A DNA stretch of 64,000 nt from Parcubacteria group bacterium (lineage in GTDB: Bacteria; Patescibacteriota; Minisyncoccia; Phycocordibacterales; Zambryskibacteraceae): the NCBI GenBank assembly GCA_028286565.1, contig JAQBRH010000004.1, positions 33,951 to 97,950 on the forward strand, read 5' to 3'. Position numbers and translations under genes: made by a program. Shown here one piece after another: positions 1 through 64,000 of the stretch. Numbering within the stretch: the stretch's first letter is position 1; every line of letters starts with the position of its first letter. The notes below the pieces were generated by a model. The model saw nothing but the letters and a program-made list of their open reading frames with translations. It was not told the origin of the DNA and made no database searches.

Positions 1-1066
1 TATTAATGCCGTCCAGAGGAATTCCGGAGGCATCCCCGATTACTATGACCTTTCTCCCTTTGAAAGATCGATCGGAGGCATGCCGTGGATCAAACACCTC
101 ATCTTTAAATTCTATCCGAACCAAACGGAACTTTTGAACGCATACCAGAACGGGGACATCGAGAGCATTTCCGGTTTTTCTCCCGAAGAAGCTATCGTTC
201 TCTTGAACTCAAATTCGCGAATCCTTTCCTCTCCTTTGCCTCGCGTCTTCGGCGTCTTCTTTAACCAGAGCCAGAATAAAGCCCTGCTGGATAAGTCCGC
301 GCGACAGGCCCTCGACCTCTCCGCCCCGAAAGAAAAGATCGTCGAAGACATCCTCCACGGATATGCGACGGTGATCGACGGGCCGCTTCCTCCCGCCCTC
401 TTCGCCTGGAGCGGCGCCCGCTCAACCACCACGCCGATCGACGCACGCATGGCCGCGGCCCAACAAATACTCATAGGCGGCGGTTGGACAAAGAATCCCC
501 AAACAGGAATATTTGAAAAAAAGTCGAAAGGTGCTACACTTACTCTGTCGTTTTCAATCTCCACTGGTGACGCTCCAGAACTCAAAGCGGTCGCAGAAAA
601 ATTGCGCACTGCTTGGCAAACTCTCGGAGCAAAGGTGGATGTGCTCGTGTTTGAGACAGGCGACCTGAACCAAAACGTCATCAGACCCCGAAAGTTTGAG
701 GCGCTTCTGTTCGGAGAAGTCGTCGGCCGAGACGCGGATGTCTATCCCTTCTGGCACTCATCAGAAAGAAACGATCCGGGCCTCAACATCGCCCTCTATG
801 CCAACTCGAAAGTAGACAAGCTCCTCGAAGATGCGCGTCAGACCACTGATCCGATCAAGCGAGAGAATGACTACAGATCCTTCGACAAGGAGATCCGGGC
901 CGATGTACCAGCGGTGTTCTTGTACACCCCCAGCTATCTCTATCTTGCACCGACAAGCGTCAAGTCGATCACCTTCGGCGAACTGACGACTCCGCAGGAC
1001 AGATTCCTCGGCATCAGAGATTGGTACATAGAGACGACCAGAGTCTGGAAACTATTCGTTAGATAA
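1..1066 (+). CDS. ABC transporter substrate-binding protein, family 5 (peptide/oligopeptide type), C-terminal part; 5'-partial (frame is open to the window start)
   Basis: No stop codon in frame from nt 2 to 1066. C-terminal region resembles SBP_bac_5 proteins. Listed ORF 80..1066. Confidence 0.55.
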   Translation, partial: INAVQRNSGGIPDYYDLSPFERSIGGMPWIKHLIFKFYPNQTELLNAYQNGDIESISGFSPEEAIVLLNSNSRILSSPLPRVFGVFFNQSQNKALLDKSARQALDLSAPKEKIVEDILHGYATVIDGPLPPALFAWSGARSTTTPIDARMAAAQQILIGGGWTKNPQTGIFEKKSKGATLTLSFSISTGDAPELKAVAEKLRTAWQTLGAKVDVLVFETGDLNQNVIRPRKFEALLFGEVVGRDADVYPFWHSSERNDPGLNIALYANSKVDKLLEDARQTTDPIKRENDYRSFDKEIRADVPAVFLYTPSYLYLAPTSVKSITFGELTTPQDRFLGIRDWYIETTRVWKLFVR

Positions 1067-1084
1067 TTCTAAAGATAATAAAGT

Positions 1085-2968
1085 ATGAATCCAACTACTA
1101 ATCCCGCAGGCGCAGCTCCAAGCGCTCCGGCCCATCCCGCCCGCACGCACGGTCCTCGCCGCGAACGCGGAGGTTTTAGCCGCGGAGCGCGCTCCCCGCT
1201 CATGACCCGATCCTTGAAGCAGAAAGGCATGCGCCGAGACTCTGACAGACCGATCGCTCAGAAGAAACCCGCGGACATCATCCCTCCTCTCGCTCCGAAC
1301 GTCATCCGCATCATCCCTCTCGGAGGAGTTGAGGAGGTCGGACGCAACATGACCGCCATCGAACTGAACGGCGCCATCATCGTCGTCGACGCGGGCATTC
1401 AATTCACCGACGCGGAAACTCCCGGAGTCGACTACATCCTTGCGAACACCAAATATCTCGAAGAGCGAAAGGACAGGATCAAGGCCCTGGTCATCACTCA
1501 CGGACACTTGGACCACATCGGAGGCATCCCGTACCTCATCACGAGGATCGGCAACCCGCCCATTTATACAAAAGAATTCGGCGCACTCATGATCAAGAAG
1601 CGCCAGGAAGAGTTCCCGCATCTGCCTCCCCTCAACATCCACATCGTCGAGGCGTCGGACAAAGCGGCCATTCCCCTTACTCCCGACCTCAAGGTTCGCT
1701 TCTTCGGCCTTACTCACTCGATCCCTGACTCGACCGGCATCATTATCGAGACTCCGTACGGAGATATCGTGAACACCGGAGACGTCCGCGTCGAGAACGA
1801 GAACGGCATCCCAGTCGAGAAGGAAGTCGAGCAATACAAGATGTTCAAGGATCGGAATGTCCTCCTCTTCACCATGGACTCGACGGGCATCGAGAAGCCG
1901 GGATTCTCTCCTTCCGAAAGCCATATTTTGAAGAACATCGACAAGATCGTCGCCGAAGTTCCCGGCCGAGTGATCATCGCCACCTTCGCTTCTCAAGTCG
2001 AGCGCATCATCGAATTCATGAACACCGCGAGGCGTTACGGCAAGAAGGTGGTCATCGAAGGCCGCAGCATGAAGAACAACGTCGACATCATCAAGCACCT
2101 CAACCTCGTGAACATCGACCACGTTGTGCCGATCGAGGACATCAACAAATATCCTCCGAACAAGATCATGATGATCGCGACCGGAGCCCAAGGAGAAGAA
2201 TTCGCCGCCCTCATGCGCATGGCGAACTCGACCCACAAGCACATCAAGCTCGGCCGCACCGACACCATCATCCTCTCTTCATCGGTCATTCCCGGGAACG
2301 AGCGAGCGATCGCCAAGCTGAAGGACAACCTCTTTAGGCACGACTCGAAGATCATCACCTACCTCGACTCCGACGTGCACACCTCCGGCCACGGCAAGCG
2401 AGGAGAGCTCGAATGGGTCCACAAGCAGATCCCGTACAAATTCTTTATGCCCGTCCACGGACACCACTACATGCTGAAGATGCACGCCGATCTCGCCGTA
2501 GCTTTGGGAGCCGCTCGCGAGAATGTGATCGTCCCGGACAACGGTTCGATCATCGAGATCAGAGATGAAGGGAAGACTTTGGTTCGCCTCGCGGAGAAAG
2601 CTCCCTCGGACGACGTGGTCGTCGAAGGATTCTCCGTCGGAGACGTCTCCGAAGTATTGATCCGCGATCGTAAGATGCTCGCGGGCGACGGCATGTTCGT
2701 CATCATCGCCATGGTGAACACCCAGACCGGCAAGCTGAAGAAATCTCCTGATATTATTTCTCGCGGATTCATCTATCTCAGAGAATCCCAAGAGCTTCTG
2801 AACGAAGCGCGCCACCTCATCAAGAAATCGATCGAATCGACCACCGTCGGCATGAATCCGATCAACTTCGACTATGCCAAGAACGCGGTGAACGAAGACG
2901 TCTCCCGCTTCCTCTTCCAAAAGACAGCCAAGAAGCCGATCGTCATCCCCGTCATCCTCGGAGTCTAA
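1085..2968 (+). CDS. rnj: Ribonuclease J (metallo-beta-lactamase/beta-CASP RNase) with ~70-aa Arg/Pro-rich N-terminal extension
   Basis: HxHxDH motif (VITHGHLDHIGGIPYL), IIPLGG...DAGI N-terminal beta-lactamase signature. 627 aa versus typical ~555 aa. Confidence 0.85.
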   Translation: MNPTTNPAGAAPSAPAHPARTHGPRRERGGFSRGARSPLMTRSLKQKGMRRDSDRPIAQKKPADIIPPLAPNVIRIIPLGGVEEVGRNMTAIELNGAIIVVDAGIQFTDAETPGVDYILANTKYLEERKDRIKALVITHGHLDHIGGIPYLITRIGNPPIYTKEFGALMIKKRQEEFPHLPPLNIHIVEASDKAAIPLTPDLKVRFFGLTHSIPDSTGIIIETPYGDIVNTGDVRVENENGIPVEKEVEQYKMFKDRNVLLFTMDSTGIEKPGFSPSESHILKNIDKIVAEVPGRVIIATFASQVERIIEFMNTARRYGKKVVIEGRSMKNNVDIIKHLNLVNIDHVVPIEDINKYPPNKIMMIATGAQGEEFAALMRMANSTHKHIKLGRTDTIILSSSVIPGNERAIAKLKDNLFRHDSKIITYLDSDVHTSGHGKRGELEWVHKQIPYKFFMPVHGHHYMLKMHADLAVALGAARENVIVPDNGSIIEIRDEGKTLVRLAEKAPSDDVVVEGFSVGDVSEVLIRDRKMLAGDGMFVIIAMVNTQTGKLKKSPDIISRGFIYLRESQELLNEARHLIKKSIESTTVGMNPINFDYAKNAVNEDVSRFLFQKTAKKPIVIPVILGV

Positions 2969-2990
2969 CCTTCTCATTCATTTCCACAAG

Positions 2991-3022
2991 AATGCCTCGC
3001 ATACGCGAGGCATTTCTTTTGG
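2991..3022 (+). terminator. Rho-independent terminator after rnj
   Basis: AATGCCTCGC-ATAC-GCGAGGCATT stem-loop followed by TTTCTTTT. Confidence 0.6.
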
Positions 3023-3034
3023 TATACTTTCTTT

Positions 3035-4201
3035 ATGAGAGTTCATTTCAAGCGAAGCTGGAACAAAGCCTTGTTCCCCGTCTACCTCGCGACCTTCTTT
3101 TTCTTTTTTCATTACAACTCGCTCGTCTATGTGAACTCCTCCTACCTCGAGCGGTTCTTCGCGCCGAGCGTGGTCGGGTTTATATATGTGCTCGGCGCGG
3201 TCGGGAACCTCTTTCTGATCTTCCTCGCCCTCAAATGGCTCGCTCTCATCGGGAACCGCAAATTCTTCTCCTATTTCCTCTGCGCTGAGCTCCTCGCGGT
3301 CACGGGCCTCGCTTTTGTTTCGACGCCGCTCGCCATGGCCCTCCTCTTCATCCTCTTCGACAGCACTTCTCTCATGATCCTCTATAGCCTCGATATCTTC
3401 CTCGAGGATGCGACGCCGAAGAACCAGACCGGATCGGTTCGAGGCATGTCGCTTACGCTCGGGAATATCGCCCTCGTCCTTTCTCCGCTTCTCATCGCGG
3501 TCGTCGCGCCGAACGGAGAATTCTCGAGACTCTACTTTATCTCCGCCCTTCTCCTCGCCCCACTCTTTTTCCTCTCGGCCTATTCGTTCAAGGGCTTTAA
3601 GGACGGACACCAGCGATTCGCCGAAGTGCCCCTTCGCGCCTGGTGGAACTCAAAGAACATCCGCCGAGTGACCCTCGTACGCATGGTGCTCGATATCTTC
3701 TACAGCTTCATGGTCATTTATATGCCTATCTATCTCCACGACCATATCGGGTTCGGCTGGGCCTCGATCAGCATCATCTTCACCATCATGCTTCTGCCTT
3801 TTATCCTCCTCGAGATCCCGGTCGGAAAGTTGGCCGACTCGTGGTGCGGCGAAAAGGAGTTCATGACCCTCGGGTTTTTCATTATGGGCACAGCTCTCAT
3901 CATCATCCCTTTCTTCCACAGCGCTTCGATCCTCCTGTGGGGAGGACTTCTGTTCTTATCTCGAGTCGGCGCCGCGATCACTGAAGTGACCACCGAAAGC
4001 TATTTCTTCAAGCATGTGGATAAGCGTGATGCGGGCATGATCTCCGTGTACCGCATGGCTTGGCCGGTCGGATTCATCCTCGGCTCCTTGATCGCTTCAT
4101 TCTCCCTCTCGCTCCTTCCGTTCGAAGCGATGTTCATCATCCTGGCGGTCATTGTATTGAAAGCGATGGACACAAGCACGAAACTACAAGACACAAAATA
4201 A
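3035..4201 (+). CDS. MFS transporter
   Basis: 388 aa, ~12 predicted hydrophobic helices, MFS-like loop motifs. Confidence 0.65.
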   Translation: MRVHFKRSWNKALFPVYLATFFFFFHYNSLVYVNSSYLERFFAPSVVGFIYVLGAVGNLFLIFLALKWLALIGNRKFFSYFLCAELLAVTGLAFVSTPLAMALLFILFDSTSLMILYSLDIFLEDATPKNQTGSVRGMSLTLGNIALVLSPLLIAVVAPNGEFSRLYFISALLLAPLFFLSAYSFKGFKDGHQRFAEVPLRAWWNSKNIRRVTLVRMVLDIFYSFMVIYMPIYLHDHIGFGWASISIIFTIMLLPFILLEIPVGKLADSWCGEKEFMTLGFFIMGTALIIIPFFHSASILLWGGLLFLSRVGAAITEVTTESYFFKHVDKRDAGMISVYRMAWPVGFILGSLIASFSLSLLPFEAMFIILAVIVLKAMDTSTKLQDTK

Positions 4202-4651
4202 TTAATAGACTCCGAGAAGTTTAAAGATCGGAGCCATGAACGGATCGAAGTGAGTGCCGTAGACCATTGCCCCTCCGAGTCCCCCCGTGATAGTGACGCA
4301 AACAAGCCCGATAAGCGCAAGCGGGATGATGATGTAGGATCGGTGAACAAAAGCCGAATACCTATTCGGCTTGAACCATTGAAAGAGATACGAAAAGGCG
4401 ATGACCGCAAAGACAAGAAGGGTCGCTGTAGCAAAATTTGAATGCATCTGGAGGATGCGGGGCGCCGGATGAGCATCGGGTCCCGTCGCATAGGCCGCAA
4501 GCGAACCAAGGCTGCCGAAGATGGCGAGAGCCCCCTTTATATAGAACCAATACGGCTGTTCCATGACCTTTCTAAAACGCACGAGCTCGAGCACCGCATA
4601 GAGGGTGAGCAAGGCGACCGGGAAGTGCACGATGATCGGGTGAAGATCCAT
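4202..4651 (-). CDS. DUF2231-family membrane protein
   Basis: N-terminal HPIIVHFPVALL motif typical of DUF2231. Four hydrophobic helices. Confidence 0.55.
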   Translation of the reverse strand: MDLHPIIVHFPVALLTLYAVLELVRFRKVMEQPYWFYIKGALAIFGSLGSLAAYATGPDAHPAPRILQMHSNFATATLLVFAVIAFSYLFQWFKPNRYSAFVHRSYIIIPLALIGLVCVTITGGLGGAMVYGTHFDPFMAPIFKLLGVY

Positions 4652-4667
4652 ATTTGTAGTATATCAA

Positions 4668-4715
4668 ATTAAAAAAACTCCGCCTCTCGAGATATATCGA
4701 GGCGGAGCATTGCGT
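4668..4715 (-). terminator. Rho-independent terminator downstream of 4724..5662
   Basis: CTCCGCCTC...GAGGCGGAG 9-bp stem followed (minus strand) by TTTTTTT. Confidence 0.55.
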
Positions 4716-4723
4716 ACAAATGT

Positions 4724-5662
4724 TCAGTCACCGGAGCGAAGTCGTCGAGATCTGTCTGCTTTTGGAAGCAACTCCTTCACTTCGGTTTGCGGTCCGAGAG
4801 CGTCGATGTCCTGGCGCAGAGTCTCTTCCGCTCCAGGACCCAAGTGTTCGGTAACCTTACGTAGTCCACGAAGGTACTCTCTGAAATCCTCGGAAGCTCG
4901 AGCAAGTTCAGAACCACGCTGATCTCCAAAGCCCAAACTCTTTTCTGCTTCTGCTGTCTGATACTCCCGAAGAAGCTCGAGAGCCATTTCGGTTGCATCT
5001 GCACAAAGAGTTCTGGCTGCAAGAGAAATCTCATCGGCTTCTCTGCCACTTTCTGCACGAAGTACATCGTTAGTTGTGGTTTCTTGAAGTGCTCGGAGCA
5101 TCACGTACCGCTCAGAATCCCTTGAAAGAGCCCCGAGGATACGTCCCGCTTCTTCCTTGGCATGCGGAGTGAGACGTTCGATCGCGGAGAGAAGGGCTTT
5201 CGTCTGTGGAGCGTCGCCGACCAACTTGATAATCCGGTCAACAAACGCTTGTTGTTTTGCAGCCTCTTCTTCTTTTATCCTTTCCTTCTTTTGTCGGAAG
5301 CTATTGAGAAACTTCTGGGTCATCAAGTCGATTACAAGAATCCCCCAGACGATGCTGGCAATTAGGACCGTCGTCTGAGTAATAGAGACATTGATATCGG
5401 ACATCCAGAAAACAAGAGTAAGAAAAGCCGTTGCGATGGCCCATGCCACGTGGAAGATAGCAAAAGGCTTCGCATCCGGCTCAGTCTTGTCACCTGCAAG
5501 GGCCGCTCCGAACACGACTGAAATGAAACAGAAGAAAGCCATGGCAAAATAACCTTTTCTTTCGCTTCCTAAAAAAAATAAGGAAGTAAGGAATGAAAGG
5601 AAGGTTGGTGCAATAAGTGCCTTATTCAACCAACGAATCCCTTTTCTCATTCGCTCGAACAT
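4724..5662 (-). CDS. Hypothetical membrane protein with C-terminal coiled-coil/charged domain
   Basis: Four N-terminal hydrophobic helices, then an E/R/A-rich helical region. No family recognised. Confidence 0.5.
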   Translation of the reverse strand: MFERMRKGIRWLNKALIAPTFLSFLTSLFFLGSERKGYFAMAFFCFISVVFGAALAGDKTEPDAKPFAIFHVAWAIATAFLTLVFWMSDINVSITQTTVLIASIVWGILVIDLMTQKFLNSFRQKKERIKEEEAAKQQAFVDRIIKLVGDAPQTKALLSAIERLTPHAKEEAGRILGALSRDSERYVMLRALQETTTNDVLRAESGREADEISLAARTLCADATEMALELLREYQTAEAEKSLGFGDQRGSELARASEDFREYLRGLRKVTEHLGPGAEETLRQDIDALGPQTEVKELLPKADRSRRLRSGD

Positions 5663-5752
5663 ATAATGATCTCCTGTGGCAAAGCCACGGTTGGGTTTCT
5701 AAATGCATTATACCCGAAATACCAATAAAGTCAACCAGAGGACGCAAGGGTA

Positions 5753-6358
5753 TTATCTATGATATTCGACGATCTCTCCTGCTTTGATCTCTATCGGGTC
5801 AGCCCGGCGGAGATTCTTGATCTGTCCCTTGATGAGGAGGTTCGTGTGGGGCGAACGGTCGAGGGCCTTGTCGATGTGCCAGAGAGGCATAGTCCCGGTG
5901 ATCCATTCATCGCCGAATTTTCTAAGATCGAACGGTTTTGAGTAGCTTCGAAGGGTCTTCGCTCCGCTCGGCAGGAAGTATTCATGAAAATAACTCATCA
6001 CGAGTTCATGAACGTTTTTATATACGGGCTCTCTATACCGAAGCACTGCGTGGTTTGTTTTAGAGATAGCTCCCCAGCATCCCCCTACCTTAAAGAGCGC
6101 GACCACATGCTCAAAGTCGTCTTTGGTGGTCTTGAGGTCGAGGAGGAGAGGCTTGTGTCCAAGCTTCTGAAGTTCCGCAGCCCCGATGAGCGCTCCTTCA
6201 AAGCAGTGCGCGGTCCCCGCCTTCAAACTTTCTTCGACCGATCTGCAGGTTTCGCCCTTTTTCTCAAAATTGAACGGAAGGGAGTTCAAAAAGCTTTGGA
6301 TCTCGGCCGGACTTTTATATCCTTTGGATTTCGGGTTACTCATATGATTCTTGCTCAA
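5753..6358 (-). CDS. Hypothetical protein with conserved Cys/His (possible papain/transglutaminase-like fold)
   Basis: GTAHCFEGALIGAAEL ... EHVVALFKVGGCWG; only weak resemblance to TGase-like cysteine enzymes. Overlaps the downstream DedA gene start region by 23 nt. Confidence 0.4.
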   Translation of the reverse strand: MSKNHMSNPKSKGYKSPAEIQSFLNSLPFNFEKKGETCRSVEESLKAGTAHCFEGALIGAAELQKLGHKPLLLDLKTTKDDFEHVVALFKVGGCWGAISKTNHAVLRYREPVYKNVHELVMSYFHEYFLPSGAKTLRSYSKPFDLRKFGDEWITGTMPLWHIDKALDRSPHTNLLIKGQIKNLRRADPIEIKAGEIVEYHR

Positions 6359-6926
6359 AGTATTTGGAGACGAGGACGTATCCTCCGATGCCGAACACGA
6401 CCGCGAGGAGAGCGAGGAGCGAGGCTGTGCTTAGGATGCTGTCGATCTGGCTTAGATATTTGCCGAACACAAACCCGATGACGATAAGGACAAAGGTCTT
6501 TGGGACGGTGCCGATGAGGCAATAGAGCACGAACTCCCGAAGCGGCATCCCCGCCACTCCGGCCGCCACTTGGATCCAGCCTCCGACCCCGTGGAAAAAT
6601 TTGCTGATAAATACTGACTTCTTCGGATGTTTTTTAAAATGATTCTCTACCTTTTCAAGCTTGGCCTCGTCGATCCGGAGAAGCCTCAGCCATCGCCCGC
6701 CCCGACCGTGCCGAACGAGATACCCGACATAATAGTGCAGAACATCCCCGATCGTGTCGGCGGCGACGATCAAGACATACGCCGAGAGCCCGTACAAATA
6801 TCCGACGGATATGAGGAAGCCGGAGATGATGGTGACGATCGGCCCTTCGAGCACCGCAATGGGAAACAGCACCCAGTATCGATAGGTCTCAAGGAGCGAG
6901 AGGATGTAGTCGAGGCTGAGATGCAT
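6336..6926 (-). CDS. DedA/SNARE-associated family membrane protein
   Basis: VLEGPIVTIISGFL and KFFHGVGGW motifs. Start re-placed at ATG 6926 (MHLSLDY) instead of the upstream TTG/GTG of the listed ORF. Confidence 0.75.
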   Translation of the reverse strand: MHLSLDYILSLLETYRYWVLFPIAVLEGPIVTIISGFLISVGYLYGLSAYVLIVAADTIGDVLHYYVGYLVRHGRGGRWLRLLRIDEAKLEKVENHFKKHPKKSVFISKFFHGVGGWIQVAAGVAGMPLREFVLYCLIGTVPKTFVLIVIGFVFGKYLSQIDSILSTASLLALLAVVFGIGGYVLVSKYFEQESYE

Positions 6927-6927
6927 A

Positions 6928-8055
6928 TTAGGCAAGGGTATCTTTCGTGAGCGGGGGTAGCTCCGTGACCGGCACCACATTGAAAAGAAGCCGGCCGATG
7001 ATCTGGCCTCGAGAGGTTTCCACATTTACTCTCCACCTCCCGGATTCAAGACCGTACCTGTTCGAGTATGTCCTAAATCCTCCTTCTCTGCCTCCGATCA
7101 CCGGGAGGTCGATGCGGGCTTTGGTCTCCCATGTCTTTGATGCCTCATTATAATGCTGCCATTCGTGGACAATGCCGATGTCGAGCTTGGAAGGAGAGAA
7201 CACCGCGCTGTATGCATAGACCGAGTCATTCGGGAGAAGGTGAACATCGTCATAGATCTTGAAAAATCCTTTCCAACCGTACTCCTCGTACGTCACTTCA
7301 TAATTCGCTCCGTTTCGGAGAAGCGTATGGTACACCCCTCCGCCTTTTAGAGCGAGCGGCAAGGGAGGAATGAGATTGGTGAAATACATGATATTCACCG
7401 CGGCGAAGATCCCGAGCACGATCCCGACCAGGAACTTTCGTTCTTTCCTATAATCGACCGGGCTAACTTGCTTTAGGACAAAGAAGAATACTCCCATGAT
7501 AAGGAGGCTGATAAGCCCGCTTCCGACAAAGACTGTTGCTCCGATCCGATGAAAGAGGATGGGAACGGAGAAGATGGCGAAAGAGAAAAGCGAGAGGAAG
7601 AAAAGGGCGACCTGGAAGGCCAAACGTTCGTAGTGGCGCTTCAGCCGCTCGTTCGCGAGAAAGGCGAGGGCGAGAATGAGAAGAAAGGGCCAAGTGGCCG
7701 AAAGCGTGGCGCTTCGGAAATAAAAGACGATGAAGGTCGAGAGGAGGCCTCCGAAGAAGAATTGGAGGATGTTCACGAGCCAAAAGTGAGTGGCGGGCAT
7801 CTCTTCTCCCTCTTCCTTTTTGTCTTCGTCTATATTGAGGAGGATGATGGCCACCGCGACGACGAGCAGGTGAAATCCCACCCAGACATTCTCCCAAAGC
7901 GCATCAACGCGGCGGAGCGTCAGGGCGTCGAAGACGAATCCGCCGATAAGGGAGATCGAAGAGAAGGGACGTTCATAGCGTCTATAGAGGCGCTCGATCG
8001 GGGCAAATAATGCCTTAAAGACTCGCATATGGCCATTATATGCTAGACTCCACAC
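6928..8055 (-). CDS. Hypothetical polytopic membrane protein with C-terminal soluble domain (DUF2914-like)
   Basis: About 6 TM helices followed by a ~150-aa domain (GGGVYHTLLRNGANYEVTYEEYGWKGFF...). Confidence 0.5.
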   Translation of the reverse strand: MWSLAYNGHMRVFKALFAPIERLYRRYERPFSSISLIGGFVFDALTLRRVDALWENVWVGFHLLVVAVAIILLNIDEDKKEEGEEMPATHFWLVNILQFFFGGLLSTFIVFYFRSATLSATWPFLLILALAFLANERLKRHYERLAFQVALFFLSLFSFAIFSVPILFHRIGATVFVGSGLISLLIMGVFFFVLKQVSPVDYRKERKFLVGIVLGIFAAVNIMYFTNLIPPLPLALKGGGVYHTLLRNGANYEVTYEEYGWKGFFKIYDDVHLLPNDSVYAYSAVFSPSKLDIGIVHEWQHYNEASKTWETKARIDLPVIGGREGGFRTYSNRYGLESGRWRVNVETSRGQIIGRLLFNVVPVTELPPLTKDTLA

Positions 8056-8106
8056 ATGAAGAAACCGATCAGAGGGACCACAGCGGCTCCAAAACCAGAA
8101 TTCCCC

Positions 8107-8793
8107 ATGCGCATCAACAAATACCTCGCCCTAAAGGGCTATTCGACGAGGCGCGGGGCGGACGAACTTATCGAGAAGCACCAAGTGCTCATCAATGGCC
8201 GCTTTGCCGTCCTTGGAGACAAGGTAGAGTCGGGCGACGCCGTCAAAGTCAGATCGGGCCGAAAGCCCTCCGACTATGTGTACTATGCGTACAACAAGCC
8301 TGAGGGCGTGGCCACCATCGCTCCGAACAAAGGAGCAAAGGGCATCAAAGAAACGATCGACCTAAAGAATGTCTTCCCTATCGGTCGCTTGGACAAAAAT
8401 TCCCACGGACTCATCATCCTCTCGAACGACGGACGCATCACCGATCGCCTCTTGAATCCGATCCATACGCACGACAAGGAATACGTCGTGAAGGTCAAAG
8501 ACAAGCTTAGGAACAACTTTAAAGAAAAGATGGAAGCCGGCGTGAACATCGAAGGATATGTGACAAAGCCGACCAAGATCGAACTCATTGACGAGACCAC
8601 CTTCTCCGTCACCTTGACCGAGGGCAAGAAGCATCAGATCCGCCGCATGGTCGTCGCCCTCTTTGGCGAAGTCCGCGACTTGAAGCGCATCCGCATCATG
8701 AACATCGCTCTCGGCAAACTTGCTCCGAACTCATATAGGAAAATAGAAGGAGAAGAATTGAAAACGTTCCTCACAAGCCTCGGGCTTCTCTAA
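8107..8793 (+). CDS. Pseudouridine synthase, RsuA/RluB family, with N-terminal S4 domain
   Basis: S4-like N-terminus (MRINKYLALKGYSTRRGADELIEK), catalytic GRLDKNSHGLIILSNDG, KKHQIRRM motif. Start re-placed at ATG 8107. Confidence 0.8.
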   Translation: MRINKYLALKGYSTRRGADELIEKHQVLINGRFAVLGDKVESGDAVKVRSGRKPSDYVYYAYNKPEGVATIAPNKGAKGIKETIDLKNVFPIGRLDKNSHGLIILSNDGRITDRLLNPIHTHDKEYVVKVKDKLRNNFKEKMEAGVNIEGYVTKPTKIELIDETTFSVTLTEGKKHQIRRMVVALFGEVRDLKRIRIMNIALGKLAPNSYRKIEGEELKTFLTSLGLL

Positions 8794-10254
8794 TTATTTT
8801 GCGAGGTCGAGGGTCTCATCGATCCGGATCTGCTTCACGAACTCGGGGACGTGAGAGACGAGGATCATCGCGCCTTCGTACGCCGAGAGGGCCTTGGCTA
8901 TGATCGGCAAGTGCCTAAAGTTGATGTGGTTCGTCGGCTCATCCAATATAAGTATCCCCGGACGCTCGAGGACAAGGCGGGCGAAAGCCACGAGTCCCTT
9001 CTGTCCCTCCGAGAGGCTTCCGATCTTTGTTTTCATCACGTCTCCGGTGATGAGGAAGCCGGCTGCGGTCGAACGCATGGCTTCTTCGTTCGGCTTGATC
9101 ATGGCGGAGATAAGCGACTCGTAGACCGTCTGTTCAAAATCAAGCGTGGAGAAATCCTGCCTATAATATCCGAGCTTCACGCCTGGCGTGATCTCCACTC
9201 CTTCGGCGTCCCCGCGGGCAAGCGTCTCAAGAAGCGTAGACTTGCCTATGCCGTTCGGACCCTTGAGGAGAAGGTGATGATTTTTCTTTATCGAAATATT
9301 GGCTTTTCGTTTTAAGACCTTGTGGGTCTTCGGGCTCATGGTGGTAAAGGTTGTGATCTTTAGAAGTTCGCCTTTGATGTTCTCCTGCATGGGGATGACG
9401 AAAGGACGTATGACCTTGTCTTCTTTCCTGATATCGACCTTTTCTTCTTCGAGCTCTTCGGCTTTGTCTCGCATGCGGCGGGCGACGAGGCGCATCTGGC
9501 CACCTTTGTTCGCGAAGAAGTTCGCCTTGTCTTTGTTCTCTTGGATCTCTTTCGCGAGGAGGGCGTTCTTTCTGTTGTCCTTCTCGATCTTCAAGGCGAT
9601 CTCCTTTTGGAGGTCATAGTAGTTCCCCACATACTGCTCGACCTTTCTCGTGTAGACGTCGAGGTAGAGCACGCCGTCGGTGAATGAATTGAGGAAATCA
9701 GAATCGTGGGAGATGACGATGACGGTTTTCTTGTAGCCTTTGATGAAGGCGGTCAGGTGTTCGATGCCCGCCGTGTCGAGGTTGTTCGTCGGCTCGTCCA
9801 AAAGGAGGATGTCCGGATCGACGATAAGCGCGGAAGCGAGGAGGAGACGGGCCTGCTGGCCGCCTGAGAACGTTCTTAGGATCCGCTCATGCGGAGCGTG
9901 AACGTTCACCACTTCGAGGACGGCGTCGATCCGAGGATCTATGTCGTAGATCTTCGTCTTGAACTGCTTCAAGAAAAATTCCCTGACCGAAAGGCCAAGG
10001 TCTTCGCGCGGGATGACCTGGCGAGAGAGGGCGATCGAGAGGTTCGGAGTGATATGGATATTCCCGGATTCCGGATGGAGTTCGCGGGCGATCAGCTTGA
10101 AGATAGTGCTCTTGCCTCCCCCGTTCTGGCCCATGATGGTGATCTTCGAGCCCCGGCGCACATTGAAGCTGACCTCATCCAAGATGGGCTTGTCGTGGCC
10201 GTATTCAAAGCTCGTATTTTCGAATCTGAGGATGGTTCCTTGATCGGACATCAC
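8794..10254 (-). CDS. ABC-F family ATPase (two tandem ABC domains, no TMD)
   Basis: Two Walker A (GQNGGGKST; GPNGIGKST) and two LSGGQ-type signatures with an inter-domain linker. Confidence 0.85.
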   Translation of the reverse strand: MMSDQGTILRFENTSFEYGHDKPILDEVSFNVRRGSKITIMGQNGGGKSTIFKLIARELHPESGNIHITPNLSIALSRQVIPREDLGLSVREFFLKQFKTKIYDIDPRIDAVLEVVNVHAPHERILRTFSGGQQARLLLASALIVDPDILLLDEPTNNLDTAGIEHLTAFIKGYKKTVIVISHDSDFLNSFTDGVLYLDVYTRKVEQYVGNYYDLQKEIALKIEKDNRKNALLAKEIQENKDKANFFANKGGQMRLVARRMRDKAEELEEEKVDIRKEDKVIRPFVIPMQENIKGELLKITTFTTMSPKTHKVLKRKANISIKKNHHLLLKGPNGIGKSTLLETLARGDAEGVEITPGVKLGYYRQDFSTLDFEQTVYESLISAMIKPNEEAMRSTAAGFLITGDVMKTKIGSLSEGQKGLVAFARLVLERPGILILDEPTNHINFRHLPIIAKALSAYEGAMILVSHVPEFVKQIRIDETLDLAK

Positions 10255-10287
10255 AGTACCTTACCACATATGCTAGGATAGCCGAAT

Positions 10288-11538
10288 ATGAAAGAAACGG
10301 AGGAGATATGGGATGTCATTGTCATCGGCGGAGGGCCGGCGGGCATGATGGCTGCAGGAACAGCCGGAGCAGAGGGAGCGAAAGTGCTTCTCCTTGAGAA
10401 AAATGACAGTCTCGGCAAGAAGCTTCTCATTTCCGGAGGCGGCAGATGCAATGTCACCAACGCCGAACCGGATCTGAGGAAGCTCCTTTCGAAATTCAAA
10501 GATGCGGACAAGTTCCTCTTCTCGGCCTTTTCCGAATGGGACAACAAAAGCACGATCGAGTTCTTTGAAGGCCGCGGAGTTCCGACCAAGGTCGAGAACG
10601 AGCAGAGAGTATTCCCGGCGTCGAACAGGTCCGAATCCATCTACAACGCCCTCATCGACTACATGAAGGAAGGCAAGGTGGTCGTCCGATCGAACTCCCC
10701 CGTTAAAGGATTTATAAAAGAAGACGCCCTAACTGCGGTAAAACTTGCGGACAATAGCGTCATAAAGGCCAAGAACTTCATCCTGGCGACGGGAGGCAAA
10801 TCCCGTCCGGACACAGGCTCGACCGGAGACGGCTTCGAATGGCTCAGATCCCTCGGACATAAGGTCGTCGACGCGAGCGCGGCCCTCGTCCCTATCGCCC
10901 TCAAGGATCCGTGGATCTCTCGCCTCGCCGGAGTGAGCACAGAGGCCAAGGTCACCGTCCTCCAGAACGAAGAGAAGCAGGAGGTGAAGAAAGGCAAGAT
11001 CCTTTTTACCCACCTCGGACTCTCCGGTCCGACCATCCTCAACCTCTCTAAAGACATCGGCGAGCTTTTGAAGTACGGGGAAGTCGCGCTGTCTCTCGAC
11101 CTCCTTCCCGCCTACGACCACGGCCAGCTGAACGAAAAGCTCCAAGAATTATTCAAGGAGAATATCAATAAGAAATTCAAGAACAGCCTCGGTCCGCTTT
11201 TGCCCGGAGCTCTTTCGACGATCCTGGTCGAGCTTTCACATATAGATCCGGACAAGGCGTCGAACAGCGTCACCCGCGAAGAGCGGCTCGCTCTCATCAA
11301 ACTTTTAAAAGATGTGCGCGTCGATGTCTCTCATACGCTCGGCGTTGAGAAAGCGGTCATCACCTCGGGCGGAGTGGTGCTCGAAGAAGTTGATTTTAAG
11401 ACCATGCGCTCTCGCTTGTATCCGAATCTGTACCTCGTCGGAGATGTGCTCAATATCGATCGTCCGACCGGCGGCTATGGCCTCCAGCTCTCGTGGACAA
11501 CAGGATTCGTCGCCGGCAAAAATTCGGCTAGACTGTAA
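10288..11538 (+). CDS. NAD(P)/FAD-binding flavoprotein, HI0933/BaiN/YhiN family
   Basis: VIVIGGGPAGMMAAG dinucleotide-binding motif and SGGGRCNVTN motif characteristic of the family. Confidence 0.8.
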   Translation: MKETEEIWDVIVIGGGPAGMMAAGTAGAEGAKVLLLEKNDSLGKKLLISGGGRCNVTNAEPDLRKLLSKFKDADKFLFSAFSEWDNKSTIEFFEGRGVPTKVENEQRVFPASNRSESIYNALIDYMKEGKVVVRSNSPVKGFIKEDALTAVKLADNSVIKAKNFILATGGKSRPDTGSTGDGFEWLRSLGHKVVDASAALVPIALKDPWISRLAGVSTEAKVTVLQNEEKQEVKKGKILFTHLGLSGPTILNLSKDIGELLKYGEVALSLDLLPAYDHGQLNEKLQELFKENINKKFKNSLGPLLPGALSTILVELSHIDPDKASNSVTREERLALIKLLKDVRVDVSHTLGVEKAVITSGGVVLEEVDFKTMRSRLYPNLYLVGDVLNIDRPTGGYGLQLSWTTGFVAGKNSARL

Positions 11539-12241
11539 TTCCCAAAAAGTGCCTGAGGGTATGGATCCAATCTTCGTCCTGCTCTCCGTCCTTGGTCTTG
11601 GTGGCGAGAAGCCATTCAAGATAATTCTTATCGGATTTAGCCACTTCCTCTACTCTCTTATCTTTGTGCTTGCCGAAGTTGAAGACGGTGAAGATGGTCG
11701 GCTGAGCGGACACCTCGATCATTTTCTGAATAGCCGTTTCTCTATCTCCGCACGACTCGATCATTTTTGAGAGGAGCCTCTCGAACACCGCACATAAAAC
11801 ATTTACATCTCCCTCGGCGTCATGCGCGTGGCCGTCGACCTTAAGATCTAAAAAGTAGCGCAAGAATTGGAGGTTGTATTCGGGAATGAGATTTTTCTGA
11901 TCGAGGTATCGGGCGACCCTGAGCGTACAGATGAACCGCGGGATCTCGACGCCCTCCTTCTGAAGGATGGCTCGGTCGAACTTGGCGTTATGAGCGACCA
12001 TCACTCCGTCTGCAAGGAGGGCTTGCAGATCTTTTTTCATTTGGCTCTCGGCGAAGGTCTCTTTGCCCTCGAGCATGTGGTTGGTTATATGGGTGATCGA
12101 CATGGCCTTCACCGAGACGGGCACGGGCGGCTTGAAATACCCGACGTAGGTTGTACCTCCCGCCCTATAGCACACCTGGCAGAGGTAGTCCTTCTCGACG
12201 TCGTTCCCGGTTGTTTCTGTATCAAGGAAAACGAGTTCCAT
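11528..12241 (-). CDS. DEDDh 3'-5' exonuclease (DnaQ/Pol III epsilon-like) with C-terminal extension
   Basis: FLDTETTG Exo I motif, later H...D motifs. Start re-placed at ATG 12241 (MELVFLDTETTG). Confidence 0.7.
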   Translation of the reverse strand: MELVFLDTETTGNDVEKDYLCQVCYRAGGTTYVGYFKPPVPVSVKAMSITHITNHMLEGKETFAESQMKKDLQALLADGVMVAHNAKFDRAILQKEGVEIPRFICTLRVARYLDQKNLIPEYNLQFLRYFLDLKVDGHAHDAEGDVNVLCAVFERLLSKMIESCGDRETAIQKMIEVSAQPTIFTVFNFGKHKDKRVEEVAKSDKNYLEWLLATKTKDGEQDEDWIHTLRHFLGITV

Positions 12242-12296
12242 GAGGAAGAGTATACCCTTCGACTGGCTCAGGGTAAACCCAAAACTTAGTAAAAGC

Positions 12297-13409
12297 CTAT
12301 TTGAGGTAGTTCCAGGCGTACGGGTCCATGCCGCCGTCGATCTTGAAGATCGCCACGCCGCGGAGTCCCAGCGATTTGGCCAGATCGACCTTTTGTTTGA
12401 TGGAGTATGCATCCGACCATACGAGCATATTCGTTTTCAGATCGGACCGCACTCCGTTCCATGGGGTCGAACTTGCCTCGGGGTAAAAGGTGAAGGAGAG
12501 CTCCCCGGACGACGTACGGGTCGGCATGAGATTCAAAGGCGCCGCGATCTGAAGAGCGTAGAGAGGATTGAAGGCCCAGAGCCTCTCATATGTATATCCC
12601 CCGACTCCGCCCGGAGTGATCGTATATTCATACCCATAGGTTGGGATCCCGAGGATGATCTTCTTTTTGGAGATCTCCTTGGCGGCAAGGTCGACAACTT
12701 TCTTTACCCACTGGGGATCGGCGATCGGCGCGTAGATCCCGGGATTCGTCTGGTCGAGCTTGAGGTCAACCCGGCCTTGGTCGTAGGCCATGATGCGCAC
12801 CCGGTCGCAGTACTTGTTGATCATCTTGTAGTCGTTCGAGACATCCTTTGCATTATAATCCGCGGGCACCGTGTCGTATCTCGATGTGACGGGAGTCCTC
12901 GATTCTATTTCGCATTGCACCCACTTCTTGCCCATGGCCTTGTAGAGGTCGCGGAGAAAGATCGAATAATAATCCTTGGTCTCGGTCAGCTTCGCTTCGT
13001 AGTCGATGTCCACTCCGTCGAAGCCGTTCGCGTTCACCAGGTTGACGATCTCCTTGATGTGCGCATTGCGAAGGGTTTTGTTCGAGAGCGTCGCATGAAT
13101 GGCCGCTCCGTTCCCCCACATTATGGTCGGGATAATTCGGATCTTTTTTGCCTTGGCATTATTGATGAGCGTGGTCCACGGTTCCGCGCCAAAGTTCGTC
13201 GGATCATAGAGATGTCCGTCAGCGGTAACCGTATAGCCGAAAGGATTGATCTCCTTGAAGGCGTCGAGGTGGGCAAGCGTTTCGGCTGTGCCCGTCGCGC
13301 TTCTCCAATACGGGATCCATCCGGACACCTCGAACGTGCCCGCAGCAAAAGCGCTCGGCACGAAAGAGAAGAATGAAAGGATGATGCACAAAGAGACGAT
13401 TCTTTTCAT
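12297..13409 (-). CDS. Secreted glycoside hydrolase family 18-like protein (chitinase/peptidoglycan hydrolase-like)
   Basis: Signal peptide and the GH18 catalytic motif FDGVDIDYE. Confidence 0.65.
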   Translation of the reverse strand: MKRIVSLCIILSFFSFVPSAFAAGTFEVSGWIPYWRSATGTAETLAHLDAFKEINPFGYTVTADGHLYDPTNFGAEPWTTLINNAKAKKIRIIPTIMWGNGAAIHATLSNKTLRNAHIKEIVNLVNANGFDGVDIDYEAKLTETKDYYSIFLRDLYKAMGKKWVQCEIESRTPVTSRYDTVPADYNAKDVSNDYKMINKYCDRVRIMAYDQGRVDLKLDQTNPGIYAPIADPQWVKKVVDLAAKEISKKKIILGIPTYGYEYTITPGGVGGYTYERLWAFNPLYALQIAAPLNLMPTRTSSGELSFTFYPEASSTPWNGVRSDLKTNMLVWSDAYSIKQKVDLAKSLGLRGVAIFKIDGGMDPYAWNYLK

Positions 13410-13435
13410 ACGACCATTATACCCGCCTCGGTGAG

Positions 13436-13954
13436 TTATGCCTTCTTGTATTCGCGTATTTCCTCGGCGTGATACTTTTTGAGGATATCCATCACTCCGC
13501 TCGGATTCATCGAACGAGCGGTGACGAGGATGCCTCCGCGCTTCACTCGCTCTTCGTAGAGAGCCGCATCCTCAGAACTTACCCCGAGGCCGGCGAGCGC
13601 TCCGACGAGACCCCCGGCAACGAGTCCGGTCATCGCTCCGGCCGCGGTTGTGGCAGCCGCTCCGGTCAAACCGAGGGCGGCGGCAAGAGGCCCGGCCACA
13701 AAGAGCGTCCCGAGTCCGGGCAGAATGCCGTTCGCGACCACGAGGCCGGCGATGGCGCCCAAGACCGCGCCCGTGGTAGCTCCGCTCGCTGCGGCATCGC
13801 CGACGTGCGATCCTCCGTCCGCGGTGACGACTACTCCTTCAGAATTGTAGACATACGAGATGTCCGCATCGGCGATGCCGAAGGTCCGAAGCTCATTAAT
13901 GGCCGCTTCGGCGTCAGTCCTGTCTTTAAATACTGCTACTGTTGTTTTTTCCAT
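13436..13954 (-). CDS. General stress protein (YflT/GSP17M-like) with Gly-zipper membrane segment
   Basis: N-terminal TTVAVFKDRTDAEAAINEL motif, then a long G/A-rich glycine-zipper region. Confidence 0.5.
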   Translation of the reverse strand: MEKTTVAVFKDRTDAEAAINELRTFGIADADISYVYNSEGVVVTADGGSHVGDAAASGATTGAVLGAIAGLVVANGILPGLGTLFVAGPLAAALGLTGAAATTAAGAMTGLVAGGLVGALAGLGVSSEDAALYEERVKRGGILVTARSMNPSGVMDILKKYHAEEIREYKKA

Positions 13955-14020
13955 AATAAGCCTAGGTTAAACCGATAATACCCCTAGGTATGGAGACGGG
14001 CCGAGCTCGAAAATATTACT

Positions 14021-14656
14021 CTAGTTGCTTGAGATAAGGAGCTTGAAACTCTTCACGATACTCTCCAGGTCATTGACCAGTTTCTGCTTGTCGAACTCCA
14101 GGATGCTGCCGGCCGGATAATTCGAGATATTCCCATAATGGATGGTGTATTCGATCGCATAACAATCGCCGTCAAGTATTCCTCTGTAGCTCGTGGTCTC
14201 ATAGCGATTGCCGGCTGCGGCATCAGTGAACGCAAACGACGTGAAAGGGAAACCGGAGATGGTGGCGGTCCCCTTCGTCGCCTTCAGCCCGGTGGTGTCC
14301 TGTGTGCACGTCCGGATAGCGCTTGGAGCATTTGATCGTCCGACGGTCAGCTTCGCATCCGCAAAATTCGTGTTCGGCATATACGATCGAGGTACGGTGA
14401 TCGTCCCAAGGAGAGACCCTGTGGTTGTAGCCCCGAACATCCATTCTCCGGCGAGGCCCGGTCCTTTTGAAACCGCGAACTCCTTCGGGTAACTGAATTG
14501 AAACTGGCCGGCCGGATCTGTATAGGTGAGGAGATCGGTCGAGGTTTCAGGGGTTGAAGTGGCGATCGGCGATCCCGGAGCATTGGCAGGCCGCTTCCAA
14601 AGCACGAGGCCTCCGACAATAACAAGACCGAGGATCAAGAGGAGTAGTTTTTTCAT
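14021..14656 (-). CDS. Hypothetical exported protein (N-terminal membrane anchor)
   Basis: Start re-placed at ATG 14656 (MKKLLLLILGLVIVGG). The listed ORF extends over the neighbouring gene. Confidence 0.5.
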   Translation of the reverse strand: MKKLLLLILGLVIVGGLVLWKRPANAPGSPIATSTPETSTDLLTYTDPAGQFQFSYPKEFAVSKGPGLAGEWMFGATTTGSLLGTITVPRSYMPNTNFADAKLTVGRSNAPSAIRTCTQDTTGLKATKGTATISGFPFTSFAFTDAAAGNRYETTSYRGILDGDCYAIEYTIHYGNISNYPAGSILEFDKQKLVNDLESIVKSFKLLISSN

Positions 14657-14657
14657 A

Positions 14658-15758
14658 TTATTGATATTGGATGAATAATGGGGCGGGCACAAGCTTGAGG
14701 ACTTCCGCCGGGGTGAGAAGGCGGGTCGACGGCGGTTTGAGGTCATTCTTATAGAAAAGTTTGAACCCGGTAAACTGGATCGGCTCCGGATAGACGACCT
14801 GCTGATACGTGTTGATCTTCTTCGCGGCGAATCCCCACCCGTCCATATCGACGACGATCTCGACCTCTGGTAGAGGACGTACGACTTTATAGTTTGTGAC
14901 CATATCTTCGGTAAAACGGTGAATAACAAGAACTTTCGGCGGAAGGTTGTGGGCCCGGACGAGCGTCGCCAGATACTCCGCCGCGTAGTTTATATCCTTC
15001 TCATCCATGGTGCCGATCACCGTCCCCGGTTTTGCTCCGGTCTTCATGGAAAATTCCGGATCAATAGCCAGATGCACTTCGGGCATGGAAAGATACTTCT
15101 CAAGGACCGGAAGTTCGTGCTCGAGGTCCGATAGCCCGACCTGAACATCAAGGATGACGATGCCGTCGACCTTGTGCGCGAGTTCGAGGGCCCGATCGAT
15201 CTGCGAATCGGGCATTCTCAGCCTATATTTCCCGTCCTTTCCGGCGCTTCCTTGGGCGGTGGTGACGATGTAGTCGATGGCGGGCAGGACCGGAGTCTTC
15301 GGATCGGCCTCGTTCCAGCGCGCCATTTCCGCCCTCAGTTTCTCAAGCATGATATCCTCGGGGTATTCTCCGAGTACGCCCATCCCCTTCGAATAAAAGT
15401 TCCCGTAATACGCGACGATGCGCTTGAATGGGAGAATGGCTCCGGCATTCGGATAGACATGAGGCTTCGGACCCCATAAGAGCCTCGTCGAAGTGGCGCT
15501 GGTCGAAGCGACGTTCGAGATCTCTATGAGTTTTTTATCATAGGCGTCCTTGTCGAGCTTGGGAACCGGCTTGACCGCGTCGATAAGCGCCCTGACCGGT
15601 GTCGTGGAAGATACGGCTCCGGGGGTGCCGTATTCGACGGCCAAAAGATCTGAGTAATTAAGAGTATAAATAGATCCGCCGAGGATCGCCAGCGCTCCTC
15701 CCAGGACAAAAAACTTTTTTGGTCCTTTGCTCTTTGTTTTTGAAGATCTTGTAGCCAT
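14658..15758 (-). CDS. Hypothetical exported protein, possible TIM-barrel glycoside-hydrolase-like (DUF4015-like)
   Basis: N-terminal anchor; VILDVQ...AIDPEF pattern. Weak family assignment. Confidence 0.45.
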   Translation of the reverse strand: MATRSSKTKSKGPKKFFVLGGALAILGGSIYTLNYSDLLAVEYGTPGAVSSTTPVRALIDAVKPVPKLDKDAYDKKLIEISNVASTSATSTRLLWGPKPHVYPNAGAILPFKRIVAYYGNFYSKGMGVLGEYPEDIMLEKLRAEMARWNEADPKTPVLPAIDYIVTTAQGSAGKDGKYRLRMPDSQIDRALELAHKVDGIVILDVQVGLSDLEHELPVLEKYLSMPEVHLAIDPEFSMKTGAKPGTVIGTMDEKDINYAAEYLATLVRAHNLPPKVLVIHRFTEDMVTNYKVVRPLPEVEIVVDMDGWGFAAKKINTYQQVVYPEPIQFTGFKLFYKNDLKPPSTRLLTPAEVLKLVPAPLFIQYQ

Positions 15759-15793
15759 CAGATTCTATAGTGATGGCTCATTCTAGCACACGG

Positions 15794-17716
15794 TCATTCT
15801 TTCTTTAGATAATCCCGCGTGAGAGCGTCGAGGAGGACTTTCGTCTCGATCGTCGCCACTCCCACCACCTTGTCCGCTCCGCCGTAGTAGACATACAGGG
15901 TCTTTCCTTCTTCGACCATCCCGCACGGGAAGACCACCCGATTCACCACTCCCACCTTCTCATATTCTTCCTCAGGCTCAAAGATCGGATCAGATGATCT
16001 CGCGAGGACGATCGTCGGGTCTTCGAGGTCGAGGAGAACGGCACCCACTCGGTATGTATGGTGTTCTTTGGAGATCGCATGATAGAGGAGGAGCCAGCCC
16101 TTTTTTGTCTTAATGGGAGGGCCGGCAATGCCCGTTTTCACCCCGTCCCACATGCCCGGACGCGGCCCGAGGATGCGGATGCATTTGTTGACCTGGTGCT
16201 TTTCGAACTCAAGGCTCGGCAGATAATCCCCGCAGATATCCGTGCCTATGCGGTGAAGCACGAAATATCTGTTCCCCGTCTTCTCCGGCAGGATGCAGCC
16301 GTCCTTGTCGTCAACCGCCAGCGGAGTGATGAGTTCAGGCGTCGTCCAATTAAAATTATTTGAAAGGAAATCCTTTTCGGAAATGGAGGTGGCGGCCACC
16401 CGGGGCGGGCCGATCCCGTCGAACGCCGTGTAGCACATATATATCCGGTCGCCGATCTTCGAGACCCGGGGATCTTCACATCCGGAGTTCCCGCCTTCGA
16501 CCTTCTTCATCTCATACGGCGTACGCGGAGTATAGATAGGATCGGAAAGGCGAGAAGTAATATTGTATCCGTCGAGCGTGGTGGCGAGCCCGATCGTCGA
16601 TGTATTGTCTCCGGCGATAGCCCTATAGAAAAGATATGTGGTCTTTTTGATCTTCAGGGCGCCGGGGTTAAGCACCGCCTGCTCTTCCCACGAATGCTCT
16701 TTGATCGGCGTAAGGATGGGATTTTTGAAGAAACGCTTGAGGTGCCGCGTTGGGGCGAGGTCGGGATGAAGGCTCCCGACGAGGTCGGCCAAGCTCACTT
16801 CAGCCACGCATCCGGTACTGTCCGCCGCTCCGTAATAGATAGAGAGCGTATCCCCTTCGACGGACGCGCCGGACGGGAAAACGATGTTCGAGACCATGCC
16901 TACATGTTCATACGGCTCTTCTGGCACAAGCATCGGACCTTTGGTGCGGCCGATCACGCGGCGAGGGTCATGGAGATCGAGGAGAACCGCCTCGATGCCG
17001 AAGATCTTTTCTTCGGAAAAATAATTCTGCACATGCGAATAGATCATGAGCCATCCGTACTTTGTCTTGATGGGAGAAGCTCCGACCTCGACGTGTTCGG
17101 AATCCAAGCGGCGAAGATCGATCGAATAGGTGTCGATATTCGCCTCAAATCCTTCCCACGACTTCGGGTCCCATACTTCTTCGATCCGATCGAATTGCCT
17201 GATGCACATCTTGGCCGGCGGCGCATCGGTATGAGCCGAGAAGATGACCGTCACCTTGCCGTTGATGGTGTCCGGGAAGAGGCTCATGGCCTTGGCATTA
17301 AAGGGAGTGACGAGGTGGCGCTCGGTGACCGATTCGAGGTCCTTGGATATGGCCACGGCGCATTTGATGCCGCCCGCGCCGAAGGGAAAGGATCCGAGGG
17401 CTGTGTAGAACGTATAATACAAACCCTCAAAGTACGTCGTGCGCGGATCCTCGCAGCCGAACTTTTCCCATTCCTCCTCGGGGGTAATGAACTGTCGATG
17501 ATGGATGTACTGCTTCCCGGATGCTTCGGCGATGCCGATGGTCGATAGCTGCTTTGGCTCTCGGAGCACATCAGGGGTTGAAAGAGCCCGATACAAAAGG
17601 TATTTCTTCCGGCCTTTGACCGCGGGAGTGGGATTGAAGGCGGCTGATCCCTCCCAAAACTGCTCGTGGTTCGGAGTGAGGATCGGATTATGCGCGCTGC
17701 GTTTGACGACGAACAT
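15794..17716 (-). CDS. Glycoside hydrolase family 130-like protein with two tandem GH130/DUF377 beta-propeller domains
   Basis: Two repeats of the NPIL(T)P...AFNP...YLLYRA...EDPR signature. Start overlaps the stop of the upstream gene by 1 nt. Confidence 0.7.
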   Translation of the reverse strand: MFVVKRSAHNPILTPNHEQFWEGSAAFNPTPAVKGRKKYLLYRALSTPDVLREPKQLSTIGIAEASGKQYIHHRQFITPEEEWEKFGCEDPRTTYFEGLYYTFYTALGSFPFGAGGIKCAVAISKDLESVTERHLVTPFNAKAMSLFPDTINGKVTVIFSAHTDAPPAKMCIRQFDRIEEVWDPKSWEGFEANIDTYSIDLRRLDSEHVEVGASPIKTKYGWLMIYSHVQNYFSEEKIFGIEAVLLDLHDPRRVIGRTKGPMLVPEEPYEHVGMVSNIVFPSGASVEGDTLSIYYGAADSTGCVAEVSLADLVGSLHPDLAPTRHLKRFFKNPILTPIKEHSWEEQAVLNPGALKIKKTTYLFYRAIAGDNTSTIGLATTLDGYNITSRLSDPIYTPRTPYEMKKVEGGNSGCEDPRVSKIGDRIYMCYTAFDGIGPPRVAATSISEKDFLSNNFNWTTPELITPLAVDDKDGCILPEKTGNRYFVLHRIGTDICGDYLPSLEFEKHQVNKCIRILGPRPGMWDGVKTGIAGPPIKTKKGWLLLYHAISKEHHTYRVGAVLLDLEDPTIVLARSSDPIFEPEEEYEKVGVVNRVVFPCGMVEEGKTLYVYYGGADKVVGVATIETKVLLDALTRDYLKKE

Positions 17717-18894
17717 TATTTTTTCTTTGTCGTTACTTTTTTCAGTTTTGGTTTGCCTGATCTTCGGAGATCATCGAGGAACGGATCGAGCTTCGCGGCC
17801 GCAACGCACACGACGGTATCTGCTCCTCCATAATACACGAAGAGCCAATCGCGGACGATGACCGCTCCGCACGAATACACCACTCCGGCTTTATGCCCCG
17901 CATTCTCATACCACTCATCGGGCTCAAGGATCGCTTCTCCCGCCTCGGCCAAGACCTTCGTCGGGTCCTTGAGGTCGAGGAGCATCGCGCCGATCTTGTA
18001 TTTGTTCGGGTCTCGGGTATCCATGACGTGGTTCAAGACGAGCCAGCCGTATTCCGTCTTCATCGGCGACGGTCCGACTCCGCGGGGCCATAATCCCTCC
18101 TTGCCCTTTGGGGCCGTCCGATCCCCTGAGATGCTTTTAATGGGTTTTGATTCGCCGAGCGAATCGAGGTCGCGGACGTACTCGATGAGAACCTTGGGTA
18201 CGATGCTGTGGAGAATGGCATATTTGCCTTTGATCTTTTCCGGGAACAGCACCCAGTTCTTATGGATCTCCCCCGGCGGAGAGATAAGGGCGGGGATCTT
18301 CCAATTCCACCGTTCATTCACAAAATCATCAAAGCTGATCGAGGTCAGGGCGATACGAATGGCTCCCCAGCCGTCGAACATGGTGTAGAGCATATAGATC
18401 CTGTCGTCGATCCGAGTGAGGTGCGGATCTTCGCACCCGCCGAGCCCTCCACCCCCGGATGTATACGCGGCCTCGGGCACCGTTTTGTCCGGAGTGACCT
18501 TATGAAAATATACCGGGCGGGAGTTGCGGCTGAAGACCGTAAATCCGTCCTTGGAGACCGCGTGCCCGAGCATGGAAATATCTCCCACCCCGATGGCTCT
18601 GTAGAGAATATGGACCTTGCCGTCCGCGTAGAGGGCGCTCGGGTTGAAAGTGGCTTTTGATTCCCAGTATTGATGGGCGGTCGGAGTGATGATCGGATTC
18701 TCCACGAACTTTTGCAGCGAGCCGGGGGACGTTTTCTTCTTGAGCAGGCTCCGCTTAACGATGAGCTTCGGCTTTCGGACAATTCTGGATCTTAGCTTTG
18801 CTGTAGGGATTTTTTTGGCCGTTTTTTTAGCGACCTTTTTGACAGGTTTTTTCTTTTGGACGATCTTTTTCTTTTGCGGTTTACGTTCGGCCAT
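17716..18894 (-). CDS. GH130/DUF377-like glycosidase/phosphorylase with ~65-aa poly-lysine N-terminal tail
   Basis: NPIITP...FNPSALY...LYRAIG...CEDPH motifs. N-terminus is KKKIVQKKKPVKKVAKKTAKK. Confidence 0.7.
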   Translation of the reverse strand: MAERKPQKKKIVQKKKPVKKVAKKTAKKIPTAKLRSRIVRKPKLIVKRSLLKKKTSPGSLQKFVENPIITPTAHQYWESKATFNPSALYADGKVHILYRAIGVGDISMLGHAVSKDGFTVFSRNSRPVYFHKVTPDKTVPEAAYTSGGGGLGGCEDPHLTRIDDRIYMLYTMFDGWGAIRIALTSISFDDFVNERWNWKIPALISPPGEIHKNWVLFPEKIKGKYAILHSIVPKVLIEYVRDLDSLGESKPIKSISGDRTAPKGKEGLWPRGVGPSPMKTEYGWLVLNHVMDTRDPNKYKIGAMLLDLKDPTKVLAEAGEAILEPDEWYENAGHKAGVVYSCGAVIVRDWLFVYYGGADTVVCVAAAKLDPFLDDLRRSGKPKLKKVTTKKK

Positions 18895-19225
18895 ATTTGT
18901 CTTCGGTTCTGACTATATCCTTCTCATCAAATTGGCCTCGGGCGATCTCCAGAAACTCGACATCGCCGCCGACCGCCGCGATGCGATGCTCGACGTTAGG
19001 CGGAGTTTCAAACTCGTCTCCGGCTTTGGCCATAACCTTCTCCCCTCCGATCGTGACCTCGGGCGTCCCCTTCAATATATGCCAAAACTCTCCGCGATGT
19101 TCGTGGTATTGCAAGCTCAAGGATTCTCCATCTTTTATGAAAATTGTTTTGACCGTCACGGGTTCGTTCTCGGCATATTCTCTGAACTCTCCCCAAGGCC
19201 GCTTTATCGAAAAGGGCTTGTCCAT
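18881..19225 (-). CDS. Cupin-domain protein (mannose-6-phosphate isomerase type II C-terminal-like)
   Basis: Two cupin motifs: G...LQYHEHRGEFWHIL and PPNVEHRI. 14-nt overlap with the downstream GH130 gene. Confidence 0.65.
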   Translation of the reverse strand: MDKPFSIKRPWGEFREYAENEPVTVKTIFIKDGESLSLQYHEHRGEFWHILKGTPEVTIGGEKVMAKAGDEFETPPNVEHRIAAVGGDVEFLEIARGQFDEKDIVRTEDKYGRT

Positions 19226-19252
19226 ATACCTCCAAGTATATCACCGAAGAGG

Positions 19253-20002
19253 TCAAGCGATGAGCTTGCGAATGGTGTCTTTGGTGTCGGAAAGGCCGGG
19301 CTTTTCCTCAGAGGCATAAGGGATGCCAGTGGGGATAACCGATGCGTCATTCCCCCCGGGGAAGAGCGCATCGCCCACAAAGAGAACCTCCTCTTTTGAA
19401 AGCTCGAGATGCTTCATAAGTTCATGGAGGCCAAAGGCCTTGTCTATCCCCTGCCTCGTCACGTCGATCGACGTCGTCCCCCCGATGCTGAGGGCAAAGT
19501 TCGGAAGCTCCCGCTGCAGCACGACCACGAGCGCGCTCCGCTTATGGTGATCCGGATCCCACGAATACTTGAGCTCGTTCGGTGCGTCGCTTCCGAGGGC
19601 CGAGAATGTTATCTGAGTCCCCCTATCCTCGATCTGTACGCCGTAGATCCTTTCGGGCTGAACAAATCCGGTTTCTCTGAAAGCGAGGCCGAAGGCCTCC
19701 ATGATCTTCTGCTTTTCATCTTCACTGAGGGCATATGAGTATACTTCCTTCCACCCTCCTTTATATTCATAGAGCTGGGCCCCCATGGTGGGAAGGAGGT
19801 AGAGATAGCGAAGCTCGTCTTCCGAGGCTCCGAGGGGGTCAATGATGCTTTTTTTAAATTGTTCAAAGGTTCCGCCGGAGATCACCGCCACTCTTTTTTT
19901 GTCGAGAAGCGTGCGAAGGAGCGCCGCCATCTCCGCATCGAGAGGAGACTTGCTCTCGGTGAGCGTCTGGTCTATATCGAACGCGACGAGTTTTGGGGTC
20001 AT
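19253..20002 (-). CDS. Phosphomannomutase, eukaryotic-type (HAD-IIB, PMM family)
   Basis: LVAFDIDQTLT HAD motif I, VISGGTFEQFKK, C-terminal FVGDALFPGGNDASV closely matching the PMM FVGDKTMPGGND signature. Confidence 0.65.
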   Translation of the reverse strand: MTPKLVAFDIDQTLTESKSPLDAEMAALLRTLLDKKRVAVISGGTFEQFKKSIIDPLGASEDELRYLYLLPTMGAQLYEYKGGWKEVYSYALSEDEKQKIMEAFGLAFRETGFVQPERIYGVQIEDRGTQITFSALGSDAPNELKYSWDPDHHKRSALVVVLQRELPNFALSIGGTTSIDVTRQGIDKAFGLHELMKHLELSKEEVLFVGDALFPGGNDASVIPTGIPYASEEKPGLSDTKDTIRKLIA

Positions 20003-20400
20003 TATAGTGTGTTACCCGAGAAAGAGGACGGTTCGGCCGTCCGGCAGTTCTTGTAGTCCTGATCCATAGAATTATCGCGCATGATGATCGCCTCATTGCC
20101 CTTGTTCCAAAAGACAAGCGACTCGTCCGCATTCGCATAGCGCGCCCCGGAAGCGGAGATCGCTTGGGGAAGATAGAGAGTTTTCTGTCCGCCGAATTCC
20201 AGATGGACCGAGCGCGGATAAAACTCCGCAAAGATCTCCCGGCTGTCGCATGTAAACGTCGCGGTGGAGAGAGGAGTACCCAGGATAAACACCGTTTGGA
20301 ACTTTCGGCCGAGCTGAAATCCTACGAGCAATACGGCCACAAAAAGGATAATGGCCATGGCCTGAGAGAGCGGAGTTACCCTGTTCCAGACGATCTTCAT
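20002..20400 (-). CDS. MliC-family (membrane-bound lysozyme inhibitor of C-type lysozyme)-like protein
   Basis: LPQAISASGARY and FWNKGNEAI motifs typical of the MliC family. N-terminal anchor. Start codon overlaps the PMM stop. Confidence 0.55.
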   Translation of the reverse strand: MKIVWNRVTPLSQAMAIILFVAVLLVGFQLGRKFQTVFILGTPLSTATFTCDSREIFAEFYPRSVHLEFGGQKTLYLPQAISASGARYANADESLVFWNKGNEAIIMRDNSMDQDYKNCRTAEPSSFSGNTL

Positions 20401-20402
20401 AC

Positions 20403-20657
20403 CTATAGAATATCACGAGTTCCCCCGACGAATTCGAGCTTCTGGCCCCGGGTCCATCCCTTGATCTCCGCCTCGCGCTTGGAGGCTGAGCTTCTGTTCG
20501 GGTGTTTTTCGGTGTAGAGCAATTTCTTCACTCCTTTCGATCTCGTATAATGGCCGCCCTTCCCGCCTCGGTGTTCCTTGACCCTTCTTTCCACATCGGT
20601 CGTGATGCCCGTGTACAGCGTCCCGTTTTTACATTCTAAAATATAGACAACATACAT
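20403..20657 (-). CDS. GIY-YIG nuclease family protein (UPF0213-like)
   Basis: MYVVYILECKNGTLYTGITTDVERRVKEH...GWTRGQK; start re-placed at ATG 20657. Its 3' end contains the promoter-half of the array repeat. Confidence 0.7.
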   Translation of the reverse strand: MYVVYILECKNGTLYTGITTDVERRVKEHRGGKGGHYTRSKGVKKLLYTEKHPNRSSASKREAEIKGWTRGQKLEFVGGTRDIL

Positions 20658-20697
20658 GTGCTTTTTTGCAACATGACGCAGGACTCGCATAATCTTG

Positions 20698-20970
20698 TTA
20701 GATAGCCGCCCCGTCGCCCAGATTCATATCCTGTTTATAGCGCTCAATGACTTCAGGATGGTTGCCTTCCTTGCAGTCAGCTACAAACATATCCGCGCTG
20801 GCCGCGTCAGGAAAGCTCATATAGGCCAAGGCGCTCTTGCACACGACATCGATGTTCAACTTCCCCGAGGTGTAGGTTGTGGCCGGAGTGGCTGAAGGAT
20901 TGTTTGCAAAATGGAAATATCCGCCTACTAGGACCGCCCCTACGATGACTGCGAGTAATATGTCTTTCAT
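20698..20970 (-). CDS. Hypothetical small exported protein
   Basis: N-terminal hydrophobic segment, 90 aa, no homology recognised. Confidence 0.45.
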   Translation of the reverse strand: MKDILLAVIVGAVLVGGYFHFANNPSATPATTYTSGKLNIDVVCKSALAYMSFPDAASADMFVADCKEGNHPEVIERYKQDMNLGDGAAI

Positions 20971-20995
20971 ACGGATAATTATAGCATTGTATGGA

Positions 20996-21253
20996 TTAGC
21001 CGGTAGCCAGCAAGATCCAGAGGCAGGCGAAGGCCGCCACGACTAGAATGCCCGCCGCAATCCGATAATTGGGCCTTGCGATCCTAGCGGTTACGAATGT
21101 GTAGGTAAGCCCGAGGAGGACAAAGAACACCCAGGCGAAGATAAAATCTCCCGGACCCCAATTCCATCCGCTCACGTACATGTTCCCAAAAAACGGGATC
21201 AGTAAAGCAGCCGTTGCCCAACGTACGATATTGATAATAGTTCTCTTCTGCAT
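20996..21253 (-). CDS. Hypothetical small membrane protein
   Basis: Three hydrophobic helices. Preceded by repeat R1 including the extended -10 module. Confidence 0.45.
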   Translation of the reverse strand: MQKRTIINIVRWATAALLIPFFGNMYVSGWNWGPGDFIFAWVFFVLLGLTYTFVTARIARPNYRIAAGILVVAAFACLWILLATG

Positions 21254-21260
21254 ATGTTTA

Positions 21261-21304
21261 GGATATCACGAGCCGGTCCAGTGGGCGACGTTGGAACTTT
21301 TATT
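21261..21304. repeat. Array repeat R1 (promoter-half plus conserved core)
   Basis: ggatatcacgagccggtccagtgggcgacgttggaacttttatt. Confidence 0.8.
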
Positions 21305-21342
21305 AAAATAGCCGGCCCTTGAGAGGTCGGCTTCTACAAATA

Positions 21343-21603
21343 CTAGGTACGAGTAGCAAGATTCGTGAGCGCACTGTCGACTCGCTCGAAGAAGCCGGTG
21401 TCTGACTTGCCGGCCAACCTTCGGAGGTCGGCATTCCTTTCGGCGATCGCATGAGCAGCCTCTGCCGGCATCTGGCTTTCCATCAGGATGGCCAGCATGC
21501 CCATCACTTCCCATTTAGTCGTGTATTCGGATTCGACCAGTTGCATATGAGCCTTGTACAAACGCTCTCCGACAACTTCATGAAAAGGACGGGCGCCGAC
21601 CAT
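21343..21603 (-). CDS. Hypothetical protein
   Basis: Start re-placed at ATG 21603 (RBS GAGGTG 5 nt upstream). The listed ORF uses an upstream TTG. Confidence 0.4.
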   Translation of the reverse strand: MVGARPFHEVVGERLYKAHMQLVESEYTTKWEVMGMLAILMESQMPAEAAHAIAERNADLRRLAGKSDTGFFERVDSALTNLATRT

Positions 21604-21680
21604 GATCCACCTCGGTAGTTTGTGAGCGTTCAATTCCTCTGATCAACAGAGTATCATAAATTTATGATAAGTCAATCTTA

Positions 21681-21709
21681 TTGGGTTCTATGGGGCGACG
21701 TTAAACCCT
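21681..21709. repeat. Array repeat R2 (degenerate copy)
   Basis: ttgggttctatggggcgacgttaaaccct aligns to the CTGGCCCTGTGGnACGAAGTTGGAACC core. Confidence 0.5.
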
Positions 21710-21965
21710 AGCTCAAACCAAAGTAGAAAGCGGAAGCTACTACGATCTGAGAGAAGATCGCCAACAACAGTTTCTGAAGGCCCTTCTGTGAAGGGCCGAA
21801 TACATATACCCCAAAAGATACGGCATACAGGATCATGGCCATCACTACAACTATGAGCAAATTCGGACCCTCAGGATCATTGAAGAGCGAGAACATCGTC
21901 CTAGAACATGCAAGGGATGTTATGCCCAGGATGAGCAGCGAGGTCTTTTTTGAATTGAAATTCAT
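21708..21965 (-). CDS. Hypothetical small membrane protein
   Basis: 85 aa, three hydrophobic helices. Confidence 0.4.
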   Translation of the reverse strand: MNFNSKKTSLLILGITSLACSRTMFSLFNDPEGPNLLIVVVMAMILYAVSFGVYVFGPSQKGLQKLLLAIFSQIVVASAFYFGLS

Positions 21966-21979
21966 ATGTGTAAGTATAC

Positions 21980-22025
21980 TAGAAGATCACCGGCTACCCT
22001 GTGGCTCGTACTGAAATTGGCCTTA
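21980..22025. repeat. Array repeat R3 (degenerate copy)
   Basis: agaagatcaccggctaccctgtggctcgtactgaaattggccttat. Confidence 0.5.
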
Positions 22026-22062
22026 TTTGTATATTGCCCTGAAGCGCAGTAAAATTGTGCAC

Positions 22063-22536
22063 ATGATACCAAAAAATACAATTTGTCTCTGGTTCGATAA
22101 GGATGCGGAGGAAGCGGCGAACTTTTATGCCGCCACCTTCCCCGACAGTAAAGTCACGGCGGTTTTTCATGCGCCCGGCGATTTTCCCGGCGGCAAGAAA
22201 GGTGATGTGCTTACGGTAGAATTTACCGTCTGCGGAATCCCGTGCATCGGGCTGAACGGCGGTCCCGTGTTCAAGCAAAGCGAGGCATTCTCCTTCCAGA
22301 TCGCCACGGATGACCAGGAAGAAACTGATCGCTATTGGAATACGATCGTTCAAAACGGCGGACAAGAGAGTGATTGCGGATGGTGCAAGGATCGCTGGGG
22401 AGTATCATGGCAGATCACGCCGCGTACGCTGATCGAGGCCTTCGCCGTCGGAGGGACAGAAGCAGAGCGCGCTTTTGGCGCGATGATGACAATGAAAAAA
22501 ATCGACGTCGCCGCTATCGACGCAGCCCGGGGTTAA
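22063..22536 (+). CDS. VOC-family protein (PhnB/3-demethylubiquinone methyltransferase-like glyoxalase fold)
   Basis: ICLWFDKDAEEAANFYAATFPDS...GIPCIGLNGGP motif pattern. Start re-placed at ATG 22063. Confidence 0.7.
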   Translation: MIPKNTICLWFDKDAEEAANFYAATFPDSKVTAVFHAPGDFPGGKKGDVLTVEFTVCGIPCIGLNGGPVFKQSEAFSFQIATDDQEETDRYWNTIVQNGGQESDCGWCKDRWGVSWQITPRTLIEAFAVGGTEAERAFGAMMTMKKIDVAAIDAARG

Positions 22537-22545
22537 AATTGGTTG

Positions 22546-22575
22546 CTGGCCCTGTGGGCAAAGTTGGAACTTATG
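22546..22575. repeat. Array repeat R4 (core only, no promoter-half)
   Basis: gctggccctgtgggcaaagttggaacttat; overlaps the DoxX stop codon and faces a convergent gene. Confidence 0.8.
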
Positions 22576-23014
22576 TAGTCCTCAGTCCTAGTTCCCCTCT
22601 TCTGCTTTGTAGCGCCAATATAGCCAGAACCAGAGCATAGACAATATGCTCATCAATTAGAGGATTATTGGCTGGAGGAAACAATGACAGCCACATCAAA
22701 AGCATCATCACGATCCCCGCAACCGCGCCCCACATCACACATCTATTTACCAAGAGAGTTACGCCGACAAACAAAAGACCGAGCATGAACAGCCAATCAA
22801 TGGCCGGCACGCCAGACAGGCTCTTAAACAATGGCACCAAAGGTCCGTGCGTACCAAAGCTTAAAAATCCAGATGTCGGAGAACCTCCTCTTATCCATGC
22901 ATTTTCGCTCTTTGTAGAAAAGCCTAATCCGAACACCTTATCGATAAAAGCCCACAAGAAGATGAATGACATCACAAAACGAAGCTTAAGAAATGCGATT
23001 TTTGATATGTTCAT
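22571..23014 (-). CDS. DoxX-family membrane protein
   Basis: Four TM helices with DoxX-like spacing. Confidence 0.6.
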   Translation of the reverse strand: MNISKIAFLKLRFVMSFIFLWAFIDKVFGLGFSTKSENAWIRGGSPTSGFLSFGTHGPLVPLFKSLSGVPAIDWLFMLGLLFVGVTLLVNRCVMWGAVAGIVMMLLMWLSLFPPANNPLIDEHIVYALVLAILALQSRRGELGLRTT

Positions 23015-23086
23015 TTATACAGTCTACGCCTTTTATCCATTTTTCTATATACTTCACCTAGGCTAGTACATTCACTGGAGGTATGT

Positions 23087-23677
23087 ATGACTGCACAAAT
23101 AAGCCTTACCCAACACGACGCTTCCAAGCTGCCACGCCTGGCTGCCGACCTATGGAGGATCGCGAACGGATATGGCTTTCATCCAGCCAAGGATGGGCGC
23201 TTCGAGAACGAAGCGGCAAGGGCTGACTTTGCCCACCGCCTTGATGATTTTATCTCTCATCATCTGGTACTTAAGCCGGAAGCTCCCTGCACATCTCGCA
23301 CTCTCCGCCATTTCATGGAGATGGAACGCAGACCGGTTCAGAGAAAAGAAGCCCTCGAACTGAAGAAGATAAACGAGCTCACCCTTGCCTGGGCGGCCTG
23401 CCTTCTCCTCAAGGGCTACCGGGGGCTCACCCGAGGGGAAGCGTTGAATACTCTGAAAGTCCTGGCAATTCAACTCCTTGAGAAGTTCGGATATCCGCTC
23501 CAACCCTATCGGGCGATGTTCTGTCCGATCCTAAACGCTTGGGAGAACGAAAAGGATTGGGCGGTGATACTTTCGAACGATACGGGGGTGATACAAGAAA
23601 CGCCTTGTTCATCGACCTTGGTCGTCCTACCTGACGTATGCAAGCAGTGCGTCGAAGAACATACGACCGTTCGATAG
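23087..23677 (+). CDS. Hypothetical protein
   Basis: 196 aa, RBS GGAGG upstream. Opposite orientation to neighbouring array genes. Confidence 0.5.
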   Translation: MTAQISLTQHDASKLPRLAADLWRIANGYGFHPAKDGRFENEAARADFAHRLDDFISHHLVLKPEAPCTSRTLRHFMEMERRPVQRKEALELKKINELTLAWAACLLLKGYRGLTRGEALNTLKVLAIQLLEKFGYPLQPYRAMFCPILNAWENEKDWAVILSNDTGVIQETPCSSTLVVLPDVCKQCVEEHTTVR

Positions 23678-23701
23678 CTCGACGGTCTTTTTATCTATTT
23701 T

Positions 23702-23736
23702 TACGAGCCGGCCCTGTGGTACGAAGTTGGAACTGC
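23702..23736. repeat. Array repeat R5
   Basis: tacgagccggccctgtggtacgaagttggaactgct; abuts the stop of 23736..24137. Confidence 0.8.
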
Positions 23737-24137
23737 TATACCTTAGGCATTTCAGCTATAAATGCAAACAATTCCCAAATATGACCATTAATATCGCGAA
23801 ATGCTTTTCCATACATAAAAGCTTCAGATTCGGGACTATCCTTTGTTACGTCTACAGCACCGGACGTAGTAGCTTTTTCAAAGAAAGCATCTACTTCACT
23901 CTTTGAATCAAACTGTAATGCAATGGTCAGGTTATTATTGATTGCTTCCGGATTACCTCCGACAAAAGTTGCAAATCGCTTGTCCTCCAACAACATAACA
24001 AAAGTATTTTCGTTGATCTTTGCATTAGTGGTATCTTCACTGCTGAATTGTTCATTCTTCACCATTCCTAGCGATGCAAAGAATGTATCAGTGTCAGCAA
24101 CATTTCTAATCGGCAAGTTAATGTATGTATTTTTCAT
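23736..24137 (-). CDS. VOC/glyoxalase-bleomycin-resistance family protein
   Basis: INLPIRNV...FFASLGM and ...HIWELF VOC-type beta-alpha-beta-beta-beta modules. AT-rich coding sequence. Confidence 0.6.
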   Translation of the reverse strand: MKNTYINLPIRNVADTDTFFASLGMVKNEQFSSEDTTNAKINENTFVMLLEDKRFATFVGGNPEAINNNLTIALQFDSKSEVDAFFEKATTSGAVDVTKDSPESEAFMYGKAFRDINGHIWELFAFIAEMPKV

Positions 24138-24163
24138 ATATAAAAGTATATCAAGAAAACCTC

Positions 24164-24197
24164 CAGCTGGTCCTGTGGGACGAAGGTGGAACCATTC
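24164..24197. repeat. Array repeat R6
   Basis: ccagctggtcctgtgggacgaaggtggaaccatt. Confidence 0.8.
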
Positions 24198-24209
24198 TAG
24201 GGCAGGTCC

Positions 24210-24572
24210 CTATTCCTCAGGTTCATCATTGATACCCAGCTTTGATTGAATAGCTTGTCGTATCCACCACGTCGCATAGGTTGAGAATTTATAATCAGCT
24301 TTATAATCATATTTTTCCACGGCTTTAAAAAGGCCCAGGTTACCATTTTGAATAAGATCCAATTGAGAAACATTCTGCTCGTTGTCTTTGTATGCTTCCG
24401 CAATCTTCGCTACTAATCGCAAATTCCCCTTGGCTAAAAGATTCTTTGCTTCATCATCATTATTTTCCTTAATTCTTTTAGCCAGCTTTTTCTCTTCTTC
24501 ACCGGAAATAAGTAGATATGCTGATATCTCATTAAGGTAATCTTCTAATTTTTCCTGTTCAGTTTTTTCCAT
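24210..24572 (-). CDS. Truncated sigma-70-like protein (regions 1.2-2.4 only; possible fragment or decoy)
   Basis: NLRLVAKIAEAY...LDLIQNGNLGLFKAVEKYDYKADYKFSTYATWWIRQAIQ matches RpoD region 2. Only 120 aa; lacks regions 3-4. Confidence 0.6.
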   Translation of the reverse strand: MEKTEQEKLEDYLNEISAYLLISGEEEKKLAKRIKENNDDEAKNLLAKGNLRLVAKIAEAYKDNEQNVSQLDLIQNGNLGLFKAVEKYDYKADYKFSTYATWWIRQAIQSKLGINDEPEE

Positions 24573-24623
24573 GATATGTATCTAAACGTTTATTCACTAG
24601 GATGCTTTCCCTTTAAAATCATA

Positions 24624-24660
24624 AGAGCCAGCCATGTGGGACGATGTTGGAACCTTTTTT
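24624..24660. repeat. Array repeat R7
   Basis: agagccagccatgtgggacgatgttggaacctttttt. Confidence 0.8.
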
Positions 24661-24662
24661 AA

Positions 24663-25193
24663 CTATTCCTGAGGAAAACCATACTTCTCACGTATTTCCC
24701 TAGTGTATTGCTCTATTGGTTCTAATCCAATCTCTGCCCTTCTTTCGTCAACGTGTTTTTCATCTTCTATAGGCTCAGGTCTGAAGTTTCCATCCCTATC
24801 TCTAAATTGAGTTCCGTAAACCTGTAAACCATGCTCACTTACTCGTATTCGATCTTCTAAGTACGCAACATGTTTTCTATCTACCTCCTCGGGCGATTCT
24901 GCTTTCATAAGTTCAAGACACTTTTTTTGAAAATCTTTATCGTGATCTGCGTGTTGAATTAATAGCCATGCATTACGAACACCTATTGCTCCAACTTTAG
25001 ATGTAGTGGGCCATCCGATTTCAACAACAATTTCCTTTAATCTTTCTGTATTTCTTTTATCAATTTCGTTATCCCAATACTCATCATCTACAAGATTCTT
25101 TTCTCGCATATCTTGGTCTACCTTAACCATTGTTTCTAATTCAGAAGCGATCTCTGGATTAAGCATGACTTTAGGAGTTTCTTCATTATTCAT
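24663..25193 (-). CDS. Hypothetical protein
   Basis: 176 aa, acidic. GWPT...NAWLLIQHADHD motif. No family assigned. Confidence 0.5.
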   Translation of the reverse strand: MNNEETPKVMLNPEIASELETMVKVDQDMREKNLVDDEYWDNEIDKRNTERLKEIVVEIGWPTTSKVGAIGVRNAWLLIQHADHDKDFQKKCLELMKAESPEEVDRKHVAYLEDRIRVSEHGLQVYGTQFRDRDGNFRPEPIEDEKHVDERRAEIGLEPIEQYTREIREKYGFPQE

Positions 25194-25200
25194 ATACCTA

Positions 25201-25246
25201 GAATATCACGAGCTGGGCCCTGGGGTACGAAGCTGGAACCTATTTT
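25201..25246. repeat. Array repeat R8 (promoter-half plus core)
   Basis: gaatatcacgagctgggccctggggtacgaagctggaacctatttt. Confidence 0.85.
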
Positions 25247-25827
25247 ACAGCTATAAAGTGAAAAACATGCCAGTGCTTCGTCTCTCCCGCAGCAGTTTTG
25301 CCATCTTTTTCTTCTTCACTGAACTCCGCAATCTTTAGTCCCTGCAGCAATGACTCCGCCTCTTCTTTAGTCTGAAATGTCATATCTCTACCTTCTACAT
25401 TCCACTCATCTCTATCTCCGAAGAATTGTCCGACAAATACACCGCCTGGTTTTAACGACTTAATAATTGATTGAATAACATCATTAAATTTTCCTTTAGA
25501 AGTAAACGGTAAAGAATACTGAGCGTTAATCAGATCATACGCACCTTCTACAAAATCAAAATCTTCAAAAGAACTTATTTCGTATGTGACTTTTTCGGCG
25601 GGAAGTTGCTCGAGCACTTCTCCAGAGACTGGGTTCTTATCGACAGCTGTAACATGCTCAAATCCTACAGACAAAAGATACCTCGTATCATTAAGTGCCC
25701 CTGATCCAAGATCCAATGCTTCATGTTTGTCTTGAACTAATTCGACAGCGTTAACCAAAGAAGGTCTTGGTGGCGTTTCTTTAGTTTGTTCGTAGTATTG
25801 CTCCCAGTTATGTTCACTCATGGGCAT
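25240..25827 (-). CDS. Class I SAM-dependent methyltransferase (TehB-like)
   Basis: LDLGSGALNDTRYLL motif I, VTAVDKNP, LKPGGVF. Confidence 0.7.
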   Translation of the reverse strand: MPMSEHNWEQYYEQTKETPPRPSLVNAVELVQDKHEALDLGSGALNDTRYLLSVGFEHVTAVDKNPVSGEVLEQLPAEKVTYEISSFEDFDFVEGAYDLINAQYSLPFTSKGKFNDVIQSIIKSLKPGGVFVGQFFGDRDEWNVEGRDMTFQTKEEAESLLQGLKIAEFSEEEKDGKTAAGETKHWHVFHFIAVK

Positions 25828-25837
25828 ATGATATCAG

Positions 25838-25878
25838 AATTTCGCTAGCTGGCCCTGGGATGAGGTTGGAACCTTTAT
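25838..25878. repeat. Array repeat R9
   Basis: gaatttcgctagctggccctgggatgaggttggaacctttat. Confidence 0.8.
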
Positions 25879-26399
25879 ACCGTAACAATCTTCAGATCTG
25901 CCGTATCAATTGTGCCTTTATAGAGAATATGAGGAACCAGATGGAATCCCATGGGGATCATGCCTGCTTCAATAGTTTCCTTATAGTATTCAGTGGTTGC
26001 CTCCGGTAGATAGGCATATTTCTCGACTTCATTCGGATCATAGGCCAGATAATCATCTTCTGGAGGAGGAGTCCCCTTTTCGCGTGGGGAGTTTAAATAC
26101 ACCACAGTCTTTTCTAGCTCTAGCTTTTCTGCAGGGATCTCAACATAACTTAAGGCGAAACCTTTTCCCAACTTCCGCATTTCCCTATCAACAATGCTCG
26201 GATTCAATGCACTCAGATGAAGTACGTCGTTCCACAAACAACCCAGCCTCTTTATTCTTCTTTGCAACAAAATTTCACGGCCTTCGTACTTCTTTACATG
26301 TGCCTGATACGCATCGGGGAAAATGTTTTTAAGCGTATTCAAGGGATATAGTACGGTTCCCTGCATTCCTTTGGGAACTATATGATAGACGAATGCCAT
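25875..26399 (-). CDS. Hypothetical protein
   Basis: 174 aa. No repeat between it and the downstream isochorismatase gene, suggesting a two-gene unit. Confidence 0.5.
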   Translation of the reverse strand: MAFVYHIVPKGMQGTVLYPLNTLKNIFPDAYQAHVKKYEGREILLQRRIKRLGCLWNDVLHLSALNPSIVDREMRKLGKGFALSYVEIPAEKLELEKTVVYLNSPREKGTPPPEDDYLAYDPNEVEKYAYLPEATTEYYKETIEAGMIPMGFHLVPHILYKGTIDTADLKIVTV

Positions 26400-26429
26400 A
26401 TGGGAGTAGTGTAACAGAAATTCGTTTAA

Positions 26430-26936
26430 TCAAAACTTGATCAAGAGATCCGCTGTATTTTCATAAAAAGACGTATGGGCCTTAAACCAGGTCTTATTTT
26501 TACGAGACAACCTTCCCTCCTTGTTGCTTACACTAGCTATAAGACTCTCTGCCGTTGAAACTTTATAGCCTCTTTTCATTGCTCCTATTGCTGTATCCTG
26601 AACGCATGCATTGGCATTAACTCCAATAATAATGAGGTTCTTTATCTTTAGGCTACGAAGAATTTTATCCAGATGGGTTTTTGTGAATCCACTATTGCTC
26701 TCCTTAATGATTATTTCTTCCGCGACTTTGCGAATTAATTTTTCTAATATAGGAGTTGTTCTTCCTCTGTCTTTGCCTCCAGCTTTATACTCAAAAACAA
26801 CCACCGGAATATTTTCTTTTATGCATCTACGAAGGATCTTACCTTGCTCTGCAATTAATTTTTCCTTAATATGAGCAGGAAAATTCTTTAGGAAAAAATC
26901 CTGCATATCCATCACAACGACTGCGGCATTCTTCAT
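26430..26936 (-). CDS. Isochorismatase-family cysteine hydrolase
   Basis: VVVMDMQ, conserved Lys, and the GVNANACV catalytic Cys motif. Confidence 0.7.
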   Translation of the reverse strand: MKNAAVVVMDMQDFFLKNFPAHIKEKLIAEQGKILRRCIKENIPVVVFEYKAGGKDRGRTTPILEKLIRKVAEEIIIKESNSGFTKTHLDKILRSLKIKNLIIIGVNANACVQDTAIGAMKRGYKVSTAESLIASVSNKEGRLSRKNKTWFKAHTSFYENTADLLIKF

Positions 26937-26960
26937 ATTTTAAGTATACCAGCACAAGTT

Positions 26961-27000
26961 TCGCTAGCTGGCCCTGTAGTACGATGTTGGAACCTTTGTA
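26961..27000. repeat. Array repeat R10
   Basis: tcgctagctggccctgtagtacgatgttggaacctttgta; followed (minus strand) by TGGTATACT extended -10 and a leaderless ATG. Confidence 0.8.
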
Positions 27001-27042
27001 GAAAAAGAAAAAGACCGCCTGTAAGCGATCTGCTAGTCAGAA

Positions 27043-27450
27043 TCACAGTCCTCCAAAAACATGGAGACTGTCCTTTCCCGAAGAACCTCTTGGATAGTAT
27101 TCCAGCGTGAACTCCACTGAATCTGGCATGCCTTCTGGAAGATGAGCGATCTGGTTTCCACGATACGGGATACCCCGAAAGAAGATGTTTATGAGCGATG
27201 TCAAAGCGTCAGCGATCTCTTCTTTTGAAAATTGGAAACGCTCTGAGTCAGAGATTTCACGCGGATCAGTTCCCCTCTTTGTTTCCTTCCCTATTACCTC
27301 CGCACTTATTTCAACTTCGAGGATTTCGGGTGGTACAAAGGAAGACCGAGCGATCCTGTAAGGAAAAAATACATGCCCAGTTCTCCTTGCGATGAATTCA
27401 GCAATCGCATCACCGAATTGCTGGGCAGCAATTCTTTCGTAATCAGGCAT
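27043..27450 (-). CDS. Hypothetical protein
   Basis: Start re-placed at ATG 27450 (MPDYERIAAQQ). The listed ORF starts at a TTG. Confidence 0.45.
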   Translation of the reverse strand: MPDYERIAAQQFGDAIAEFIARRTGHVFFPYRIARSSFVPPEILEVEISAEVIGKETKRGTDPREISDSERFQFSKEEIADALTSLINIFFRGIPYRGNQIAHLPEGMPDSVEFTLEYYPRGSSGKDSLHVFGGL

Positions 27451-27527
27451 AACACCTTCCAAGGCAAGATGTGGTCTGTGGTAGAACTTATCTGGTAATT
27501 AAAATACTACTTATTACAGTAAAGTCA

Positions 27528-27562
27528 AGTTGCTGGCCCTGTGGCACGAAGTTGGAACTTAT
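27528..27562. repeat. Array repeat R11
   Basis: agttgctggccctgtggcacgaagttggaacttat; followed (minus strand) by TTGACT-N16-TATTTT promoter-like sequence. Confidence 0.8.
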
Positions 27563-27565
27563 ATA

Positions 27566-27590
27566 AAAACCCAGGATTACCTGGGCGTTG
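27566..27590 (-). terminator. Rho-independent terminator at the 3' end of 27577..27792
   Basis: CCCAGG-ATTA-CCTGGG hairpin followed on the minus strand by TTTTTAT; overlaps the stop codon. Confidence 0.5.
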
Positions 27591-27792
27591 TAGAAGGCGC
27601 TTTGTAATTCGGCTGCGCCTCTGGTAGATCAAGCAGTGTTCTAGCCACAAGGGCACACACAAGAGCACAGAGAACAAATGTAACTCTCGTACTCTTTTGC
27701 TTGAATGTTACTCCCTTCATGAAAAGCAGGAGGGCGAGGAGGCCAAGGATCAAAGAAGCGGCAAGCGGGTGTGCAAACATGTGTTTCTCCAA
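27577..27792 (-). CDS. Hypothetical small membrane protein
   Basis: 71 aa, two hydrophobic helices, RBS GGAGA upstream. Confidence 0.4.
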   Translation of the reverse strand: MEKHMFAHPLAASLILGLLALLLFMKGVTFKQKSTRVTFVLCALVCALVARTLLDLPEAQPNYKAPSTTPR

Positions 27793-27864
27793 AAGATGTG
27801 AAGATTCTACTGCCAGGGGTCGTTTCTGAATATAAATTACAACTAAAAAAGTCTTAAGTCAAAT

Positions 27865-27900
27865 CTGCTGGCCCTGTGGTACGAAGTTGGAACTTTTTAA
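27865..27900. repeat. Array repeat R12
   Basis: ctgctggccctgtggtacgaagttggaactttttaa; followed (minus strand) by TTGACT-N17-TAATTT. Confidence 0.8.
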
Positions 27901-28382
27901 AGCTTCCCTCTTAATTCCAAGGCTCTTTCCATTATCCTTTCGCCTCTCTTCCCCCAATCAAAGTATTGCTTATATTCCTTAGGATCAATAAGTTTTATTT
28001 CTTCTATCTCGTTATCTGGATCTTTCACAAAATCACCATAAGGTTCAACTATACAAACACTCCTTGTCTGCCTAATAATTCTCCCCGGCTCATAAACATC
28101 TTGGAAACCTATTAGCGATTGGCTGAGAACTCGCATATTAGTTTCTTCCCTTACCTCCCGGATCACTGCTTCTTCATATGTTTCTCCTGGCTCTATTCCT
28201 CCGCCTGGCGGCATCCAGCCACTTTTTGGGTGATGGACTACTACCATTTTATCTCCATAGAAACAGAAAGCATGAACCCCTTGGAGCAACTTCCCTTCCA
28301 TATCAAATAACGGGTCTGATTCTTTATATATAATTTCAACTTCCTGACCCAATCTGTTTACATGAATAGATTTAATTTCCAT
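27897..28382 (-). CDS. NUDIX hydrolase
   Basis: NUDIX box GGGIEPGETYEEAVIREVREETNM. Confidence 0.75.
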   Translation of the reverse strand: MEIKSIHVNRLGQEVEIIYKESDPLFDMEGKLLQGVHAFCFYGDKMVVVHHPKSGWMPPGGGIEPGETYEEAVIREVREETNMRVLSQSLIGFQDVYEPGRIIRQTRSVCIVEPYGDFVKDPDNEIEEIKLIDPKEYKQYFDWGKRGERIMERALELRGKL

Positions 28383-28390
28383 CAGTTAAG

Positions 28391-28435
28391 ACTACCACGA
28401 GCTCGCCCTGTGGTACGAAGTTGGAACCTTTTTAC
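28391..28435. repeat. Array repeat R13 (promoter-half plus core)
   Basis: actaccacgagctcgccctgtggtacgaagttggaacctttttac. Confidence 0.85.
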
Positions 28436-28516
28436 AACCTTCTATTATTGACAACATCTAGGACATGATTCATATTGAACCCAGAGTACAACCCAACAAC
28501 GAATAGGAGACAAGAC

Positions 28517-28768
28517 ATGTCGAACGAGAAGTATTTCCGAGATCTGGCACCTGGGGAATTGTTTTCCTTCCAGTCGCCCACTTCCGATCCAGTCGTGGAG
28601 CCGGCCTCATACCTCGTCAAACTGAATGAGGATGAGTATCTGATGGAGCGAGGACATGGAACATTGCGCTTCATGAACTTCGAAAAGTCTCGCACTCTAG
28701 TAGTGAGCCACGGCATGGAAGACCAGGCCAATTTCGAACAGATGCTCGCTGCTTGGCCAAGGGAATAA
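28517..28768 (+). CDS. Hypothetical protein (opposite orientation inside the array)
   Basis: RBS AGGAGA 7 nt before ATG 28517. Preferred over the overlapping minus-strand ORF 28432..28791 on composition and RBS. Confidence 0.4.
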   Translation: MSNEKYFRDLAPGELFSFQSPTSDPVVEPASYLVKLNEDEYLMERGHGTLRFMNFEKSRTLVVSHGMEDQANFEQMLAAWPRE

Positions 28769-28782
28769 TCCCCGGCCCCTAC

Positions 28783-28830
28783 TTCCCACACATTCGCTTA
28801 ATTGAAAGGTGTGGGGATTTTCATAACTAA
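28783..28830. terminator. Bidirectional terminator between convergent genes
   Basis: CCCACAC...(19 nt)...GTGTGGG hairpin followed by GATTTTCAT. Confidence 0.45.
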
Positions 28831-28863
28831 AATAATCGAACGCCTGGTACTAAGTTTTAGAAT

Positions 28864-29367
28864 TTAGAGAACACACTTCCTAAGGACATCTGCAGCAATG
28901 CGACAATCTTCAAGCGCATCGTGCGACCCTCTTGGTTTTGCACCAAAAGCTTGAAAAATATCTTCAGAATTCATCCCTCCCTGGTAGCCGGTTTTAAGTA
29001 GATGAGTGTAAGCGATAGGCCAAATATCCAACACATGATAGTCATACTGTTCTTCTCCATTTCTTGAAGCTGTAAGCGTTCTTAAATGCTTCATGTCGAG
29101 CTCAGCCACAAATGAAGCGATGATCACATTGCTTCCGAATCTTTCAAAGAATTCTTGTCCTACTTCTGCTTGAGATGGAGCACCATTAAGCATCTCTTGA
29201 GTGATGCCGGACTTTACACTTGATCTCCCCTGCAGATTTGCGTGTATATAACTCACAAAAGAATCTTTTTCAGCCAGAGTGTCTTTATCTAGGAGAATGG
29301 CACCTATTTGTTTTGGTGCTCTCATTCCTTCAAAATCTATAACCAAAATATCTTTGGGGAATTTCAT
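28864..29367 (-). CDS. DEDDh-type 3'-5' exonuclease domain protein (RNase T/oligoribonuclease-like)
   Basis: VIDFEG N-terminal acidic motif and a C-terminal HDALEDCR motif. Confidence 0.55.
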   Translation of the reverse strand: MKFPKDILVIDFEGMRAPKQIGAILLDKDTLAEKDSFVSYIHANLQGRSSVKSGITQEMLNGAPSQAEVGQEFFERFGSNVIIASFVAELDMKHLRTLTASRNGEEQYDYHVLDIWPIAYTHLLKTGYQGGMNSEDIFQAFGAKPRGSHDALEDCRIAADVLRKCVL

Positions 29368-29370
29368 ATC

Positions 29371-29420
29371 TCTAGAATATCACGAGCTGGCCCTGTGGGA
29401 CGAAGTTGGAACCTTTTTAG
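29371..29420. repeat. Array repeat R14 (promoter-half plus core)
   Basis: tctagaatatcacgagctggccctgtgggacgaagttggaacctttttag; fills the whole 49-nt stop-to-start gap. Confidence 0.85.
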
Positions 29421-29842
29421 CTGTTTGACTCTTTGAAATCTCCAAATGCTTTACGGATAACGTCAAGTAAGGGCTTCTTATCTGCATAAACATATTCTTT
29501 GCCCACCCTTCGAACGAATTCCTCTGGACCAACTGGCCATCCATAAAATTCTAAGGTCTCTCGATTTTGTGTTAAAAGATGAGAAAGAGTTTCAGGTTCA
29601 TATACAAACAAAGCTCCTTGGGTACCAATTAAAGTTGTGTCTCTATTTGTGAGTAGAACAGGAATTAAGCCATTTTCTTTTGCATGATCAATTTCTTCTT
29701 GAACAGAAATATGAAAATATCTCTCCATAGAATCAACGGGTAAATATCCTACGGATTTGTGAGGGCCGAGATTGCGAATGTGTTCAAGGGCTTCTAACCT
29801 TTCTTTCTCAAATAGATCAGATGCGGTTGGTTCTTGCTCCAT
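29417..29842 (-). CDS. Hypothetical protein
   Basis: 141 aa, AT-rich coding. Last gene of the array before the tRNA-Gln region. Confidence 0.45.
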   Translation of the reverse strand: MEQEPTASDLFEKERLEALEHIRNLGPHKSVGYLPVDSMERYFHISVQEEIDHAKENGLIPVLLTNRDTTLIGTQGALFVYEPETLSHLLTQNRETLEFYGWPVGPEEFVRRVGKEYVYADKKPLLDVIRKAFGDFKESNS

Positions 29843-29859
29843 AGATTAATACTATAACA

Positions 29860-30074
29860 AAGTTCGAGTCCCTATTGGTTGCTGCCGATCAGGGACTCGC
29901 TCCTTACAGGAACAGGACAGAATTCGTCAGGGACTCGGTCACTCATAAAATTCTCCTGAATTTTTGTGCGACCCCGCCTCGGCCCGCCGGCCTCCGGCTT
30001 TCGAGTCCGCGCGACGCTTCGCATGTGCGAAACTGCGCCTGATCGGCAGCAAAACACGCTGCGCTTTCGTTTTG
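29860..30074. repeat. Mosaic of direct and inverted partial copies of the tRNA-Gln 3' end (T-arm/acceptor)
   Basis: 19-nt direct copy gctgccgatcagggactcg at 29881-29899 (identical to 30075-30093). Inverted T-loop fragments at 29862-29873 and 30003-30012. Inverted copy cctgatcggcagcaaaac at 30038-30055 forms an 18-bp hairpin with the tRNA 3' end. Confidence 0.75.
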
Positions 30075-30145
30075 CTGCCGATCAGGGACTCGAACCCCAA
30101 TTAACCGCTCCAGAGGCGGTCGTCCTACCATTAGACGAATCGGCA
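30075..30145 (-). tRNA. tRNA-Gln (anticodon CTG)
   Basis: Hand-folded cloverleaf: acceptor TGCCGAT/ATCGGCA with U1-A72, D-stem GTCT/GGAC, anticodon stem ACCGC/GCGGT with loop CTCTGGA, T-loop TTCGAGT, discriminator G. Four-nt variable loop. Confidence 0.6.
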
Positions 30146-30208
30146 ATTACACACAACAAACCGGCAATACCGGGAAAGAATAGCTTAAAACAAGCCCTAT
30201 TTCAAGGT

Positions 30209-30664
30209 ATGGATCTCGAGTATACTAAGCGCATGAACTGGGAAAAGAAATTCACAGACTCCATCGGGTCTAAAACATCGGTCGTCTTGCACACGATCTT
30301 TTTCATCATCATGCTTGTCCTCCCCTTCTTCGGAGTGCGGGTCGACACGGTCCTCCTCGTCCTGACCACCCTCGTGTCCTTGGAGGCCATATATCTCGCC
30401 ATTTTTATCCAGATATCAGTGAACCAGAACACCGCGAGCCTCGAAGAGGTCGAAGAGAACATCGACGAGATCCAAGAGGATGTCGACGAGATCCAAGCGA
30501 ACGTCGATGAGATCTCCACGGACATCGACGAGATCCAAGGAGATGTGGACGAGATCCAGGAAGACGTGCGAGAGGACAAGGACGCCGAAGGAGACCTCGA
30601 CCACATCCAAGCTATGCTTGAAAAGCTTCTCGAAGAAGTGAACAGATTAAAGAATCAAAAATAA
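30209..30664 (+). CDS. DUF1003-family membrane protein with C-terminal acidic octad repeats
   Basis: SIGSKTSVVLHTIFFIIM...LVSLEAIYLAIFIQISVNQN DUF1003 core. C-terminal (V/I)DEIQxxV x5 encoded by a 24-nt tandem repeat (30457-30576). Start re-placed at ATG 30209, downstream of the tRNA. Confidence 0.55.
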   Translation: MDLEYTKRMNWEKKFTDSIGSKTSVVLHTIFFIIMLVLPFFGVRVDTVLLVLTTLVSLEAIYLAIFIQISVNQNTASLEEVEENIDEIQEDVDEIQANVDEISTDIDEIQGDVDEIQEDVREDKDAEGDLDHIQAMLEKLLEEVNRLKNQK

Positions 30665-30837
30665 CACAACTATGAAAAATATATTCCGCTGGTGCAGACC
30701 CGAGAACTATCACCCCTCTCCCCTCCTTCGAAGCTTCCAGCTATTCCTCCTCGTCCTTATCATCATCGGACTCTTCCTGCTCGCGACCGAGCGATACTGG
30801 ATCGGACCGCTCGTAAGCTATATTTTGAACCAATAAC

Positions 30838-32520
30838 TCAGGCGGCGTTCGGAGCGAGCTCTTCCGTATGATCGAGCACGGCCACTTTCGGTAGGCGCGT
30901 AGAGAAAAGAAGCGAAAGGAACGAGAAGGCCAGTCCGTAGGCGAGCGCCGTTTTCGAAGCGTCCACGGTCGCCTGGTGAGTGATGGTCGTCAGCTCGTCT
31001 TTAAGAGAGGCGGGTATGTTCGCGTTCTGAAGCGCCGCCACTCCGCCGAATTCGATGTTCGAGGTTTGGGTCGTCACCGCGAGCGCGATGCGGGCTTTCT
31101 CCGCTCTAGGAATAACCCGGCTCTCCGTTACTCCGGTGCCGAGGTTCGAAGAGAGGCTCGAGATCATGACCGCTCCGATGATAGCCGAGCCGAGAGACAT
31201 GCCCACTTGCCTGAACGTATTCGTCACTCCGGCGGCCTCGCCCGACTCCTGGACCGGGAGGGCGGAGAGAGCGAGGTTGTTCGATTGGCCCATGATGAGG
31301 CCCATGCCGAATCCGAAGATCATAAATCCGGGAGCGAAAGCCCATTGCGTCGCCCCAAGGTGAAGGCTTTCTCGGAGCACAAAGAATCCGAGCATGTTGA
31401 GCATAATGCCGAACTGGATAATGTGTTTTGGAGAGATGAGCTTGCCGAGATAGGCGGAGAGCGGAGCGGCGATCAAGATAACGATCGACATGGGGATGAG
31501 CGCGTATCCCGTATGCAGCGGGTCAAGCCCGAGCACCGCCTGAAAATAAACGGGAGCGGAGAACGAAAGGCCCGCCATCCCAAGCGTCATAAGAGCGGTG
31601 ATAATGGTCGCTCCGGTAAATTGCTTATTTTTGAATATAGCCAAAGAGACGAGCGGCGCATCTCCTCTCTTCGCCACTCGCTCTTCGTAGACGGCAAAGA
31701 GGCCGAGGAGGAGAAAGCCGACAAGGATAAAAAACGGCGTCGGAGAGACCCCTCCGAGGTCGACCGCTCTGCCGAACACATCAAAGACTGCTTTGGACTT
31801 CCACCATCCGTACGTCGAGGCTTCGATGAACCCGAAGACGAGAGAGAGAAGACCAAGGGCTGAAAGGACGATGCCTCCGAAGTCTATTCTCTTCTTCATC
31901 GAATTGTCCTTGGCCTCATGGATGATGAACGATCCGAGGATAAGAAGAAGAACCACCAGGATGTTCACTCTGAACGCCCAGCGCCAGCTGTAGTTCGTTG
32001 AAAGCCATCCGCCGACGACCGGACCAAGGGCGGCGGCGGCCGACGCGATCCCTCCCCAAACCCCGAAGGCGAGGGCGAGGTCTCGGCCCTTGTAGCACGA
32101 GCGGAGAAGAGAGACCGTCGCAGGCATCATGAGAGCGGCCCCGATCCCTTCGATGACCGCTTCGCCGAGGATGAGGACGCCTACCGATTGGCTGATCGAA
32201 GTGATGAACGATCCGATCGCAAAGATCACGGCTCCGAGAATGAACATCTTCTTTCTCCCAAAGAGGTCCCCTAGCCGGCCGCCGGTAATGGTGAAGGCGG
32301 CAAGGATGAGCGAATACGCGGTGATCACCCACTGGATCTTTTGGATAGTGGTGTGGAGGTCGGTGATGATCGTTCGCAGGGTCACGTTCAAGATCGTCGT
32401 GTCGAGGATGATGATCGCCAGGGCAAGCGAAAGCACGAACAGCGGGCCCCATTTTTTAAAGAATGAGGCCCGGAAGGCGCTGTCTCCTTCGGCAGGAAGG
32501 GCTTTAAGGGTTTGGTCCAT
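30838..32520 (-). CDS. MFS transporter, DHA2 (EmrB/QacA) drug-efflux family, 14-TMS type
   Basis: 560 aa. GxLaDrxGrkxxl-like motif (GGRLGDLFGRKKMF). Multiple TM helices. Confidence 0.8.
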   Translation of the reverse strand: MDQTLKALPAEGDSAFRASFFKKWGPLFVLSLALAIIILDTTILNVTLRTIITDLHTTIQKIQWVITAYSLILAAFTITGGRLGDLFGRKKMFILGAVIFAIGSFITSISQSVGVLILGEAVIEGIGAALMMPATVSLLRSCYKGRDLALAFGVWGGIASAAAALGPVVGGWLSTNYSWRWAFRVNILVVLLLILGSFIIHEAKDNSMKKRIDFGGIVLSALGLLSLVFGFIEASTYGWWKSKAVFDVFGRAVDLGGVSPTPFFILVGFLLLGLFAVYEERVAKRGDAPLVSLAIFKNKQFTGATIITALMTLGMAGLSFSAPVYFQAVLGLDPLHTGYALIPMSIVILIAAPLSAYLGKLISPKHIIQFGIMLNMLGFFVLRESLHLGATQWAFAPGFMIFGFGMGLIMGQSNNLALSALPVQESGEAAGVTNTFRQVGMSLGSAIIGAVMISSLSSNLGTGVTESRVIPRAEKARIALAVTTQTSNIEFGGVAALQNANIPASLKDELTTITHQATVDASKTALAYGLAFSFLSLLFSTRLPKVAVLDHTEELAPNAA

Positions 32521-32569
32521 AGGTATAAAGACGAGGCTCTATCCTAGCACTTACGCTGAAAAATCATAC

Positions 32570-33028
32570 CTATTGACATGCGATGCGAGATGTCACGCTT
32601 CCCACTCCGACGAGGGCGAGGCCGGTGGTCGAGGCAAAGCCCGTAGAATCGACGCACCAGACGTCTCCGCTGAGGAGCGGAAGGGCGATCACATATGAAG
32701 AGGTGTCGTTCGCGCAGGTAGCCGACGCATTCACCGCCGCTTGGGCGGCAGAAACTTGATTGGCGACGTTGTTGGCCACGGTGACGTCGAACACGTTGTT
32801 GAGGCTTGCACAGGCGGTATCCGATGAACCATAGGACTCACCGTTGTTGTCGAAGTAGAGCGTCGCCTGGGCGCGAACGCTATCAAGGTTCGACTTGGCG
32901 GCGGCGTCGTGGCCCTTGGACCTCGCCCGGGTGAGGGACCCTAATACGATCTGTGACAGGATGCCTATGATGGCTATGACCACCAAAAGCTCGACGAGGG
33001 TAAATCCTCGGGAATATGTTTTACGCAT
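32570..33028 (-). CDS. Type IV pilin-like protein (prepilin-type N-terminal cleavage/methylation domain)
   Basis: [18 protein letters not shown] class III signal. Start re-placed at ATG 33028. Confidence 0.65.
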   Translation of the reverse strand: MRKTYSRGFTLVELLVVIAIIGILSQIVLGSLTRARSKGHDAAAKSNLDSVRAQATLYFDNNGESYGSSDTACASLNNVFDVTVANNVANQVSAAQAAVNASATCANDTSSYVIALPLLSGDVWCVDSTGFASTTGLALVGVGSVTSRIACQ

Positions 33029-33143
33029 CCCCTTATCATATCGGGAAGCTCGACAGTTGTATATATCTGTATCCCCATGTGTAATTCTTTGCCCTATTTC
33101 ACGTCTGTACATGTGTGGGTAATTGATAATCGATTAGAAAAAC

Positions 33144-33293
33144 ATGCTTACAACCATCGCAGTTATACTCTTGATCCTTTGGCTCCTTGGAGTCGTGACA
33201 TCGTACACCATCGGAGGATTCATCCATATCCTCCTTGTGATCGCGATCGTCATGATCCTCGTCCGCCTCATCCGCGGCGAAAAGGTAGTCTAA
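33144..33293 (+). CDS. Small membrane protein, lmo0937 family-like (49 aa; below ORF-track cutoff)
   Basis: MLTTIAVILLILWLLGVVTSYTIGGFIHILLVIAIVMILVRLIRGEKVV read directly from sequence. It is followed by a hairpin terminator. Confidence 0.5.
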   Translation: MLTTIAVILLILWLLGVVTSYTIGGFIHILLVIAIVMILVRLIRGEKVV

Positions 33294-33299
33294 GGACAC

Positions 33300-33345
33300 A
33301 CAAAAAACCACCCCGAGAGCAGTAGGGAGTGGTTTTTTGTTGGAA
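33300..33345. terminator. Bidirectional rho-independent terminator
   Basis: AAAAAACCACCCCGAGAGCAGTAGGGAGTGGTTTTTTG. Confidence 0.55.
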
Positions 33346-33347
33346 AC

Positions 33348-33827
33348 TTATTTGACCGTGAGCGTTCCTTTCATACCCATCTGGCGGTGCGTCCCGACGG
33401 AGCAGTAGAATTCGAACGAGCCGGACCTGTCCGCGGTGAAAGTGACTGTGTCGCTTTCTCCTCCGTTGATCCTCTTCGTCGCAGCGGCGAATTCATCGAT
33501 CTTAAAATCATGAAGTCCTCCGGAGTTTTTGAAGATGATAGTGACCTTGTCTCCTTTGTTGACGCTCAGCGCGCTCGGGGCGAAAGCAAAGTTCGATCCG
33601 GTGACGGTGAAGGTCTTTGAAGTTGGAGCTGATACGGGCGCCGGTGTGGCGGAGGTCGAAGTGGAAACGGGCGCCGGGACCGTCCCATCATCTACCATGC
33701 CCGAGTCCGTTCCGTATGATGTGTCCGGAGTGGCGGGCATATCATCCATGGCTTCCTTATCATGGAAGATGAAGTAGCCTCCGATGAGGAGTACAAGGAC
33801 TACAACGAGCGTGATCATTTTATTCAT
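33348..33827 (-). CDS. Cupredoxin (plastocyanin/halocyanin-like blue copper protein) with N-terminal anchor
   Basis: Type-1 copper ligand pattern H...C..GTH..GM (GGLHDF ... EFYCSVGTHRQMGMKG). Confidence 0.7.
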   Translation of the reverse strand: MNKMITLVVVLVLLIGGYFIFHDKEAMDDMPATPDTSYGTDSGMVDDGTVPAPVSTSTSATPAPVSAPTSKTFTVTGSNFAFAPSALSVNKGDKVTIIFKNSGGLHDFKIDEFAAATKRINGGESDTVTFTADRSGSFEFYCSVGTHRQMGMKGTLTVK

Positions 33828-33878
33828 ATCTCTGGGTAATTAAGCGATTAAGGATACTGGATCAATTTTAGCTCCTTT

Positions 33879-34427
33879 CTATCCGAGAGCCAAGGAGCGG
33901 CCGGCGGGATCCGCGAGGAGAAGGTCGTATAACCTTTGGAGAGCTCTCCTATACTGGCTCTTGACCGTATTCAGAGGCTTGTTGAATACATAGCTGATCT
34001 CTTTGAACGTAAGCTCATCCTTATGCCGAAGCAGGAGGAGAACCTGCTCGTTATCCGAAAGTTTCAAAAGAGCGCCGTCGACGATCCCCTGCAGCTCCTG
34101 GCTTTCGGCCAGTTCGAGAGGGGTCGGATCATCGGAGGGAATAGTAGAATCAAAAGGTATCAGTTCCTCGTCGATCATATGATCGAGCCGAGAGAAGGGC
34201 AGAGCTTTTTTCTTCCGCAGAAAGTCCGTCGCGCTGTTGCGCGCGATCGACAGGAGCCATGTTTTGAAATTCTTCGTCCGATCAAAACGATGGAGGTTCG
34301 CCCACGCTTTCATGAACGTTTCCTGTGTCAGGTCCTCCGCTTCATCTTTGTTCCCTACCAGCCTAAACAAGAACCCGCAGATGGACTTCACCAGTTTCTG
34401 ATCAAAGAATAGAATCACGTCCTCCAT
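33879..34427 (-). CDS. RNA polymerase sigma factor, ECF (sigma-70 family group 4)
   Basis: Region 2 (DLTQETFMKAWANLHRFD) and region 4 (ELTFKEISYVFNKPLNTVKSQYRRAL). Confidence 0.8.
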   Translation of the reverse strand: MEDVILFFDQKLVKSICGFLFRLVGNKDEAEDLTQETFMKAWANLHRFDRTKNFKTWLLSIARNSATDFLRKKKALPFSRLDHMIDEELIPFDSTIPSDDPTPLELAESQELQGIVDGALLKLSDNEQVLLLLRHKDELTFKEISYVFNKPLNTVKSQYRRALQRLYDLLLADPAGRSLALG

Positions 34428-34460
34428 ATAGGAACGGACGGATTGATGCGGGTTTGCTTT

Positions 34461-35387
34461 CTATACCTTCAAGTATTTGCGGATGGCGAGGATCGACGAG
34501 ATGCCGCCGATAAGGATGCCTGAGACTACGATTAGGAAGAAGATCTGCGGGAGATTATGGAGATAGTAGCTGAAAATATTCAGGCCGATGAAGAAGTTCT
34601 GGGTGACCTGGCCGAGCCAATAGGTCATCGGCAGGAAGATAAAGAGAGTAAGGATCGCCGCCATGAGGCCATAGATCACTCCCACGACCACGAACGGGCC
34701 TTGAATATAGGCCGTGGACGCCCCCACAAGGCGCATGACGCTGATCTCATCCTTGGCTATATAGATAGTGAGGCGGATGGTGTTAAAGGAGATGAGGACC
34801 GAGATGAGGACGAAGGCGAGGGTGATGGCGAATCCGAGCCGGTGGGCGGCGGCGATGATGCGGGTCAGCTTGTCGATCGCGACCTTGTTCTGATAATAGT
34901 TAACATGATCGAGGATGGTCACTCCGGATGGCGAGATGGTGTTCTTCGAACCCAGGAATTGAGCGATGGCTTCGTACTGCGAAGGATCCTTTGCCTTGAT
35001 GTTAAGGGTCGCGCCGAGCGGGTTGTCCGACAACTCTCCGAGAGCGGCGAGGATCGACTGATCGTTCGCATGCCTCTGTTTGAAGGCTTCAAGGGCGTCC
35101 GCTCGAGAGACATACGTCACGAGCGAGACTTCGGGCAGATTTTCGAGTGAGTGCTTGATCGCCAGGATATCATCCTCCGCTGCTGTCGGGATGAAGGTGA
35201 CGTTGATGTCCACTTTGTTGCGGAGTTCGGAAAGAGAGGTATTCAAAATGGCGCTTCCGAAGATAAGGAAGCCGATGACGAACAGGGTCACCATCATGAT
35301 GAGGACGGAAGCTAAAGAGACCGTGCCGTTCCTCCAGAAGTTAAAGAACCCCGTGCGTATGATCCTTTTTGCGTTTGTCCAAAACAT
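34461..35387 (-). CDS. ftsX: Cell division permease FtsX-like
   Basis: N-terminal TM, large periplasmic loop, three C-terminal TM helices. Adjacent to ftsE. Confidence 0.8.
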   Translation of the reverse strand: MFWTNAKRIIRTGFFNFWRNGTVSLASVLIMMVTLFVIGFLIFGSAILNTSLSELRNKVDINVTFIPTAAEDDILAIKHSLENLPEVSLVTYVSRADALEAFKQRHANDQSILAALGELSDNPLGATLNIKAKDPSQYEAIAQFLGSKNTISPSGVTILDHVNYYQNKVAIDKLTRIIAAAHRLGFAITLAFVLISVLISFNTIRLTIYIAKDEISVMRLVGASTAYIQGPFVVVGVIYGLMAAILTLFIFLPMTYWLGQVTQNFFIGLNIFSYYLHNLPQIFFLIVVSGILIGGISSILAIRKYLKV

Positions 35388-35410
35388 ATATGTAGATGAA
35401 TAACTAGACG

Positions 35411-36091
35411 TTAAATAAAGTATTTCCCTTCTTTGTCATCCCTGATGATCCTGCCCTTGTCCATGGCGATCACGCGCTTGTTCAATGAGTCTATCACTCC
35501 TTGGTTATGCGTGGTAAGGATAACCGTCGTCCCCAAGTCGTTGATCTTTTTTAGTATCTGCACGACATCATACGTATTCTCCGGGTCGAGGTTCCCCGTC
35601 GGCTCATCAGCGATGATGATGTCCGGCTGGTTGACGAGCGCGCGAGCGATAGCCACGCGCTGTTTCTCTCCTCCGGAGAGCTCATGGGGGAAGTTCCAGA
35701 TCTTCGCTGAGAGATCGACGAGCTCGAGGACGTAGGGCACATCGGACTGGATCTCTTCATCCGACCTCCCGGCGGCTTCCATGGTAAAGGCGATATTCTC
35801 GAAGATGGTCTTGTCCGGCAGAAGGCGGAAATCTTGGAAAACCATGCCGATCTTTCTGCGGTAATCGTTGATCTCCTGCTTTTTCAGAGTATGGATGTCG
35901 GTTGATTCGTAGAAGACCTGGCCTTCGCTCGGCTTCTCTTCGGCGAGGAGCATTTTGAGGAGGGTGGTCTTGCCCGCGCCGGATTGTCCGACTATGGAGA
36001 CGAACTCTTCGGGTTCTATGGTGAGGGTAACGTTTTGGACCGCTACCGAAGTATCCGGGTAGATTTTACTTACTCGGTCAAAGAAAATCAT
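35411..36091 (-). CDS. ftsE: Cell division ATP-binding protein FtsE
   Basis: Walker A GQSGAGKTT, LSGGEKQRVAIARAL signature, Walker B IIIADEPTGNLD. Confidence 0.9.
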   Translation of the reverse strand: MIFFDRVSKIYPDTSVAVQNVTLTIEPEEFVSIVGQSGAGKTTLLKMLLAEEKPSEGQVFYESTDIHTLKKQEINDYRRKIGMVFQDFRLLPDKTIFENIAFTMEAAGRSDEEIQSDVPYVLELVDLSAKIWNFPHELSGGEKQRVAIARALVNQPDIIIADEPTGNLDPENTYDVVQILKKINDLGTTVILTTHNQGVIDSLNKRVIAMDKGRIIRDDKEGKYFI

Positions 36092-36180
36092 CCTCGAATT
36101 TTAGCATTTTTGGCCCAATGAGCCAATACACAGACCAAAGAAAAAGGCGCCCCCTATCGAGTGACGCCAATCTGAATGAT

Positions 36181-36546
36181 TTATGCTCGTACCGATTGGT
36201 TAGACGGCAAGAGGTTCGTTTCTATATACATTTTTGCCACCGACCGAAGACGGCGCATAGCCAACGGGCTGTTTGGATCTTTCGGGGTGTTGAGCTGAAT
36301 CAGGTATGAGACCAAAACATAGTAGGCAGCCAGCGCTTCATCCCCGAATGGAGTATCCTGATCCATCTCGTCCAGCTTGGATGGATCGTCTTTACATCCG
36401 GGTATTTCGGATTGGAGAGCAAATGTGAGCTCCTGAACACGCACACTGAATCCCTCCATCAAACTTACACTCACACACAGACCCGTCCGAGCGAACATTT
36501 CCGTAGCACTATTGATCAATCTCGAGCCATCTCTCAATGTAATCAT
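36181..36546 (-). CDS. Hypothetical protein
   Basis: 121 aa, no family recognised. Confidence 0.4.
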   Translation of the reverse strand: MITLRDGSRLINSATEMFARTGLCVSVSLMEGFSVRVQELTFALQSEIPGCKDDPSKLDEMDQDTPFGDEALAAYYVLVSYLIQLNTPKDPNSPLAMRRLRSVAKMYIETNLLPSNQSVRA

Positions 36547-36610
36547 TATTATCTCCTAAGAGGTGAGAGTTCTGAAAAAGACATTACCACAGATTAGGCA
36601 ACCAGGCAAG

Positions 36611-37492
36611 TTACAATTTTTCCTCTGCTTCGATGAATTCGTCGAGGTCGCCGTCTTCGAGGACCTTGTCCGCATTCGACGTCTCGACGTTCGTGCGGTG
36701 ATCTTTGACCATCTTGTATGGATGGAGGACGTACGAGCGGATCTGGCTTCCCCATTCGTTCTCGGTCGTCTTTGAGATGTACATCCCGCTCTCCGCGGCC
36801 TTCCTCTCCGCTTCTAATTTTTTATAGAGTTTCGCTTCGAGCATTTCCATGGCGCGCGAGCGATTGTCCGCCTGGCTTCGTTCGCTCTCGACGTGAACGG
36901 CGAGCCCGGACGGGATGTGGACGAGGCGGACGGCAGTCTCTCGCTTGTTCACATTTTGTCCGCCGGGTCCCGAGGACTTTGAATATTCGATCTTGAGGTC
37001 TTCCGGAGGGATGTTCACTTCGCCTTCCTTTTCGAATTTTGGGATGACCTCGACCATGGAGAACGACGTCTGGCGGATGTCACCTTTGCCGAACGGCGAA
37101 ATGCGCACGAGGCGATGGACGCCGGATTCGTTCTTCAGCGTCCCATACGCGCCCTTGCCTTCCACATCGAGGGTGATGTTCCTGTATCCGTTGTGATTGT
37201 TCTCGTTCTTGTTCAAGACGAAATATTTAAAATTCTTTCGTTCAAAGTACTTCATATACATTTCAAGCAGCATGCGGGTAAAGTCTTCGGCGTCGTCGCC
37301 TCCCGCGCCCGAGTAAATGGTCATGACCGCATTGCCCTTGTCATATTTCCCCACACCTTCGAGTTCGTCTTTGAGGTTCTGCAGTTCTTTGATGGTCGCC
37401 TGGGCCTTATCTTTGTTCGACCAAAAATCCGCCGCACTCATCTCGGCTTCAATAGATTCTATTTTCTTTTTGATCTCATCAGGGGATGCCAT
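36611..37492 (-). CDS. prfB: Peptide chain release factor 2 (N-terminally short; no programmed-frameshift leader)
   Basis: SPF motif (RISPFGKG) and GGQ motif (GPGGQNVNK). The start ATG abuts or overlaps the CCA end of tRNA-Thr. Confidence 0.85.
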   Translation of the reverse strand: MASPDEIKKKIESIEAEMSAADFWSNKDKAQATIKELQNLKDELEGVGKYDKGNAVMTIYSGAGGDDAEDFTRMLLEMYMKYFERKNFKYFVLNKNENNHNGYRNITLDVEGKGAYGTLKNESGVHRLVRISPFGKGDIRQTSFSMVEVIPKFEKEGEVNIPPEDLKIEYSKSSGPGGQNVNKRETAVRLVHIPSGLAVHVESERSQADNRSRAMEMLEAKLYKKLEAERKAAESGMYISKTTENEWGSQIRSYVLHPYKMVKDHRTNVETSNADKVLEDGDLDEFIEAEEKL

Positions 37493-37567
37493 GGAGCCAA
37501 AGGCCGGGATCGAACCGGCGACCTATCCCTTACGAAGGGATTGCTCTACCAACTGAGCTACTTTGGC
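37492..37567 (-). tRNA. tRNA-Thr (anticodon CGT)
   Basis: GCCAAAGTAGCTCAGTTGGTAGAGCAATCCCTTCGTAAGGGATAGGTCGCCGGTTCGATCCCGGCCTTTGGCTCCA; canonical cloverleaf with encoded CCA. Confidence 0.85.
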
Positions 37568-37671
37568 GAGTGAGGAACAAAAGAGATGTGTACATATCTT
37601 TTGGTTCCGAACGATGCCAAAGGGAGCGATAGCTCCTCTTGGCAGATTTCGCCCTACGTCTGGGCGGGCGA

Positions 37672-37747
37672 TGGAGCCAAGACCCGGGATCGAACCGGGG
37701 ACCTCTTCCTTACCATGGAAGTGCTCTACCGACTGAGCTATCTTGGC
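37672..37747 (-). tRNA. tRNA-Thr (anticodon GGT)
   Basis: GCCAAGATAGCTCAGTCGGTAGAGCACTTCCATGGTAAGGAAGAGGTCCCCGGTTCGATCCCGGGTCTTGGCTCCA. Confidence 0.85.
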
Positions 37748-37798
37748 ATGCGAAACGTCCTCGAATAGTAGTACAAACTAAGGACTTTTTCAATTATA

Positions 37799-37828
37799 CA
37801 AAAACCCCGCACTCGGCGGGGTTTTTGA
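37799..37828. terminator. Bidirectional rho-independent terminator
   Basis: AAAACCCCGC-ACTC-GGCGGGGTTTTT, perfect 6-bp GC stem with flanking A/T runs. Confidence 0.65.
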
Positions 37829-37835
37829 GGCCAAG

Positions 37836-38009
37836 CTATTGGGTAGCTCCTCCGGTGCCTCCCGTATTGAGGTTCACATCGACCGTGCTTGGGACGGATG
37901 TCCCGCCGCGGTGATAGAAGCCGAAGTAGAATGCGAGGCCGATGATGAGAATGATGACCACAGAGATAAGCACAGTGGTCGCACTTGAGTTGTTGCTTGT
38001 GTTTTCCAT
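37836..38009 (-). CDS. Hypothetical small membrane protein (57 aa, below ORF-track cutoff)
   Basis: MENTSNNSSATTVLISVVIILIIGLAFYFGFYHRGGTSVPSTVDVNLNTGGTGGATQ; single TM. Followed by the 37799-37828 terminator. No clear RBS. Confidence 0.3.
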   Translation of the reverse strand: MENTSNNSSATTVLISVVIILIIGLAFYFGFYHRGGTSVPSTVDVNLNTGGTGGATQ

Positions 38010-38025
38010 TTGGATAATGAATTAA

Positions 38026-38736
38026 CTATTCTAATGCCGGCGGATTGGCAAGGCACATCTTTAGAGCTTGGGTCTGGGTCCACCCGCACCGACCCGTGGC
38101 CTGGCGTTCACAGCGAGCTGTTTTGTAGCAGGCGTAGCTCGCCGTGTATTCGCATGTGGATATGGAGCCCTGAGTGTCAGTACAAAGCTGGCCCGAACAT
38201 CCTCCCACGTAGCACCCGCCTGTAGAGACGGGCGTCGGAGCCTTACCTTTCTCGATGTCAAAAGTGAAAACATAGTCGGCCGGAGAGATCCCCGTCGTTG
38301 TTTTCAATGGATCGGAAGAGACAAATTTGATGGTCTCGGCTTCGGTGGTGACGGTCTCTCCGAGCTTGATGATCGGGGTGCTCGTGCCCATCCCCGAATG
38401 CACAGAAAGGCGCACGCGAAGCGTCCCCGCCTGGATGCACTGCACTCCGGCCGGACAGCGCGAATCCTCGACGACCGCGGTCGGAGTAACCGAGATGTCC
38501 GCAAATCGGGCGGTCTGGTTGAGGTGAAGCTTCACTTGTCCGTACGGAAGAGCCGAAGATGAACCGCTGGGTACATTGCCTATCGGAGTAGTGGTCGAGA
38601 CCACGGGTGTAGAGGACGAGGTGTTCCCCGCCGGATACGCACCGCTATCTTTGGAAGACACGAACCAGGCGAGTCCTCCGGCGAGGATAAGGACAAGGAG
38701 CATGGATTTGACCGGGAACGATGTTCGATGATTCAT
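38026..38736 (-). CDS. Hypothetical secreted protein with C-terminal Cys-rich domain
   Basis: N-terminal anchor, S/T-rich linker, ~10 Cys in the last 60 aa. Confidence 0.5.
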   Translation of the reverse strand: MNHRTSFPVKSMLLVLILAGGLAWFVSSKDSGAYPAGNTSSSTPVVSTTTPIGNVPSGSSSALPYGQVKLHLNQTARFADISVTPTAVVEDSRCPAGVQCIQAGTLRVRLSVHSGMGTSTPIIKLGETVTTEAETIKFVSSDPLKTTTGISPADYVFTFDIEKGKAPTPVSTGGCYVGGCSGQLCTDTQGSISTCEYTASYACYKTARCERQATGRCGWTQTQALKMCLANPPALE

Positions 38737-39126
38737 TTATTTTTTAGTTGTTTTAGTTTTGGATCGCGAAGCGCTCGCTCGAACGGGCTTTCGTACAGCC
38801 TTCTTTGGGAGAGAACCTCGGGAGATGCTTCTCCACTGTCTTTTAAGGTCGGTGGCCAGGGCGAGGATCTCCTCCTTTGGGATCTTGCCCGCGACCGCAT
38901 TCGCTCGTGCGACTGTATCTACTATATCATTGTAGACCGGCTCGCTCATCTCGCGGGCATCCTCCATCTTCTCGAGCACTTCGCCTTTCATTCGTACCAT
39001 CCATCCCTTCATCTTCTTTTGATGCTTCTTGCCATCAGGGCCAAGGAAGAAATAGATCCCGGCCGCAAGCGTTGCAAGTCCGGCGCCCATAAGCGCTCTA
39101 TCTTTCATATCTGAACTATTTGCCAT
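38737..39126 (-). CDS. YtxH-like membrane protein
   Basis: N-terminal TM plus Gly-zipper, helical body, Lys/Arg-rich tail. Confidence 0.45.
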   Translation of the reverse strand: MANSSDMKDRALMGAGLATLAAGIYFFLGPDGKKHQKKMKGWMVRMKGEVLEKMEDAREMSEPVYNDIVDTVARANAVAGKIPKEEILALATDLKRQWRSISRGSLPKKAVRKPVRASASRSKTKTTKK

Positions 39127-39364
39127 GTTTTTTCTTTTTTTTGAATAAAAGTTGATACAGGAAGCTGTCGCGGATATCCTCTCCCATCTCTTTGACCTCT
39201 TCGGTCGCGTCCTTGGTGTTCTCGGCTATCTTATGGACATAGACCTCGAGCCGCTTCACGGCGCCCACTATGTAGACGAGGGCCCACAGCAATCCGGCCG
39301 AGACGAGGACAACGGCGATGGTCGTAACGAAGAAAAAGATATCTGCATGCACAAGCGTGTCCAT
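39116..39364 (-). CDS. DUF948-like small membrane protein
   Basis: Start re-placed at ATG 39364 (MDTLVHADIFFFVTTIAVV...). Confidence 0.45.
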   Translation of the reverse strand: MDTLVHADIFFFVTTIAVVLVSAGLLWALVYIVGAVKRLEVYVHKIAENTKDATEEVKEMGEDIRDSFLYQLLFKKKKKHGK

Positions 39365-39400
39365 ATATATAGAGACGTATGCCCGGAGGGACACTTTCAC

Positions 39401-39745
39401 TCAGTAGTCTGTCGGAAATTTGAGGACGCCGAACGTCACAAGGACGACGAGGAGGCCTGTGACGAACACGACCATACAAACATCTACTATAAGATTTTTA
39501 CGCGTGTATTCCTTCTTAATTTCAGAATAGCGCGACAAGCCATAATGCATCATCAAAAGGCCTAGTACATTGGTGAGCCAATAGCCGAGAATGATCGATG
39601 GGAGAAAATAAGCTTTAGAGACAAGACTTACAAGAGAAGCGAACACATAGGCCAAGGGGATATTGATAAAGATATCGTTCCAAGGAGTGAGGGGCGACAA
39701 AAGAAAGCCGATAAGGGCTATAAATCCGTGGAGCTTTTTGTTCAT
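39401..39745 (-). CDS. Hypothetical membrane protein
   Basis: 114 aa, three or four hydrophobic helices. Confidence 0.45.
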   Translation of the reverse strand: MNKKLHGFIALIGFLLSPLTPWNDIFINIPLAYVFASLVSLVSKAYFLPSIILGYWLTNVLGLLMMHYGLSRYSEIKKEYTRKNLIVDVCMVVFVTGLLVVLVTFGVLKFPTDY

Positions 39746-39995
39746 TGAATTAATATATCAACCAAAATAGAACCTGGCAGATCCTTATATAAGTGTTGCG
39801 GGTACCCGATTTGCACGGATGCCTACAGGTTATGAGCCTGTCGAGGTACTGCTCCTCCAACCCGCTATCCCTATATTATACGCCATCTATTCCAAAAATC
39901 AAGATTTTGTATTATAGTTCCTGGACTTGCCGGTGTACTCTGTACGTCGGCTGCGTTCGGAGATAGAGGGTGTACACATCCTCTCCCCCTCACTT

Positions 39996-40066
39996 GCCGG
40001 TGTAGTTCAATGGTAGAACGGAGGACTCATAAGCCTTAGACAATGGTTCGATTCCATTCATCGGCA
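39996..40066 (+). tRNA. tRNA-Met/Ile2-type (anticodon CAT), elongator-like
   Basis: GCCGGTGTAGTTCAATGGTAGAACGGAGGACTCATAAGCCTTAGACAATGGTTCGATTCCATTCATCGGCA; G1-C72 pair, A31.G39 mismatch in anticodon stem. No encoded CCA. Confidence 0.6.
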
Positions 40067-40197
40067 CAAGGTGTGTTGTGACAGCACAAGAATTCTGTTA
40101 CATTACATCCGATTAGGGCACTTGCGGCAGTACTAAATCGTACATCCGCTCGGCTCGGAATCAATAGAAAAGCAAGCTTCTCAATTGTTCCTCACTT

Positions 40198-40269
40198 GCG
40201 GCTGTAGCTCAACGGTAGAGCACTCCCCTGTCACGGGAGAGGCCGTGGGGTCAGCACCCATCAGCCGCG
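40198..40269 (+). tRNA. tRNA-Asp-like (anticodon GTC) with non-canonical T-loop (GTCAGCA); possibly a pseudo- or atypical tRNA
   Basis: GCGGCTGTAGCTCAACGGTAGAGCACTCCCCTGTCACGGGAGAGGCCGTGGGGTCAGCACCCATCAGCCGCG; good acceptor, D and anticodon arms. T54 and A58 are replaced by G. Confidence 0.45.
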
Positions 40270-40272
40270 CAA

Positions 40273-40300
40273 AGAAAAATCCCTTCGGGGATTTTTTCGT
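40273..40300. terminator. Rho-independent terminator after tRNA-Asp-like gene
   Basis: AAAAATCCC-TTCG-GGGATTTTTT. Confidence 0.65.
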
Positions 40301-40581
40301 GCGGACTGAAGAAATGTCTAAACGACATTTCGTTGGGTGCTGACGGCCGGAGCGATGTCCCGCAAGTATGCGGGACCGCGAGGCGGGGTCGCGAAATTTC
40401 TGAGCGGCGGCGAAGAAATATTTGTGACCAGCACCCGAGTTGTTTATCAGCCGCGGCATGACAAGCTGCGTCACTGAATTCTTGCCTCTAGAACTTTAGA
40501 TTCTAAATTAGAACTTGACATTATATCATAAGTATGATTTACTAACTTCAGTTAGCACCCAAGCCCTCACAGGAGCAAAAC

Positions 40582-40767
40582 ATGGACTACGAGAAAGTAC
40601 TTGAAAAGGCAATGGAAGAAATCAGCTTCGGAGGCCACAATGGGGGCGAAGGGCAGAAAATTGCCTTTGGGCTCCTCGCACTGTCCTCTGCCGTTGTAGA
40701 AGCCTCAAAGAATCAGGTGCGCGCTGCAGAACTCGCTCTGCAAGCCGCCCAGCAAAGCTCTAGGTAG
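40582..40767 (+). CDS. Hypothetical small protein
   Basis: RBS AGGAG 8 nt upstream of ATG. 61 aa, Ala-rich helical. Terminator downstream. Confidence 0.45.
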   Translation: MDYEKVLEKAMEEISFGGHNGGEGQKIAFGLLALSSAVVEASKNQVRAAELALQAAQQSSR

Positions 40768-40851
40768 ACACCTGCCGCTTGATACACAAATTCCAATGTG
40801 GATCGAGCGGTTTTTTAATGGCAGTTCCAACATCCTCCCCTACCCCGCGCA

Positions 40852-40882
40852 AAGAAAAAACTCCAACTTCGGAGTTTTTATA
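40852..40882. terminator. Bidirectional rho-independent terminator
   Basis: AAAAAACTCC-AACTTC-GGAGTTTTTAT; overlaps the stop of 40878..41534. Confidence 0.6.
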
Positions 40883-41534
40883 TAACCTTGAATTCTTTAA
40901 ACACCGCCTCGTAGAGGGCAACGACGCGCTTGGCTTCGCGTTCATTGAGGTCAAAGGTTGAACCGTCGTGAGCGATCCTGTTCCTCACTTTATGCGCTTC
41001 CCACGCCGACTCGATGGTCAAAAAGTCGCTCGGCTCGACCGCCTTCAGCATGTCCCCGATCGAATCCCCATGGTATCCGCAGGCCCGGAGGAGGTCGTCG
41101 AGCATGATGTCCGCTTCGATGATCGCAAGCTTCCATTCGGCCGAATTGGCCGAGTTGATATGGGCCACGACCTTTTCCCATTTCCGGTTCGGAGGGGTGA
41201 CGAGCTCGTCGACCGCCTGCACGTCCGCGTGCATCCCATAGATGGCCTTTTCTTCTTCGATGATCTTCCCCATCTTCCTGACGACATAGGTGATCCCGAC
41301 GACGGCCGCCGCAGAAAGGACCACGGCCAAAAATTCGACCACCGGCCAGACGTTGCCGGCGAAGGCGGCGATGATCCGCGCCCAGATAGAATCATACGAA
41401 CCGACCCTCCAATACACGAGGAGGTCTTGAAGCCGCGAAAAAACGGCCCAGATAAAATAGAGGCCGAGGAGGAGAGATACGATCTCCACAAAGTGGTCTG
41501 ACTTCGGACCTTCTTCTTTTTTCTTTGGAGGCAT
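40878..41534 (-). CDS. Membrane-anchored protein with C-terminal HEPN-like (R-x4-H) domain (DUF4145-like)
   Basis: Two or three N-terminal TM helices. C-terminal AHKVRNRIAHDGS motif resembling HEPN Rx4-6H. Confidence 0.45.
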   Translation of the reverse strand: MPPKKKEEGPKSDHFVEIVSLLLGLYFIWAVFSRLQDLLVYWRVGSYDSIWARIIAAFAGNVWPVVEFLAVVLSAAAVVGITYVVRKMGKIIEEEKAIYGMHADVQAVDELVTPPNRKWEKVVAHINSANSAEWKLAIIEADIMLDDLLRACGYHGDSIGDMLKAVEPSDFLTIESAWEAHKVRNRIAHDGSTFDLNEREAKRVVALYEAVFKEFKVI

Positions 41535-41548
41535 AGGCTAATTGTACG

Positions 41549-42967
41549 CTATTCGCCCGAGAAATCTTTGCCCGCCCGAAAGAGATTGTCCTCTCGACCG
41601 AGATCGGCGGTCATAAGGATACCGAGCGGAAGGTCCTTGCCTTCGATCGAAACGCTTCCGTTCGGGACGGAGAGCGACGGAGCGCCGGTGATGTTCGCGG
41701 GCACGGTGAAAATATCGGCGAGGTACATATCCAGCGGCGAGGACTTCTCTCCGAACTTGAAAGCCGGGGTCGGAGTGGTCGGGGTCAAGATAAGGTCCAC
41801 CTCTTTGAAGGCTTCCCGAAGCTCGGCGGTGATGAGATCTTTGACCTTGAGAGCGCTCCCGTAGTACGCATCATAGTAGCCGCTTGAAAGCACATACGTG
41901 CCGAGGATGATCCTGCGCCTCACCTCTTTGCCGAATCCGGCTCCTCGAGTTTTAAAATAGTCCTCGATGCCGTCCTTTCCGTCCGCATGAAGGCCGAATT
42001 TCACTCCGTCGAACCGTCCGGTGTTCGAAGACACTTCCGCAGGGACGAGAATGTAGTACACAGAAAGGGCGTAGGCGATGTTCGGAAGCTCGATGTCTTT
42101 GACCGTGTATCCGAGCGATATGAATTTCTGAATGGCTTCATCCAAATTATCCTTGACCGCTTGGCTCACTCCTTCCCCAGCAAAGAACGCTCGAGGCACT
42201 CCGATAGTTTTATTAAATTCTTTCCCTGCAGCGTGGGTCGAGTCGTCGATCGTCGTGCTGTCCATCGGATCCTTCCCGCGGAGGACGTCGTAGACTGTTT
42301 CCGCATCCTCTACAGTTTTGGTGAAAGGTCCGATCTGGTCCAAGGACGAAGCCATGGCGATCAGGCCCGAGCGCGAGACTCGTCCGTAGGTCGGTTTGAA
42401 CCCGACCACCCCGCAGAACGCCGCCGGCTGTCTGATCGATCCGCCTGTATCCGAACCGAGAGAGACAAGGACCATATCCCCGGCTACGGCGGCGGCCGAT
42501 CCTCCGGATGATCCTCCGGGAACTCGGGACAGATCGCGAGGGTTCATGGTCGGGCCAAAGGCGCTGTTCTCCGTTGAAGCTCCCATGGCAAACTCGTCGC
42601 AGTTGGTGCGTCCGAGGATGACCGCTCCCGCTTCAAAGAGCTTGCTGACCGCAGTCGAGCTCGTCGGAGACACAAATCCCTCTAAAATTTTCGACGAGGC
42701 GCTCGCCCTGTGTCCGGCGACAGTGATGTTGTCTTTGAGGGCAAAAGGGATCCCGAGGAGCGGCAGATCGACGCCGGCTTTTATTTTCTTGTCCGCTTCC
42801 TCGGCCTGCCCGAGAGCGTCGTCAAACACTTCAAGGAATGCATGGATGTCTCCGTCCTTCTCCTTGATCGCTTCGATGCAAGCCTTCGTCAGATCGACCG
42901 AGGTGAACTCGCCTTTCTTCAAAGCTTCGCGTGCGCTTTTAATAGTGAGAGCGGCGAGGTCGATCAT
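41549..42967 (-). CDS. gatA: Asp-tRNA(Asn)/Glu-tRNA(Gln) amidotransferase subunit A
   Basis: Amidase signature GGSSGGSAAAVA and catalytic Ser-cisSer-Lys context. 472 aa. Confidence 0.9.
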   Translation of the reverse strand: MIDLAALTIKSAREALKKGEFTSVDLTKACIEAIKEKDGDIHAFLEVFDDALGQAEEADKKIKAGVDLPLLGIPFALKDNITVAGHRASASSKILEGFVSPTSSTAVSKLFEAGAVILGRTNCDEFAMGASTENSAFGPTMNPRDLSRVPGGSSGGSAAAVAGDMVLVSLGSDTGGSIRQPAAFCGVVGFKPTYGRVSRSGLIAMASSLDQIGPFTKTVEDAETVYDVLRGKDPMDSTTIDDSTHAAGKEFNKTIGVPRAFFAGEGVSQAVKDNLDEAIQKFISLGYTVKDIELPNIAYALSVYYILVPAEVSSNTGRFDGVKFGLHADGKDGIEDYFKTRGAGFGKEVRRRIILGTYVLSSGYYDAYYGSALKVKDLITAELREAFKEVDLILTPTTPTPAFKFGEKSSPLDMYLADIFTVPANITGAPSLSVPNGSVSIEGKDLPLGILMTADLGREDNLFRAGKDFSGE

Positions 42968-43248
42968 CCGAGTATTTTTTTAACCTTTATATAATCTCCT
43001 TCCCGAGCCGGGGCTTCTTTCAAAATCGCTTCGGTATAGATTCCTGATTCGTGTGGATTAGTGTCTTCACGCATAACATTCCTGAGGGCGGGCTTTTCCT
43101 TATCCGATCCGGCTTTTGCATGCGCTTTCTTCACCTCGCCGACATAGCCGAGGATCGAGTCGAACTCCTTGGCGAGGTTCTCCGCCTCGCTGTCCGAGAT
43201 CTCTATTCGGACCAATGTGGAGAGTTTTAAGACTTCTTCCCTGTTCAT
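42964..43248 (-). CDS. gatC: Asp-tRNA(Asn)/Glu-tRNA(Gln) amidotransferase subunit C
   Basis: 94 aa, GatC-like N-terminal region. Four-nt overlap with gatA. Confidence 0.75.
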   Translation of the reverse strand: MNREEVLKLSTLVRIEISDSEAENLAKEFDSILGYVGEVKKAHAKAGSDKEKPALRNVMREDTNPHESGIYTEAILKEAPAREGDYIKVKKILG

Positions 43249-43252
43249 AACC

Positions 43253-45740
<2,488 letters not shown>

Positions 45741-45759
<19 letters not shown>

Positions 45760-46283
45760 TCAAAGATATTTTCCCGCGCTTGGAAGATGCGGTCGACGTT
45801 TCCCCTCTTCCAGGTGATCTGGACGAGAACCGAGACTTCATGCTGGTTGATCGGCGTGACCTGCATTTCCCTCCTAAAGATAGTGTCGTAGCTCGAATTG
45901 CCCAAATTATATCCGTAGAACCCGCTCGTCGGATCCTTTTGGACGAACGGGCACGAGTTAAAGTCTCCGTCCGAGTTGCACCAGATAATAGAGTTGTTGG
46001 GCACGTCCACGGTGCAGACATTCAAAAGTCCGGCATTAACATCAACAACGCATAAGCTAAGATTGTTGAGCCACGGCTGGCTTTGCAGAGCGTTCGTATC
46101 TCTGACGTTTCTGATGTATTCGACTCCTTCCTGAGCAAGATAAAAGGCGATCACTTGATCTCGCGCATACGTCGAAGCGGTGATGCCCGTCTGAGCCGCA
46201 CTAAAGGCGCCGGTCACGGCGAGTATCAGGACCGTCGTTGCCACCAAGCTTTCCACCAATGTAAATCCGAGGTTTTTTTTCAT
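45741..46283 (-). CDS. Pseudopilin (prepilin-type N-terminal cleavage/methylation domain)
   Basis: KKNLGFTLVESLVATTVLILAV; start re-placed at ATG 46283. Confidence 0.6.
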
Positions 46284-46284
46284 A

Positions 46285-46845
46285 TTAGCTGTCAAGTGAT
46301 CTCTGAGACACGAGCGTCTCTAGGCTAAAGTCAGACTTATCCGAACTTCTTGCTCCCGCGCTTCCTCTGATCTTGATGATGACCTTCGGCTGCAAGAGAT
46401 CCGGCCCGGAGCCGAGCACATAAAACTCGAGGTTCTGGATGTTGATCTCCGGAGCGGTCACAGCAGTGTAGGTCGGAGTAGAGGCGGTGCCGTCCACGGA
46501 CTTCTCGAGCGAAGTGCCGTTGAACCGGTAGACGATCTGGGTAACCCCGTCGTTCGCGAGGAAGCTGACAAGGCGTCCGGGCTGGCTGATGAGGATACAA
46601 TTCGTCGGCGTCGTGAACGGAGGCGAGGCTTGGGCGCTCGTATCGCAATGATACTTGGATCCGAACCTCATCTCTCGAGACATTGTCTCGACCGCGAAGT
46701 TCAAGTTGTCGATGGTCGTTTTCTGAGTACCGACCTTGTTATTGGCGTTGAATATTCCGATGATAGCCCCCATGGAGATGGTCATGATCACCAAGAAAAT
46801 GGAGATGGCGGTCAAAATTTCAATAAGTGTAAATCCTTTTTTCAT
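46285..46845 (-). CDS. Pseudopilin (prepilin-type N-terminal domain)
   Basis: MKKGFTLIEILTAISIFLVIM. Confidence 0.6.
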   Translation of the reverse strand: MKKGFTLIEILTAISIFLVIMTISMGAIIGIFNANNKVGTQKTTIDNLNFAVETMSREMRFGSKYHCDTSAQASPPFTTPTNCILISQPGRLVSFLANDGVTQIVYRFNGTSLEKSVDGTASTPTYTAVTAPEINIQNLEFYVLGSGPDLLQPKVIIKIRGSAGARSSDKSDFSLETLVSQRSLDS

Positions 46846-46846
46846 A

Positions 46847-47548
46847 TTAGTGGACGGAAATTTGGCCGGTCATATATACATCGACGCTCGAGGTCGCGCT
46901 CGACGGAGACAAGAGCTTGATGCGAAGACCCTTGCACGTCGTTGGAGTACAAATGAAGTAGAGTCCGGGAAAACTCGAGTTGCCCATGAGGACGATGCTC
47001 GCATCGGTGTTCGGCCGGAGAAAGCTGATATTCGCTCCTCCGATCGGGATGACGTTCGAACACGATATGCTGCCGTTCACGGCGATCAGGCACAGGTCTT
47101 CGATCTGGTTCCCGCCCGTTATCGGGATCTTTTGGATGCATTCGGAATCGGGAACGGCGGAGAGGGTCGGACACGTCGGCCCGCTATCGTATATCTTGTT
47201 CTTCGGCTGGCCTCCCTGCGGCCTATCCGCAAAGAATGTGAAGGTGGTCTTGGCGAGAGGATCGGTCGAAGGGACGATATTAAAATACACTCCGTACGCA
47301 TCGGTGAACTCGGTGCTCGCAGCGCCGGGCTTGAATCCTTGAACGCTTGTCCCGTATACCTGAGCCTGCCTGACCGTCAGGGCGATGTCGTTCGCAAGAT
47401 TTTTCAAAGACGCCCCTTTGCTGTACGTCGACTGGTTCGGAATGACCACGCTGATGATCACGAGCATGATGCCAATAGACACAAGCACTTCGAGGAGGGT
47501 GAAAGCGCGGAGAGCGGAAGCGTGTGATTTAGATGAGCGAGATGACAT
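46847..47548 (-). CDS. Pseudopilin (prepilin-type N-terminal domain)
   Basis: RAFTLLEVLVSIGIMLVII; start re-placed at ATG 47548. 20-nt overlap with pilD. Confidence 0.55.
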   Translation of the reverse strand: MSSRSSKSHASALRAFTLLEVLVSIGIMLVIISVVIPNQSTYSKGASLKNLANDIALTVRQAQVYGTSVQGFKPGAASTEFTDAYGVYFNIVPSTDPLAKTTFTFFADRPQGGQPKNKIYDSGPTCPTLSAVPDSECIQKIPITGGNQIEDLCLIAVNGSISCSNVIPIGGANISFLRPNTDASIVLMGNSSFPGLYFICTPTTCKGLRIKLLSPSSATSSVDVYMTGQISVH

Positions 47549-48314
47549 GGAACAGATCAAGATGAAGAATGAGGGCAAGCCAGGCTCCGATCACAAGAAA
47601 AGGAGCGAACGGTATCTCGCTCTTCATTGTAAGTCCTTTTGCCTCTCTGAACAAAGCAAAAGATCTGGAAACGAGCATGATGCTTAGGGTGACAACGCTT
47701 CCGACCCAGAACGCGAGTGCGAGAGACGAGAGTCCGGCCGGTCCGCCCAACAAAAGTCCGATCGAGAGAGCGAGCTTGGCATCTCCGAAGCCCATGGCTC
47801 GCCCGCGCGAGAGAAGCCAGATGAGCCCAAAGAAGCTAAAGAGGATAGGCCCGGCAAGCCAATCAAAGATAGAGCCCCCGACGAGGAACCGAAGGACGAT
47901 CGCAAGGATCACCGAGGCATAAACAAGATCGTCGGGGAGGATCTTGTGCCTCACATCATAGATAACGAGGACGACATAGATGCAAAAGACCGCCGCCGCA
48001 AGCATATATGAAGCGAGGCCGAGGATCCCGCGGGTCGGGTCGAACACCGCCGCGAGAGAGGCGAAGATAAGGCCCGTCCACAGCTCGACCACAGGATACT
48101 GCCAGGAGATCTTGGTGCGGCACTCCGAACATTCTCCGCGGAGGCCGACGAAACTGACGACCGGTATAAGCTCCCACCAGTGGAGAGGTTTCTGGCACAC
48201 GACGCAGAACGATCTTCCTCCGATCCCCCGCCCCGAATTCCACCGGAGACCGAGAACATTGAGGAAGCTGCCGATCAAAAGTCCTAAAACAAAAAGGATG
48301 ATCGAGATGATCAT
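47529..48314 (-). CDS. pilD: Prepilin peptidase (A24 family)
   Basis: N-terminal Cys-x-x-Cys...Cys-x-x-Cys zinc motif and multiple TM helices with the conserved Asp pair context. Confidence 0.85.
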   Translation of the reverse strand: MIISIILFVLGLLIGSFLNVLGLRWNSGRGIGGRSFCVVCQKPLHWWELIPVVSFVGLRGECSECRTKISWQYPVVELWTGLIFASLAAVFDPTRGILGLASYMLAAAVFCIYVVLVIYDVRHKILPDDLVYASVILAIVLRFLVGGSIFDWLAGPILFSFFGLIWLLSRGRAMGFGDAKLALSIGLLLGGPAGLSSLALAFWVGSVVTLSIMLVSRSFALFREAKGLTMKSEIPFAPFLVIGAWLALILHLDLFHVISLI

Positions 48315-48378
48315 CCTTTAAGTATACCCCATGAGATAAACACTAACTATCTCTCGGGGTGAACCAGATGAGATACGA

Positions 48379-48858
48379 CTAGCAGATAGGGTCTCCGGTA
48401 CCGATAACACCGTTCGCCTTTGATGCTCCGGTGTTGTCTACACACCAGTTACCTCCGGCTCCGGGAAGAGTCGCTGCAACTGCATAGGCCGTTGCAGGTT
48501 GTCCGACTACACCAAACGATACACACTGAGGGTTGGACAAGTTTGGCCATGCGGCGGTTGCGAAGTAGCCGTTCATGCCTGATGCGCCGTCTGTGAAGAG
48601 CACGGTGTTCGTCGTAGCAGCGGCACCGCTTGGGCAAGCTCCATACGCTGACTGAGTACCATAATTTCCATTAGTATCGTAGAAGATCTCTGCTGCCGCG
48701 CGGAGGCCGGCGAGCTGAGCCTTGATCTTCGCATCGTTACCCTTGTTTCGGGCGGTGTTGAGCGATGCGAGGACGACTGAAGAAAGAATACCGATGATGG
48801 CGATAACCACCAAGAGTTCGATGAGGGTAAAACCTCGATTAGCTGATCTTTTTGACAT
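48379..48858 (-). CDS. pilA: Type IV major pilin
   Basis: [23 protein letters not shown] class III signal. 159 aa. Confidence 0.75.
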
Positions 48859-48934
48859 AATTATTATTACTTTTAACTACCTTAGAATTATATACCCATA
48901 CCAGCAACTTTTGTGCCGGCATGTGGATAACTCA

Positions 48935-50143
48935 TCAACCTCCTGCCGAGTTCGCGATGTTGTAAATAGGGATAAGCACGGACGCGAGGAGCGTTCCCAC
49001 CCCGAGGCCGAGGAGGACGATCATGACCGGTTCAATGAGGCCCACAAGCGTATCCACGGCGTTGATGACCTCTCGCTGGTAGAAATTGGCCATGGTCTTC
49101 AGGATCGAGCCAAGTTCCCCGGTCTCTTCCCCCACTTTGATCATCTGGACGAGCATGCCCGGGATCTCTTCGTATTGGGACAAGGATTGGGAGAGCGAGC
49201 TTCCCCCCTTGACCGCGGTCAGGCTTTCTTCGAGGATCCCCCTATAGACATCGTTCCCCACCACTGCGGCGGTGATCTCGATGGCTCGGACCATGGGGAT
49301 GCCCGAGTGGACCATGGTGTTCATGTTGTCGGCGATGATCGAGAGATAAAGCTTGGTGTAGAGGCTTCCTATGTACGGGATGCTCAGTTTGAAGCTGGCG
49401 AAGGCGTGCTTTCCCTCTTCGGTCCGAGTGTAGCGGATGAGAAGGAAGATAAGCACCACCAGGCCGGCGAGGACGAGGAGCCCGTAGTGAATGAGGATGT
49501 TCGAGATCCAGAAGACGACGGCCGTATAGAACGGCACCGGCTGTCCCGATTCGGTCAAGATGACGCTGATCTTCGGGATGATGACCGTGAACATGAGGAT
49601 CATCACGCAGATGAAGACCCCGATGACGAACGCCGGATAAATGAGGGCGTTCTTGGCCTTGGAAACGACGGCGTAGCTTCGGTCGAGGTAATCGGCCAAA
49701 TAGTTAAAGGTCTCGTTCAATTTGCCAGTCTCTTCTCCGGCCTTGACCATGTTCACATAAAAGTCCGAGAAGATGGTCGGGTGTTTTGAAAGGGCCTTGG
49801 AGATCGAGGCTCCGGCCTGGAGGTCGTCCGTCACTTCGATCAGAGCCCGCCTCAAGTGATCGTTCTCCACTTCGGCCGAAAGGAGCGCAAAGATCTTCAG
49901 CGCCGGAACCTGAGCATCAAAGAGCGTTGCCATCTGGCGCGAGAGGATGACCACGTCTTTGTTCGAGACGCCGCTCCCGATGGTGAACTTCGAAAGAAAG
50001 GATTCCTTCTCGGCCGGCTCGATCTCGGCGATGATGAGGCCTCTCGTCTGCAGACTTTCGATCGCAACGTCTATAGAGACAGCTTCGATCTGTCCTTCCT
50101 TGGAGACCCCGGTGTTGTCTAAGGCTTTATAAAAATAGAGCAT
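48935..50143 (-). CDS. pilC: Type IV pilus platform protein PilC (GspF family)
   Basis: 402 aa, two T2SSF domains, three TM segments. Confidence 0.85.
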   Translation of the reverse strand: MLYFYKALDNTGVSKEGQIEAVSIDVAIESLQTRGLIIAEIEPAEKESFLSKFTIGSGVSNKDVVILSRQMATLFDAQVPALKIFALLSAEVENDHLRRALIEVTDDLQAGASISKALSKHPTIFSDFYVNMVKAGEETGKLNETFNYLADYLDRSYAVVSKAKNALIYPAFVIGVFICVMILMFTVIIPKISVILTESGQPVPFYTAVVFWISNILIHYGLLVLAGLVVLIFLLIRYTRTEEGKHAFASFKLSIPYIGSLYTKLYLSIIADNMNTMVHSGIPMVRAIEITAAVVGNDVYRGILEESLTAVKGGSSLSQSLSQYEEIPGMLVQMIKVGEETGELGSILKTMANFYQREVINAVDTLVGLIEPVMIVLLGLGVGTLLASVLIPIYNIANSAGG

Positions 50144-50152
50144 GCGTGTCGG

Positions 50153-51211
50153 TTAGATCATCCTCTCGAGCGTGCGAGGATTAGTCGAATAGAGCATGGC
50201 GTTCTCCGCGGTGATCTCTCCGTTTCGCACGAGGATCGCCAAGCTTCGGTTCAAGTCGATCATGCCGTCCTCCGAACCCGTCTCGATGACCGAGTTGATC
50301 TCATGGCTCCTCTTCTCTCGGATGAGGTTCGAGACGGCGTTGTTGTTCAAGAGAAGCTCGAAGGCCGGGATGAGTCCGCCGGAGATGCGAGGGATCAGGC
50401 GCTGAGAGAAGATGCCGATCAGGGATGAGGAGAGTTGGATGCGGATCTGATCCTGCTGATCGGAGGGGAACGAGTCGATGATACGGTCGACGGTTTGCGC
50501 GGCGGTGTTCGTGTGAAGCGTCGAGTAGACGAGGTGTCCGGTCTCCGCCGCCGTCACCGCTGTGGCGATGGTCTCTGGTTCGCGCATTTCTCCGACCATG
50601 ATCACATCGGCGTCCTGGCGGAACGCTCCCCAAAGCGCGGTCTTGAAATCCGGCGTGTCCGATCCGACCTCACGCTGATCGATGAGGGCTTTTTTCGGCT
50701 CGAAAATATATTCGATCGGATCTTCGATGGTGATGATGTGTTCGAGGCGCTCTTCATTGATCATCTCGATCATCGAGGCGAGGGTCGTCGACTTGCCTTG
50801 GCCGGCCGGCCCCACGACGAGGAAGAACCCTTGCTGCTTTTTTGTGAATGTTTCGAGGATGGTCGGCAATCCGAGCTCGGCAAGCGTCCTGATGCGCGAC
50901 TGGATGAGGCGGAGAGCGACGGACATCTTCCCGATCTTCATGAAGGCGTTGCCTCGAAATCGAACGGATTCATGGCTGTAGGCGAAGTTCGCTTCCTTGT
51001 AGGCCATGTACTGGCGTTTGTTCTCTGCGGTGAGAAAGATCTCTAGGAACGTTTCGAGGTCGGACTTGGTAAGCGGAGCGATCTTTAAAAGCGGGATGAG
51101 GAACCCGGCTACGCGGATGACCGGCGAGCGCCCTTCGGACAAATGGAGGTCGGAGGCGCCTTCTTTGGTAACGATGTCGACGAGCTGATTTAAAAGTTGT
51201 TGTGAAGCCAT
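50153..51211 (-). CDS. pilT: Twitching motility retraction ATPase PilT
   Basis: Walker A GPAGQGKST and PilT-type Asp/His boxes. 352 aa. Confidence 0.85.
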   Translation of the reverse strand: MASQQLLNQLVDIVTKEGASDLHLSEGRSPVIRVAGFLIPLLKIAPLTKSDLETFLEIFLTAENKRQYMAYKEANFAYSHESVRFRGNAFMKIGKMSVALRLIQSRIRTLAELGLPTILETFTKKQQGFFLVVGPAGQGKSTTLASMIEMINEERLEHIITIEDPIEYIFEPKKALIDQREVGSDTPDFKTALWGAFRQDADVIMVGEMREPETIATAVTAAETGHLVYSTLHTNTAAQTVDRIIDSFPSDQQDQIRIQLSSSLIGIFSQRLIPRISGGLIPAFELLLNNNAVSNLIREKRSHEINSVIETGSEDGMIDLNRSLAILVRNGEITAENAMLYSTNPRTLERMI

Positions 51212-51212
51212 T

Positions 51213-51602
51213 TTATGTAATGTATTGATCTCCGATATTGATTATTTCTTGAGCCACTTCCGACGGGACCGAGGTCGCCTTGACTATATACCCCTTCACT
51301 CCGAGCTCTTTGGCCTTCTCGATCTTCGACGATTCGCTTTCGTTCGTGAGCATGATCGAGATGGCGTTCGGAGAAAGTTTTTCTTTCAAAACGGTTTCCA
51401 AGAGCTCGAGCCCGTCCATGCCCGGCATGATGATGTCGAAGACCATGATGTCGTAGACGCTTCCCGCGCGCAATTTCTCAAGGGCGCTCAGAGGGCCGAC
51501 GGCGATGTCAGGGGCGAGGCCGAACGCATCGAACTTCTTTTTGTACATTTCAAGAAGAAATTTGTCGTCATCCACGATGAGAATAGAATATTTCTTCTTC
51601 AT
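51213..51602 (-). CDS. Response regulator receiver domain protein (CheY/PilH-like)
   Basis: ILIVDDD...D...MPGMDG...K receiver residues. Confidence 0.8.
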   Translation of the reverse strand: MKKKYSILIVDDDKFLLEMYKKKFDAFGLAPDIAVGPLSALEKLRAGSVYDIMVFDIIMPGMDGLELLETVLKEKLSPNAISIMLTNESESSKIEKAKELGVKGYIVKATSVPSEVAQEIINIGDQYIT

Positions 51603-51609
51603 ACTATGA

Positions 51610-53334
51610 TTATAGCGTATTTACTTCCTCGAAAGGAATGACGCGCTCGAAGGCTTTGAGGATCGCGTCCTCTTTCATCATGAGCATGCCGTTCGCGCGG
51701 GCCACTTTGGTGAGGGCGATCTCGGTCGGGTCTTTTAGGATGACCGCCTCGATCGCTTTGTCGAGTGATAACACTTCCATGACCGCCACTCGGCCGCTTG
51801 TCCCGTTCAAGCAGTCGGGCGTCGGCAAGACGTCGTAGACCTCCTTTCCGAACGGAATGTCCTTTCTGTAGGCGGCGGGCAGATCGGCGAACTGCGTCTC
51901 GAGCATCAGCTTGATCGAATCTTCGACCGGCACAGGCTTGCCACCGCCCGGAGGAAGCTTCCTCACCAAGCGCTGGGCGATAGCCAGGATGAGGGTCGGA
52001 GCGATGAGATACGGGTCGACGCCCATGTCGATCAGGCGCGGGATGACACCCAAAGCATTGTTGGTGTGGATGGTCGAGAGCACGAGGTGGCCGGTGAGGG
52101 CGGCTTGGATCGCGAGCTGGGCCGTCTCCTTGTCTCGGATCTCTCCCACCATGATGAGGTCCGGGTCCTGGCGAAGGGTGGTGCGGAGTCCGGTCGCAAA
52201 GGTGTAGTCGATCTCCGGATGGACTTGGGACTGAGAGACGCCGTCCATGTTGTACTCAACCGGGTCTTCGAGCGAAAGGACGTTCATGTGGTCGCGGTCG
52301 ACCTCGTTCAACATCGAATAGAGGGTCGTCGATTTACCGGATCCGGTCGGTCCGGAGATGAGGATGAGGCCGTACGGCTTGACGATGGCTTTCATGATGA
52401 GCTCGAGATTTTTCGGCGACAGGCCGAGCTCGGAAAGCTTCTTCACTCCCTTGTCCTGGTCCAAGATTCTCATCACGATCTTTTCTCCGTAGTAGGTCGG
52501 GAAGGTCGAGACGCGGAAATCGATCTTCTTGCCTTCGATCTTGGCCGAGAAGCGCCCGTCCTGCGGCTTTCGCTTTTCGTCGAGACGCATGTTGCAGAGG
52601 ATCTTGATGCGGGCGACGACGGCCGAATGCACTTTGACCGGGAGGAGGAGCGAGGTGTTCAGGATGCCGTCGACGCGGAAGCGGACGCGAATGTTCTCGT
52701 GCATCGGCTCGATGTGGATGTCCGAAGCGTTGCCTTCGGACGCATACGAGAGGATGGTGGCCACGATCTTCGTCACCGGCGCGTCTTCGACGATGCGGGC
52801 CTCCCCTTTCGGGCCCTTGCCTTCTGCCTCGGCCGACTTTTCTTCCTGATCGGCGATATTTTGCGAAAGTTCGGTCTCAAGTTCGGAAAGGGCCTTGGTC
52901 ACTTCTCCGGAGAGACCCTTATACATATCAAGCACGCTAGAAAGATCCTCCGTCGAGATGAGGAAGAGTTTGTACGGCATGCCGATCTTCGAGGAGATGA
53001 AGTTCAGGGCGTCGCGCGCTTCTATGTCGTCCGGGTCAACGATGCCCACTTCTAGCACGCCTTCCTTCACCCCGATCGGAGCGATCTTGTAGTGGTCGGC
53101 GGATTCTTCGGGAATAAAATCGAGGATCTTACCCGGGATGTTCAGGCCCTTGAGGCTCTTCGTGGGGATGCCGAGATCGAGGCCCTTGCCGAGGAGGATC
53201 TCTTCGGGCGTGACCCCGCGGCTGACGAGCACCTGCTCAAGCGAAAGGCCGGATTCCTTGGCCTCATGTTCGATCTGAGGTATATCATCTGCTGTAATGA
53301 TCTTTTTGTCTCGAAGTGTGTCGAGGATGCTCAT
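51610..53334 (-). CDS. pilB: Type IV pilus assembly ATPase PilB (GspE family)
   Basis: N-terminal GspII domain, Walker A GPTGSGKST, Asp and His boxes. 574 aa. Confidence 0.9.
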   Translation of the reverse strand: MSILDTLRDKKIITADDIPQIEHEAKESGLSLEQVLVSRGVTPEEILLGKGLDLGIPTKSLKGLNIPGKILDFIPEESADHYKIAPIGVKEGVLEVGIVDPDDIEARDALNFISSKIGMPYKLFLISTEDLSSVLDMYKGLSGEVTKALSELETELSQNIADQEEKSAEAEGKGPKGEARIVEDAPVTKIVATILSYASEGNASDIHIEPMHENIRVRFRVDGILNTSLLLPVKVHSAVVARIKILCNMRLDEKRKPQDGRFSAKIEGKKIDFRVSTFPTYYGEKIVMRILDQDKGVKKLSELGLSPKNLELIMKAIVKPYGLILISGPTGSGKSTTLYSMLNEVDRDHMNVLSLEDPVEYNMDGVSQSQVHPEIDYTFATGLRTTLRQDPDLIMVGEIRDKETAQLAIQAALTGHLVLSTIHTNNALGVIPRLIDMGVDPYLIAPTLILAIAQRLVRKLPPGGGKPVPVEDSIKLMLETQFADLPAAYRKDIPFGKEVYDVLPTPDCLNGTSGRVAVMEVLSLDKAIEAVILKDPTEIALTKVARANGMLMMKEDAILKAFERVIPFEEVNTL

Positions 53335-53346
53335 CTGTATGTAGGG

Positions 53347-53640
53347 TTAAAAGTCAGAACCGATCGGGGCGAACGGGTTGATCCTGCCTTGAGGCTGAAC
53401 GGGGAGAACGGTCGAGAAGTCGACGAGGCTCGTGTAGGCCGTGGTGGAGAAGAGCGTGCGGTCGAGGGTGACCGACTGGAGGCTCGCATTGAGCTCGAGC
53501 ACATCCGCTCCGACATTCACTTCCGTGACCGGGACATCGAGCGAAGGATCTCCGGCAAAGAACATCTTGTACACGCCCCATCCGAGGAGCAGCGCGGCGG
53601 CAAACGTCAGCATTCCTTTGTTGTTTTGAAGAGCTTTCAT
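53347..53640 (-). CDS. Hypothetical exported protein (pilus-locus associated, PilP-like by position)
   Basis: Start re-placed at ATG 53640 (MKALQNNKGMLTFAAALLLGWG). Confidence 0.4.
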   Translation of the reverse strand: MKALQNNKGMLTFAAALLLGWGVYKMFFAGDPSLDVPVTEVNVGADVLELNASLQSVTLDRTLFSTTAYTSLVDFSTVLPVQPQGRINPFAPIGSDF

Positions 53641-53641
53641 G

Positions 53642-54181
53642 TTATTTGAGTGAATACGTCTCGATCGACACCTTGAAGGTAGACAGGCCGGTATCCGTGG
53701 TGTCAAAAGCCGCCGCCTTCACATCGATGATGCGCAGGCTCGACTCGATGTCTGTCATGAACCGCTTGAAATTCTCATAATTGGTGACGAATTCGAAGGA
53801 GACCGTCGTCGTCTCGTATGTCTTCGATCCGACGATGATGCCCGGAGCGCCCGTGTCGTTCCCTTTGCTCTCTGTTTGGATATTTTTGATGGAAATACCA
53901 TACCGCGAAGCGATCGAGTCAAAGTCGAGGGCGAGCCTCACCGTATCGATCGACGGAGGCAGGACCTTCGAGAGGCGGTCAACGTCTTCTTTCGGCATCG
54001 CCTGATACTTCACGAGGAGATTGTCCCTGGTTTCGATGAGCGAGGAGACATTGGCAAGGAGATCTTCGTACTTGGCCGATTCCGCTCGGAGATCGGAGGA
54101 TTTCTTGTACTCTCCGTTCGTGAAGGTATAGAAAAGCCCGATCGAGATCAATATAAGGATGATGGCGGTTGAGTTTTTCAT
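53642..54181 (-). CDS. PilO-like pilus assembly protein
   Basis: N-terminal TM, coiled coil, C-terminal beta domain. Operon position between the PilN-like gene and 53347..53640. Confidence 0.5.
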   Translation of the reverse strand: MKNSTAIILILISIGLFYTFTNGEYKKSSDLRAESAKYEDLLANVSSLIETRDNLLVKYQAMPKEDVDRLSKVLPPSIDTVRLALDFDSIASRYGISIKNIQTESKGNDTGAPGIIVGSKTYETTTVSFEFVTNYENFKRFMTDIESSLRIIDVKAAAFDTTDTGLSTFKVSIETYSLK

Positions 54182-54182
54182 A

Positions 54183-54869
54183 TTATCGCGGGGTTGAGGT
54201 TGCGGATCTGGGGGTCGAGGTCGCGGACTTTGTCAGAGGGGTCGTCGTGCCGACCGTTGCGGTTGGAGTCGGGGTCGACTTCACGACGTCCTTCTTGAAA
54301 GCGAGGATCTGCGGATCGAGGTTTGCCTTGAATTCAAAGAGGACGTTCCCTTTGTCGTCGAGGTTCAGGTTCGAGAACACGGGAGTCTTGATATATTTGC
54401 TCTTGTTGAACTCGTCGGATTGCAGGGCCACCGCGGCGTAGCCTCGAGCCATGCCCTTCATGGCTATGGACGGCCCCTTTTCATTGAAGGTGAAGACGAA
54501 GGAGGTGAATTTGACGTTCTTCATGGTCGCACTCTGGAGATAATCAAAGAACGGAGTGATCGCCCGGTGTTTGTTGAGGAGCGTTTGGGTCACCTGGATC
54601 CTCGTGTTGAGGCGGGTAAGCTCCTTGATGGTCTCCGGTTCGAGGGCCGCTTTGGCCGCTTCGAGGTCGGAGGCCTTCTTGTCGATCGAAGACTCGAGAT
54701 ATTTCACATAGCCGAACGATCCCCCTGCCGCGAGGAGAGAGACGATGAATATGAACTTTGCGATATAGCCTAAAATGCCCTGCTTTTTCTCGGCGGAGCG
54801 CGCGGCGAACGATGCTGATGTGGTCAAAGGCCCTTTCGGGATGAACGATGATTGAAATTTGGGTTCCAT
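54183..54869 (-). CDS. PilN-like pilus assembly protein with T/S/P-rich C-terminal tail
   Basis: Single TM after a short cytoplasmic N-terminus, coiled coil. Immediately downstream of pilM. Confidence 0.5.
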   Translation of the reverse strand: MEPKFQSSFIPKGPLTTSASFAARSAEKKQGILGYIAKFIFIVSLLAAGGSFGYVKYLESSIDKKASDLEAAKAALEPETIKELTRLNTRIQVTQTLLNKHRAITPFFDYLQSATMKNVKFTSFVFTFNEKGPSIAMKGMARGYAAVALQSDEFNKSKYIKTPVFSNLNLDDKGNVLFEFKANLDPQILAFKKDVVKSTPTPTATVGTTTPLTKSATSTPRSATSTPR

Positions 54870-54936
54870 CTACTGCAAAGTATAAAACAAAATGTCTCTA
54901 CAAGAAAGAACGTTTAACGAAATATGTTTATAACGC

Positions 54937-56055
54937 CTATTCTTCTTCCGCCAATTTGCGCAAGGCGACGCCGATAGCCACGGCGAATTCGGGACCGGTC
55001 TCTTTGAGGATATTTTCAAGGAAAGCCGGAGTAGCGAGCTTGCTGAACGGATTGGCTTGGACCGCGTCCGTCTTGAAGTTCGCCTTGGCGAGCGTCGGCA
55101 GGCCCTTCAGCGCGGCTCCTCCGCCGACGAGGATGATCTTTGAGACCGTCTTGTTGTATTTCTTCTCGAAGGCGAGGAGCGTCCTGTTCGCCTCTTCGAA
55201 TATATAGTCGAGGGTCAGCGAGATGATCTGGGTCAAGGTCTCGTCTTCTCCCGTCGCTCCGACCTGCCTTTTCATGATCTCCGCCCGCTCGAGGGTGAAG
55301 CCGAGGGATTTGGAGATGGTCGACGTGATGTCCTGCGCTCCGCGGTTGACCGTGTGCGTCGCCTTGGTGATTCCCCGCTCTACTATATAGAGCTTGGTCG
55401 AAGCCGCGCCCATATCCATGATCATCACCGGAGCGAGCGACTCGTCGAGGACCGAGCGCATGGTCGAGAAGATCTCGATCTCAAAGAACCCGGCCGCGAG
55501 CCCCGCCTTGTTCACAATGTCCGTGTAGCGGGCGATGGTATCGTTGTGGATCGCCACGACCAAGACGTCGACCTTGGGAATGTTCGGCGGCATGTTCGGT
55601 CCGGCCGACGGTCCCGGCGATTCTTCGACCGGAGCTTCGGCTTTGGGGATGACCGACCAGTCGAGCATCACTTCGGAAATTGGCACGGGGATATACTTCC
55701 TCGCTTCGATCGGGACCATGAGGCCCAGCTGCTTTGAAGACACCTGCGGCATTTCCACCACGGTCATGAGAGACGAGCCGAACGGGATGGAGATCCCGCA
55801 TTTATTGGTGGTGACATTCACCTCCTTTTCGTGCATCAGGTCCGCAAGCGCCGCGGCGATCCGATCCGGAGGAAGCACCACCGCCTGGCCGACCGTCCCC
55901 TTCGCGTACGGACCGAGAGCGAGCTCGCCATAGGTCTCGAGCACCGCCTGGCCGTTCTTTTTTTTGATCTGGACGATCTTGATCGCCGACGACCCTATGT
56001 CGATCCCGAGTACGCTTGTTTCCGGCTTAGAAAAGATATTAGAGAAGAATCCCAT
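54937..56055 (-). CDS. pilM: Type IV pilus assembly protein PilM (actin-like ATPase fold)
   Basis: VLGIDIGSSAIKIV N-terminal phosphate-1 motif. 372 aa. Confidence 0.8.
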   Translation of the reverse strand: MGFFSNIFSKPETSVLGIDIGSSAIKIVQIKKKNGQAVLETYGELALGPYAKGTVGQAVVLPPDRIAAALADLMHEKEVNVTTNKCGISIPFGSSLMTVVEMPQVSSKQLGLMVPIEARKYIPVPISEVMLDWSVIPKAEAPVEESPGPSAGPNMPPNIPKVDVLVVAIHNDTIARYTDIVNKAGLAAGFFEIEIFSTMRSVLDESLAPVMIMDMGAASTKLYIVERGITKATHTVNRGAQDITSTISKSLGFTLERAEIMKRQVGATGEDETLTQIISLTLDYIFEEANRTLLAFEKKYNKTVSKIILVGGGAALKGLPTLAKANFKTDAVQANPFSKLATPAFLENILKETGPEFAVAIGVALRKLAEEE

Positions 56056-56100
56056 CGTGATAAAAGTATATCATGTGCCACTCTTAGGTATGATAGACGT

Positions 56101-56748
56101 ATGGAAACGCTTTCTAGGGTCAAGGATTATTTTCTGGATTTTCTGTTCCCCAAGGACAAGCGCGTCTACGAGCTCGAAAGGCTGTCGCCCGCCGCTCTCC
56201 TCCATATGCTCCCCGCGGCCAAAGACATCGACGATCGAACTGTCGCTCTCTTCGACTACAAGGACCGCGATGTGCGGGCCCTCATCTGGGAGATCAAATA
56301 CAGAGGCAACCGCATCCTGGCGAAGAAATGCGGGGAGATCCTCGCGGACGTCTTGAGGCACGAGCTCGCCGACCGGGCGCTCTTCGAGAATTTTATTGAT
56401 CCTATCCTTGTCCCGATGCCCGTCTCGGACGAGAAGCGGCGCGAGTGCGGGTTTAATCAAACGGAGGTTCTCTCCGAATCTGTCCGCATGTATGCGCCGG
56501 ACCTTTTTGAATACGCCCCGATCCTCGTGAAGCACCGGCACACCGAGAGCCAGGCCCGCACGCACGCGACCAAGCGCGAACGAGAAACAAATTTGCATCG
56601 ATCAATGAACGCCTCGCCCGATGCTGCAGGACGAAATATCATTCTTCTCGACGACGTCACCACCTCCGGCGCGACCTTCAACGAAGCCAAGCGCGCCTTA
56701 CAGGAAGCGGGAGTGAAGAAGATCCTCTTTGTGGCCCTCGCGCACTAG
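56101..56748 (+). CDS. comF: ComF-family protein (phosphoribosyltransferase domain)
   Basis: C-terminal PRTase motif ILLDDVTTSGATFNEA. Start re-placed at ATG 56101; the listed ORF begins inside pilM on the other strand. Confidence 0.75.
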   Translation: METLSRVKDYFLDFLFPKDKRVYELERLSPAALLHMLPAAKDIDDRTVALFDYKDRDVRALIWEIKYRGNRILAKKCGEILADVLRHELADRALFENFIDPILVPMPVSDEKRRECGFNQTEVLSESVRMYAPDLFEYAPILVKHRHTESQARTHATKRERETNLHRSMNASPDAAGRNIILLDDVTTSGATFNEAKRALQEAGVKKILFVALAH

Positions 56749-57149
56749 GTCGCCTTGGTGATGGTGTGAACATTGATCACTTTCGCGGCTTCGAACGGCA
56801 TGAACAGTTCGGATCGGAGGGCGGCATCCTCCGCCAATTCGCCGACCACGCTGATGCGATCGGTCGGAGTGATGTTCGGATCCATCGAGCTTGCGGAACT
56901 CGTATCGAGGCCGTAGATAGTGCCGTCGTCGCCCGTGAGTCCGAGCTGGCAGATCGTCGGAGTGACGTCTTTGGACCTCAAAGCGAGGCAGACGAAATGT
57001 CCGTTCGCCTTTACCTCCCCGCTCGCCAGGCGTTCAAGGGAGCCGGTCTCGCTCGTCCGATGAAAGACAAGCGTCCCCACGATGATAATGAGGACCAAGG
57101 CGACCGCCCCGATGATGATCTTTTGCTGCTTGGAAAAACGCATATCCAT
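56745..57149 (-). CDS. Hypothetical exported protein
   Basis: N-terminal TM anchor. 134 aa. Confidence 0.45.
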   Translation of the reverse strand: MDMRFSKQQKIIIGAVALVLIIIVGTLVFHRTSETGSLERLASGEVKANGHFVCLALRSKDVTPTICQLGLTGDDGTIYGLDTSSASSMDPNITPTDRISVVGELAEDAALRSELFMPFEAAKVINVHTITKAT

Positions 57150-57212
57150 ATATCTCTTGAGACGCGTCTCGCAGATGATAATTACCTGCGGCCTCTGCCT
57201 ATCTCGTAGCTT

Positions 57213-57242
57213 GACAGATTGGTACTACGTATGCTATAATAC
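57213..57242 (+). promoter_or_regulatory. Near-consensus sigma-70 promoter
   Basis: TTGACA-gattggtactacgtatgc-TATAAT (18-nt spacer), 50 nt upstream of GTG 57293. Confidence 0.6.
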
Positions 57243-57292
57243 TCCCATACCGTGAAGCAACCCGCTTCACTCTGCCCTTTCAAGGAGGTCCT

Positions 57293-57571
57293 GTGGATGC
57301 TTTCATTGGTCTTGCGACCGTCATCTTCGCCCTGTGGCTCTCCCTTTTCGGGCTCGCGGTCGTACTGCAGCAGCAGGCCGTGTATCTGCGCATAAGCCGC
57401 CGCCTGGCCACGTACTTCGGCCGGCTGATCTCTCGCCTCGTGCGGAGATTGGCTCGGTTCCTTGGCCGCCATGCCTGGCGCGGGACGAAGTACCTGGTCC
57501 GACAGGCGGGCCTCGGCATCCGAGCACTCTGGAGACACCGAGAGAGGGCCGCTCAGGGCCGCGTGCCCTAG
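57293..57571 (+). CDS. Hypothetical small protein: N-terminal TM helix plus Arg-rich basic C-terminus
   Basis: GTG start with strong RBS AAGGAGG, directly downstream of the consensus promoter and a 5'-UTR hairpin (GTGAAGC-AACCC-GCTTCAC). Confidence 0.5.
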   Translation: MDAFIGLATVIFALWLSLFGLAVVLQQQAVYLRISRRLATYFGRLISRLVRRLARFLGRHAWRGTKYLVRQAGLGIRALWRHRERAAQGRVP

Positions 57572-57693
57572 AGAGGAGACACTCTTTCCAAGTCTCGCCC
57601 CGCATCACTGCGGGGCTTCTTTGTATCCATATAGACAAACTCGTATGGGGCGAGTACTATCCTCGAGAGATCGTTCACCCTAGCCCCCCGCTC

Positions 57694-58068
57694 ATGTCCA
57701 CGAAAATACACGGCTCGATCGTCCGTACGCTCTACGCGAATGCGCACTCCGTCGGAGTCAACGTCTTTATGGATCAGCAATACAAATACGGCTTCGAATT
57801 CGTCATTCGCGAAACCGGCGAGAGGATCCTCCGAACAAAGCCGTTTCTCCTGAGCCAACATGTGACAGCCTGGATAGTGAACGACTTCCTTACACAGGTG
57901 CGGCTCGGCGTAGAAAAGAAGTGCGCCGAACAAGGGATACGCCCTTACACTCACTTCGGAGTCGGCGCCTTCGATGTCCTTGATGAGCTGGCGATCGAAG
58001 GGCTGTACTTCGACGCTGTCCAGCAGCTCGTCCAGGGCGCAAACTCGACTGCTTCGCAGCCCGCCTGA
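57694..58068 (+). CDS. Hypothetical protein
   Basis: In frame with the long listed ORF 57334..58068, but the upstream part has an atypical Pro/Arg/Gly-rich composition. ATG 57694 chosen; start uncertain. Confidence 0.4.
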   Translation: MSTKIHGSIVRTLYANAHSVGVNVFMDQQYKYGFEFVIRETGERILRTKPFLLSQHVTAWIVNDFLTQVRLGVEKKCAEQGIRPYTHFGVGAFDVLDELAIEGLYFDAVQQLVQGANSTASQPA

Positions 58069-58069
58069 T

Positions 58070-58100
58070 CGTCCGAACTTCGGTTCGGCTTTTTTATTTT
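58070..58100. terminator. Bidirectional rho-independent terminator
   Basis: CCGAAC-TTCG-GTTCGG followed by CTTTTTTATTTTT. Confidence 0.65.
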
Positions 58101-58143
58101 TATAAAGAAAAAGACCCGAACATTGTGCTCGGGCCTACGGCGG

Positions 58144-58455
58144 TCAGAGGAAGGCGTACCTGTTGAATATCTCCGCCCAGAAGGGTCCTTTGTTGAAGAC
58201 GGGCTGGATCACCCCATCTTCCCCTCTCTTCACGGACATGGCGAGCACTTCGCGCGTCTCCGTGAGCGTCAGATTAGGGACACAGAGTGCGTGGATCATG
58301 TCACCGGGGCGAAGTTCGATCGCCACAGCCCTCGGGAGCCACACGACGAATCCGTCGAGATCCTTGATGGAGGCCTCCTCACCGTCGATCCTGAGGGAGT
58401 GAATCTCGAACCTCACCTTGACCACAGAAACAGAATTGCAGGCAACGATTTTCAT
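58144..58455 (-). CDS. Hypothetical small beta-rich protein (TOBE/PRC-barrel-like?)
   Basis: Start re-placed at ATG 58455 (MKIVACNSVSVVKVRFEI...). Weak similarity only. Confidence 0.4.
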   Translation of the reverse strand: MKIVACNSVSVVKVRFEIHSLRIDGEEASIKDLDGFVVWLPRAVAIELRPGDMIHALCVPNLTLTETREVLAMSVKRGEDGVIQPVFNKGPFWAEIFNRYAFL

Positions 58456-58821
58456 CGGTCGCACCGGTTCAAGGGAAGAAAAAACGACTCTGGCATGAGA
58501 GTAACACACCAAAAACTACCTGTCAACTGCCCCGCTTCTTCCCTGCCTCGGCTACTTCTTATCCTTGTCTCCCTTTGCCTTCTTCGGCTTCTTTACTTCC
58601 TTGCGTCGCGAATTATTTCCTTTGGCCATAAATTTTTATTTAAAGTTATTGGATAAGTATAGCAAAAAATAACTTATGGCCCGAGCTGTTGGGTTAACCC
58701 GAACTTGGATAATGGATGATTACAGCTCGTTTTATATCACTTCTTCTATATTTCGAAAAACACCATTATCGCAGTTAGCAATCTATATTCGGGTTATTAA
58801 TGCTTACTCTGAAGTTGTGAA

Positions 58822-59127
58822 TTAGGCGTGATTTCTATCTTTAAGTTTAAATACAGAAATTGTAAAAATTACAGCTCCTACAATATCTAGGATGTGCCAA
58901 GTCTCTTTTGAAAAATAGAAAGGTGAAATTGGATTGAAAATAATCATTAAACCAATAAAAATCCAGAACCAGATTTTATTACCTAATTTATTTGACAGAT
59001 ATGCCAAGTACAAGCTGACCCCAGCCACTATCCACCGAAGAACTTGGTAAAAACTATATGGATGTGTACCAAGTGCAAGGATAAGAACTACAGCTACTAT
59101 CAATCTTAGCCCTGTATTTTTTGTCAT
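58822..59127 (-). CDS. Hypothetical membrane protein
   Basis: Start re-placed at ATG 59127 (MTKNTGLRLIVAVVLIL). AT-rich coding. Confidence 0.45.
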   Translation of the reverse strand: MTKNTGLRLIVAVVLILALGTHPYSFYQVLRWIVAGVSLYLAYLSNKLGNKIWFWIFIGLMIIFNPISPFYFSKETWHILDIVGAVIFTISVFKLKDRNHA

Positions 59128-59131
59128 AAGT

Positions 59132-60976
59132 TTATGAGCAGGCGCCCTTATAAAGAATCTCCCCGAGACTTTCAGGAATAACGTTTTGCCAATCTTGTTC
59201 TCCGGAAGAACGCCCCGCATTACCGGAAATATCATAAGCAGTAGAGGACAAGGGTTTTACTCTTCTGCCAGCGCAGTCAATTTCAAGATTTTGCTGCACA
59301 GAAGTCTTAAGATTTGTATCAGTCGACTTTAGCCATAAATCAACTAGACTTCCTTTTGAAAAATCGAGAGTTTCAATGTCGAGTCTATATTCCATCGCAC
59401 CGTTATTAGATAGCATCTTCCACCTATCCATCGTTTGTACATATTTTTTATCGTATCTTAGTGCCCGTTTATATTCACTACTTGCATTTTTATAGTCGCC
59501 CTTATTCAAGTAAGTCGCTGCTCTGTCTGCATATAGTCCAGCCAGTATGAAATCATCATTGGGATTAGTATTTTTTTGATACTGACCTACAAAGTCAGCG
59601 GAGCTCATATTAGGAAAATATTTCTGCCGCAGCCCTTCAAGCAAATCTTTGTCTGAGATATTAGTTAGCTCAGGATACGTGTCCCGTATCTGTTCTAAAC
59701 TCATCAAGAATAGATTGTTGCTAAGCACTACTCCAATAGCCTTGCCGTAATCATCAATGGCATTGTCATAATTTCCGACCTCAATATTTACCTTAGCCCT
59801 ATTCTCATAAGTAGAGTACAGAGAACTGAGCATAGGATTAGCCTGATTTTTCGTAATTGCAGTCGTAAAATCACTGATAGCACCGTAATAGTCTTTCGTA
59901 TAATCTTTAGACAAACCTCTATCATTATAGGCCCCAGCATTATCGGGAGTTAACTCAATAACTTTGTCATAGTAAGGAATAGCATCAGAGTACTGTTTCA
60001 AACTGTAAAAAGATTCTGCGATCTGAGCGTAGGCATCAGTAAAGGTAGGGTCATTTTTAATAGAATTCTGGAAGTGTTTAAGCGCGACTGCATTTACCTT
60101 GTCCCTGAATCCACCCGAACCTGAGACGTCAGCCCATGCGGCTTTCGTCAAAAAAGTACCTTTTTGCGCAGTTCTTCCAAGAAGAAATTCAACCAAGGCA
60201 GAGCCTGGATTAAGCTTCAACGCTTGCTGGAGGTCATCAAGGGTTGGAGAAAAATATTTTTCATCGTATGAGGTAAAGGTGCTATAAAATAAACCTCTAA
60301 ACATGTAGGCCAGATAGTCATTTGGGTAATGATTTACAAGAGTATCTAAATCAGTTTTTTGCAAAGCAGTCGGGTTAGAAACTTCTTCTGGTTTTACTCC
60401 GCCTGTATTAAACATGTCCGATGTATCATTCGGATTTATTTTCACACCAATTTCCAGGTCCTTCATAGCTTGACCATAATCCTTAAGAGCCAAATCGGTT
60501 TTTGCTCGCAGACTATAAAGTGAAGCAAGTGAATTTGAAGTTTCAAAAGCAGAATACTTTTTATTTTTAGTTGAAGAATATTTGATTGCTTTGTCTATAT
60601 TATTTTTTATTTCGACATAGTCTGGATCATCGGTCGCAAGTTGAAAAGTCGATTTAAGGGTATATAAAGTAGAAAAGTCTGGGTACTTTACTAAAAGCTT
60701 ATCGATAACACTAACGGCCTCTTCGTTCTTTTTTGAATCTTTTCCATCTTTGGCTAATTCAATGGCAGATAAGACATCCTTGCTTATTTGTTTTTGCTCA
60801 GAGGTTACTGAGTTTTTAATATTGAATTCAGAACTTAATTCAGATAGTCCTATCTTCTCGATAGCTAGACCCTCTGCTTTGACCACATCTGAGTTAGAAA
60901 AAGAGGCTCTGAAAGCAAAGAGGCATCCGACTAACACAATAACTAATCCAATGCCTTTTGCTAAGCTTCGAAACAT
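59132..60976 (-). CDS. Tetratricopeptide (TPR) repeat protein with N-terminal membrane anchor
   Basis: Multiple 34-aa repeats with the W/LG/Y...A...F/Y...A...P pattern (for example AIPYYDKVIELTPDNAGAYNDRG). Start re-placed at ATG 60976. Confidence 0.7.
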   Translation of the reverse strand: MFRSLAKGIGLVIVLVGCLFAFRASFSNSDVVKAEGLAIEKIGLSELSSEFNIKNSVTSEQKQISKDVLSAIELAKDGKDSKKNEEAVSVIDKLLVKYPDFSTLYTLKSTFQLATDDPDYVEIKNNIDKAIKYSSTKNKKYSAFETSNSLASLYSLRAKTDLALKDYGQAMKDLEIGVKINPNDTSDMFNTGGVKPEEVSNPTALQKTDLDTLVNHYPNDYLAYMFRGLFYSTFTSYDEKYFSPTLDDLQQALKLNPGSALVEFLLGRTAQKGTFLTKAAWADVSGSGGFRDKVNAVALKHFQNSIKNDPTFTDAYAQIAESFYSLKQYSDAIPYYDKVIELTPDNAGAYNDRGLSKDYTKDYYGAISDFTTAITKNQANPMLSSLYSTYENRAKVNIEVGNYDNAIDDYGKAIGVVLSNNLFLMSLEQIRDTYPELTNISDKDLLEGLRQKYFPNMSSADFVGQYQKNTNPNDDFILAGLYADRAATYLNKGDYKNASSEYKRALRYDKKYVQTMDRWKMLSNNGAMEYRLDIETLDFSKGSLVDLWLKSTDTNLKTSVQQNLEIDCAGRRVKPLSSTAYDISGNAGRSSGEQDWQNVIPESLGEILYKGACS

Positions 60977-60977
60977 T

Positions 60978-61220
60978 TTATTTTCTATAATAGTTCTTAG
61001 TTCCACTTTTACCCGTATAAGGGTTGTAACTACCCTTACTTGAGTAATTATCGGATTTATAACTATTCGGAGAGGTTTTATAGTAGCTATTTACATAAGT
61101 TCCTGTCGAAGGTTTATAGTACCCATTAACACGAACAGTCTTTGCTTCGACTGAATGAAACGCTCCCAAACCTAGAGCCAGAATCAGAATCAGAAACCCT
61201 ATAAATACTGAATTTTTCAT
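60978..61220 (-). CDS. Small secreted Tyr/Lys/Ser-rich protein
   Basis: Signal peptide, then YYKPSTGTYVNSYYKTSPNSYKSDNYSSKGSYNPYTGKSGTKNYYRK low-complexity repeats. Confidence 0.45.
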   Translation of the reverse strand: MKNSVFIGFLILILALGLGAFHSVEAKTVRVNGYYKPSTGTYVNSYYKTSPNSYKSDNYSSKGSYNPYTGKSGTKNYYRK

Positions 61221-61360
61221 GGGTTCAATTAATTAACTTATATTCACTATAGACCCCATTCAAAGTAAAGCAAGTCAAGTCAGAACCCGTCCTAATTCTT
61301 TCCTCTTTTCAAAATTTCAAGCAGAGCTCGACGCACTAACGTCACGTAGGCTAGGAGTTG

Positions 61361-61837
61361 TTAAATTCTCCTAGCCACAGTACTGTTCTCATTTTTCAAT
61401 TCAATTTCTAGGAGCTGTTTTCTTTTAATTGATAACTCCAAATCAATTCTTGCTCTTAATTCTTGAGCGATAACTGGCACATAATTTTGAAACGTAAGAA
61501 ATCCAATTCCAGCTTCTTCACAGTGTTTCCTAACATCAATATCACGTTTTTTTGTCTTCGGATTATTATGAGATTCCCCATTTAATTCAATTGCTAGTAA
61601 TGGCTCGAGCGTGCTGATATCAAAGAGTGCAAAATCCACAGACCATCGACTTACGTGCCCTACTGCGTATTTAATTTTTCCAATATACGATCCGTAGACT
61701 GGAGCAATTAATTTCTCGACATGAACTTGTGGGACCAACAGATAATCATTTCCAACTGCCAATTTTAGCTCCTTATACAGAATTCGCTCATTTGTATTTA
61801 GAAGAGGTTTTTGTCTTTTAAACTTCGGTTCAAACAT
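61361..61837 (-). CDS. DUF2726-like protein (PD-(D/E)xK nuclease-related fold)
   Basis: VDFALFD...LAIELNGESH core resembling the DUF2726/NERD-like restriction-endonuclease fold. Confidence 0.5.
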   Translation of the reverse strand: MFEPKFKRQKPLLNTNERILYKELKLAVGNDYLLVPQVHVEKLIAPVYGSYIGKIKYAVGHVSRWSVDFALFDISTLEPLLAIELNGESHNNPKTKKRDIDVRKHCEEAGIGFLTFQNYVPVIAQELRARIDLELSIKRKQLLEIELKNENSTVARRI

Positions 61838-61856
61838 ATATTATGGCCATGCCTAT

Positions 61857-62270
61857 TTAAACTACATAACTCGTATCTTCTTCAAAGAACCCGTACATCA
61901 CGACCCCCGCAGCAATGATTGAAGATACCGCAGCTAATATTGTCCAGACAAGATTTAATTGATTGATTATAGAGATAAGAAGTGAAAAAGTTGAGATGAC
62001 TACAACCAGGGCGGCTAAAATCATAGAGACAATCTTTTTATGACTTGGGGCGACCCTGGAACCATAATACACGCAAGCGGCCGCACTAATTGCCGAAGAG
62101 AATATCCAGTAGTTTATTTTAGCCCAACCCGAGTCAGGGCCAACTCCAGTGAGCCACTGTTGCAAGGAAAAGAAAACATTTGCCAACATACCTCCCAATA
62201 CATAGGTTAGTCCTGCTGTAGGTAAAACAGCTACCCATCGACCTACTACTTTAAGAGTATGTGTGGACAT
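61857..62270 (-). CDS. Hypothetical membrane protein
   Basis: 137 aa, four hydrophobic helices. Confidence 0.45.
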   Translation of the reverse strand: MSTHTLKVVGRWVAVLPTAGLTYVLGGMLANVFFSLQQWLTGVGPDSGWAKINYWIFSSAISAAACVYYGSRVAPSHKKIVSMILAALVVVISTFSLLISIINQLNLVWTILAAVSSIIAAGVVMYGFFEEDTSYVV

Positions 62271-62367
62271 GTTTTTATATTTATAGCTTAATATCTACTT
62301 TACACCTACTTAACTTTTATACAAAATCACACCCTTTTGTGTCCCGCCTAGCAAACAGCCAGAAATT

Positions 62368-62766
62368 TTATTTTCTAGGTATTTTAAAAATTCGAAGGTC
62401 CCCCCTCCTTTTCTCATAATCCGGCACAGTCTTCCCCACCAAGGTCCAAAAGGCTGGGGAGTGGTTAAATTCGCCGAGGTGGCAGAGCTCGTGGACGATG
62501 AGGTAGTCCTGAAGGGCGGGCGGGAGGAAGACTACACGATAGTTGAAGTTCAGGTTCCCTTTCTTCGAACAGCTCCCCCACCTCGTCTTGTGGTCCTTGA
62601 TCGCGACCCGGTTGTAGGTGTATCCGTAGAATTGGTTCCAATATTCCAACCTCTCCTTCACCAGAGCCCGCGCTTCTTCTCTGTGTTTCAAATAGATGGC
62701 CGTGGGACCTTTTTTCCTTCGCACACGTCTGCGTACTTTTATTCTAAAGATCTTTCGCCAAGGCAT
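62368..62766 (-). CDS. YgjP/DUF45-family zinc metallopeptidase-like protein (M48/WLM-like HExxH)
   Basis: YLIVHELCHLGEFNHSPAFWTLV motif. Confidence 0.6.
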   Translation of the reverse strand: MPWRKIFRIKVRRRVRRKKGPTAIYLKHREEARALVKERLEYWNQFYGYTYNRVAIKDHKTRWGSCSKKGNLNFNYRVVFLPPALQDYLIVHELCHLGEFNHSPAFWTLVGKTVPDYEKRRGDLRIFKIPRK

Positions 62767-62806
62767 GAGCGTACTATTGTATCAGAATTGACATTTCAAA
62801 TTATAT

Positions 62807-63334
62807 GTGACAATGTGTGCCCAGAAGCTCCTATTCCTCCAACCGGAAACTCTCATGCAACAGTTCGGCTACGAAGATGACGAGAAGATGCACGCACGAT
62901 TTTTCCGGCTCCTCAGCGACCCGGACCTCGAGGATGAGCAGGACGAGACAATGTACGATGTGATGAGTCAGATCCAGGATCTGCTCAATGCCTGCTACTG
63001 GCTCGGGATCAATCCTCTGGAAGAACTGAAGAGAATTCTCCCTCAATACGCTTGGAACTACCTGCGATCGAAGGACCTGGACCTCATCAGGGCAGAAGTG
63101 GCCAAGTCGGACCTCATCTGGAGGGTGAACTGGACCGAAGACGGCTTCAAGGGTATTGGAGTGCGCGCCGAGGAGATCCAACTCGTCACCGCCCAACTCA
63201 TCGGGTCATTCAAGGTCCTCGAACACCTGTTCTTCGCCGGCTGGCAGGAGACAGCCGAAGAGTCGACGCCCAAACTCGATTTTGTACGAGAGTTAGGCGG
63301 AGAACCGATATCCTCCTATTACGTGAATACATGA
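62807..63334 (+). CDS. Hypothetical acidic protein
   Basis: 175 aa. Start uncertain. Followed by a hairpin terminator. Confidence 0.4.
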   Translation: MTMCAQKLLFLQPETLMQQFGYEDDEKMHARFFRLLSDPDLEDEQDETMYDVMSQIQDLLNACYWLGINPLEELKRILPQYAWNYLRSKDLDLIRAEVAKSDLIWRVNWTEDGFKGIGVRAEEIQLVTAQLIGSFKVLEHLFFAGWQETAEESTPKLDFVRELGGEPISSYYVNT

Positions 63335-63337
63335 TCC

Positions 63338-63372
63338 CCGCCGACCACTTACCCGGTCGGCTTTTTTTATTC
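63338..63372. terminator. Bidirectional rho-independent terminator
   Basis: CCGCCGACC-ACTTA-CCCGGTCGGC followed by TTTTTTTATTC. Confidence 0.6.
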
Positions 63373-64000
63373 AAAAAATCTTTTTTTTAAGAATTCCGTA
63401 AGGGCCTTCATCTCTTCTTGCTGCGAAGCGAGTTGAGTCGTGTATTTCTCTATTTCTGATTCTGGTATATGCTCCGGCTCTTCTCCTCGTATGGTCACGA
63501 AAAAATGCCCGGACGGCCCTATCCTCATGGTCGTTATCTTCGTTTCTTCTACGGCTTGTCTGTGTTCATAAAAGTCTTCGAGGATCTCTTGAGCCCGCTT
63601 CTCTAATTCTTCGTTCTTTGCGCGGAGCGCGAGGTACTCCGGAGTTTCAGGAACATCGTGTTCGGCAATATAGTCCCAGTACGCCCGTGCCGCTTCCGGG
63701 TTGCCTTCGATCTCTTCGCCTCGATGCCCGTGCTCTGCCCCGATGCGGTCTCGGATCTCTGCTTCGCCTATGTAGCGGGGATGAGGCTCATCGAATCCTA
63801 TGCCCACATACGGATTGATCTTGACCCTCTCTCCAAAGCGCTCTTCCACGTGGCCTTCACAGGAGAGATAGGTGGGGAATTTATTTAAAACAAAAGCGGC
63901 CACGGTTTCCTTTATCCCCGAGTCTATAGGCATCCCGAGCTTATCCGCCACCCGGTCGAGGCGAGCCAGGATATCTTCCCAAAGAGCCAGTTTTTCTGGT
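63367..64000 (-). CDS. Hypothetical acidic protein; 5' end may lie beyond the window (frame open to 64000)
   Basis: The listed ORF starts at GTG 63951, but the frame is open upstream to the window edge. Candidate internal ATG at 63933. Confidence 0.4.
   Translation of the reverse strand, partial: PEKLALWEDILARLDRVADKLGMPIDSGIKETVAAFVLNKFPTYLSCEGHVEERFGERVKINPYVGIGFDEPHPRYIGEAEIRDRIGAEHGHRGEEIEGNPEAARAYWDYIAEHDVPETPEYLALRAKNEELEKRAQEILEDFYEHRQAVEETKITTMRIGPSGHFFVTIRGEEPEHIPESEIEKYTTQLASQQEEMKALTEFLKKRFFE

Follow-up and report, generated by a model that had tools for sequence, protein, structure and literature searches.

A conserved GH130 gene cluster in Parcubacteria with a possible role in cytoplasmic beta-1,2-mannoside turnover

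A cluster of genes on a 64,000-nucleotide stretch of Parcubacteria DNA (the window) may be an operon that turns over beta-1,2-mannosides in the cytoplasm, possibly in the form of a mannogen-like cycle, and we put the probability of this reading at about 0.5. The conserved core of the cluster across Parcubacteria (Paceibacteria) is a cupin gene, a gene for a single GH130 module and a gene for two fused GH130 modules. Judged by their residues, the three modules seem to comprise a phosphorylase, a hydrolase-type enzyme and an odd lysine-tailed variant. The host is a member of the CPR, represented by a metagenome-assembled genome (MAG), in agreement with a preliminary description of the window that had assumed a minimal metabolism.

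Five co-oriented ORFs occupy the minus strand from 15794 to 20400 (Table 1), as had been described, in the order MliC-like protein, HAD-IIB mutase, type-II PMI cupin, single GH130 and tandem GH130. Overlaps had been proposed at each junction, and reading of the junction sequences identified three: a TAATG with a 1-nt overlap between the MliC and HAD genes, the ATG of the 392-aa GH130 protein 14 nt inside the cupin gene, and a second TAATG with a 1-nt overlap between the two GH130 genes. However, the HAD and cupin genes, whose junction had not been listed, are separated by a gap of 27 nt. Profile matches backed every domain assignment, namely GH130 (PF04041 in both proteins), PMM, MliC and the mannose-6-phosphate-isomerase-like cupin (PF01050).

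Table 1. Features of the GH130 gene cluster, with positions in the window
Feature	Coordinates	Strand	Supporting matches or properties
Tandem GH130 protein, 640 aa, two five-bladed propeller modules	15794..17716	-	PF04041, E 6.9e-88, two stretches
C-terminal GH130 module, aa 323-640	15797..16750	-	PDB 9FJ8, E 8.4e-54; 7FIP, E 4.1e-51
N-terminal GH130 module, aa 1-322, predicted hydrolase-type site	16751..17716	-	PDB 9FJ8, E 2.6e-38
Single-module GH130 protein, 392 aa	17716..18894	-	PF04041, E 5.4e-36; PDB 9FJ8, E 2e-48
Poly-lysine N-terminal tail of single GH130, about 59 aa	18718..18894	-	up to 50% K+R per 40 aa
Stand-alone cupin, 114 aa	18881..19225	-	PF01050 MannoseP_isomer, E 5.9e-19
HAD-IIB hexose-phosphate mutase, 249 aa	19253..20002	-	PF03332 PMM, E 9.9e-11; Hydrolase_3, E 7.4e-11; TIGR01484
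MliC-domain protein, 132 aa, N-terminal hydrophobic anchor	20002..20400	-	PF09864, E 4.9e-15

Gene order was compared across 66 species-level related loci. In all 66 the tandem gene was immediately preceded by the single GH130 gene, accompanied by the cupin in 48 and the HAD-IIB mutase in 35. Recurrence of this order in dozens of species-level genomes places the cluster far beyond chance. The mutase is missing from the cluster in about half of the species and the cupin in about a quarter, including the nearest relative. The most conserved gene of the cluster encodes the tandem protein, which has more than 4000 homologs; the best 120 of these are all about 640 aa long, are 59-87% identical and come from Patescibacteria/Parcubacteria MAGs. 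MliC was correctly assigned, and its junction does overlap, but it is not a conserved member: it was found in 0/66 loci, and in the nearest relative, whose tandem protein is 87% identical, both MliC and the mutase are missing at the corresponding position. This indicates that MliC is a local passenger rather than part of the functional cluster. None of the four enzymes (mutase, cupin and both GH130 proteins) has a signal peptide or membrane segment, their N-termini aligning directly with the starts of the catalytic domains.

Mechanism and linkage in GH130 can be assessed from a proton-donor Asp, phosphate-binding Arg/His residues and a Glu/Lys pair for beta-1,2 bonds (PMC7660257), while hydrolases are marked by loss of the basic residues together with a carboxylate base (PMC4599007). 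In all three modules the Asp that donates the proton, the residues of the mannose site and the Glu/Lys pair typical of beta-1,2 linkage are present. The three domains previously noted are thus present but are not equivalent, as a full phosphate site (Arg/Lys/His/Arg) occurs only in the C-terminal module of the tandem protein. Here D415 corresponds to the proton donor, E414 and K471 form the Glu/Lys pair, and R489, K527, H546 and R556 are kept in 79-82 of 82 orthologs. By this pattern, the C-terminal module carries the canonical signature of a beta-1,2-mannoside phosphorylase.

The N-terminal module retains its sugar-site residues (N28, R43, E89, D90, K142 and D299, invariant in 82/82 orthologs) but has lost all four phosphate-binding residues, with S-T-A/H/S-A/G at positions R161/R195/H214/R223 (Teth numbering). 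Two glutamates are invariant: E210 (82/82), in the column of Glu268, the main catalytic base of BT3780, and E242, where phosphorylases have Gly. The missing basic residues and the Glu in the Glu268 column identify this module, by residue pattern, as hydrolase-type. The loss of phosphate ligands and the beta-1,2 Lys are shared with the Bacteroides GH130_3 beta-1,2-mannosidases BT3780 and BACOVA_03624. In contrast to these, the module has no evident equivalent of Glu227, a position that falls in a loop with ambiguous alignment, has Phe for Tyr302, lacks a signal peptide, is fused to a phosphorylase and is not encoded in a mannan PUL. Its sequence overall resembles GH130_6 more than GH130_3, which suggests parallel change rather than common descent.

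The single GH130 protein, which is 100% identical to the NCBI protein JWN89_379 from a Parcubacteria MAG, lacks only the key Arg of the phosphate site; this is replaced by S230, and there are extra basic residues. Arg was found at the R161 position in 0/78 orthologs from the related loci and was absent from 118/120 database homologs (S84/G26/A8/R2), while N84, R99, E155, D156, K212 and D359 were invariant in both sets. The phosphate-pocket Arg is the position of a glycosyltransferase/phosphorylase switch (PMC12814180; PMC10913872). However, the R202A mutant of Uhgb_MS lost glycosyltransferase activity (PMC12814180), so the absence of the Arg is not in itself a sign of a synthase. The N-terminal tail is the most basic 40-aa stretch among the 73 ORFs of the window. 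Essentially all orthologs carry such a tail, of 29-123 aa, with K+R mostly 30-54%, D+E about 0-5% and no conserved sequence; in the database set it was present in 115/118 homologs (median 51 aa, 41% K+R). The AF2 model gives it a pLDDT of about 50 and no secondary structure.

The closest characterized enzymes are those of Thermoanaerobacter X-514 (PDB 9FJ8, 7FIP), to which all three modules are most similar in sequence and structure (E 1e-38 to 1e-54, TM 0.89), and the pair Teth514_1788/1789 provides a precedent (PMC4264767). The AF2 model of the tandem protein (pLDDT 93.6, pTM 0.90) matched Teth514_1788 with a TM of 0.89 in Foldseek. A short L2 loop, an Asp/Asn/Asp mannose site and the Glu/Lys pair for beta-1,2 bonds are common to both systems, and in both the enzymes are cytoplasmic and encoded by two adjacent paralogous genes. 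However, both Thermoanaerobacter enzymes are single-module canonical phosphorylases, whereas the Parcubacteria set comprises one canonical module, one hydrolase-type module and one without the key Arg, two of them fused and one poly-Lys-tailed. The partners also differ, being an ABC transporter, GH5, ManC and GT4 in Thermoanaerobacter and the cupin PMI and HAD mutase in Parcubacteria.

A second precedent, with paralogous propellers of the same fold, is the Leishmania mannogen cycle (PMC10913872). Like the Parcubacteria modules, the Leishmania GT108 proteins MTP1-7 form a paralogous five-bladed propeller set with the same fold and mechanism, in which differences at the phosphate-pocket Arg separate synthase-type from phosphorylase-type members. 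They belong to another CAZy family and similarity is at fold level only, the tandem model matching MTP2/MTP4 in Foldseek with an E of about 1e-10 at 13-16% identity. The switch residue is His in Leishmania and Ser/Asn/Gly/Ala in Parcubacteria, and we know of no hydrolase-type paralogue in GT108. Mannogen serves Leishmania as a beta-1,2-mannan reserve in the cytosol, with links to Man-1-P and GDP-Man; the Parcubacteria polymer is putative.

The mutase had been described as a eukaryotic-type PMM. It does belong to the PMM-family HAD proteins (PF03332, 42.3 bits against a cut-off of 22.4) and shares the HAD-IIB fold, DxD nucleophile motif and GD-x4-GGND motif IV with PMM1/PMM2 and PgmH, but is closer to the Lactococcus lactis alpha-PGM PgmH (PDB 4BND, E 1.5e-43, 40% identity) than to true PMMs (E 2.8e-17 or weaker). 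The motifs FD.DgTL, KA.G and vGD..fpgGND are kept in 39 orthologs. PgmH acts in glucose metabolism and, in work by Neves from 2006, was reportedly specific for glucose phosphates, whereas the window mutase lies between mannose-specific neighbours. The cupin, by its sequence, is a homologue of the isomerase domain found in bifunctional PMI/GMP enzymes (AlgA, ManC, XanB; TIGR01479) and contains both their metal-ligand and their C-terminal D.YGR motifs; PWG.F, SLQ.H..R.EFW, H80 and G.FdE.Di.R.eDkYGR are kept in 57 orthologs. Unlike those enzymes it stands alone without a nucleotidyltransferase domain, aligning only to positions 359-467 of TIGR01479 GMP_PMI. Isolated cupin domains of this type have rarely been assayed.

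The cluster could instead serve pure salvage, with imported host or partner beta-mannosides phosphorolysed and hydrolysed in the cytoplasm for glycolysis or nucleotide-mannose synthesis. This was the main reading of the preliminary description, and the same proposal exists for Thermoanaerobacter. It is possible but doubtful. The cluster of the closest characterized enzymes was interpreted as salvage (PMC4264767), CPR bacteria are scavengers, and a phosphorylase, hydrolase, mutase and isomerase suffice for catabolism. However, the ABC importer, GH5 and Man-1-P guanylyltransferase of Thermoanaerobacter (PMC4264767) have no conserved counterparts beside the genes in the related loci. Beta-1,2-mannosides are rare, yet the operon is kept at about 60% identity in many groundwater, lake and soil lineages, and salvage leaves the Arg-less, poly-Lys-tailed module unexplained. 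A feed into GDP-mannose synthesis also lost ground, since a canonical GDP-mannose pyrophosphorylase is absent from the window and the conserved cluster, which in 42/66 loci has instead a small RfaE-domain-II-like nucleotidyltransferase.

That the N-terminal module and the single GH130 are pseudoenzymes, acting as carbohydrate-binding or structural partners that replace the second dimer subunit or regulate the phosphorylase, is improbable. Teth514_1788 and Uhgb_MS are dimers (PMC12814180), the pTM of the tandem model suggests a fixed two-propeller body, and losing phosphate ligands is one of the typical ways in which such proteins arise. Against this, the N-terminal modules (82/82) and both sets of single proteins (78/78 and 120/120) retain the proton-donor Asp together with all -1/+1 sugar ligands without exception, and the N-terminal module has acquired glutamates that are invariant, one of which aligns with the catalytic base of proven mannosidases. 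This argues for selection on catalysis, not binding alone. Least probable of all is that the cluster supplies or remodels an envelope glycan containing mannose, with the MliC-like protein as partner. The route to activated mannose classically passes through PMM and PMI, and MliC is membrane-anchored and extracytoplasmic, its stop overlapping the mutase start. However, MliC is missing from every related locus, the enzymes lack export signals, the cluster has no conserved gene for a glycosyltransferase, flippase or lipid carrier, and GH130 chemistry needs phosphate or nucleotide donors, found only in the cytoplasm.

The idea proposed earlier, of a link between GH130 phosphorolysis and mannose-phosphate metabolism, is supported. 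In the turnover pathway that we infer from domain families, synteny, residue patterns, fold and the lack of export signals, including its activities, direction of flux and substrate origin, the C-terminal module would act as a beta-1,2-(oligo)mannoside phosphorylase releasing alpha-mannose-1-phosphate, the mutase would convert Man-1-P to Man-6-P and the cupin Man-6-P to Fru-6-P, all three steps being reversible. The N-terminal module, its phosphate pocket turned acidic, is most likely a hydrolase of beta-1,2-mannosidic bonds, such as that of the last disaccharide or of a primer. The single GH130 may build or prime chains from a bulkier phosphorylated donor, for instance an NDP-mannose, or may alternatively be a phosphorylase with different regulation or localization. 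To our knowledge, beta-1,2-mannan has not been reported from Parcubacteria, which counts against the pathway, as do the similarity of the mutase to PgmH, the species whose clusters lack the mutase or the cupin, the R202A result for Uhgb_MS, the missing Glu227 equivalent in the N-terminal module and the absence of a canonical GDP-mannose pyrophosphorylase from the window. Because beta-1,2-mannans are environmentally rare, and the cluster encodes no secreted enzyme and has no conserved transporter gene, the cells most likely make the substrate themselves, as an intracellular pool of beta-1,2-mannooligosaccharides that would serve as a mannogen-like reserve.

The ORF calls, the Pfam matches and direct reading of the gene junctions confirmed the preliminary description of a five-gene, one-strand cluster with phosphomannomutase (PMM), cupin, GH130 and MliC domains. 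All five ORFs are co-oriented and every Pfam score, including those of the GH130, PMM and MliC models, lies above its curated cut-off (table). NCBIfam models gave the same families, with the best models for the GH130 proteins being those of beta-1,2-mannobiose phosphorylase, at scores below the equivalog cut-offs. An overlap had been claimed at each junction, and this held for three of them: TAATG is shared by the MliC stop and the mutase start and again at the junction of the single and tandem GH130 genes, and the ATG of the 392-aa GH130 protein lies 14 nt within the cupin gene, whereas the mutase and cupin genes are separated by a gap of 27 nt. Rfam and tRNA scans detected nothing within the cluster, and a promoter and terminator scan of 14.5-21.5 kb gave nothing beyond the shuffled expectation.

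Features of the GH130 cluster and of other parts of the window
Feature	Position	Strand	Length (aa)	Match or property
MliC protein	20002-20400	minus	132	Pfam MliC, 55.7 bits (cut-off 22)
Mutase	19253-20002	minus	249	Pfam PMM/Hydrolase_3 (HAD)
Cupin	18881-19225	minus	114	Pfam MannoseP_isomer
Single GH130 protein	17716-18894	minus	392	Pfam Glyco_hydro_130
Tandem GH130 protein	15794-17716	minus	640	Pfam Glyco_hydro_130, twice
GIY-YIG protein	20403-20690		95	Stand-alone nuclease domain
Protein after the tandem gene	14658-15758		366	No family matches; N-terminal hydrophobic segment
YflT-type stress protein	13436-13954			Long Gly/Ala-rich C-terminal half
GH18 protein	12297-13409		370	N-terminal signal-like hydrophobic segment
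Low-GC stretch	24000-30000			GC 39-43 %, compared with ~53 %
tRNA-Gln	30074-30145
Second low-GC stretch	58000-62000			GC 37-42 %
TPR protein	59132-61006		624	C-terminal adhesin-E-like segment
DUF2726 protein	61361-61837

The remainder of the window contains housekeeping genes, such as those for RNase J, an NAD-dependent DNA ligase and a GatA-type amidase. The GH18 protein, whose gene adjoins that of the YflT-type stress protein, is the only other glycoside hydrolase among the 37 Pfam-screened ORFs of the window. The first low-GC stretch, which carries small accessory genes on one strand (DUF6624, methyltransferase, isochorismatase, NUDIX and RNase T-type exonuclease) and adjoins the tRNA-Gln gene at its end, looks like a horizontally acquired island. 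The second encompasses the TPR and DUF2726 proteins.

Relatives of the cluster were sought in one genome per species, giving 243 genomes with a relative, from which 80 loci with flanks were kept. ORFs were called in these loci and compared with the window proteins, and synteny was counted in the 66 loci whose upstream flank reached 4.5 kb or more. Database homologs of the tandem GH130 protein number more than 4000; each of the top 120 is approximately 640 aa long, and they share 59-87 % identity and come from Patescibacteria, Parcubacteria or Paceibacterota. The tandem form is carried by every related locus whose gene is uninterrupted. A single-module GH130 gene lies directly upstream of it in all 66 loci, and a cupin gene (48 of 66), a small gene with a cytidylyltransferase fold (42 of 66) and a HAD mutase gene (35 of 66) are also found upstream. 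The MliC gene is present there in none. The nearest relative, with a tandem protein 87 % identical to that of the window, has the order GIY-YIG, cupin, GH130, GH130-GH130, with both the MliC and mutase genes missing at this position. Independent gene calls on two long contigs gave the same cluster order, with the gene for a ribosome hibernation factor coming next. Because of this gene order and these counts, the functional unit is the set cupin, GH130 and GH130-GH130, often joined by the mutase and a nucleotidyltransferase, and MliC, listed as a cluster member in the preliminary description and a good domain match, is a local passenger.

Several features of these loci vary. The MliC protein, a lysozyme-inhibitor-like protein in a Parcubacteria genome, is unlinked to mannose genes in every relative; by eye it keeps what we take to be the family motifs SxSGAxY (SASGARY) and xWxKGxEA (FWNKGNEA). 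The GIY-YIG gene ends 3 nt ahead of the MliC start, and four relatives (L005, L006, L011 and L050) have a homolog of it on the upstream side of the cluster. Downstream of the tandem gene, on the same strand, many relatives have the ribosome hibernation factor gene (Ribosomal_S30AE; for example L001:9982-10365 and L003:9963-10361), and in a good number it follows immediately. Its place in the window is taken by the gene for the 366-aa protein, which is common only to the window and the nearest relative; homologs of the hibernation factor and of the nucleotidyltransferase were not detected in the 64-kb window. In some lineages the single GH130 protein is replaced by one of approximately 630-685 aa (L014:5081-6994, L029:5104-6996 and L050:5101-6990; proteins P0126 and P0133), and in three loci the extra N-terminal part of approximately 290 aa has no GH130 similarity detectable by BLAST. 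P0126 consists of a tail, a hybrid module that mixes features of the single type and the N type, and a phosphorylase-type module. One further locus (L030:3733-5106) has the cupin and single GH130 in one 456-aa ORF, joined by a lysine-rich linker. Normally these genes overlap in different frames, so that either a true fusion or a single-base error of assembly could account for this ORF.

All three GH130 modules match PF04041 (whole-protein scores of 124.6 and 295.1 bits, cut-off 26) and each, taken alone, matches GH130 crystal structures with E-values of 1e-38 or better. The AF2 model of the tandem protein (pLDDT 93.6, pTM 0.90) is a five-bladed beta-propeller whose best Foldseek matches are all GH130, with a TM score of 0.89 to Thermoanaerobacter Teth514_1788 (PDB 9FJ8), and the core of the single-protein model has a pLDDT above 90. 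Identity between the three modules is 30-38 %. Tandem GH130-GH130 proteins are very rare in CAZy (PMC7660257). Enzymes of this family need a proton-donor Asp, the phosphorylases bind phosphate by an Arg/His pair while the hydrolases have a carboxylate base in place of the basic phosphate residues, and a Glu beside the proton donor paired with a +1-subsite Lys marks beta-1,2 specificity (PMC7660257, PMC4599007). An alignment was made of 82 N modules (aa 1-322 of the tandem protein), 82 C modules (aa 323-640), 78 single proteins and Teth514_1788, the last rebuilt from printed PDB alignments. Residue equivalences follow the spacing in printed alignments (Uhgb_MS R202/R242 = Lin0857 R206/R246 = Teth514_1788 R161/R195). 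The phosphate-binding Arg is UhgbMP R168 = Uhgb_MS R202 = Teth514_1788 R161 and the His is UhgbMP H231 = Teth514_1788 H214; R161, R195, H214 and R223 below are Teth514_1788 positions. Equivalents of Asn28, Asp92 and Asp281 are found in 82/82 N modules and 78/78 single proteins. In the C modules those of Asn28 and the proton-donor Asp are present in 82/82 and that of Asp281 in 81/82, with one gap. For the single protein, 120/120 database homologs likewise keep the sugar-site Asn, proton-donor Asp and Asp. All three classes retain without variation the mannose-binding Asn, Arg and Asp, together with the Glu-Asp pair and the beta-1,2 Lys, and the Glu/Lys pair of beta-1,2 specificity (E89/K142, E414/K471 and E155/K212) is invariant in all orthologs.

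The claim of three GH130 modules thus stood, and the phosphate pockets divided them: the C module has a phosphorylase signature, and the N module and single protein are without the phosphate Arg. In the C module R489 (R161), H546 (H214) and R556 (R223) are each conserved in 82/82 sequences and K527 (R195) in 79/82, so that the Arg/His pair is present. At R161, R195, H214 and R223 the N module has S/T/A, H, S/A and G, with all four basic ligands gone and neither member of the Arg/His pair retained (S/T/A at the Arg, S/A at the His); two invariant Glu residues, E210 and E242, occupy positions at which phosphorylases have an invariant Gly. N-module D164 was considered as a new carboxylate and rejected, as Asp165 of Teth514_1788 corresponds to it and C modules have Glu or Asp there. 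The single protein has S/N/G/A at R161 in 78/78 orthologs, never Arg, and an independent set of 120 database homologs gave 84 Ser, 26 Gly, 8 Ala and 2 Arg. It keeps the other three phosphate ligands (His in 73/78) and has a class-specific Lys, K335; position 298 is also conserved as basic, being Arg in 72/78 orthologs and Lys in the window protein.

The N module was then compared with the GH130_3 hydrolases, represented by the Bacteroides beta-1,2-mannosidase BT3780. A BT3780 fragment from a PDB search gave truncated proteins only when used as a query, and the GH130_3 reference is a reconstruction, stitched by hand from two frameshifted genes on contigs, both in yeast-mannan-type loci with GH76, GH125 and GH92 genes. 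When numbered from the beta-1,2 Lys with BT3780 spacing, ten further published residues fell on the expected letters (N74, R89, E141, D142, E227, E268, Y302, Y338, F344 and D363), and therefore the BT3780 numbering transfers. Mutation of Glu268 causes the largest activity loss in BT3780. In the joint alignment with the stitched reference, 82/82 N modules have Glu in this column, whereas 82/82 C modules and Teth514_1788 have Gly and the single proteins Gly or Ser; the Glu227 column has Pro in the N module, within a loop of uncertain alignment. At the four basic positions the GH130_3 hydrolases read G, L, N and A, which resembles the N module. The single protein, with Gly or Ser in the Glu268 column, differs from them there. 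On these residue patterns we conclude that the N module is probably of hydrolase type, a state apparently reached by parallel change inside a GH130_6-like lineage, and that the single protein is probably neither a canonical phosphorylase nor a GH130_3-type hydrolase.

The single protein begins with a tail of approximately 59 residues that reaches 50 % Lys+Arg over a 40-residue stretch, the most basic such stretch across the 73 window ORFs. Nearly all orthologs have a tail (29-123 aa, K+R mostly 30-54 %, almost no acidic residues, sequence unconserved), as do 115 of 118 proteins in the database set (median 51 aa), and it is modelled by AlphaFold with low confidence and no secondary structure. 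There is no internal Met near the domain start, and the NCBI annotation of a 100 %-identical protein, from a 'Parcubacteria group bacterium' MAG, has the same start. Nothing relevant on lysine-rich tails in CPR proteins was found in the literature; nucleic acid, polyphosphate and anionic membrane are candidate ligands. The residues for mannose in both subsites and for leaving-group protonation are kept, and the anion pocket is reshaped. Under the scheme that Ladeveze et al. use for such decisions, a short L2 loop combined with fewer contacts to phosphate speaks against efficient phosphorolysis (PMC12814180), and so against it in the single protein. In the related GT108 family, strict transferases and phosphorylases are told apart by a His/Arg switch at the position of Uhgb_MS R202 (PMC12814180, PMC10913872). 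Loss of the Arg was nevertheless rejected as a firm sign of a strict glycosyltransferase, because Uhgb_MS R202A also loses transferase activity (PMC12814180), and for this reason a synthase role is offered as a proposal and not as a prediction. The likeness to GT108, the family of the strict mannosyltransferases Leishmania MTP1/2, was seen with the tandem model and at the level of fold only (Foldseek E ~1e-10, 13-16 % identity), outside family membership, and the switch residue is His in GT108 and Ser/Asn/Gly/Ala in the single protein.

The mutase matches PF03332 (42.3 bits, cut-off 22.4) and TIGR01484 (77.1, cut-off 41.8), and the HAD DxD nucleophile and the PMM-type GD-x4-GGND motif IV are both kept in 39 orthologs. 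The label of eukaryotic-type PMM family is therefore right, but among solved structures the closest is that of the Lactococcus alpha-phosphoglucomutase PgmH (4BND; E 1.5e-43, 40 % identity), with E-values of 1e-17 or worse to true PMMs, and we infer PMM activity from gene context alone. PgmH is reportedly specific for glucose phosphates, and no specificity determinants of PgmH-type mutases were found in the literature searched. The cupin matches PF01050 (68.8 bits, cut-off 23.6) and its metal-ligand motif, SLQ.H..R.EFW ... H, is kept in 57 orthologs. It matches only the C-terminal isomerase part of the bifunctional PMI/GMP enzymes and scores below the TIGR01479 cut-off because this domain alone is present; the family model and the motif mark it as a putative type II phosphomannose isomerase. 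The gene for the nucleotidyltransferase of the relatives (158-166 aa, cytidylyltransferase fold) sits just ahead of the mutase or cupin gene in 42/66 loci, among them L003:5240-5740 and L001:5951-6427, and its ORF often overlaps that of the mutase. The protein matches best the model of RfaE domain II, the ADP-manno-heptose synthase, at 69-89 bits against a cut-off of 181, and PDB 3GLV. As a candidate sugar-1-phosphate nucleotidyltransferase it could form a nucleotide-mannose; it could equally be a housekeeping adenylyltransferase unrelated to the cluster. A GDP-mannose pyrophosphorylase, which the suggested supply of GDP-mannose synthesis calls for, did not emerge: no Man-1-P guanylyltransferase was detected among the 37 Pfam-screened ORFs of the approximately 73 in the window.

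These facts most likely fit a cytoplasmic mannoside route. The C module would convert a beta-1,2-mannoside and phosphate to alpha-Man-1-P, the mutase would convert this to Man-6-P and the cupin would yield Fru-6-P, with the fused N module acting as a hydrolase for bonds that the phosphorylase handles poorly. No signal peptide or membrane segment was detected in the four enzymes, whose N-termini align with the first residues of the catalytic domains. Remodelling of a mannose-containing envelope glycan, the other role first suggested, would draw on the MliC neighbour; it is not supported, as neither synteny (MliC in 0/66 loci) nor localisation (no export signals on the enzymes) favours it. That the N module and single protein, with their altered phosphate pockets, are pseudoenzymes is also unlikely, given that their catalytic and sugar-binding residues are invariant.

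As to where the substrate comes from, the main alternative is a pure salvage pathway, in which the same enzymes would act on imported mannosides. The Thermoanaerobacter cluster differs from this one in having an importer or secreted glycanase alongside (PMC4264767). The related loci show no conserved importer or secreted glycanase beside the operon, which has been retained in many lineages of free water and sediment, and environmental beta-1,2-mannans are rare. For these reasons a self-made oligomannan pool is favoured as the probable substrate. The mannogen cycle of Leishmania shows that a reserve of this kind can be operated by paralogous propellers with this fold (PMC10913872), and the enzymes concerned are fold relatives of the tandem protein detectable by Foldseek. 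We tentatively propose, at a probability of roughly one in four, that Parcubacteria make and recycle an intracellular beta-1,2-mannan ('mannogen') reserve with a GH130-only toolkit, in which the modules serve as synthase or primer, phosphorylase and hydrolase. The poly-Lys-tailed, Arg-less GH130 protein would act as synthase or primer, perhaps with a supply from the nearby RfaE-II-like nucleotidyltransferase, with the C module as phosphorylase and the N module as trimming hydrolase. If so, one fold would have split into transferase, phosphorylase and hydrolase within one operon, a candidate bacterial counterpart to the Leishmania pathway.

The families themselves are already known. No description of the operon was found in the literature searched, in which a Microgenomates genome paper does no more than list 'two GH130'. 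Four features appear to be undescribed there: an operon that is Parcubacteria-wide, a phosphate pocket that has diverged in three ways, a hydrolase-type module fused to a phosphorylase-type one, and a conserved polycationic tail. The cluster is a natural experiment, in which the phosphate pocket is intact, acidified or partly dismantled in three paralogous active sites, and the switch between phosphorylase, hydrolase and transferase in GH130 is directly testable on these modules. Parcubacteria are among the most abundant uncultured bacteria of groundwater and sediments and have very few recognisable metabolic pathways. As the gene set is kept at approximately 60 % identity across Nomura-, Zambryski-, Lloyd- and Taylorbacteria and many other lineages, it is likely to be central to carbon handling in Parcubacteria.

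Follow-up and report, generated by a model that had tools for sequence, protein, structure and literature searches.

We analysed a 64-kb window (the whole stretch of DNA under study) from a Parcubacteria bacterium with a tiny genome, in which approximately 20 mostly single-gene units are stacked right behind tRNA-Gln(CTG) (Table 1). An earlier note, made from the sequence alone, had placed nearly all genes of this region on the minus strand; the array was indeed mostly one-directional, with the exception of three plus-strand genes (U3, U13 and U15). Pfam matches agreed with most of the functions listed in that note, including RNase_T, NUDIX, isochorismatase, methyltransferase, the sigma-70 fragment, one VOC-type protein and GIY-YIG. 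The proposed DoxX (U14) and second VOC/glyoxalase (U12) had none. No recombinase domain, and hence no integrase, was detected in the window, either in the roughly 50 ORFs scanned with Pfam or in the remaining ORFs, which were read by eye, as the note had stated.

Table 1 Features of the tRNA-Gln and tRNA-Asp loci in the 64-kb window (U, array units; R, copies of the 28-nt repeat R28).
Feature	Position	Strand	Remarks
tRNA-Gln(CTG), anchor	30074-30145	minus	ARAGORN; Rfam tRNA, 55.8 bits
Gene-less unit, ~172 nt	29900-30073	minus	directly after tRNA-Gln; sequence; inverted repeat I8
Exact 21-nt tRNA-Gln 3'-end copy (CGAGTCCCTGATCGGCAGCAA)	29879-29899	minus	direct repeat D16, 100% identical
Leader type C (AACCAATAGGGACTCGAAC)	29862-29880	minus	inverted T-arm copy; sequence
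U1	29417-29842	minus	141 aa, no Pfam match
R14	29386-29413	minus	identical to search core, 32.8 bits; 3' end of U1
U2, DEDDh exonuclease	28864-29367	minus	Pfam RNase_T
U3	28475-28768	plus	two-gene unit with U2
R13	28401-28428	minus	closes U2+U3
U4, NUDIX	27897-28382	minus	Pfam
R12	27867-27894	minus	overlaps U4 stop; then TTGACT-17-TAATTT
U5, small membrane protein	27577-27780		terminator 27586-27569
R11	27532-27559	minus	past U5 terminator
U6	27043-27462		terminator 27031-27012
R10	26967-26994	minus	past U6 terminator
U7, isochorismatase	26430-26936		Pfam; same unit as U8
U8	25875-26399		closed with U7 by R9
R9	25848-25873	minus	shorter than core, gapped alignment
U9, methyltransferase	25240-25827		Pfam
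R8	25212-25240	minus	1-nt insertion; U9 3' end
U10, DUF6624	24663-25193		Pfam
R7	24627-24654	minus	U10 3' end
U11, sigma-70 r1.2-r2 fragment	24210-24572		Pfam
R6	24166-24193	minus	U11 3' end
U12	23736-24137		no Pfam match
R5	23707-23734	minus	U12 3' end; faces 3' end of U13
U13	23087-23677	plus	3' end faces R5
U14	22571-23014		no Pfam match; 68% aa identical to ORF in L005 flank
R4	22545-22571	minus	1-nt deletion; U14 3' end; faces 3' end of U15
U15, VOC-type (3-dmu-9_3-mt)	22027-22536	plus	Pfam
Degenerate R28 remnants	~21990-22012, ~21680-21705, ~20405-20426
U17	21343-21603		terminator, then R2
R2	21272-21298	minus	degenerate, 16.5 bits, counted among the 12; past U17 terminator
U18	20996-21253	minus	distal, host-like GC
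U19	20698-20970	minus	distal, host-like GC
U20, GIY-YIG	20403-20690	minus	distal, host-like GC; Pfam
tRNA-Asp(GTC)	40198-40270	plus	start of one-cassette locus 40198-40859
Gene-less unit, ~180 nt		plus	ends in partial tRNA-Asp tail 40446-40455
61-aa ORF with promoter-like box	40582-40767 (ORF)	plus	behind tRNA-Asp
Hybrid site AGTTCCAACATCCTCCCCTACCCCGCG	40823-40849	plus
Repeat of original tRNA-Asp 3' flank CAAAGAAAAA with terminator	within 40198-40859	plus	after hybrid site

The units were separated by a 28-nt repeat, R28 (core in minus sense, GGTTCCAACTTCGTCCCACAGGGCCAGC). Looser scans and a profile search gave 12 clear copies, all on the minus strand, and 2-3 degenerate copies at 20.4-29.4 kb. 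A pattern search allowing up to three mismatches found seven copies against 0.00 expected (100 shuffles), confirming that the repeat array is real. No full copy was found in the remaining 54.6 kb of the window (loose scans, profile search), where the hybrid behind tRNA-Asp was the sole related site; R28 was confined to tRNA-linked arrays. R28 began 0-20 nt after a stop codon, frequently overlapping it (TAAAAAGGTTCC), and the next start codon came after R28, which is the placement first described. Information content at 31 junctions was 2.0 bits at ..GC and then fell to 0.7-0.0 bits, the conserved part ending exactly at ...CAGC, which is also the tRNA 3' end. R28 had no secondary structure (66-nt windows folded no better than shuffles on either strand; z +1.5 to -0.9), no R''/R' cores and no Rfam match.

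The extension gaatatcacgag, previously counted as part of the repeat, was found to lie outside the site, forming the beginning of a 5' leader, of which there are several alternative types; in this leader an extended -10-like TGATATTCT is located 6 nt before the ATG. R28 was often joined to the ATG at a fixed 18 nt by the TCGTGATATTCTAG leader, which is kept across MAGs. Units carried promoter-like boxes of their own, and leaderless expression from TANNNT boxes 6-8 nt before the ATG is predicted. The spacing between R28 and the downstream box was variable (overlapping to ~5 nt upstream), and some units had a terminator ahead of R28. Given its location past terminators and between the ends of converging genes, R28 is part of the preceding unit rather than a promoter.

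GC3 was 0.26-0.43 in the ~12 units nearest the tRNA compared to 0.74 across ten long genes from other parts of the window, supporting a foreign composition for these units. The AT-richness reported for the array as a whole did not extend to the distal 8 units (0.58-0.64). GC3 increased with distance from the tRNA (rho 0.65, p 0.002) and R28 score decreased (rho -0.64, p 0.026). Intact R28 was absent between U18, U19 and U20 (20403-21253), and the last remnant reads ...GGGGGAA up to the boundary, followed by CTCGTGATATTCTATAGGTATG. Given its near-host GC and scarcity of sites, of which there are next to none, the distal third (20.4-22 kb) could simply consist of ordinary genes.

tRNA-Gln had been regarded only as the end of the array, but its proposed role goes further. 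R28 aligned to the 3'-terminal 23 nt of tRNA-Gln(CTG) with a single 5-nt gap (an insertion in R28), a score equalled by 2/20000 shuffles, and tRNA-Gln was the best match among the six tRNAs in the window; R28 is derived from the tRNA-Gln tail. Two blocks are held in common, a distal GGTTCSA and a proximal GTCCC..A..G.CAGC; relative to the tRNA, R28 has its distal block displaced away from the boundary by exactly 5 bp. This mimicry of a tRNA 3' end connects the locus with site-specific integration targeted to tRNAs, not with a mechanism of an entirely different kind. Exact tRNA-tail copies (2 matches to the 21-nt tail, 0 expected) took the junction place of R28 at 29879-29899 and, in related loci, twice in L005 and in L006. 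The gene-less ~172-nt unit contained an 18-bp perfect hairpin that takes in the tRNA tail, an inverted T-arm copy (GGACTCGAA) and a core, GCCGGAG...CGAGGCGGGGTCGC, shared with the unit behind tRNA-Asp; analogous ~155-nt units were present in L005 and L006. Leader type C and the adjoining tail copy formed a ~41-bp dyad with the G of CAGC at its centre, apparently an unoccupied attB-like site. In the window GGCAGC runs uninterrupted into AACCAATAGGGACTCGAAC, whereas in L005 one R28-ended cassette sits exactly between the same two halves. A one-cassette version of this architecture stands behind tRNA-Asp(GTC), where a right half resembles the tRNA-Asp tail.

Arrays behind tRNA-Gln or tRNA-Thr were identified in eight related Parcubacteria loci, not counting a ninth array (L023) whose anchor lies outside the sequence compared. 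Their junction repeats were akin to R28 and their genes almost entirely different. tRNA-Gln(CTG) also anchored the arrays in L005, L010 and L013-L016, and tRNA-Thr(TGT) anchored the same design in L009. In 6/6 loci whose orthology is indicated by the flanking MFS gene (71-87% aa identity), tRNA-Gln was followed by an array, and blastp of array ORFs across 10 regions gave only six weak-to-moderate matches, five at 34-52% aa identity. Forms intermediate between R28 and the tRNA tail occurred in L016 (GTTCGAACATCGTCCCAGACGGCCAGC), L009 (GGTTCGAGTCCCTGAGCCCCAGC) and L015 (GGTTCGAGCCCGTGACGGCCAGCCA, adjoining its own tRNA tail, GGTTCGAATCCCTGTCGGGCAGCCA). L005 and L006, which may represent separate loci or different strains, were near-identical as far as GGCAGC and unrelated immediately beyond, a sharp boundary between conserved and variable sequence. 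An Exo_endo_phos cassette was common to L006 and L014 (~80% nt identity from R28 to stop) between unrelated neighbours on both sides. These comparisons cover MAGs and metagenome contigs, among which no empty/occupied pair or circular form within one population was seen.

We consider the locus to be a tRNA-anchored cassette array, built by serial site-specific insertion of recombinase-less cassettes catalysed in trans (probability roughly 70%). The 3' end of tRNA-Gln(CTG), ending in ...GGTTCGAGTCCCTGATCGGCAGC, is proposed as the fixed chromosomal attachment half-site (B-type). Each small circularisable unit would contain one gene (two in a few cases) together with a leader/promoter, in some cases a terminator, and R28, which would be the left half-site carried by the cassette. 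Units would be inserted one by one by a site-specific recombinase encoded elsewhere, with strand exchange within or right at CAGC, such that the tRNA would stay intact and everything to its right would be exchangeable. We infer circular intermediates and insertion at the tRNA-proximal end; newcomers would enter beside the tRNA and push older units outward, where their composition would drift towards that of the host and their sites would be lost. The capture initially suggested in the earlier note thus retains its one-directional, mostly single-gene units, short site and foreign tRNA-near units, and gains a role for the tRNA beyond that of an end-point. Nor did any of the three observations that the note had named as refuting it turn up: R28 is missing outside tRNA-linked arrays, the content of orthologous arrays is almost wholly different, and GC3 per unit lies far below that of the remaining window in the tRNA-near units.

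In the related loci, the sequence beside the R28 arrays likewise yielded no recombinase, whatever the class. A large serine recombinase is our preferred, if tentative, candidate, because the 5-bp offset between R28 and the tRNA matches attP/attB geometry and because a conserved family integrates at the same tRNA end in relatives. In large serine recombinase systems (LI/A118, Bxb1, phiC31) the left half-sites of attP and attB share motifs, with the zinc-ribbon-domain motif offset by 5 bp (PMC3783163), as here; the ~41-bp dyad centred on the boundary in one junction type is a further likeness. The family in relatives (at least 8000 matches at E<=1e-30; 78-97% identical among 120 listed) lay 0.1-2.5 kb downstream of tRNA-Gln(CTG) in 3/3 independent contexts. 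A conserved arm begins right after the tRNA's CCA. These islands have a different right arm, CATATGCTAAGTCAGGnGACTGA, which was absent from the window and every R28 locus; that family is therefore not directly tied to R28, and none of the R28 arrays had a serine recombinase linked to it. At most junctions the right half-site was unrecognisable and without dyad symmetry with R28. Serine integrases of the canonical type are not known to reuse attL (no attP x attL recombination), so iterative insertion would presumably need an enzyme of relaxed site selectivity. The next candidate, also possible though somewhat more doubtful, is a tyrosine integrase with tandem accretion, of which the exact 21-nt tRNA-tail duplication is more typical.

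Alternatively, the array could represent decayed scars of successive integrase-carrying islands or prophages (tycheposon-like or serine-recombinase) at tRNA-Gln, each having lost its integrase and most genes, so that R28 copies would be att scars and single genes not individually mobile. Tycheposons do show tRNA-tail repeats and arrays in which newer elements push older ones (bioRxiv 10.1101/2020.12.28.424599), relatives carry serine-recombinase islands at this tRNA end, both GC amelioration and site decay grow with distance, and the gene-less ~172-nt unit resembles leftover att arms. We nevertheless regard this as unlikely: twelve consecutive units hold one gene (rarely two) with integrase fragments nowhere, the islands' arm is missing, and a single-gene unit is common to two genomes with unrelated neighbours. 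Moreover, R28 is no decayed tail but a distinct consensus with a constant 5-nt insertion across several MAGs and unrelated genes.

That R28 is a lineage-specific intergenic motif (operator, promoter UP-like, RNA-processing or terminator signal) with no recombination role, as the earlier note had allowed, is very improbable. A signal common to a co-regulated block of accessory genes would fit its restriction to short intergenic gaps on the coding strand and the conserved leader that often places an ATG at a fixed 18 nt. Nevertheless, no other intergenic region of the window contains R28, which lies past terminators and between convergent 3' ends at variable distance from promoter-like boxes, and lacks structure and any Rfam match; no regulatory role would account for the tail similarity, the swap with exact tails or the version specific to tRNA-Asp. 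A bona fide integron/CALIN, with attC sites folded single-stranded and an IntI-type tyrosine recombinase outside the window, is scarcely credible despite the unidirectional small-cassette array and typical gene inventory, as the site is well below the attC length of about 55-140 nt, has neither R''/R' cores nor a hairpin, and is anchored at a tRNA end, not an attI adjoining intI, the units bear promoter-like boxes, and no intI was found beside any of ~12 arrays; the earlier note had likewise judged it no canonical integron.

Among known systems, SCC composite islands are built by Ccr serine recombinases at the rlmH 3' end as tandem units, some without their own recombinase (ccr-less pseudo-SCC), divided by copies of the housekeeping gene's 3' end. 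They share with the array tandem units, gene-3'-end separators and recombinase-less units. IMEX and pdif modules lack a recombinase of their own, and a host enzyme inserts them one behind another into a single chromosomal site; here too the site is 28 nt with one arm well conserved and the other degenerate, but their target is dif and not a tRNA tail, and R28 shows no 11-6-11 dyad and no likeness to known dif consensus sequences. Prochlorococcus tycheposons integrate at tRNAs, with partial tRNA copies between elements, older elements pushed inward and degraded distal remnants, much as here, but they are elements of kb size that encode a tyrosine or serine recombinase and replication genes of their own and occur at 1-2 per genome (bioRxiv 10.1101/2020.12.28.424599), whereas the units here are 0.3-1 kb, lack a recombinase and are separated by a conserved modified mimic instead of a plain partial tRNA. 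With integrons the array shares one fixed insertion point, ~20 mostly single-gene units in one direction, a short conserved site ending every unit, the sharp boundary, accessory-type genes and arrays that differ between relatives. It differs in having a 28-nt unstructured tRNA-tail mimic in place of a folded attC, a tRNA 3' end without adjacent IntI in place of attI with IntI, and apparently own promoters in place of dependence on Pc. The locus looks like an integron-style capture site that needs no nearby integron machinery, of a kind not described before.

The array behind tRNA-Gln(CTG) is a real, non-random and coherent feature, best explained (probability about 0.7) as a series of cassettes that lack their own recombinases, anchored at the tRNA and assembled through site-specific recombination. 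It extends from the tRNA to about 20400 and contains about 20 ORFs (17 on the minus strand, 3 on the plus strand), its units being closed by a 28-nt repeat, R28 (core in gene sense, minus strand: GGTTCCAACTTCGTCCCACAGGGCCAGC). A 26-nt pattern search of the window recovered seven copies at ≤3 mismatches (0.00 expected), and looser and profile searches gave 12 clear copies between 21272 and 29413 plus 2–3 remnants, which bears out the repeat array described in the earlier note. The remaining 54.6 kb held nothing comparable to R28 except one hybrid site behind tRNA-Asp. The note had also proposed counting the core inside and outside the locus; across the window and about 860 kb of related loci, R28 was confined to tRNA-linked arrays.

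Pfam matches within the array comprised RNase_T, NUDIX, isochorismatase, SAM methyltransferase, DUF6624, 3-dmu-9_3-mt (VOC-type), GIY-YIG and a 120-aa sigma-70 region 1.2–2 fragment. Most of the gene inventory listed in the earlier note was recovered; the ORFs it assigned to DoxX and to a second VOC protein had no Pfam match, as was the case for the other array ORFs. The cassette at 24210–24572 encodes sigma-70 regions 1.2 and 2 alone: either part of a gene in cassette form, or a sigma-like (possibly anti-sigma-like) domain acting by itself. The window as a whole carries six tRNAs, and its GC content of about 0.53–0.57 falls to 0.38–0.44 at 24–30 kb. We take the rest of the window to be core genes (RNase J, LigA, GatA, PrfB, FtsEX, type IV pilus), mostly from reading ORF translations. 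The MFS transporter gene flanking the array was also present in Logan contigs of run SRR13312974. A coiled-coil/DUF948-like gene adjoining tRNA-Gln contains five in-frame 21-nt tandem repeats (DEIQxDV-type heptad, 30423–30569). A second low-GC patch (0.37–0.39) at 58000–62300, with no R28 copy and no tRNA nearby, encodes a 624-aa TPR/adhesin-E-like protein, a DUF2726 protein and small ORFs.

In minus-strand orientation, every unit was made up of a leader, one ORF (two in three units), sometimes a hairpin with a T-run, and finally R28, which starts 0–20 nt past the stop codon and often overlaps it. Four leader types recurred. At 13/21 starts, a TANNNT hexamer ended 6–8 nt before the ATG without a Shine-Dalgarno motif, and a TTGACT-16/17-TAnnnT arrangement was present in two units. 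The TANNNT boxes are probably leaderless promoters, and the combination of both features makes the units look self-expressed. Generic scans were not enriched for either promoters (14 vs 16.7 expected) or terminators (13 vs 9.1 expected), and from these scans we used individual sites alone. R28 itself followed terminators (27031–27012 and 27586–27569), lay between convergent 3′ ends at 23707 and 22545, and was found at variable distances from the next promoter-like box. These placements assign it to the end of the preceding unit rather than to the promoter that follows.

Features of the array, its tRNA-Asp counterpart, related junctions and tRNA-adjacent serine recombinases. Positions are those of the window unless a related locus is named.
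Feature	Position	Strand	Remark
tRNA-Gln(CTG)	30074–30145		Array anchor
Flanking MFS transporter	30838–32520	minus	100% identical to an NCBI protein (locus tag JWN89_405) from a Parcubacteria group bacterium MAG
Leader A			TCGTGATATTCTAGnnATATG
Leader B			TAGCGAAAnTCTGGTA...ATG
Leader C			AACCAATRGGGACTCGAAC...TATAGT...ATG
Leader D			TTGAC box, -10-like hexamer 16–17 nt downstream
One-cassette architecture behind tRNA-Asp(GTC)	40198–40859		tRNA-Asp(GTC) at 40198–40270
Gene-less unit, ~180 nt	40271–40445		Then partial tRNA-Asp tail, 40446–40455
Promoter-bearing 61-aa ORF	40582–40767		
Hybrid R28/tRNA-Asp site	40823–40849		AGTTCCAACATCCTCCCCTACCCCGCG; left half R28-type, right half resembles tRNA-Asp tail
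Duplicated original 3′ flank of tRNA-Asp	After hybrid site		CAAAGAAAAA + terminator
Junction repeat, L015			GGTTCGAGCCCGTGACGGCCAGCCA; beside own tRNA tail GGTTCGAATCCCTGTCGGGCAGCCA
Junction repeat, L016			GTTCGAACATCGTCCCAGACGGCCAGC; four copies
Junction repeat, L014			GTTCCAACCTCATCCCAGACAGCCAGC
Serine recombinase, L097	6040–7326		Adjoins tRNA-Gln(CTG) 3′ end
Serine recombinase, L099	10001–11284		Adjoins tRNA-Gln(CTG) 3′ end
Serine recombinase, L100	10001–11374		Adjoins tRNA-Gln(CTG) 3′ end

By its sequence, R28 is a mimic of the tail of tRNA-Gln itself. Its best global alignment to the final 23 nt of the tRNA, GGTTC(C/G)A[-----]GTCCC..A..G.CAGC, required a single 5-nt gap, and an equal or better score occurred in only 2/20000 composition-preserving shuffles; among the six tRNAs in the window, tRNA-Gln was the best match. 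An exact 21-nt copy of the tail (CGAGTCCCTGATCGGCAGCAA) is repeated at 29879–29899, 193 nt from the tRNA, where it takes the place before the following leader that R28 has at other junctions. Across 31 junctions (window and seven related loci), information content was 2.0 bits at the final GC and then dropped to 0.7–0.0 bits, so the boundary between conserved and variable sequence coincides with the tRNA 3′ end. The initial segments (~11 nt) of tRNA-Gln, tRNA-Met and tRNA-Asp were also duplicated 60–90 nt upstream of these genes (30160–30172, ~39925–39935 and ~40127–40137).

Related loci displayed the same organisation. In a scan covering one genome per species, the R28 core occurred in two other Patescibacteria MAGs, JAZKAE01 (four contigs) and JAIFWJ01, whose arrays match that of the window in architecture and leader types. 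Homologues of the flanking MFS transporter (71–87% aa identity) led to five loci (L005 and L013–L016), in each of which tRNA-Gln(CTG) precedes an array of small genes on one strand, and the junction repeats of the relatives formed a graded series from tRNA tail to R28. In one locus (L009) the array lies behind tRNA-Thr(TGT), and its first site is a hybrid of GGTTCGAGTCCCTGAGCCCCAGC and TCGTGATATTC joined at the boundary. A metagenome scan with the flanking MFS protein returned 80 loci; R28 occurred only in L023 (MFS 54% identical), which carries R28 copies together with long forms (4236–4322, 4784–4842), and two distant loci had tRNA-Gln(TTG) and no arrays. Long forms, also found in L006 (~4030–4093) and L012 (495–559), contain a GC-rich insertion of 32–60 nt between the distal and proximal blocks, and the inserts in L006 and L012 fold as hairpins (about -15 kcal/mol, z about -2). 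In L014 (11507–11581) and L015 (14600–14693), a ~39-nt GC-rich hairpin insert was observed within a partial copy of the tRNA-Gln 5′ end. Scans of metagenome contigs for TCCAACNTCGTNCCACAGGGCC and of viral contigs for a looser core gave 0 matches, and a database look-up of the first cassette protein yielded no record giving alternative contexts. The core matches outside Parcubacteria (Bacillota, Entotheonella, Bacteroidales, Sphaerotilus, Paraflavitalea) were single and isolated, at approximately the hand-estimated number for a 19-base pattern, and were dismissed as chance.

Comparison of array contents between genomes, a check proposed at the outset, revealed almost entirely different genes at orthologous loci, with only six weak-to-moderate matches among all array ORFs. 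NUDIX and DUF6624 are neighbours in L015 and five units apart in the window. An Exo_endo_phos cassette shared by L006 and L014 was about 80% identical in nucleotide sequence from R28 through the leader to the stop codon, with unrelated neighbours on both sides. L005 and L006, which belong to the same MAG, shared almost the same sequence across a 155-nt gene-less unit as far as GGCAGC, and were unrelated from the very base that follows. In the window, GGCAGC and AACCAATAGGGACTCGAAC are contiguous (boundary between 29881 and 29880), and in L005 one cassette (TAGTGAAAG..., a 150-aa ORF, then R28) lies exactly between GGCAGC and AACCAATGGGGACTCGAAC. A cassette placed between halves that are joined in the window is the pattern that would be expected of attB converted to attL + attR; the genes beyond leader C differ, so this is no strict empty/occupied pair.

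The array was also polar. GC3 per unit was 0.26–0.43 beside the tRNA and 0.58–0.64 distally, compared with 0.74 in ten long genes outside the array, and correlated with distance from the tRNA (rho 0.65, P = 0.002). The AT-richness at first ascribed to all units therefore holds beside the tRNA, and less so at the distal end. The R28 profile score dropped with the same distance (rho -0.64, P = 0.026). This polarity fits entry at the tRNA-proximal end with later amelioration and site decay, and is just as compatible with the most distal genes being ordinary residents.

A second, one-cassette instance was found behind tRNA-Asp(GTC). The gene-less units behind tRNA-Gln (29900–30073) and tRNA-Asp share a GC-rich core, GCCGGAG...CGAGGCGGGGTCGC, and both contain an inverted and a direct copy of their own tRNA's T-arm. 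Taken with the hybrid site, this shared core implies that the site is modular, with a common distal block and a tRNA-specific proximal block. The gene-less units are possibly att arms, decoy sites or small RNAs; the one behind tRNA-Gln had no Rfam match even at E ≤ 1, and the one behind tRNA-Asp had none in a gathering-threshold scan of the whole window. Close to this locus, ARAGORN called a tRNA-Met at 39795–39866 (minus) that scored below the gathering score of the Rfam tRNA model, and which may represent a degenerate tRNA or pseudo-tRNA placed back-to-back with the genuine tRNA-Met (39996–40067).

As the earlier note had remarked, the window encodes no integrase: no recombinase domain was detected in about 50 Pfam-scanned ORFs, the other translations being read by eye. 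No recombinase, integrase or fragment was found beside the arrays in L005, L006, L009, L010, L013–L016 and L023 either, so the enzyme must act in trans. A serine recombinase is our first, tentative candidate. A viral-contig scan with the tRNA tail identified a prophage-like contig (L097) in which tRNA-Gln(CTG) is followed, after about 110 nt, by the gene for a large serine recombinase of 428 aa (Resolvase + Recombinase + Zn_ribbon_recom). This family is very abundant and highly conserved, with at least 8000 matches in Parcubacteria at E ≤ 1e-30 (78–97% identical among the 120 matches listed). In 3/3 independent contexts the gene lay ≤2.5 kb from the 3′ end of tRNA-Gln(CTG), where a conserved arm, CATATGCTAAGTCAGGnGACTGA, begins directly after the CCA; serine-recombinase elements of this clade thus demonstrably target this tRNA end, which speaks for a serine enzyme. 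The cargo beside these recombinases was defence-like or phage-like (DUF4145, Hypoth_Ymh, ParB-methylase, VRR-NUC). Neither the window nor any R28 locus contained the arm CATATGCTAAGTCAGGnGACTGA, so these islands are not the same element, and their distal (attR) end was not found in the examined DNA of L097, L099 and L100.

Site geometry also favours a serine enzyme. In serine integrases, the zinc-ribbon-domain motif lies 5 bp closer to the centre in attB than in attP (PMC3783163). The distance from the boundary to the start of GGTTCSA is 23 nt in the tRNA and 28 nt in R28, with the proximal GTCCC in register; this 5-bp outward shift matches the attP-versus-attB offset, as a geometric likeness of left half-sites and no proof of the enzyme. 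The two half-sites of serine att sites also form an imperfect dyad about a central dinucleotide. Here the junction of tRNA tail and leader C forms a ~41-bp dyad (GAGTCCCT-17 nt-AGGGACTC) centred on the G of CAGC. However, leaders A, B and D, the majority of junctions, showed no dyad with the left half-site, most right halves are unrecognisable, and canonical serine integrases are not known to reuse attL. Tyrosine integrases, whose tandem accretion is well documented, would more typically leave an exact duplication like that of the 21-nt tail, and a tyrosine enzyme is the next, close behind and also less than probable, builder of the array. The rest of the probability falls to other enzymes. 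A small GIY-YIG protein was seen at the edge of three arrays (window 20403–20690; L015 14694–14945; L023 1–212); it was set aside as a candidate for the array's enzyme. The side differs between genomes, and only the L023 copy is a detectable homologue of that in the window (44% aa identity). In L015, the GIY-YIG ORF occupies the stretch from the partial tRNA-Gln 5′ copy to the genuine tRNA, its stop codon falling within the D-loop, an arrangement that looks like a homing-endonuclease-type insertion.

Among known systems, the array behaves functionally like an integron, with a fixed docking site, a short site at the cassette 3′ end and shuffled accessory genes. Integron cassettes are small, mostly promoterless and arrayed in one direction; the single-gene array seen here runs in one direction, but its units look self-expressed. 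attC is an imperfect palindrome of roughly 55–140 nt with R''/L''...L'/R' cores that folds as a single-stranded hairpin. R28 was rejected as such a site, in line with the initial reading of a repeat shorter than attC, lacking clear cores and an obvious hairpin: it is 28 nt long, no RYYYAAC/GTTRRRY pair was visible in the array sequence, and, for 66-nt windows spanning four of the copies, neither strand had a better fold than shuffled sequence (z = +1.5 to -0.9). An Rfam search of the window returned tRNAs alone, giving R28 no known RNA family. In integrons the intI tyrosine recombinase gene adjoins attI and Pc, whereas no recombinase domain was detected in the Pfam-scanned ORFs of the window or beside the related arrays. 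Anchoring at the 3′ part of a tRNA gene with partial tRNA copies as separators was found in the window and in related arrays whose examined DNA includes the tRNA anchor. This anchoring, the partial-tRNA separators and the order in which newer units push older ones are common to tycheposon-type islands, whereas here a unit holds a single gene and lacks an integrase, and what separates the units is a modified but conserved mimic. Elements targeted to tRNAs bring their own integrase and usually genes for replication or excision; here no unit carried an integrase or fragment, and no serine-recombinase gene was tied to R28 sites, the islands of L097, L099 and L100 carrying the other arm. Xer/dif sites, located at chromosomal dif, are 28 bp long, a 6-bp spacer separating two inverted 11-bp arms that bind Xer; R28 differs in having no internal dyad beyond CCC-ACA-GGG and in its tRNA-tail target. 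The array resembles SCC composite islands, which combine serine recombinases, repeats of a gene's 3′ end and recombinase-less units, and likewise Xer-dependent IMEX arrays, which use a host enzyme and one good arm. REP/BIME/MITE repeats are palindromic or TIR-bounded and scattered between genes across the genome, whereas R28 is not palindromic and, in the window and about 860 kb of related loci, was confined to tRNA-linked arrays.

To our knowledge, few mobile elements have been described in CPR bacteria, whose genomes are tiny, and how these bacteria acquire accessory genes is poorly understood. No description of integrons or such cassette arrays in Patescibacteria/CPR was found in the searchable literature. 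A speculative reading, which we rate as unlikely in its full form, is a previously undescribed integron-like capture system in Parcubacteria: tRNA 3′ ends would serve as attI, a double-stranded 28-nt tRNA-tail mimic with attP-type 5-bp spacing as attC, and a trans-acting serine recombinase would insert and shuffle promoter-bearing single-gene cassettes, as a serine analogue of the integron retargetable to tRNAs (Gln, Asp, Thr) via the proximal half-site. If the enzyme is found, the system would be an independent, non-IntI solution to the integron problem, and the simple double-stranded 28-nt site with its defined boundary would be attractive for genome engineering. R28-type tRNA mimics would then also serve as markers for finding the flexible genes of CPR metagenome bins, where breaks in assembly are common. 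The locus itself suggests a compact, modular route of gene acquisition, in which a tRNA tail acts as a permanent dock and promoter-bearing single genes with a 28-nt 'ticket' are stacked and turned over, each unit being spared the cost of its own recombinase.

Follow-up and report, generated by a model that had tools for sequence, protein, structure and literature searches.

A putative tRNA-Gln-anchored gene-capture array with predicted promoters at its junctions in a Parcubacteria genome

Introduction

Some cassettes of integrons, the gene-capture arrays to which the locus described here bears a likeness, have promoters of their own. In Actinobacteria and Deinococcus-Thermus, leaderless genes are found whose -10 element lies immediately before the start codon. 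The leaderless transcriptome of M. tuberculosis, as cited in PMC12641261, is one example, and our literature search found no report of such -10/ATG genes in Parcubacteria. Tandem islands at tRNA genes (PMC4383910) and the tycheposon islands of Prochlorococcus (bioRxiv 10.1101/2020.12.28.424599) are multi-kb, integrase-carrying elements.

The locus studied here occupies positions 20400-29900 of a 64-kb window (the whole stretch of Parcubacteria DNA analyzed), where repeat units separate minus-strand genes; every gap was read on the minus strand. Because a tRNA-end repeat and a compact promoter occur at its junctions, the locus has the appearance of a gene-capture array of the integron type, where each captured gene would have its own promoter. 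With somewhat better than even confidence, we interpret it as a tRNA-Gln-anchored array of one- and two-gene cassettes that arose as promoter-bearing cassettes were inserted one after another, in a site-specific manner, at the tRNA 3' end.

Results

Organization of the array

The anchor tRNA-Gln, which ends in ...GGTTCGAGTCCCTGATCGGCAGC, is followed by a non-coding module (Table 1) in which the tRNA terminator hairpin is accompanied by the T-arm complement GGACTCGAAAG and a variable part, and which terminates in an exact 21-nt duplicate of the tRNA-Gln 3' end (29879-29899; direct repeat D16, 100% identical), which is a second kind of site. Homologues of this module are present in three other loci (L001, L002, and L005) and at the tRNA-Asp gene of the window, where a one-cassette locus of the same system was found. 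The GC content of the tRNA-proximal cassettes is 36-43%, vs. 53% for the genome, and the conservation of the repeats decreases with distance from the tRNA. The 85-aa membrane protein that follows the terminal unit R1 is also conserved downstream of the tRNA-Gln arrays of other genomes; in four genomes, about 1, 2, 6, and 16 cassettes separate it from tRNA-Gln. Small-gene arrays of variable content follow tRNA-Gln in about eight further loci (L001, L003, L008-L012, L015, and L017). Related genomes have the repeats in common and not the genes; in L001 the flanking MFS protein is 87% identical and the cassettes are entirely different.

Table 1. Positions of the array features, of a native promoter example and of the second locus in the window.
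Feature	Position	Strand	Core copy	Content and following gene
tRNA-Gln(CTG)	30074..30145	-		Array anchor; ARAGORN and Rfam
Non-coding module after tRNA-Gln	29879..30073	-		Direct repeat D16 and sequence reading
Class-C right half	29843..29878	-		AACCAATAGGGACTCGAACTTTGTTATAGTATTAATCT; TGTTATAGT 8 nt before ATG 29842 of first cassette gene
R14	29368..29413	-	29386-29413	Class-A half TCGTGATATTCTAGAGAT; ATG 29367, RNase T-like exonuclease cassette
R13	28383..28428	-	28401-28428	TCGTGGTAGTCTTAACTG; ATG 28382, NUDIX cassette
R12	27781..27894	-	27867-27894	TTGACT (27862-27857), N17, TAATTT, ~50-nt leader, GGAG; ATG 27780
Hairpin terminator	27586-27569	-		Upstream of R11 core, separate from it
R11	27451..27559	-	27532-27559	TTGACT (27528-27523), N16, TATTTT (27506-27501), leader, AAGG; ATG 27450
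Terminator	27031-27012	-		Upstream of R10 core
R10	26937..26994	-	26967-26994	Class-B half TAGCGAAACTTGTGCTGGTATACTTAAAAT; ATG 26936, isochorismatase cassette
R9	25822..25873	-	25848-25873 (2-nt deletion)	Class-B half TAGCGAAATTCTGATATCAT; methyltransferase cassette
R8	25194..25240	-	25212-25240	TCGTGATATTCTAGGTAT; ATG 25193, DUF6624 cassette
R7	24573..24654	-	24627-24654	54 nt; ATG 24572, truncated sigma-70 regions 1.2-2 cassette
R6	24138..24193	-	24166-24193	TGGAGGTTTTCTTGATATACTTTTATAT; TGATATACT 7 nt before ATG 24137
R5	23678..23734	-	23707-23734	TCGTAAAA, then terminator of convergent plus-strand gene 23087-23677; no -10
R4	22537..22571	-	22545-22571 (1-nt deletion)	AACCAAT, then 3' end of convergent plus-strand gene 22027-22536; no -10
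R3	21966..22021	-	about 21966-22021 (degenerate)	Degenerate unit (..CCACAGGGTAGCCGGTGATCTTCTAG); ATG 21965
R2	21634..21708	-	about 21681-21708 (degenerate)	GGGTTTAACGTCGCCCCATAGAACCCAA, then TTGACT-N16-TACTCT with TG
R1	21254..21298	-	21272-21298	Terminal unit, TCGTGATATCCTAAACAT; ATG 21253, 85-aa membrane protein
mliC half	20401..20422	-		Class-A half AACTCGTGATATTCTATAGGT, no recognizable core; 6 nt before ATG 20400
pilM	56056..56076	-		Native example outside the array: TGATATACT, 9 nt, ATG
Second locus	40198..40890	+		One cassette, at tRNA-Asp
Second locus, first parts	40198-40270, to about 40458	+		tRNA-Asp (40198-40270), then non-coding module ending in tRNA-Asp 3' fragment
Second locus, next parts	40582-40767 (ORF)	+		TTGACA promoter, leader, AGGAG, 61-aa ORF
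Second locus, last parts	40823-40850 (site)	+		Site AGTTCCAACATCCTCCCCTACCCCGCGC, copy of tRNA-Asp 3' end, terminator flank

Structure of the junctions

The first-pass annotation had described each gap as a stop codon, a conserved core, a promoter half, and an ATG. This observation was confirmed: the cores are about 28 nt long, and after most of them comes TGnTAnnnT, as a rule at exactly 6 nt from the ATG. The interpretation was partly supported. The unit is indeed bipartite, and the point of exchange could be mapped: the two parts meet at ...CCAGC|, and the same right halves are joined to a true tRNA-Gln end, to the tRNA-end duplicate, or to a core, always at ...AGC|. The halves as originally written needed correction, since they share one C, the real sequence being ...GGGCCAGCTCGTG....

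The core (GGTTCCAACTTCGTCCCACAGGGCCAGC) lies directly 3' of the stop codon, the distance from the stop codon to GTTCC being 0-5 nt in most copies. When up to 3 mismatches were allowed, a 27-nt core pattern gave 7 matches vs. 0.00 expected, and within the 64 kb the core is confined to the array and one copy at tRNA-Asp. All copies share one orientation and stand at gene boundaries, and the core is always linked to a tRNA 3' end at at least nine loci in different genomes. As the annotation held, the core is not a hairpin terminator: the repeat units form no hairpin, their folding as DNA being worse than that of shuffled sequences (z from +0.3 to +2.1), and terminators are separate from the core, with several cassettes having their own hairpin ahead of it.

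The commonest right half, class A, begins with TCGTGATATTCT.... Its 14-mer CTCGTGATATTCTA, the main promoter half, occurs in the window at four array junctions only and recurs unchanged behind the cores of three loci in two other genomes, ahead of unrelated ORFs; the proposal that only the core is array-specific was therefore wrong. The remaining right halves also fall into classes conserved across genomes: both the class-C half and the R5-type start TCGTAAAA recur in L001 and L002, following cores in the former case, and the R9 cassette homologue in L004 has a class-A half in place of class B. The R4 and R5 units, which face convergent genes, lack a -10, as had been noted, but retain the first 7-8 nt of a right-half class; the promoter-less copies are precisely the ones with a convergent gene beyond them.

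Core and class-A half together are colinear with the T-loop, acceptor, CCA, and natural 3' flank of real tRNA-Gln genes (L008 and L010), and AACTCGTGATA, part of the mliC half, is identical to that flank; the mliC half itself sits inside the 3' end of a GIY-YIG ORF. A series of cores from L010 through L011 to the window grades into a real tRNA 3' half. Judged by these alignments, the core mimics, in diverged form, the tRNA-Gln 3' end from T-loop to acceptor, and the class-A half would be derived from, or mimic, the natural promoter directly downstream of tRNA-Gln in this lineage. Neither the colinearity nor the anchoring at tRNA-Gln figured in the first-pass annotation.

Promoter anatomy and predicted leaderless starts

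The extended -10 is represented by TGATATTCT at R14, R8, and mliC, by TGATATCCT at R1, by TGGTAGTCT at R13, and by TGGTATACT at R10, in each case followed by 6 nt and the ATG. The -10 had been placed 6-9 nt before the ATG; its presence upstream stands, whereas the range does not, the large majority of distances being 6 nt. The substitute elements reported at R6, R10, R11, and R12 were all recovered, as was the same arrangement before pilM; the R11 and R12 promoters each have a ~50-nt leader with an AAGG or GGAG Shine-Dalgarno-like motif. Where a same-strand ORF comes after the core (22 sites), the extended -10 stands at exactly 6 nt in 11 cases, and AAAyTTGACw promoters with a leader and a Shine-Dalgarno motif are present in about 8. 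Across several genomes, 11 class-A junctions retain TG and TA...T and have a spacer that is always 6 nt long, even though it differs in sequence (AGAGAT, AGGTAT, AAACAT, GAATAC, AGAAAT, AGATAG, ATAGGT, AAACAA, GTCTAT, TAACTG). Promoter elements lie at the right distance in all four unrelated right-half classes, and at R3, where the ancestral -10 was lost, a new TATACT stands 7 nt before the ATG. No convincing -10 was found in the 54 nt between the R7 core and its ATG.

The lengths of homologues back the cassette ATGs as true starts, e.g., ATG 25193 after R8 is supported by homologues of 176-178 aa covering 97-100% of the query. At R9 the start is likely the second ATG (25821), which has TATCAT 6 nt before it and agrees with the L004 homologue. 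Outside the array, TGnTAnnnT was observed 5-9 nt upstream of 9/61 longest-ORF starts in the window vs. 3/1705 other ATGs (p=8e-12), and SD-like 4-mers at only 8/61 starts. Six related Parcubacteria loci have the same architecture at 19/133 vs. 17/3350 (p=1.6e-18). These counts support the anatomy of extended -10 and ATG as the native style of this genome, as had been proposed, and of its relatives; CTCGTGATATTCTA itself is not a generic sequence. A generic -35/-10 scan of the region revealed no enrichment (14 found, 15.9 expected), because most candidates lack a -35.

The promoter and leaderless reading is well supported in silico, and the anatomy of the right half supports, at the level of sequence, a transcript that would begin at the A of the ATG. 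Not every related junction fits: 19-20 nt separate the homologous TGATAGGTT of L008 and L010 from the ATG that follows, and the arrangement there is therefore not leaderless.

Discussion

A model of the junctions

The left part of a junction, the core, would belong to the upstream cassette, and the right part would be the promoter, and the property, of the downstream one. In one form of the right part, the extended -10 exactly 6 (rarely 7-9) nt before the ATG would direct RNA polymerase to start at, or within 1-3 nt of, its A, yielding a leaderless mRNA; in the other, a TTGACw-N16/17-TAnnnT promoter would be followed by a ~50-nt leader and a Shine-Dalgarno motif. We infer transcription starts and leaderless translation at the array junctions from this anatomy.

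The tRNA-Gln 3'-end-like piece between genes is most likely a recombination site, of which the core would be the element-borne arm. After the arm GTTCCAACnTC.TCCC comes the resident tRNA's own 3' end, namely that of tRNA-Asp in the window, tRNA-Ile in L005, and tRNA-Lys in L006; at tRNA-Asp and tRNA-Ile the flank of the resident tRNA also follows. New cassettes would enter at the tRNA 3' end and displace older ones outward; both recombination and this direction of growth are inferred. Several observations count against this reading. Cassette cores end in GCCAGC, vs. GGCAGC for the resident tRNA, and the identity at the junction is only ~4-5 nt (CAGC), a short match for a tyrosine integrase that targets a tRNA gene. 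Neither the 64-kb window nor the sequence adjacent to any array fetched yielded an integrase or another recombinase. There was likewise no sign of an excised circle, an empty site, or polymorphism among strains; the single additional assembly (L007) is identical.

Alternative explanations

The right half might serve mainly as the other arm of the recombination site and resemble an extended -10 only as a by-product, expression coming by read-through from a promoter near the tRNA, as from an integron Pc. That different genomes share the class-A half base for base along with the core, that this half is homologous to the tRNA-Gln flank, and that R5 and its relatives retain TCGTAAAA without a -10 would fit. 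Such an arm, however, would not account for promoter elements at the right distance in unrelated classes, a spacer conserved in length and not in sequence, the -10 regained at R3, or the use of the same architecture by ordinary genes; moreover, terminators and convergent genes interrupt the array, and ATGs without a Shine-Dalgarno motif fit leaderless starts better than internal cistrons. We regard this explanation as rather unlikely. It is unlikely, too, that the core acts in RNA as a tRNA-derived 3'-UTR element (for processing, stability, or factor-dependent termination) within an ordinary variable island formed without dedicated recombination. Its coding-strand position, 0-5 nt beyond the stop codon, and its resemblance to the T-arm and acceptor strand, targets of RNA-processing enzymes, favor such a role, but it has neither structure nor a 5' acceptor partner, and several cassettes already have a terminator ahead of it. 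Across four different tRNA genes, the tail of the site varies according to which tRNA is resident and includes the flank of that tRNA, the signature of att-site hybrids and not of RNA motifs.

A REP- or MITE-like repeat dispersed among intergenic regions, or local duplication and gene conversion of one promoter region, unrelated to gene arrival, would explain short, unstructured units that are very similar inside the array with no recombinase nearby. This origin is very unlikely given the confinement of the core, its single orientation at gene boundaries, its constant linkage to tRNA 3' ends, and the different genes that accompany the same repeats in related genomes. Small unrelated ORFs of foreign base composition, in one orientation and with a repeat after each, also recall a canonical integron or an integrase-less attC cluster (CALIN); yet the units fall short of attC sites in length, lack an inverted-repeat (R''/L''-L'/R') structure and a hairpin on either strand, and are anchored at a tRNA gene, and IntI, attI, and Pc were not found, so that a true integron is hardly credible here.

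Comparison with known systems

The predicted starts resemble leaderless genes of Actinobacteria and Deinococcus-Thermus in that the -10, TG-extended here, ends 6-7 nt before the ATG, neither a -35 nor a Shine-Dalgarno motif is present, and genes that come first in transcription units are enriched in the arrangement. They differ in that the promoter lies within a repeated, mobile-looking junction and the starts are predicted from sequence.

With tandem islands at tRNA genes (the Islander principle, PMC4383910) and tycheposons (bioRxiv 10.1101/2020.12.28.424599), the array shares a tRNA 3' end as target, partial tRNA copies between successive inserts, and degenerate older copies in distal positions. 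In contrast, its units are 0.3-1.3 kb long and single-gene, without an integrase or replication module; the separator is not a copy of the resident tRNA but a conserved mimic common to genomes and even to different tRNA targets; and the junctions have standardized promoters.

Integron arrays (IntI, attI, attC, Pc), especially sedentary chromosomal ones with homogeneous attC sites, likewise consist of small, unrelated, compositionally foreign ORFs in one orientation with a conserved site at the 3' end of each, differ in cassette content between relatives, and grow by insertion at one fixed end, as this array would. Integron sites, however, are folded imperfect palindromes, whereas those described here are unstructured ~28-nt mimics of a tRNA end; the anchor is a tRNA gene and not attI; and in place of an adjacent integrase and a common Pc, neither of which was found, nearly every junction supplies a predicted promoter.

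Composition and Gene Content of the Array

The best explanation, rather likely as a whole, is that the array is integron-like and anchored at a tRNA gene, with cassettes separated by junctions that mimic tRNA ends and include promoters. The array begins at an intact tRNA-Gln(CTG) gene and contains about 20 small genes, nearly all co-oriented and of unrelated functions. It belongs to a Parcubacteria MAG, in which the MFS protein encoded beside the array matches 'JWN89_405, Parcubacteria group bacterium' with 100% identity. Their products include an RNase T-like exonuclease, a NUDIX protein, an isochorismatase, a SAM methyltransferase, DUF6624, a truncated sigma-70, a PhnB/glyoxalase-like protein, GIY-YIG, and MliC. 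The G+C content is 36–43% in the proximal two thirds of the array vs. approximately 53% in the rest of the window. Misassembly can be excluded, since an independent assembly (L007) is identical to it (100%) across 5126 nt. An exact look-up of one cassette protein returned only the same array in L007, with no sign of recent movement.

Several features of the array and its surroundings are listed with their coordinates in the table below. One cassette encodes only regions 1.2 and 2 of a sigma-70 factor (120 aa), without regions 3 or 4, and its product could interfere with RNA polymerase or with −10 recognition at the array promoters. Between junction repeats R5 and R4 are two divergent genes with genome-like G+C content, one of which, DoxX-like, is 68% identical to a gene located outside the array, beside the MFS gene, in the related Parcubacteria locus L001; the sequence suggests a rearrangement, or capture of a core gene into the array. 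A small stand-alone gene for a GIY-YIG nuclease recurs at arrays: in the window it occupies the distal end, its final codons containing the class-A promoter of mliC, in L012 it is among the genes within the array, and in L010 it is directly adjacent to the 5′ end of the real tRNA-Gln gene. This recurrence could reflect chance, if the cassettes come from a common pool, or else a functional link. The ORF between the MFS gene and tRNA-Gln, which has a homolog (68% identity) in the same place in L001, contains five tandem 21-nt repeats encoding 7-aa acidic D/E-I-Q-E-D-V-like units. A second island of low G+C content (37–45%), encoding a 624-aa TPR protein, DUF2726, and a fragment of a YgjP-like metallopeptidase, has neither a tRNA gene nor the core repeat.

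Coordinates of the array, the tRNA genes, and associated features in the window and related loci
Feature	Sequence	Position	Strand
Cassette array	Window	29900 down to 20400	−
tRNA-Gln(CTG)	Window	30074–30145	
Terminator hairpin of tRNA-Gln	Window	30040–30088	−
Duplicate of tRNA-Gln 3′ end	Window	29879–29899	
Non-coding module	Window	29879–30073	−
Non-coding module	Window	40271–40458	+
Non-coding module	L001	2491–2647	
Non-coding module	L001	~1021–1165	
Non-coding module	L002	7841–8000	
Non-coding module	L005	~5049–5206	
tRNA-Asp	Window	40198–40270	+
One-cassette copy at tRNA-Asp	Window	40198–40890	+
ORF between MFS gene and tRNA-Gln	Window	30202–30606	−
Five tandem 21-nt repeats	Window	30423–30569	
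Hairpin terminator apart from core	Window	27586–27569	
Truncated sigma-70 cassette	Window	24210–24572	−
Two divergent genes between R5 and R4	Window	22571–23677	
Distal gene with remnant in L017	Window	21708–21965	
GIY-YIG gene	Window	20403–20690	−
GIY-YIG gene	L010	14694–14945	
GIY-YIG gene	L012	10634–10873	
Rejected tRNA-Gln 3′ remnant in GIY-YIG ORF	Window	20423–20455	
Split core	L002	~4040–4100	−
Second low-G+C island	Window	58000–62500	

Structure of the Junction Repeats

The array genes are separated by junction repeats (R14 nearest to tRNA-Gln, R1 terminal), each formed by a core and a right half. The core, GGTTCCAACTTCGTCCCACAGGGCCAGC, is located 0–5 nt past the stop codon. Reading of every gap yielded twelve clear and two degenerate copies, in agreement with the two-part repeat after stop codons described in the first-pass annotation, and the core pattern with up to three mismatches has 7 matches in the window vs. 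0.00 expected. The annotated architecture of two halves was retained, although the halves as quoted overlap by one C. The annotated range of 6–9 nt between the −10 element and the ATG needs a small correction, as 6 nt is far more common than 7–9 nt: exactly 6 nt separate TGnTAnnnT from the ATG at R14, R13, R10, R8, R1, and mliC, compared with 7 nt at R6 and 8 nt before the first cassette gene. At R9 the −10 element precedes by 6 nt a second ATG, the start backed by a homolog in L004. The TTGACT promoters noted earlier at R11 and R12 were recovered as TTGACT-N16/17-TAnnnT, with a leader of approximately 50 nt and a Shine-Dalgarno-like motif. R4 and R5, reported to lack the promoter half, indeed have no −10 element, and both face convergent genes.

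The right halves fall into several classes, the most common being class A, with the extended −10 element. The earlier statement that only the core is array-specific proved wrong, as the class-A sequence CTCGTGATATTCTA is confined in the window to four array junctions; it is found in identical form after cores in L002, L003, and L004 (two other MAGs), before unrelated ORFs. Other right halves are also common to several genomes, namely class B (TAGCGAAA...TGGTATnCT), class C (AACCAATrGGGACTCGAAC...TATAGT), class D (AAAyTTGACw-N17-TAnnnT), and a further class, TCGTAAAA. Homologous methyltransferase cassettes have a class-B half in the window and a class-A half in L004. One core in L002 is split by a G+C-rich hairpin insertion of ~30 nt (in order, AGTTCCAACGTCGTACC, ccgcctgctcccgaccatcgggagggcgggcagg, and CCATAGGGACAGC) and still precedes a class-C promoter.

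Origin of the Repeat Unit from a tRNA End

The far end of the first module next to tRNA-Gln is an exact 21-nt duplicate of the tRNA 3′ end. In L010 the repeats are pseudo-tRNA 3′ halves of 74–100 nt (GGTTCGAGCCCGnGACGGCCAGCCAACTCGTGATAGG), with 81% identity over 52 nt to the end and flank of the resident tRNA-Gln, whereas the repeat is GTTCGAACATCGTCCCAGACGGCCAGC in L011 and AGTTCCAACCTCATCCCAGACAGCCAGC in L009. Judged by sequence, the repeats of these relatives grade into real tRNA. Furthermore, CCAACTCGTGATAGGTTATC... directly follows the real tRNA-Gln in L008 and L010, and in alignment the core plus the class-A half is colinear with the T-loop, acceptor strand, CCA, and natural flank of these two tRNA-Gln genes; the alignment marks the unit as derived from a tRNA end. 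A segment of the GIY-YIG ORF considered as another tRNA-Gln 3′ remnant was rejected, its alignment being weak and only AACTCGTGATA solid. The terminator hairpin of tRNA-Gln itself consists of the acceptor 3′ strand and its 18-nt perfect complement (CCTGATCGGCAGCAAAAC...GTTTTGCTGCCGATCAGG), and a terminator of the same self-complement design follows tRNA-Ile in L005.

Predicted Extended −10 Promoters and Leaderless Starts

In the window outside the array, TGnTAnnnT ending 5–9 nt upstream was observed for 9 of 61 longest-ORF starts vs. 3 of 1705 other ATGs (odds ratio 98, p = 8e-12), and a Shine-Dalgarno-like 4-mer for only 8 of these 61 starts. In six related Parcubacteria loci, the extended element precedes 19/133 starts vs. 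17/3350 other ATGs (p = 1.6e-18), and plain TAnnnT 50/133 vs. 216/3350. Overall, the odds ratios of the extended −10 enrichment at gene starts are 33–98, with a spacing mode of 6, in agreement with leaderless transcription units, which are characterized by TGnTAnnnT with its last base 6–7 nt before the start codon and by the absence of a Shine-Dalgarno motif. Since the enrichment extends from the window to the six loci, the arrangement appears to be the native mode of starting transcription units in the lineage, as the first-pass annotation had proposed from its occurrence before pilM, which is real. Transcription usually starts 7 nt downstream of the −10 element; with the last base of that element 6 nt from the ATG, the usual start position therefore falls on the A of the ATG.

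Comparison of eleven class-A junctions from several genomes shows conserved TG and TA...T and a spacer that is variable in sequence but always 6 nt long. In R3 the ancestral −10 element is gone, and a new TATACT is found 7 nt upstream of the ATG. Homologs of DUF6624 and of the 85-aa protein are equal in length and aligned with full coverage, so the ATGs of these genes are real starts. The fixed spacer length, the new element of R3, and the homolog-supported ATGs argue for function over chance. A generic sigma-70 −35/−10 scan gave no enrichment, as expected for promoters without a −35 element, to which it is blind, and it was not used as evidence. Judged by sequence statistics and taken on its own, the annotated interpretation as an extended −10 element with a leaderless ATG is probably right.

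Probable Turnover of Cassettes across Related Genomes

Arrays of small genes at tRNA-Gln were identified in L001, L003, L008–L012, L015, and L017/L018, and the content and number of cassettes vary between related genomes. The MFS neighbor in L001 is 87% identical to that of the window, and the two arrays have no cassettes in common. The 85-aa gene after R1 is also array-terminal in L011, L015, and L017, always preceded by a class-A-type −10 element at 6 nt, and the inserts between it and the tRNA number about 6, 2, and 1, respectively, vs. about 16 in the window. The single insert of L017 is a remnant of a distal gene of the window. Both repeat conservation and foreign G+C content peak next to the tRNA. 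The data fit a process in which insertion would occur at the tRNA and push older cassettes away, as in tandem tRNA islands. None of the loci had the predicted empty site, in which the class-A promoter and the 85-aa gene would come immediately after tRNA-Gln, and no circle junction was seen; the nearest to an empty site is L017/L018, with one decayed insert.

Other tRNA Genes and the Putative Point of Exchange

A second copy of the system, with one cassette, is found at tRNA-Asp in the window. Downstream of the tRNA gene are, in order, a non-coding module, a 61-aa cassette with a promoter, and the site AGTTCCAACATCCTCCCCTA; the latter is fused to CCCCGCGCAAAGAAAAA and a hairpin, which together duplicate the end and terminator of tRNA-Asp. 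At tRNA-Ile in L005, the arm GTTCCAACnTCGTCCCACAG, the putative element-borne part of a recombination site, runs into GGGCGGAC, with which the resident tRNA ends, and then into the flank of this tRNA; in L006 (tRNA-Lys), the same arm is joined to this 8-nt tRNA end without the flank. An arm joined to the resident tRNA end is the pattern that would be expected for hybrid attachment sites.

The left partner of the module TAGCGAAAAACAATCCC... is the real tRNA end (GGCAGC) in L001 and a core (CCAGC) in L002. Class C is preceded by the tRNA-end duplicate in the window and by cores in L001 and L002, and TCGTAAAA by a tRNA-end duplicate in L001 and by cores in both the window and L002. Because the same right halves meet three left partners at one point, the exchange is placed at the end of, or within, ...CAGC. 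The identity at the junction is just 4–5 nt, cassette sites ending in GCCAGC vs. GGCAGC for the tRNA end. The core would thereby travel with the gene that precedes it, and the promoter with the gene that it precedes.

The conserved non-coding module (~150–190 nt) is located directly after a tRNA or within arrays. It comprises, in order, a hairpin, a complement of the resident T-arm (GGGACTCGAA for Gln, TAGGATTCGAA for Ile, GGGTGCTGAC for Asp), a variable hairpin (..CGAAAGACTTTTC..GAAAAGTACC.. in L001 and L005, GAGGCGGGGTCGC in both window copies), and a tRNA 3′ fragment, the tRNA-matching parts differing according to the tRNA. It matches no Rfam family, and the consensus fold of the module after the tRNA contains only a long-range stem, GGGACTC/GAGTCCC, with weak support. 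The module could be a landing pad, a set of arm sites, or a small RNA.

Proposed Capture System and Its Implications

More tentatively, Parcubacteria, or CPR bacteria, may possess an integron-like capture system of their own, a proposal to which we give somewhat less than even chances. Single-gene cassettes would be inserted serially at the 3′ ends of tRNA genes (that for Gln, but also those for Asp, Ile, and Lys) by a putative recombinase acting in trans, at unstructured attachment sites that mimic tRNA ends. The far side of each site would be a standard promoter module, mostly an extended −10 element giving leaderless mRNA, and because every site has such a module, each captured gene would be expressed whatever its position in the array.

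If true, this would explain how ultra-small CPR genomes, in which classic mobile elements are few, trade accessory genes (NUDIX, isochorismatase, methyltransferase, glyoxalase-like, and exonuclease) via a tRNA-gene hot spot. It would also provide sequence-level evidence that leaderless, extended −10-driven expression is the normal mode in Parcubacteria, affecting promoter prediction and gene calling in these uncultured organisms, as the start codon would directly follow the −10 element. The conserved 28-nt arm may serve as a practical probe for such arrays and, by co-occurrence, for the recombinase. A literature search (CPR, Patescibacteria, and Parcubacteria with integrons, cassettes, genomic islands, and leaderless genes) returned nothing relevant; within the searchable literature, we encountered no report of arrays of this type, or of leaderless expression, for either Parcubacteria or CPR bacteria.

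Comparison with Known Systems

Several other identities were considered for the array. A CRISPR array was rejected, since the spacings of 335–1754 nt are occupied by ORFs, whereas CRISPR arrays have repeats of 28–37 nt with regular, similar spacers. A known RNA family was rejected, since Rfam gave only tRNAs in the window and only tRNA and tmRNA in L001, L002, and L005. The core and the core/half junction were absent from the viral contigs, phage records, and plasmid records searched. Folding of the units as DNA on both strands gave minimum free energies of −0.3 to −4.1 kcal/mol (z of +0.3 to +2.1 vs. shuffles), and the units contain no inverted repeat; both the attC and the terminator readings were rejected because no hairpin was seen on either strand. 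The core has neither a G+C-rich hairpin nor a T run, consistent with the earlier view that terminators are separate elements, such as those upstream of R11 (the hairpin listed in the table) and of R10. Reverse transcription of leaderless mRNAs was considered as another source of cassettes and would account for boundaries exactly at the ATG.

Insertion of cassettes by recombination, the preferred reading, has its closest parallels in tRNA-targeting islands and integrons. As in such islands, the putative insertion is at the 3′ part of a tRNA gene, which is left intact, and a partial tRNA copy is present at the far end of the inserts. However, island elements encode an integrase, usually a tyrosine recombinase, whereas none was found in any cassette or neighbor examined: Pfam scans of ~70 ORFs in the window and loci and precomputed Pfam lists of the other loci contained no recombinase, and no integrase was found beside the arrays of related loci. 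An integron has intI, attI, and Pc beside the array, which are not needed for CALIN; the array studied here is without intI in the Pfam scans. The attC sites of integrons and CALIN are imperfect inverted repeats of 57–141 nt (R″-L″...L′-R′) that form a single-strand hairpin, and the array units are devoid of these. If the proposed system is real, its design would thus be unlike that of integrons: each junction would bring its own promoter, and therefore expression need not drop with distance from one common promoter.
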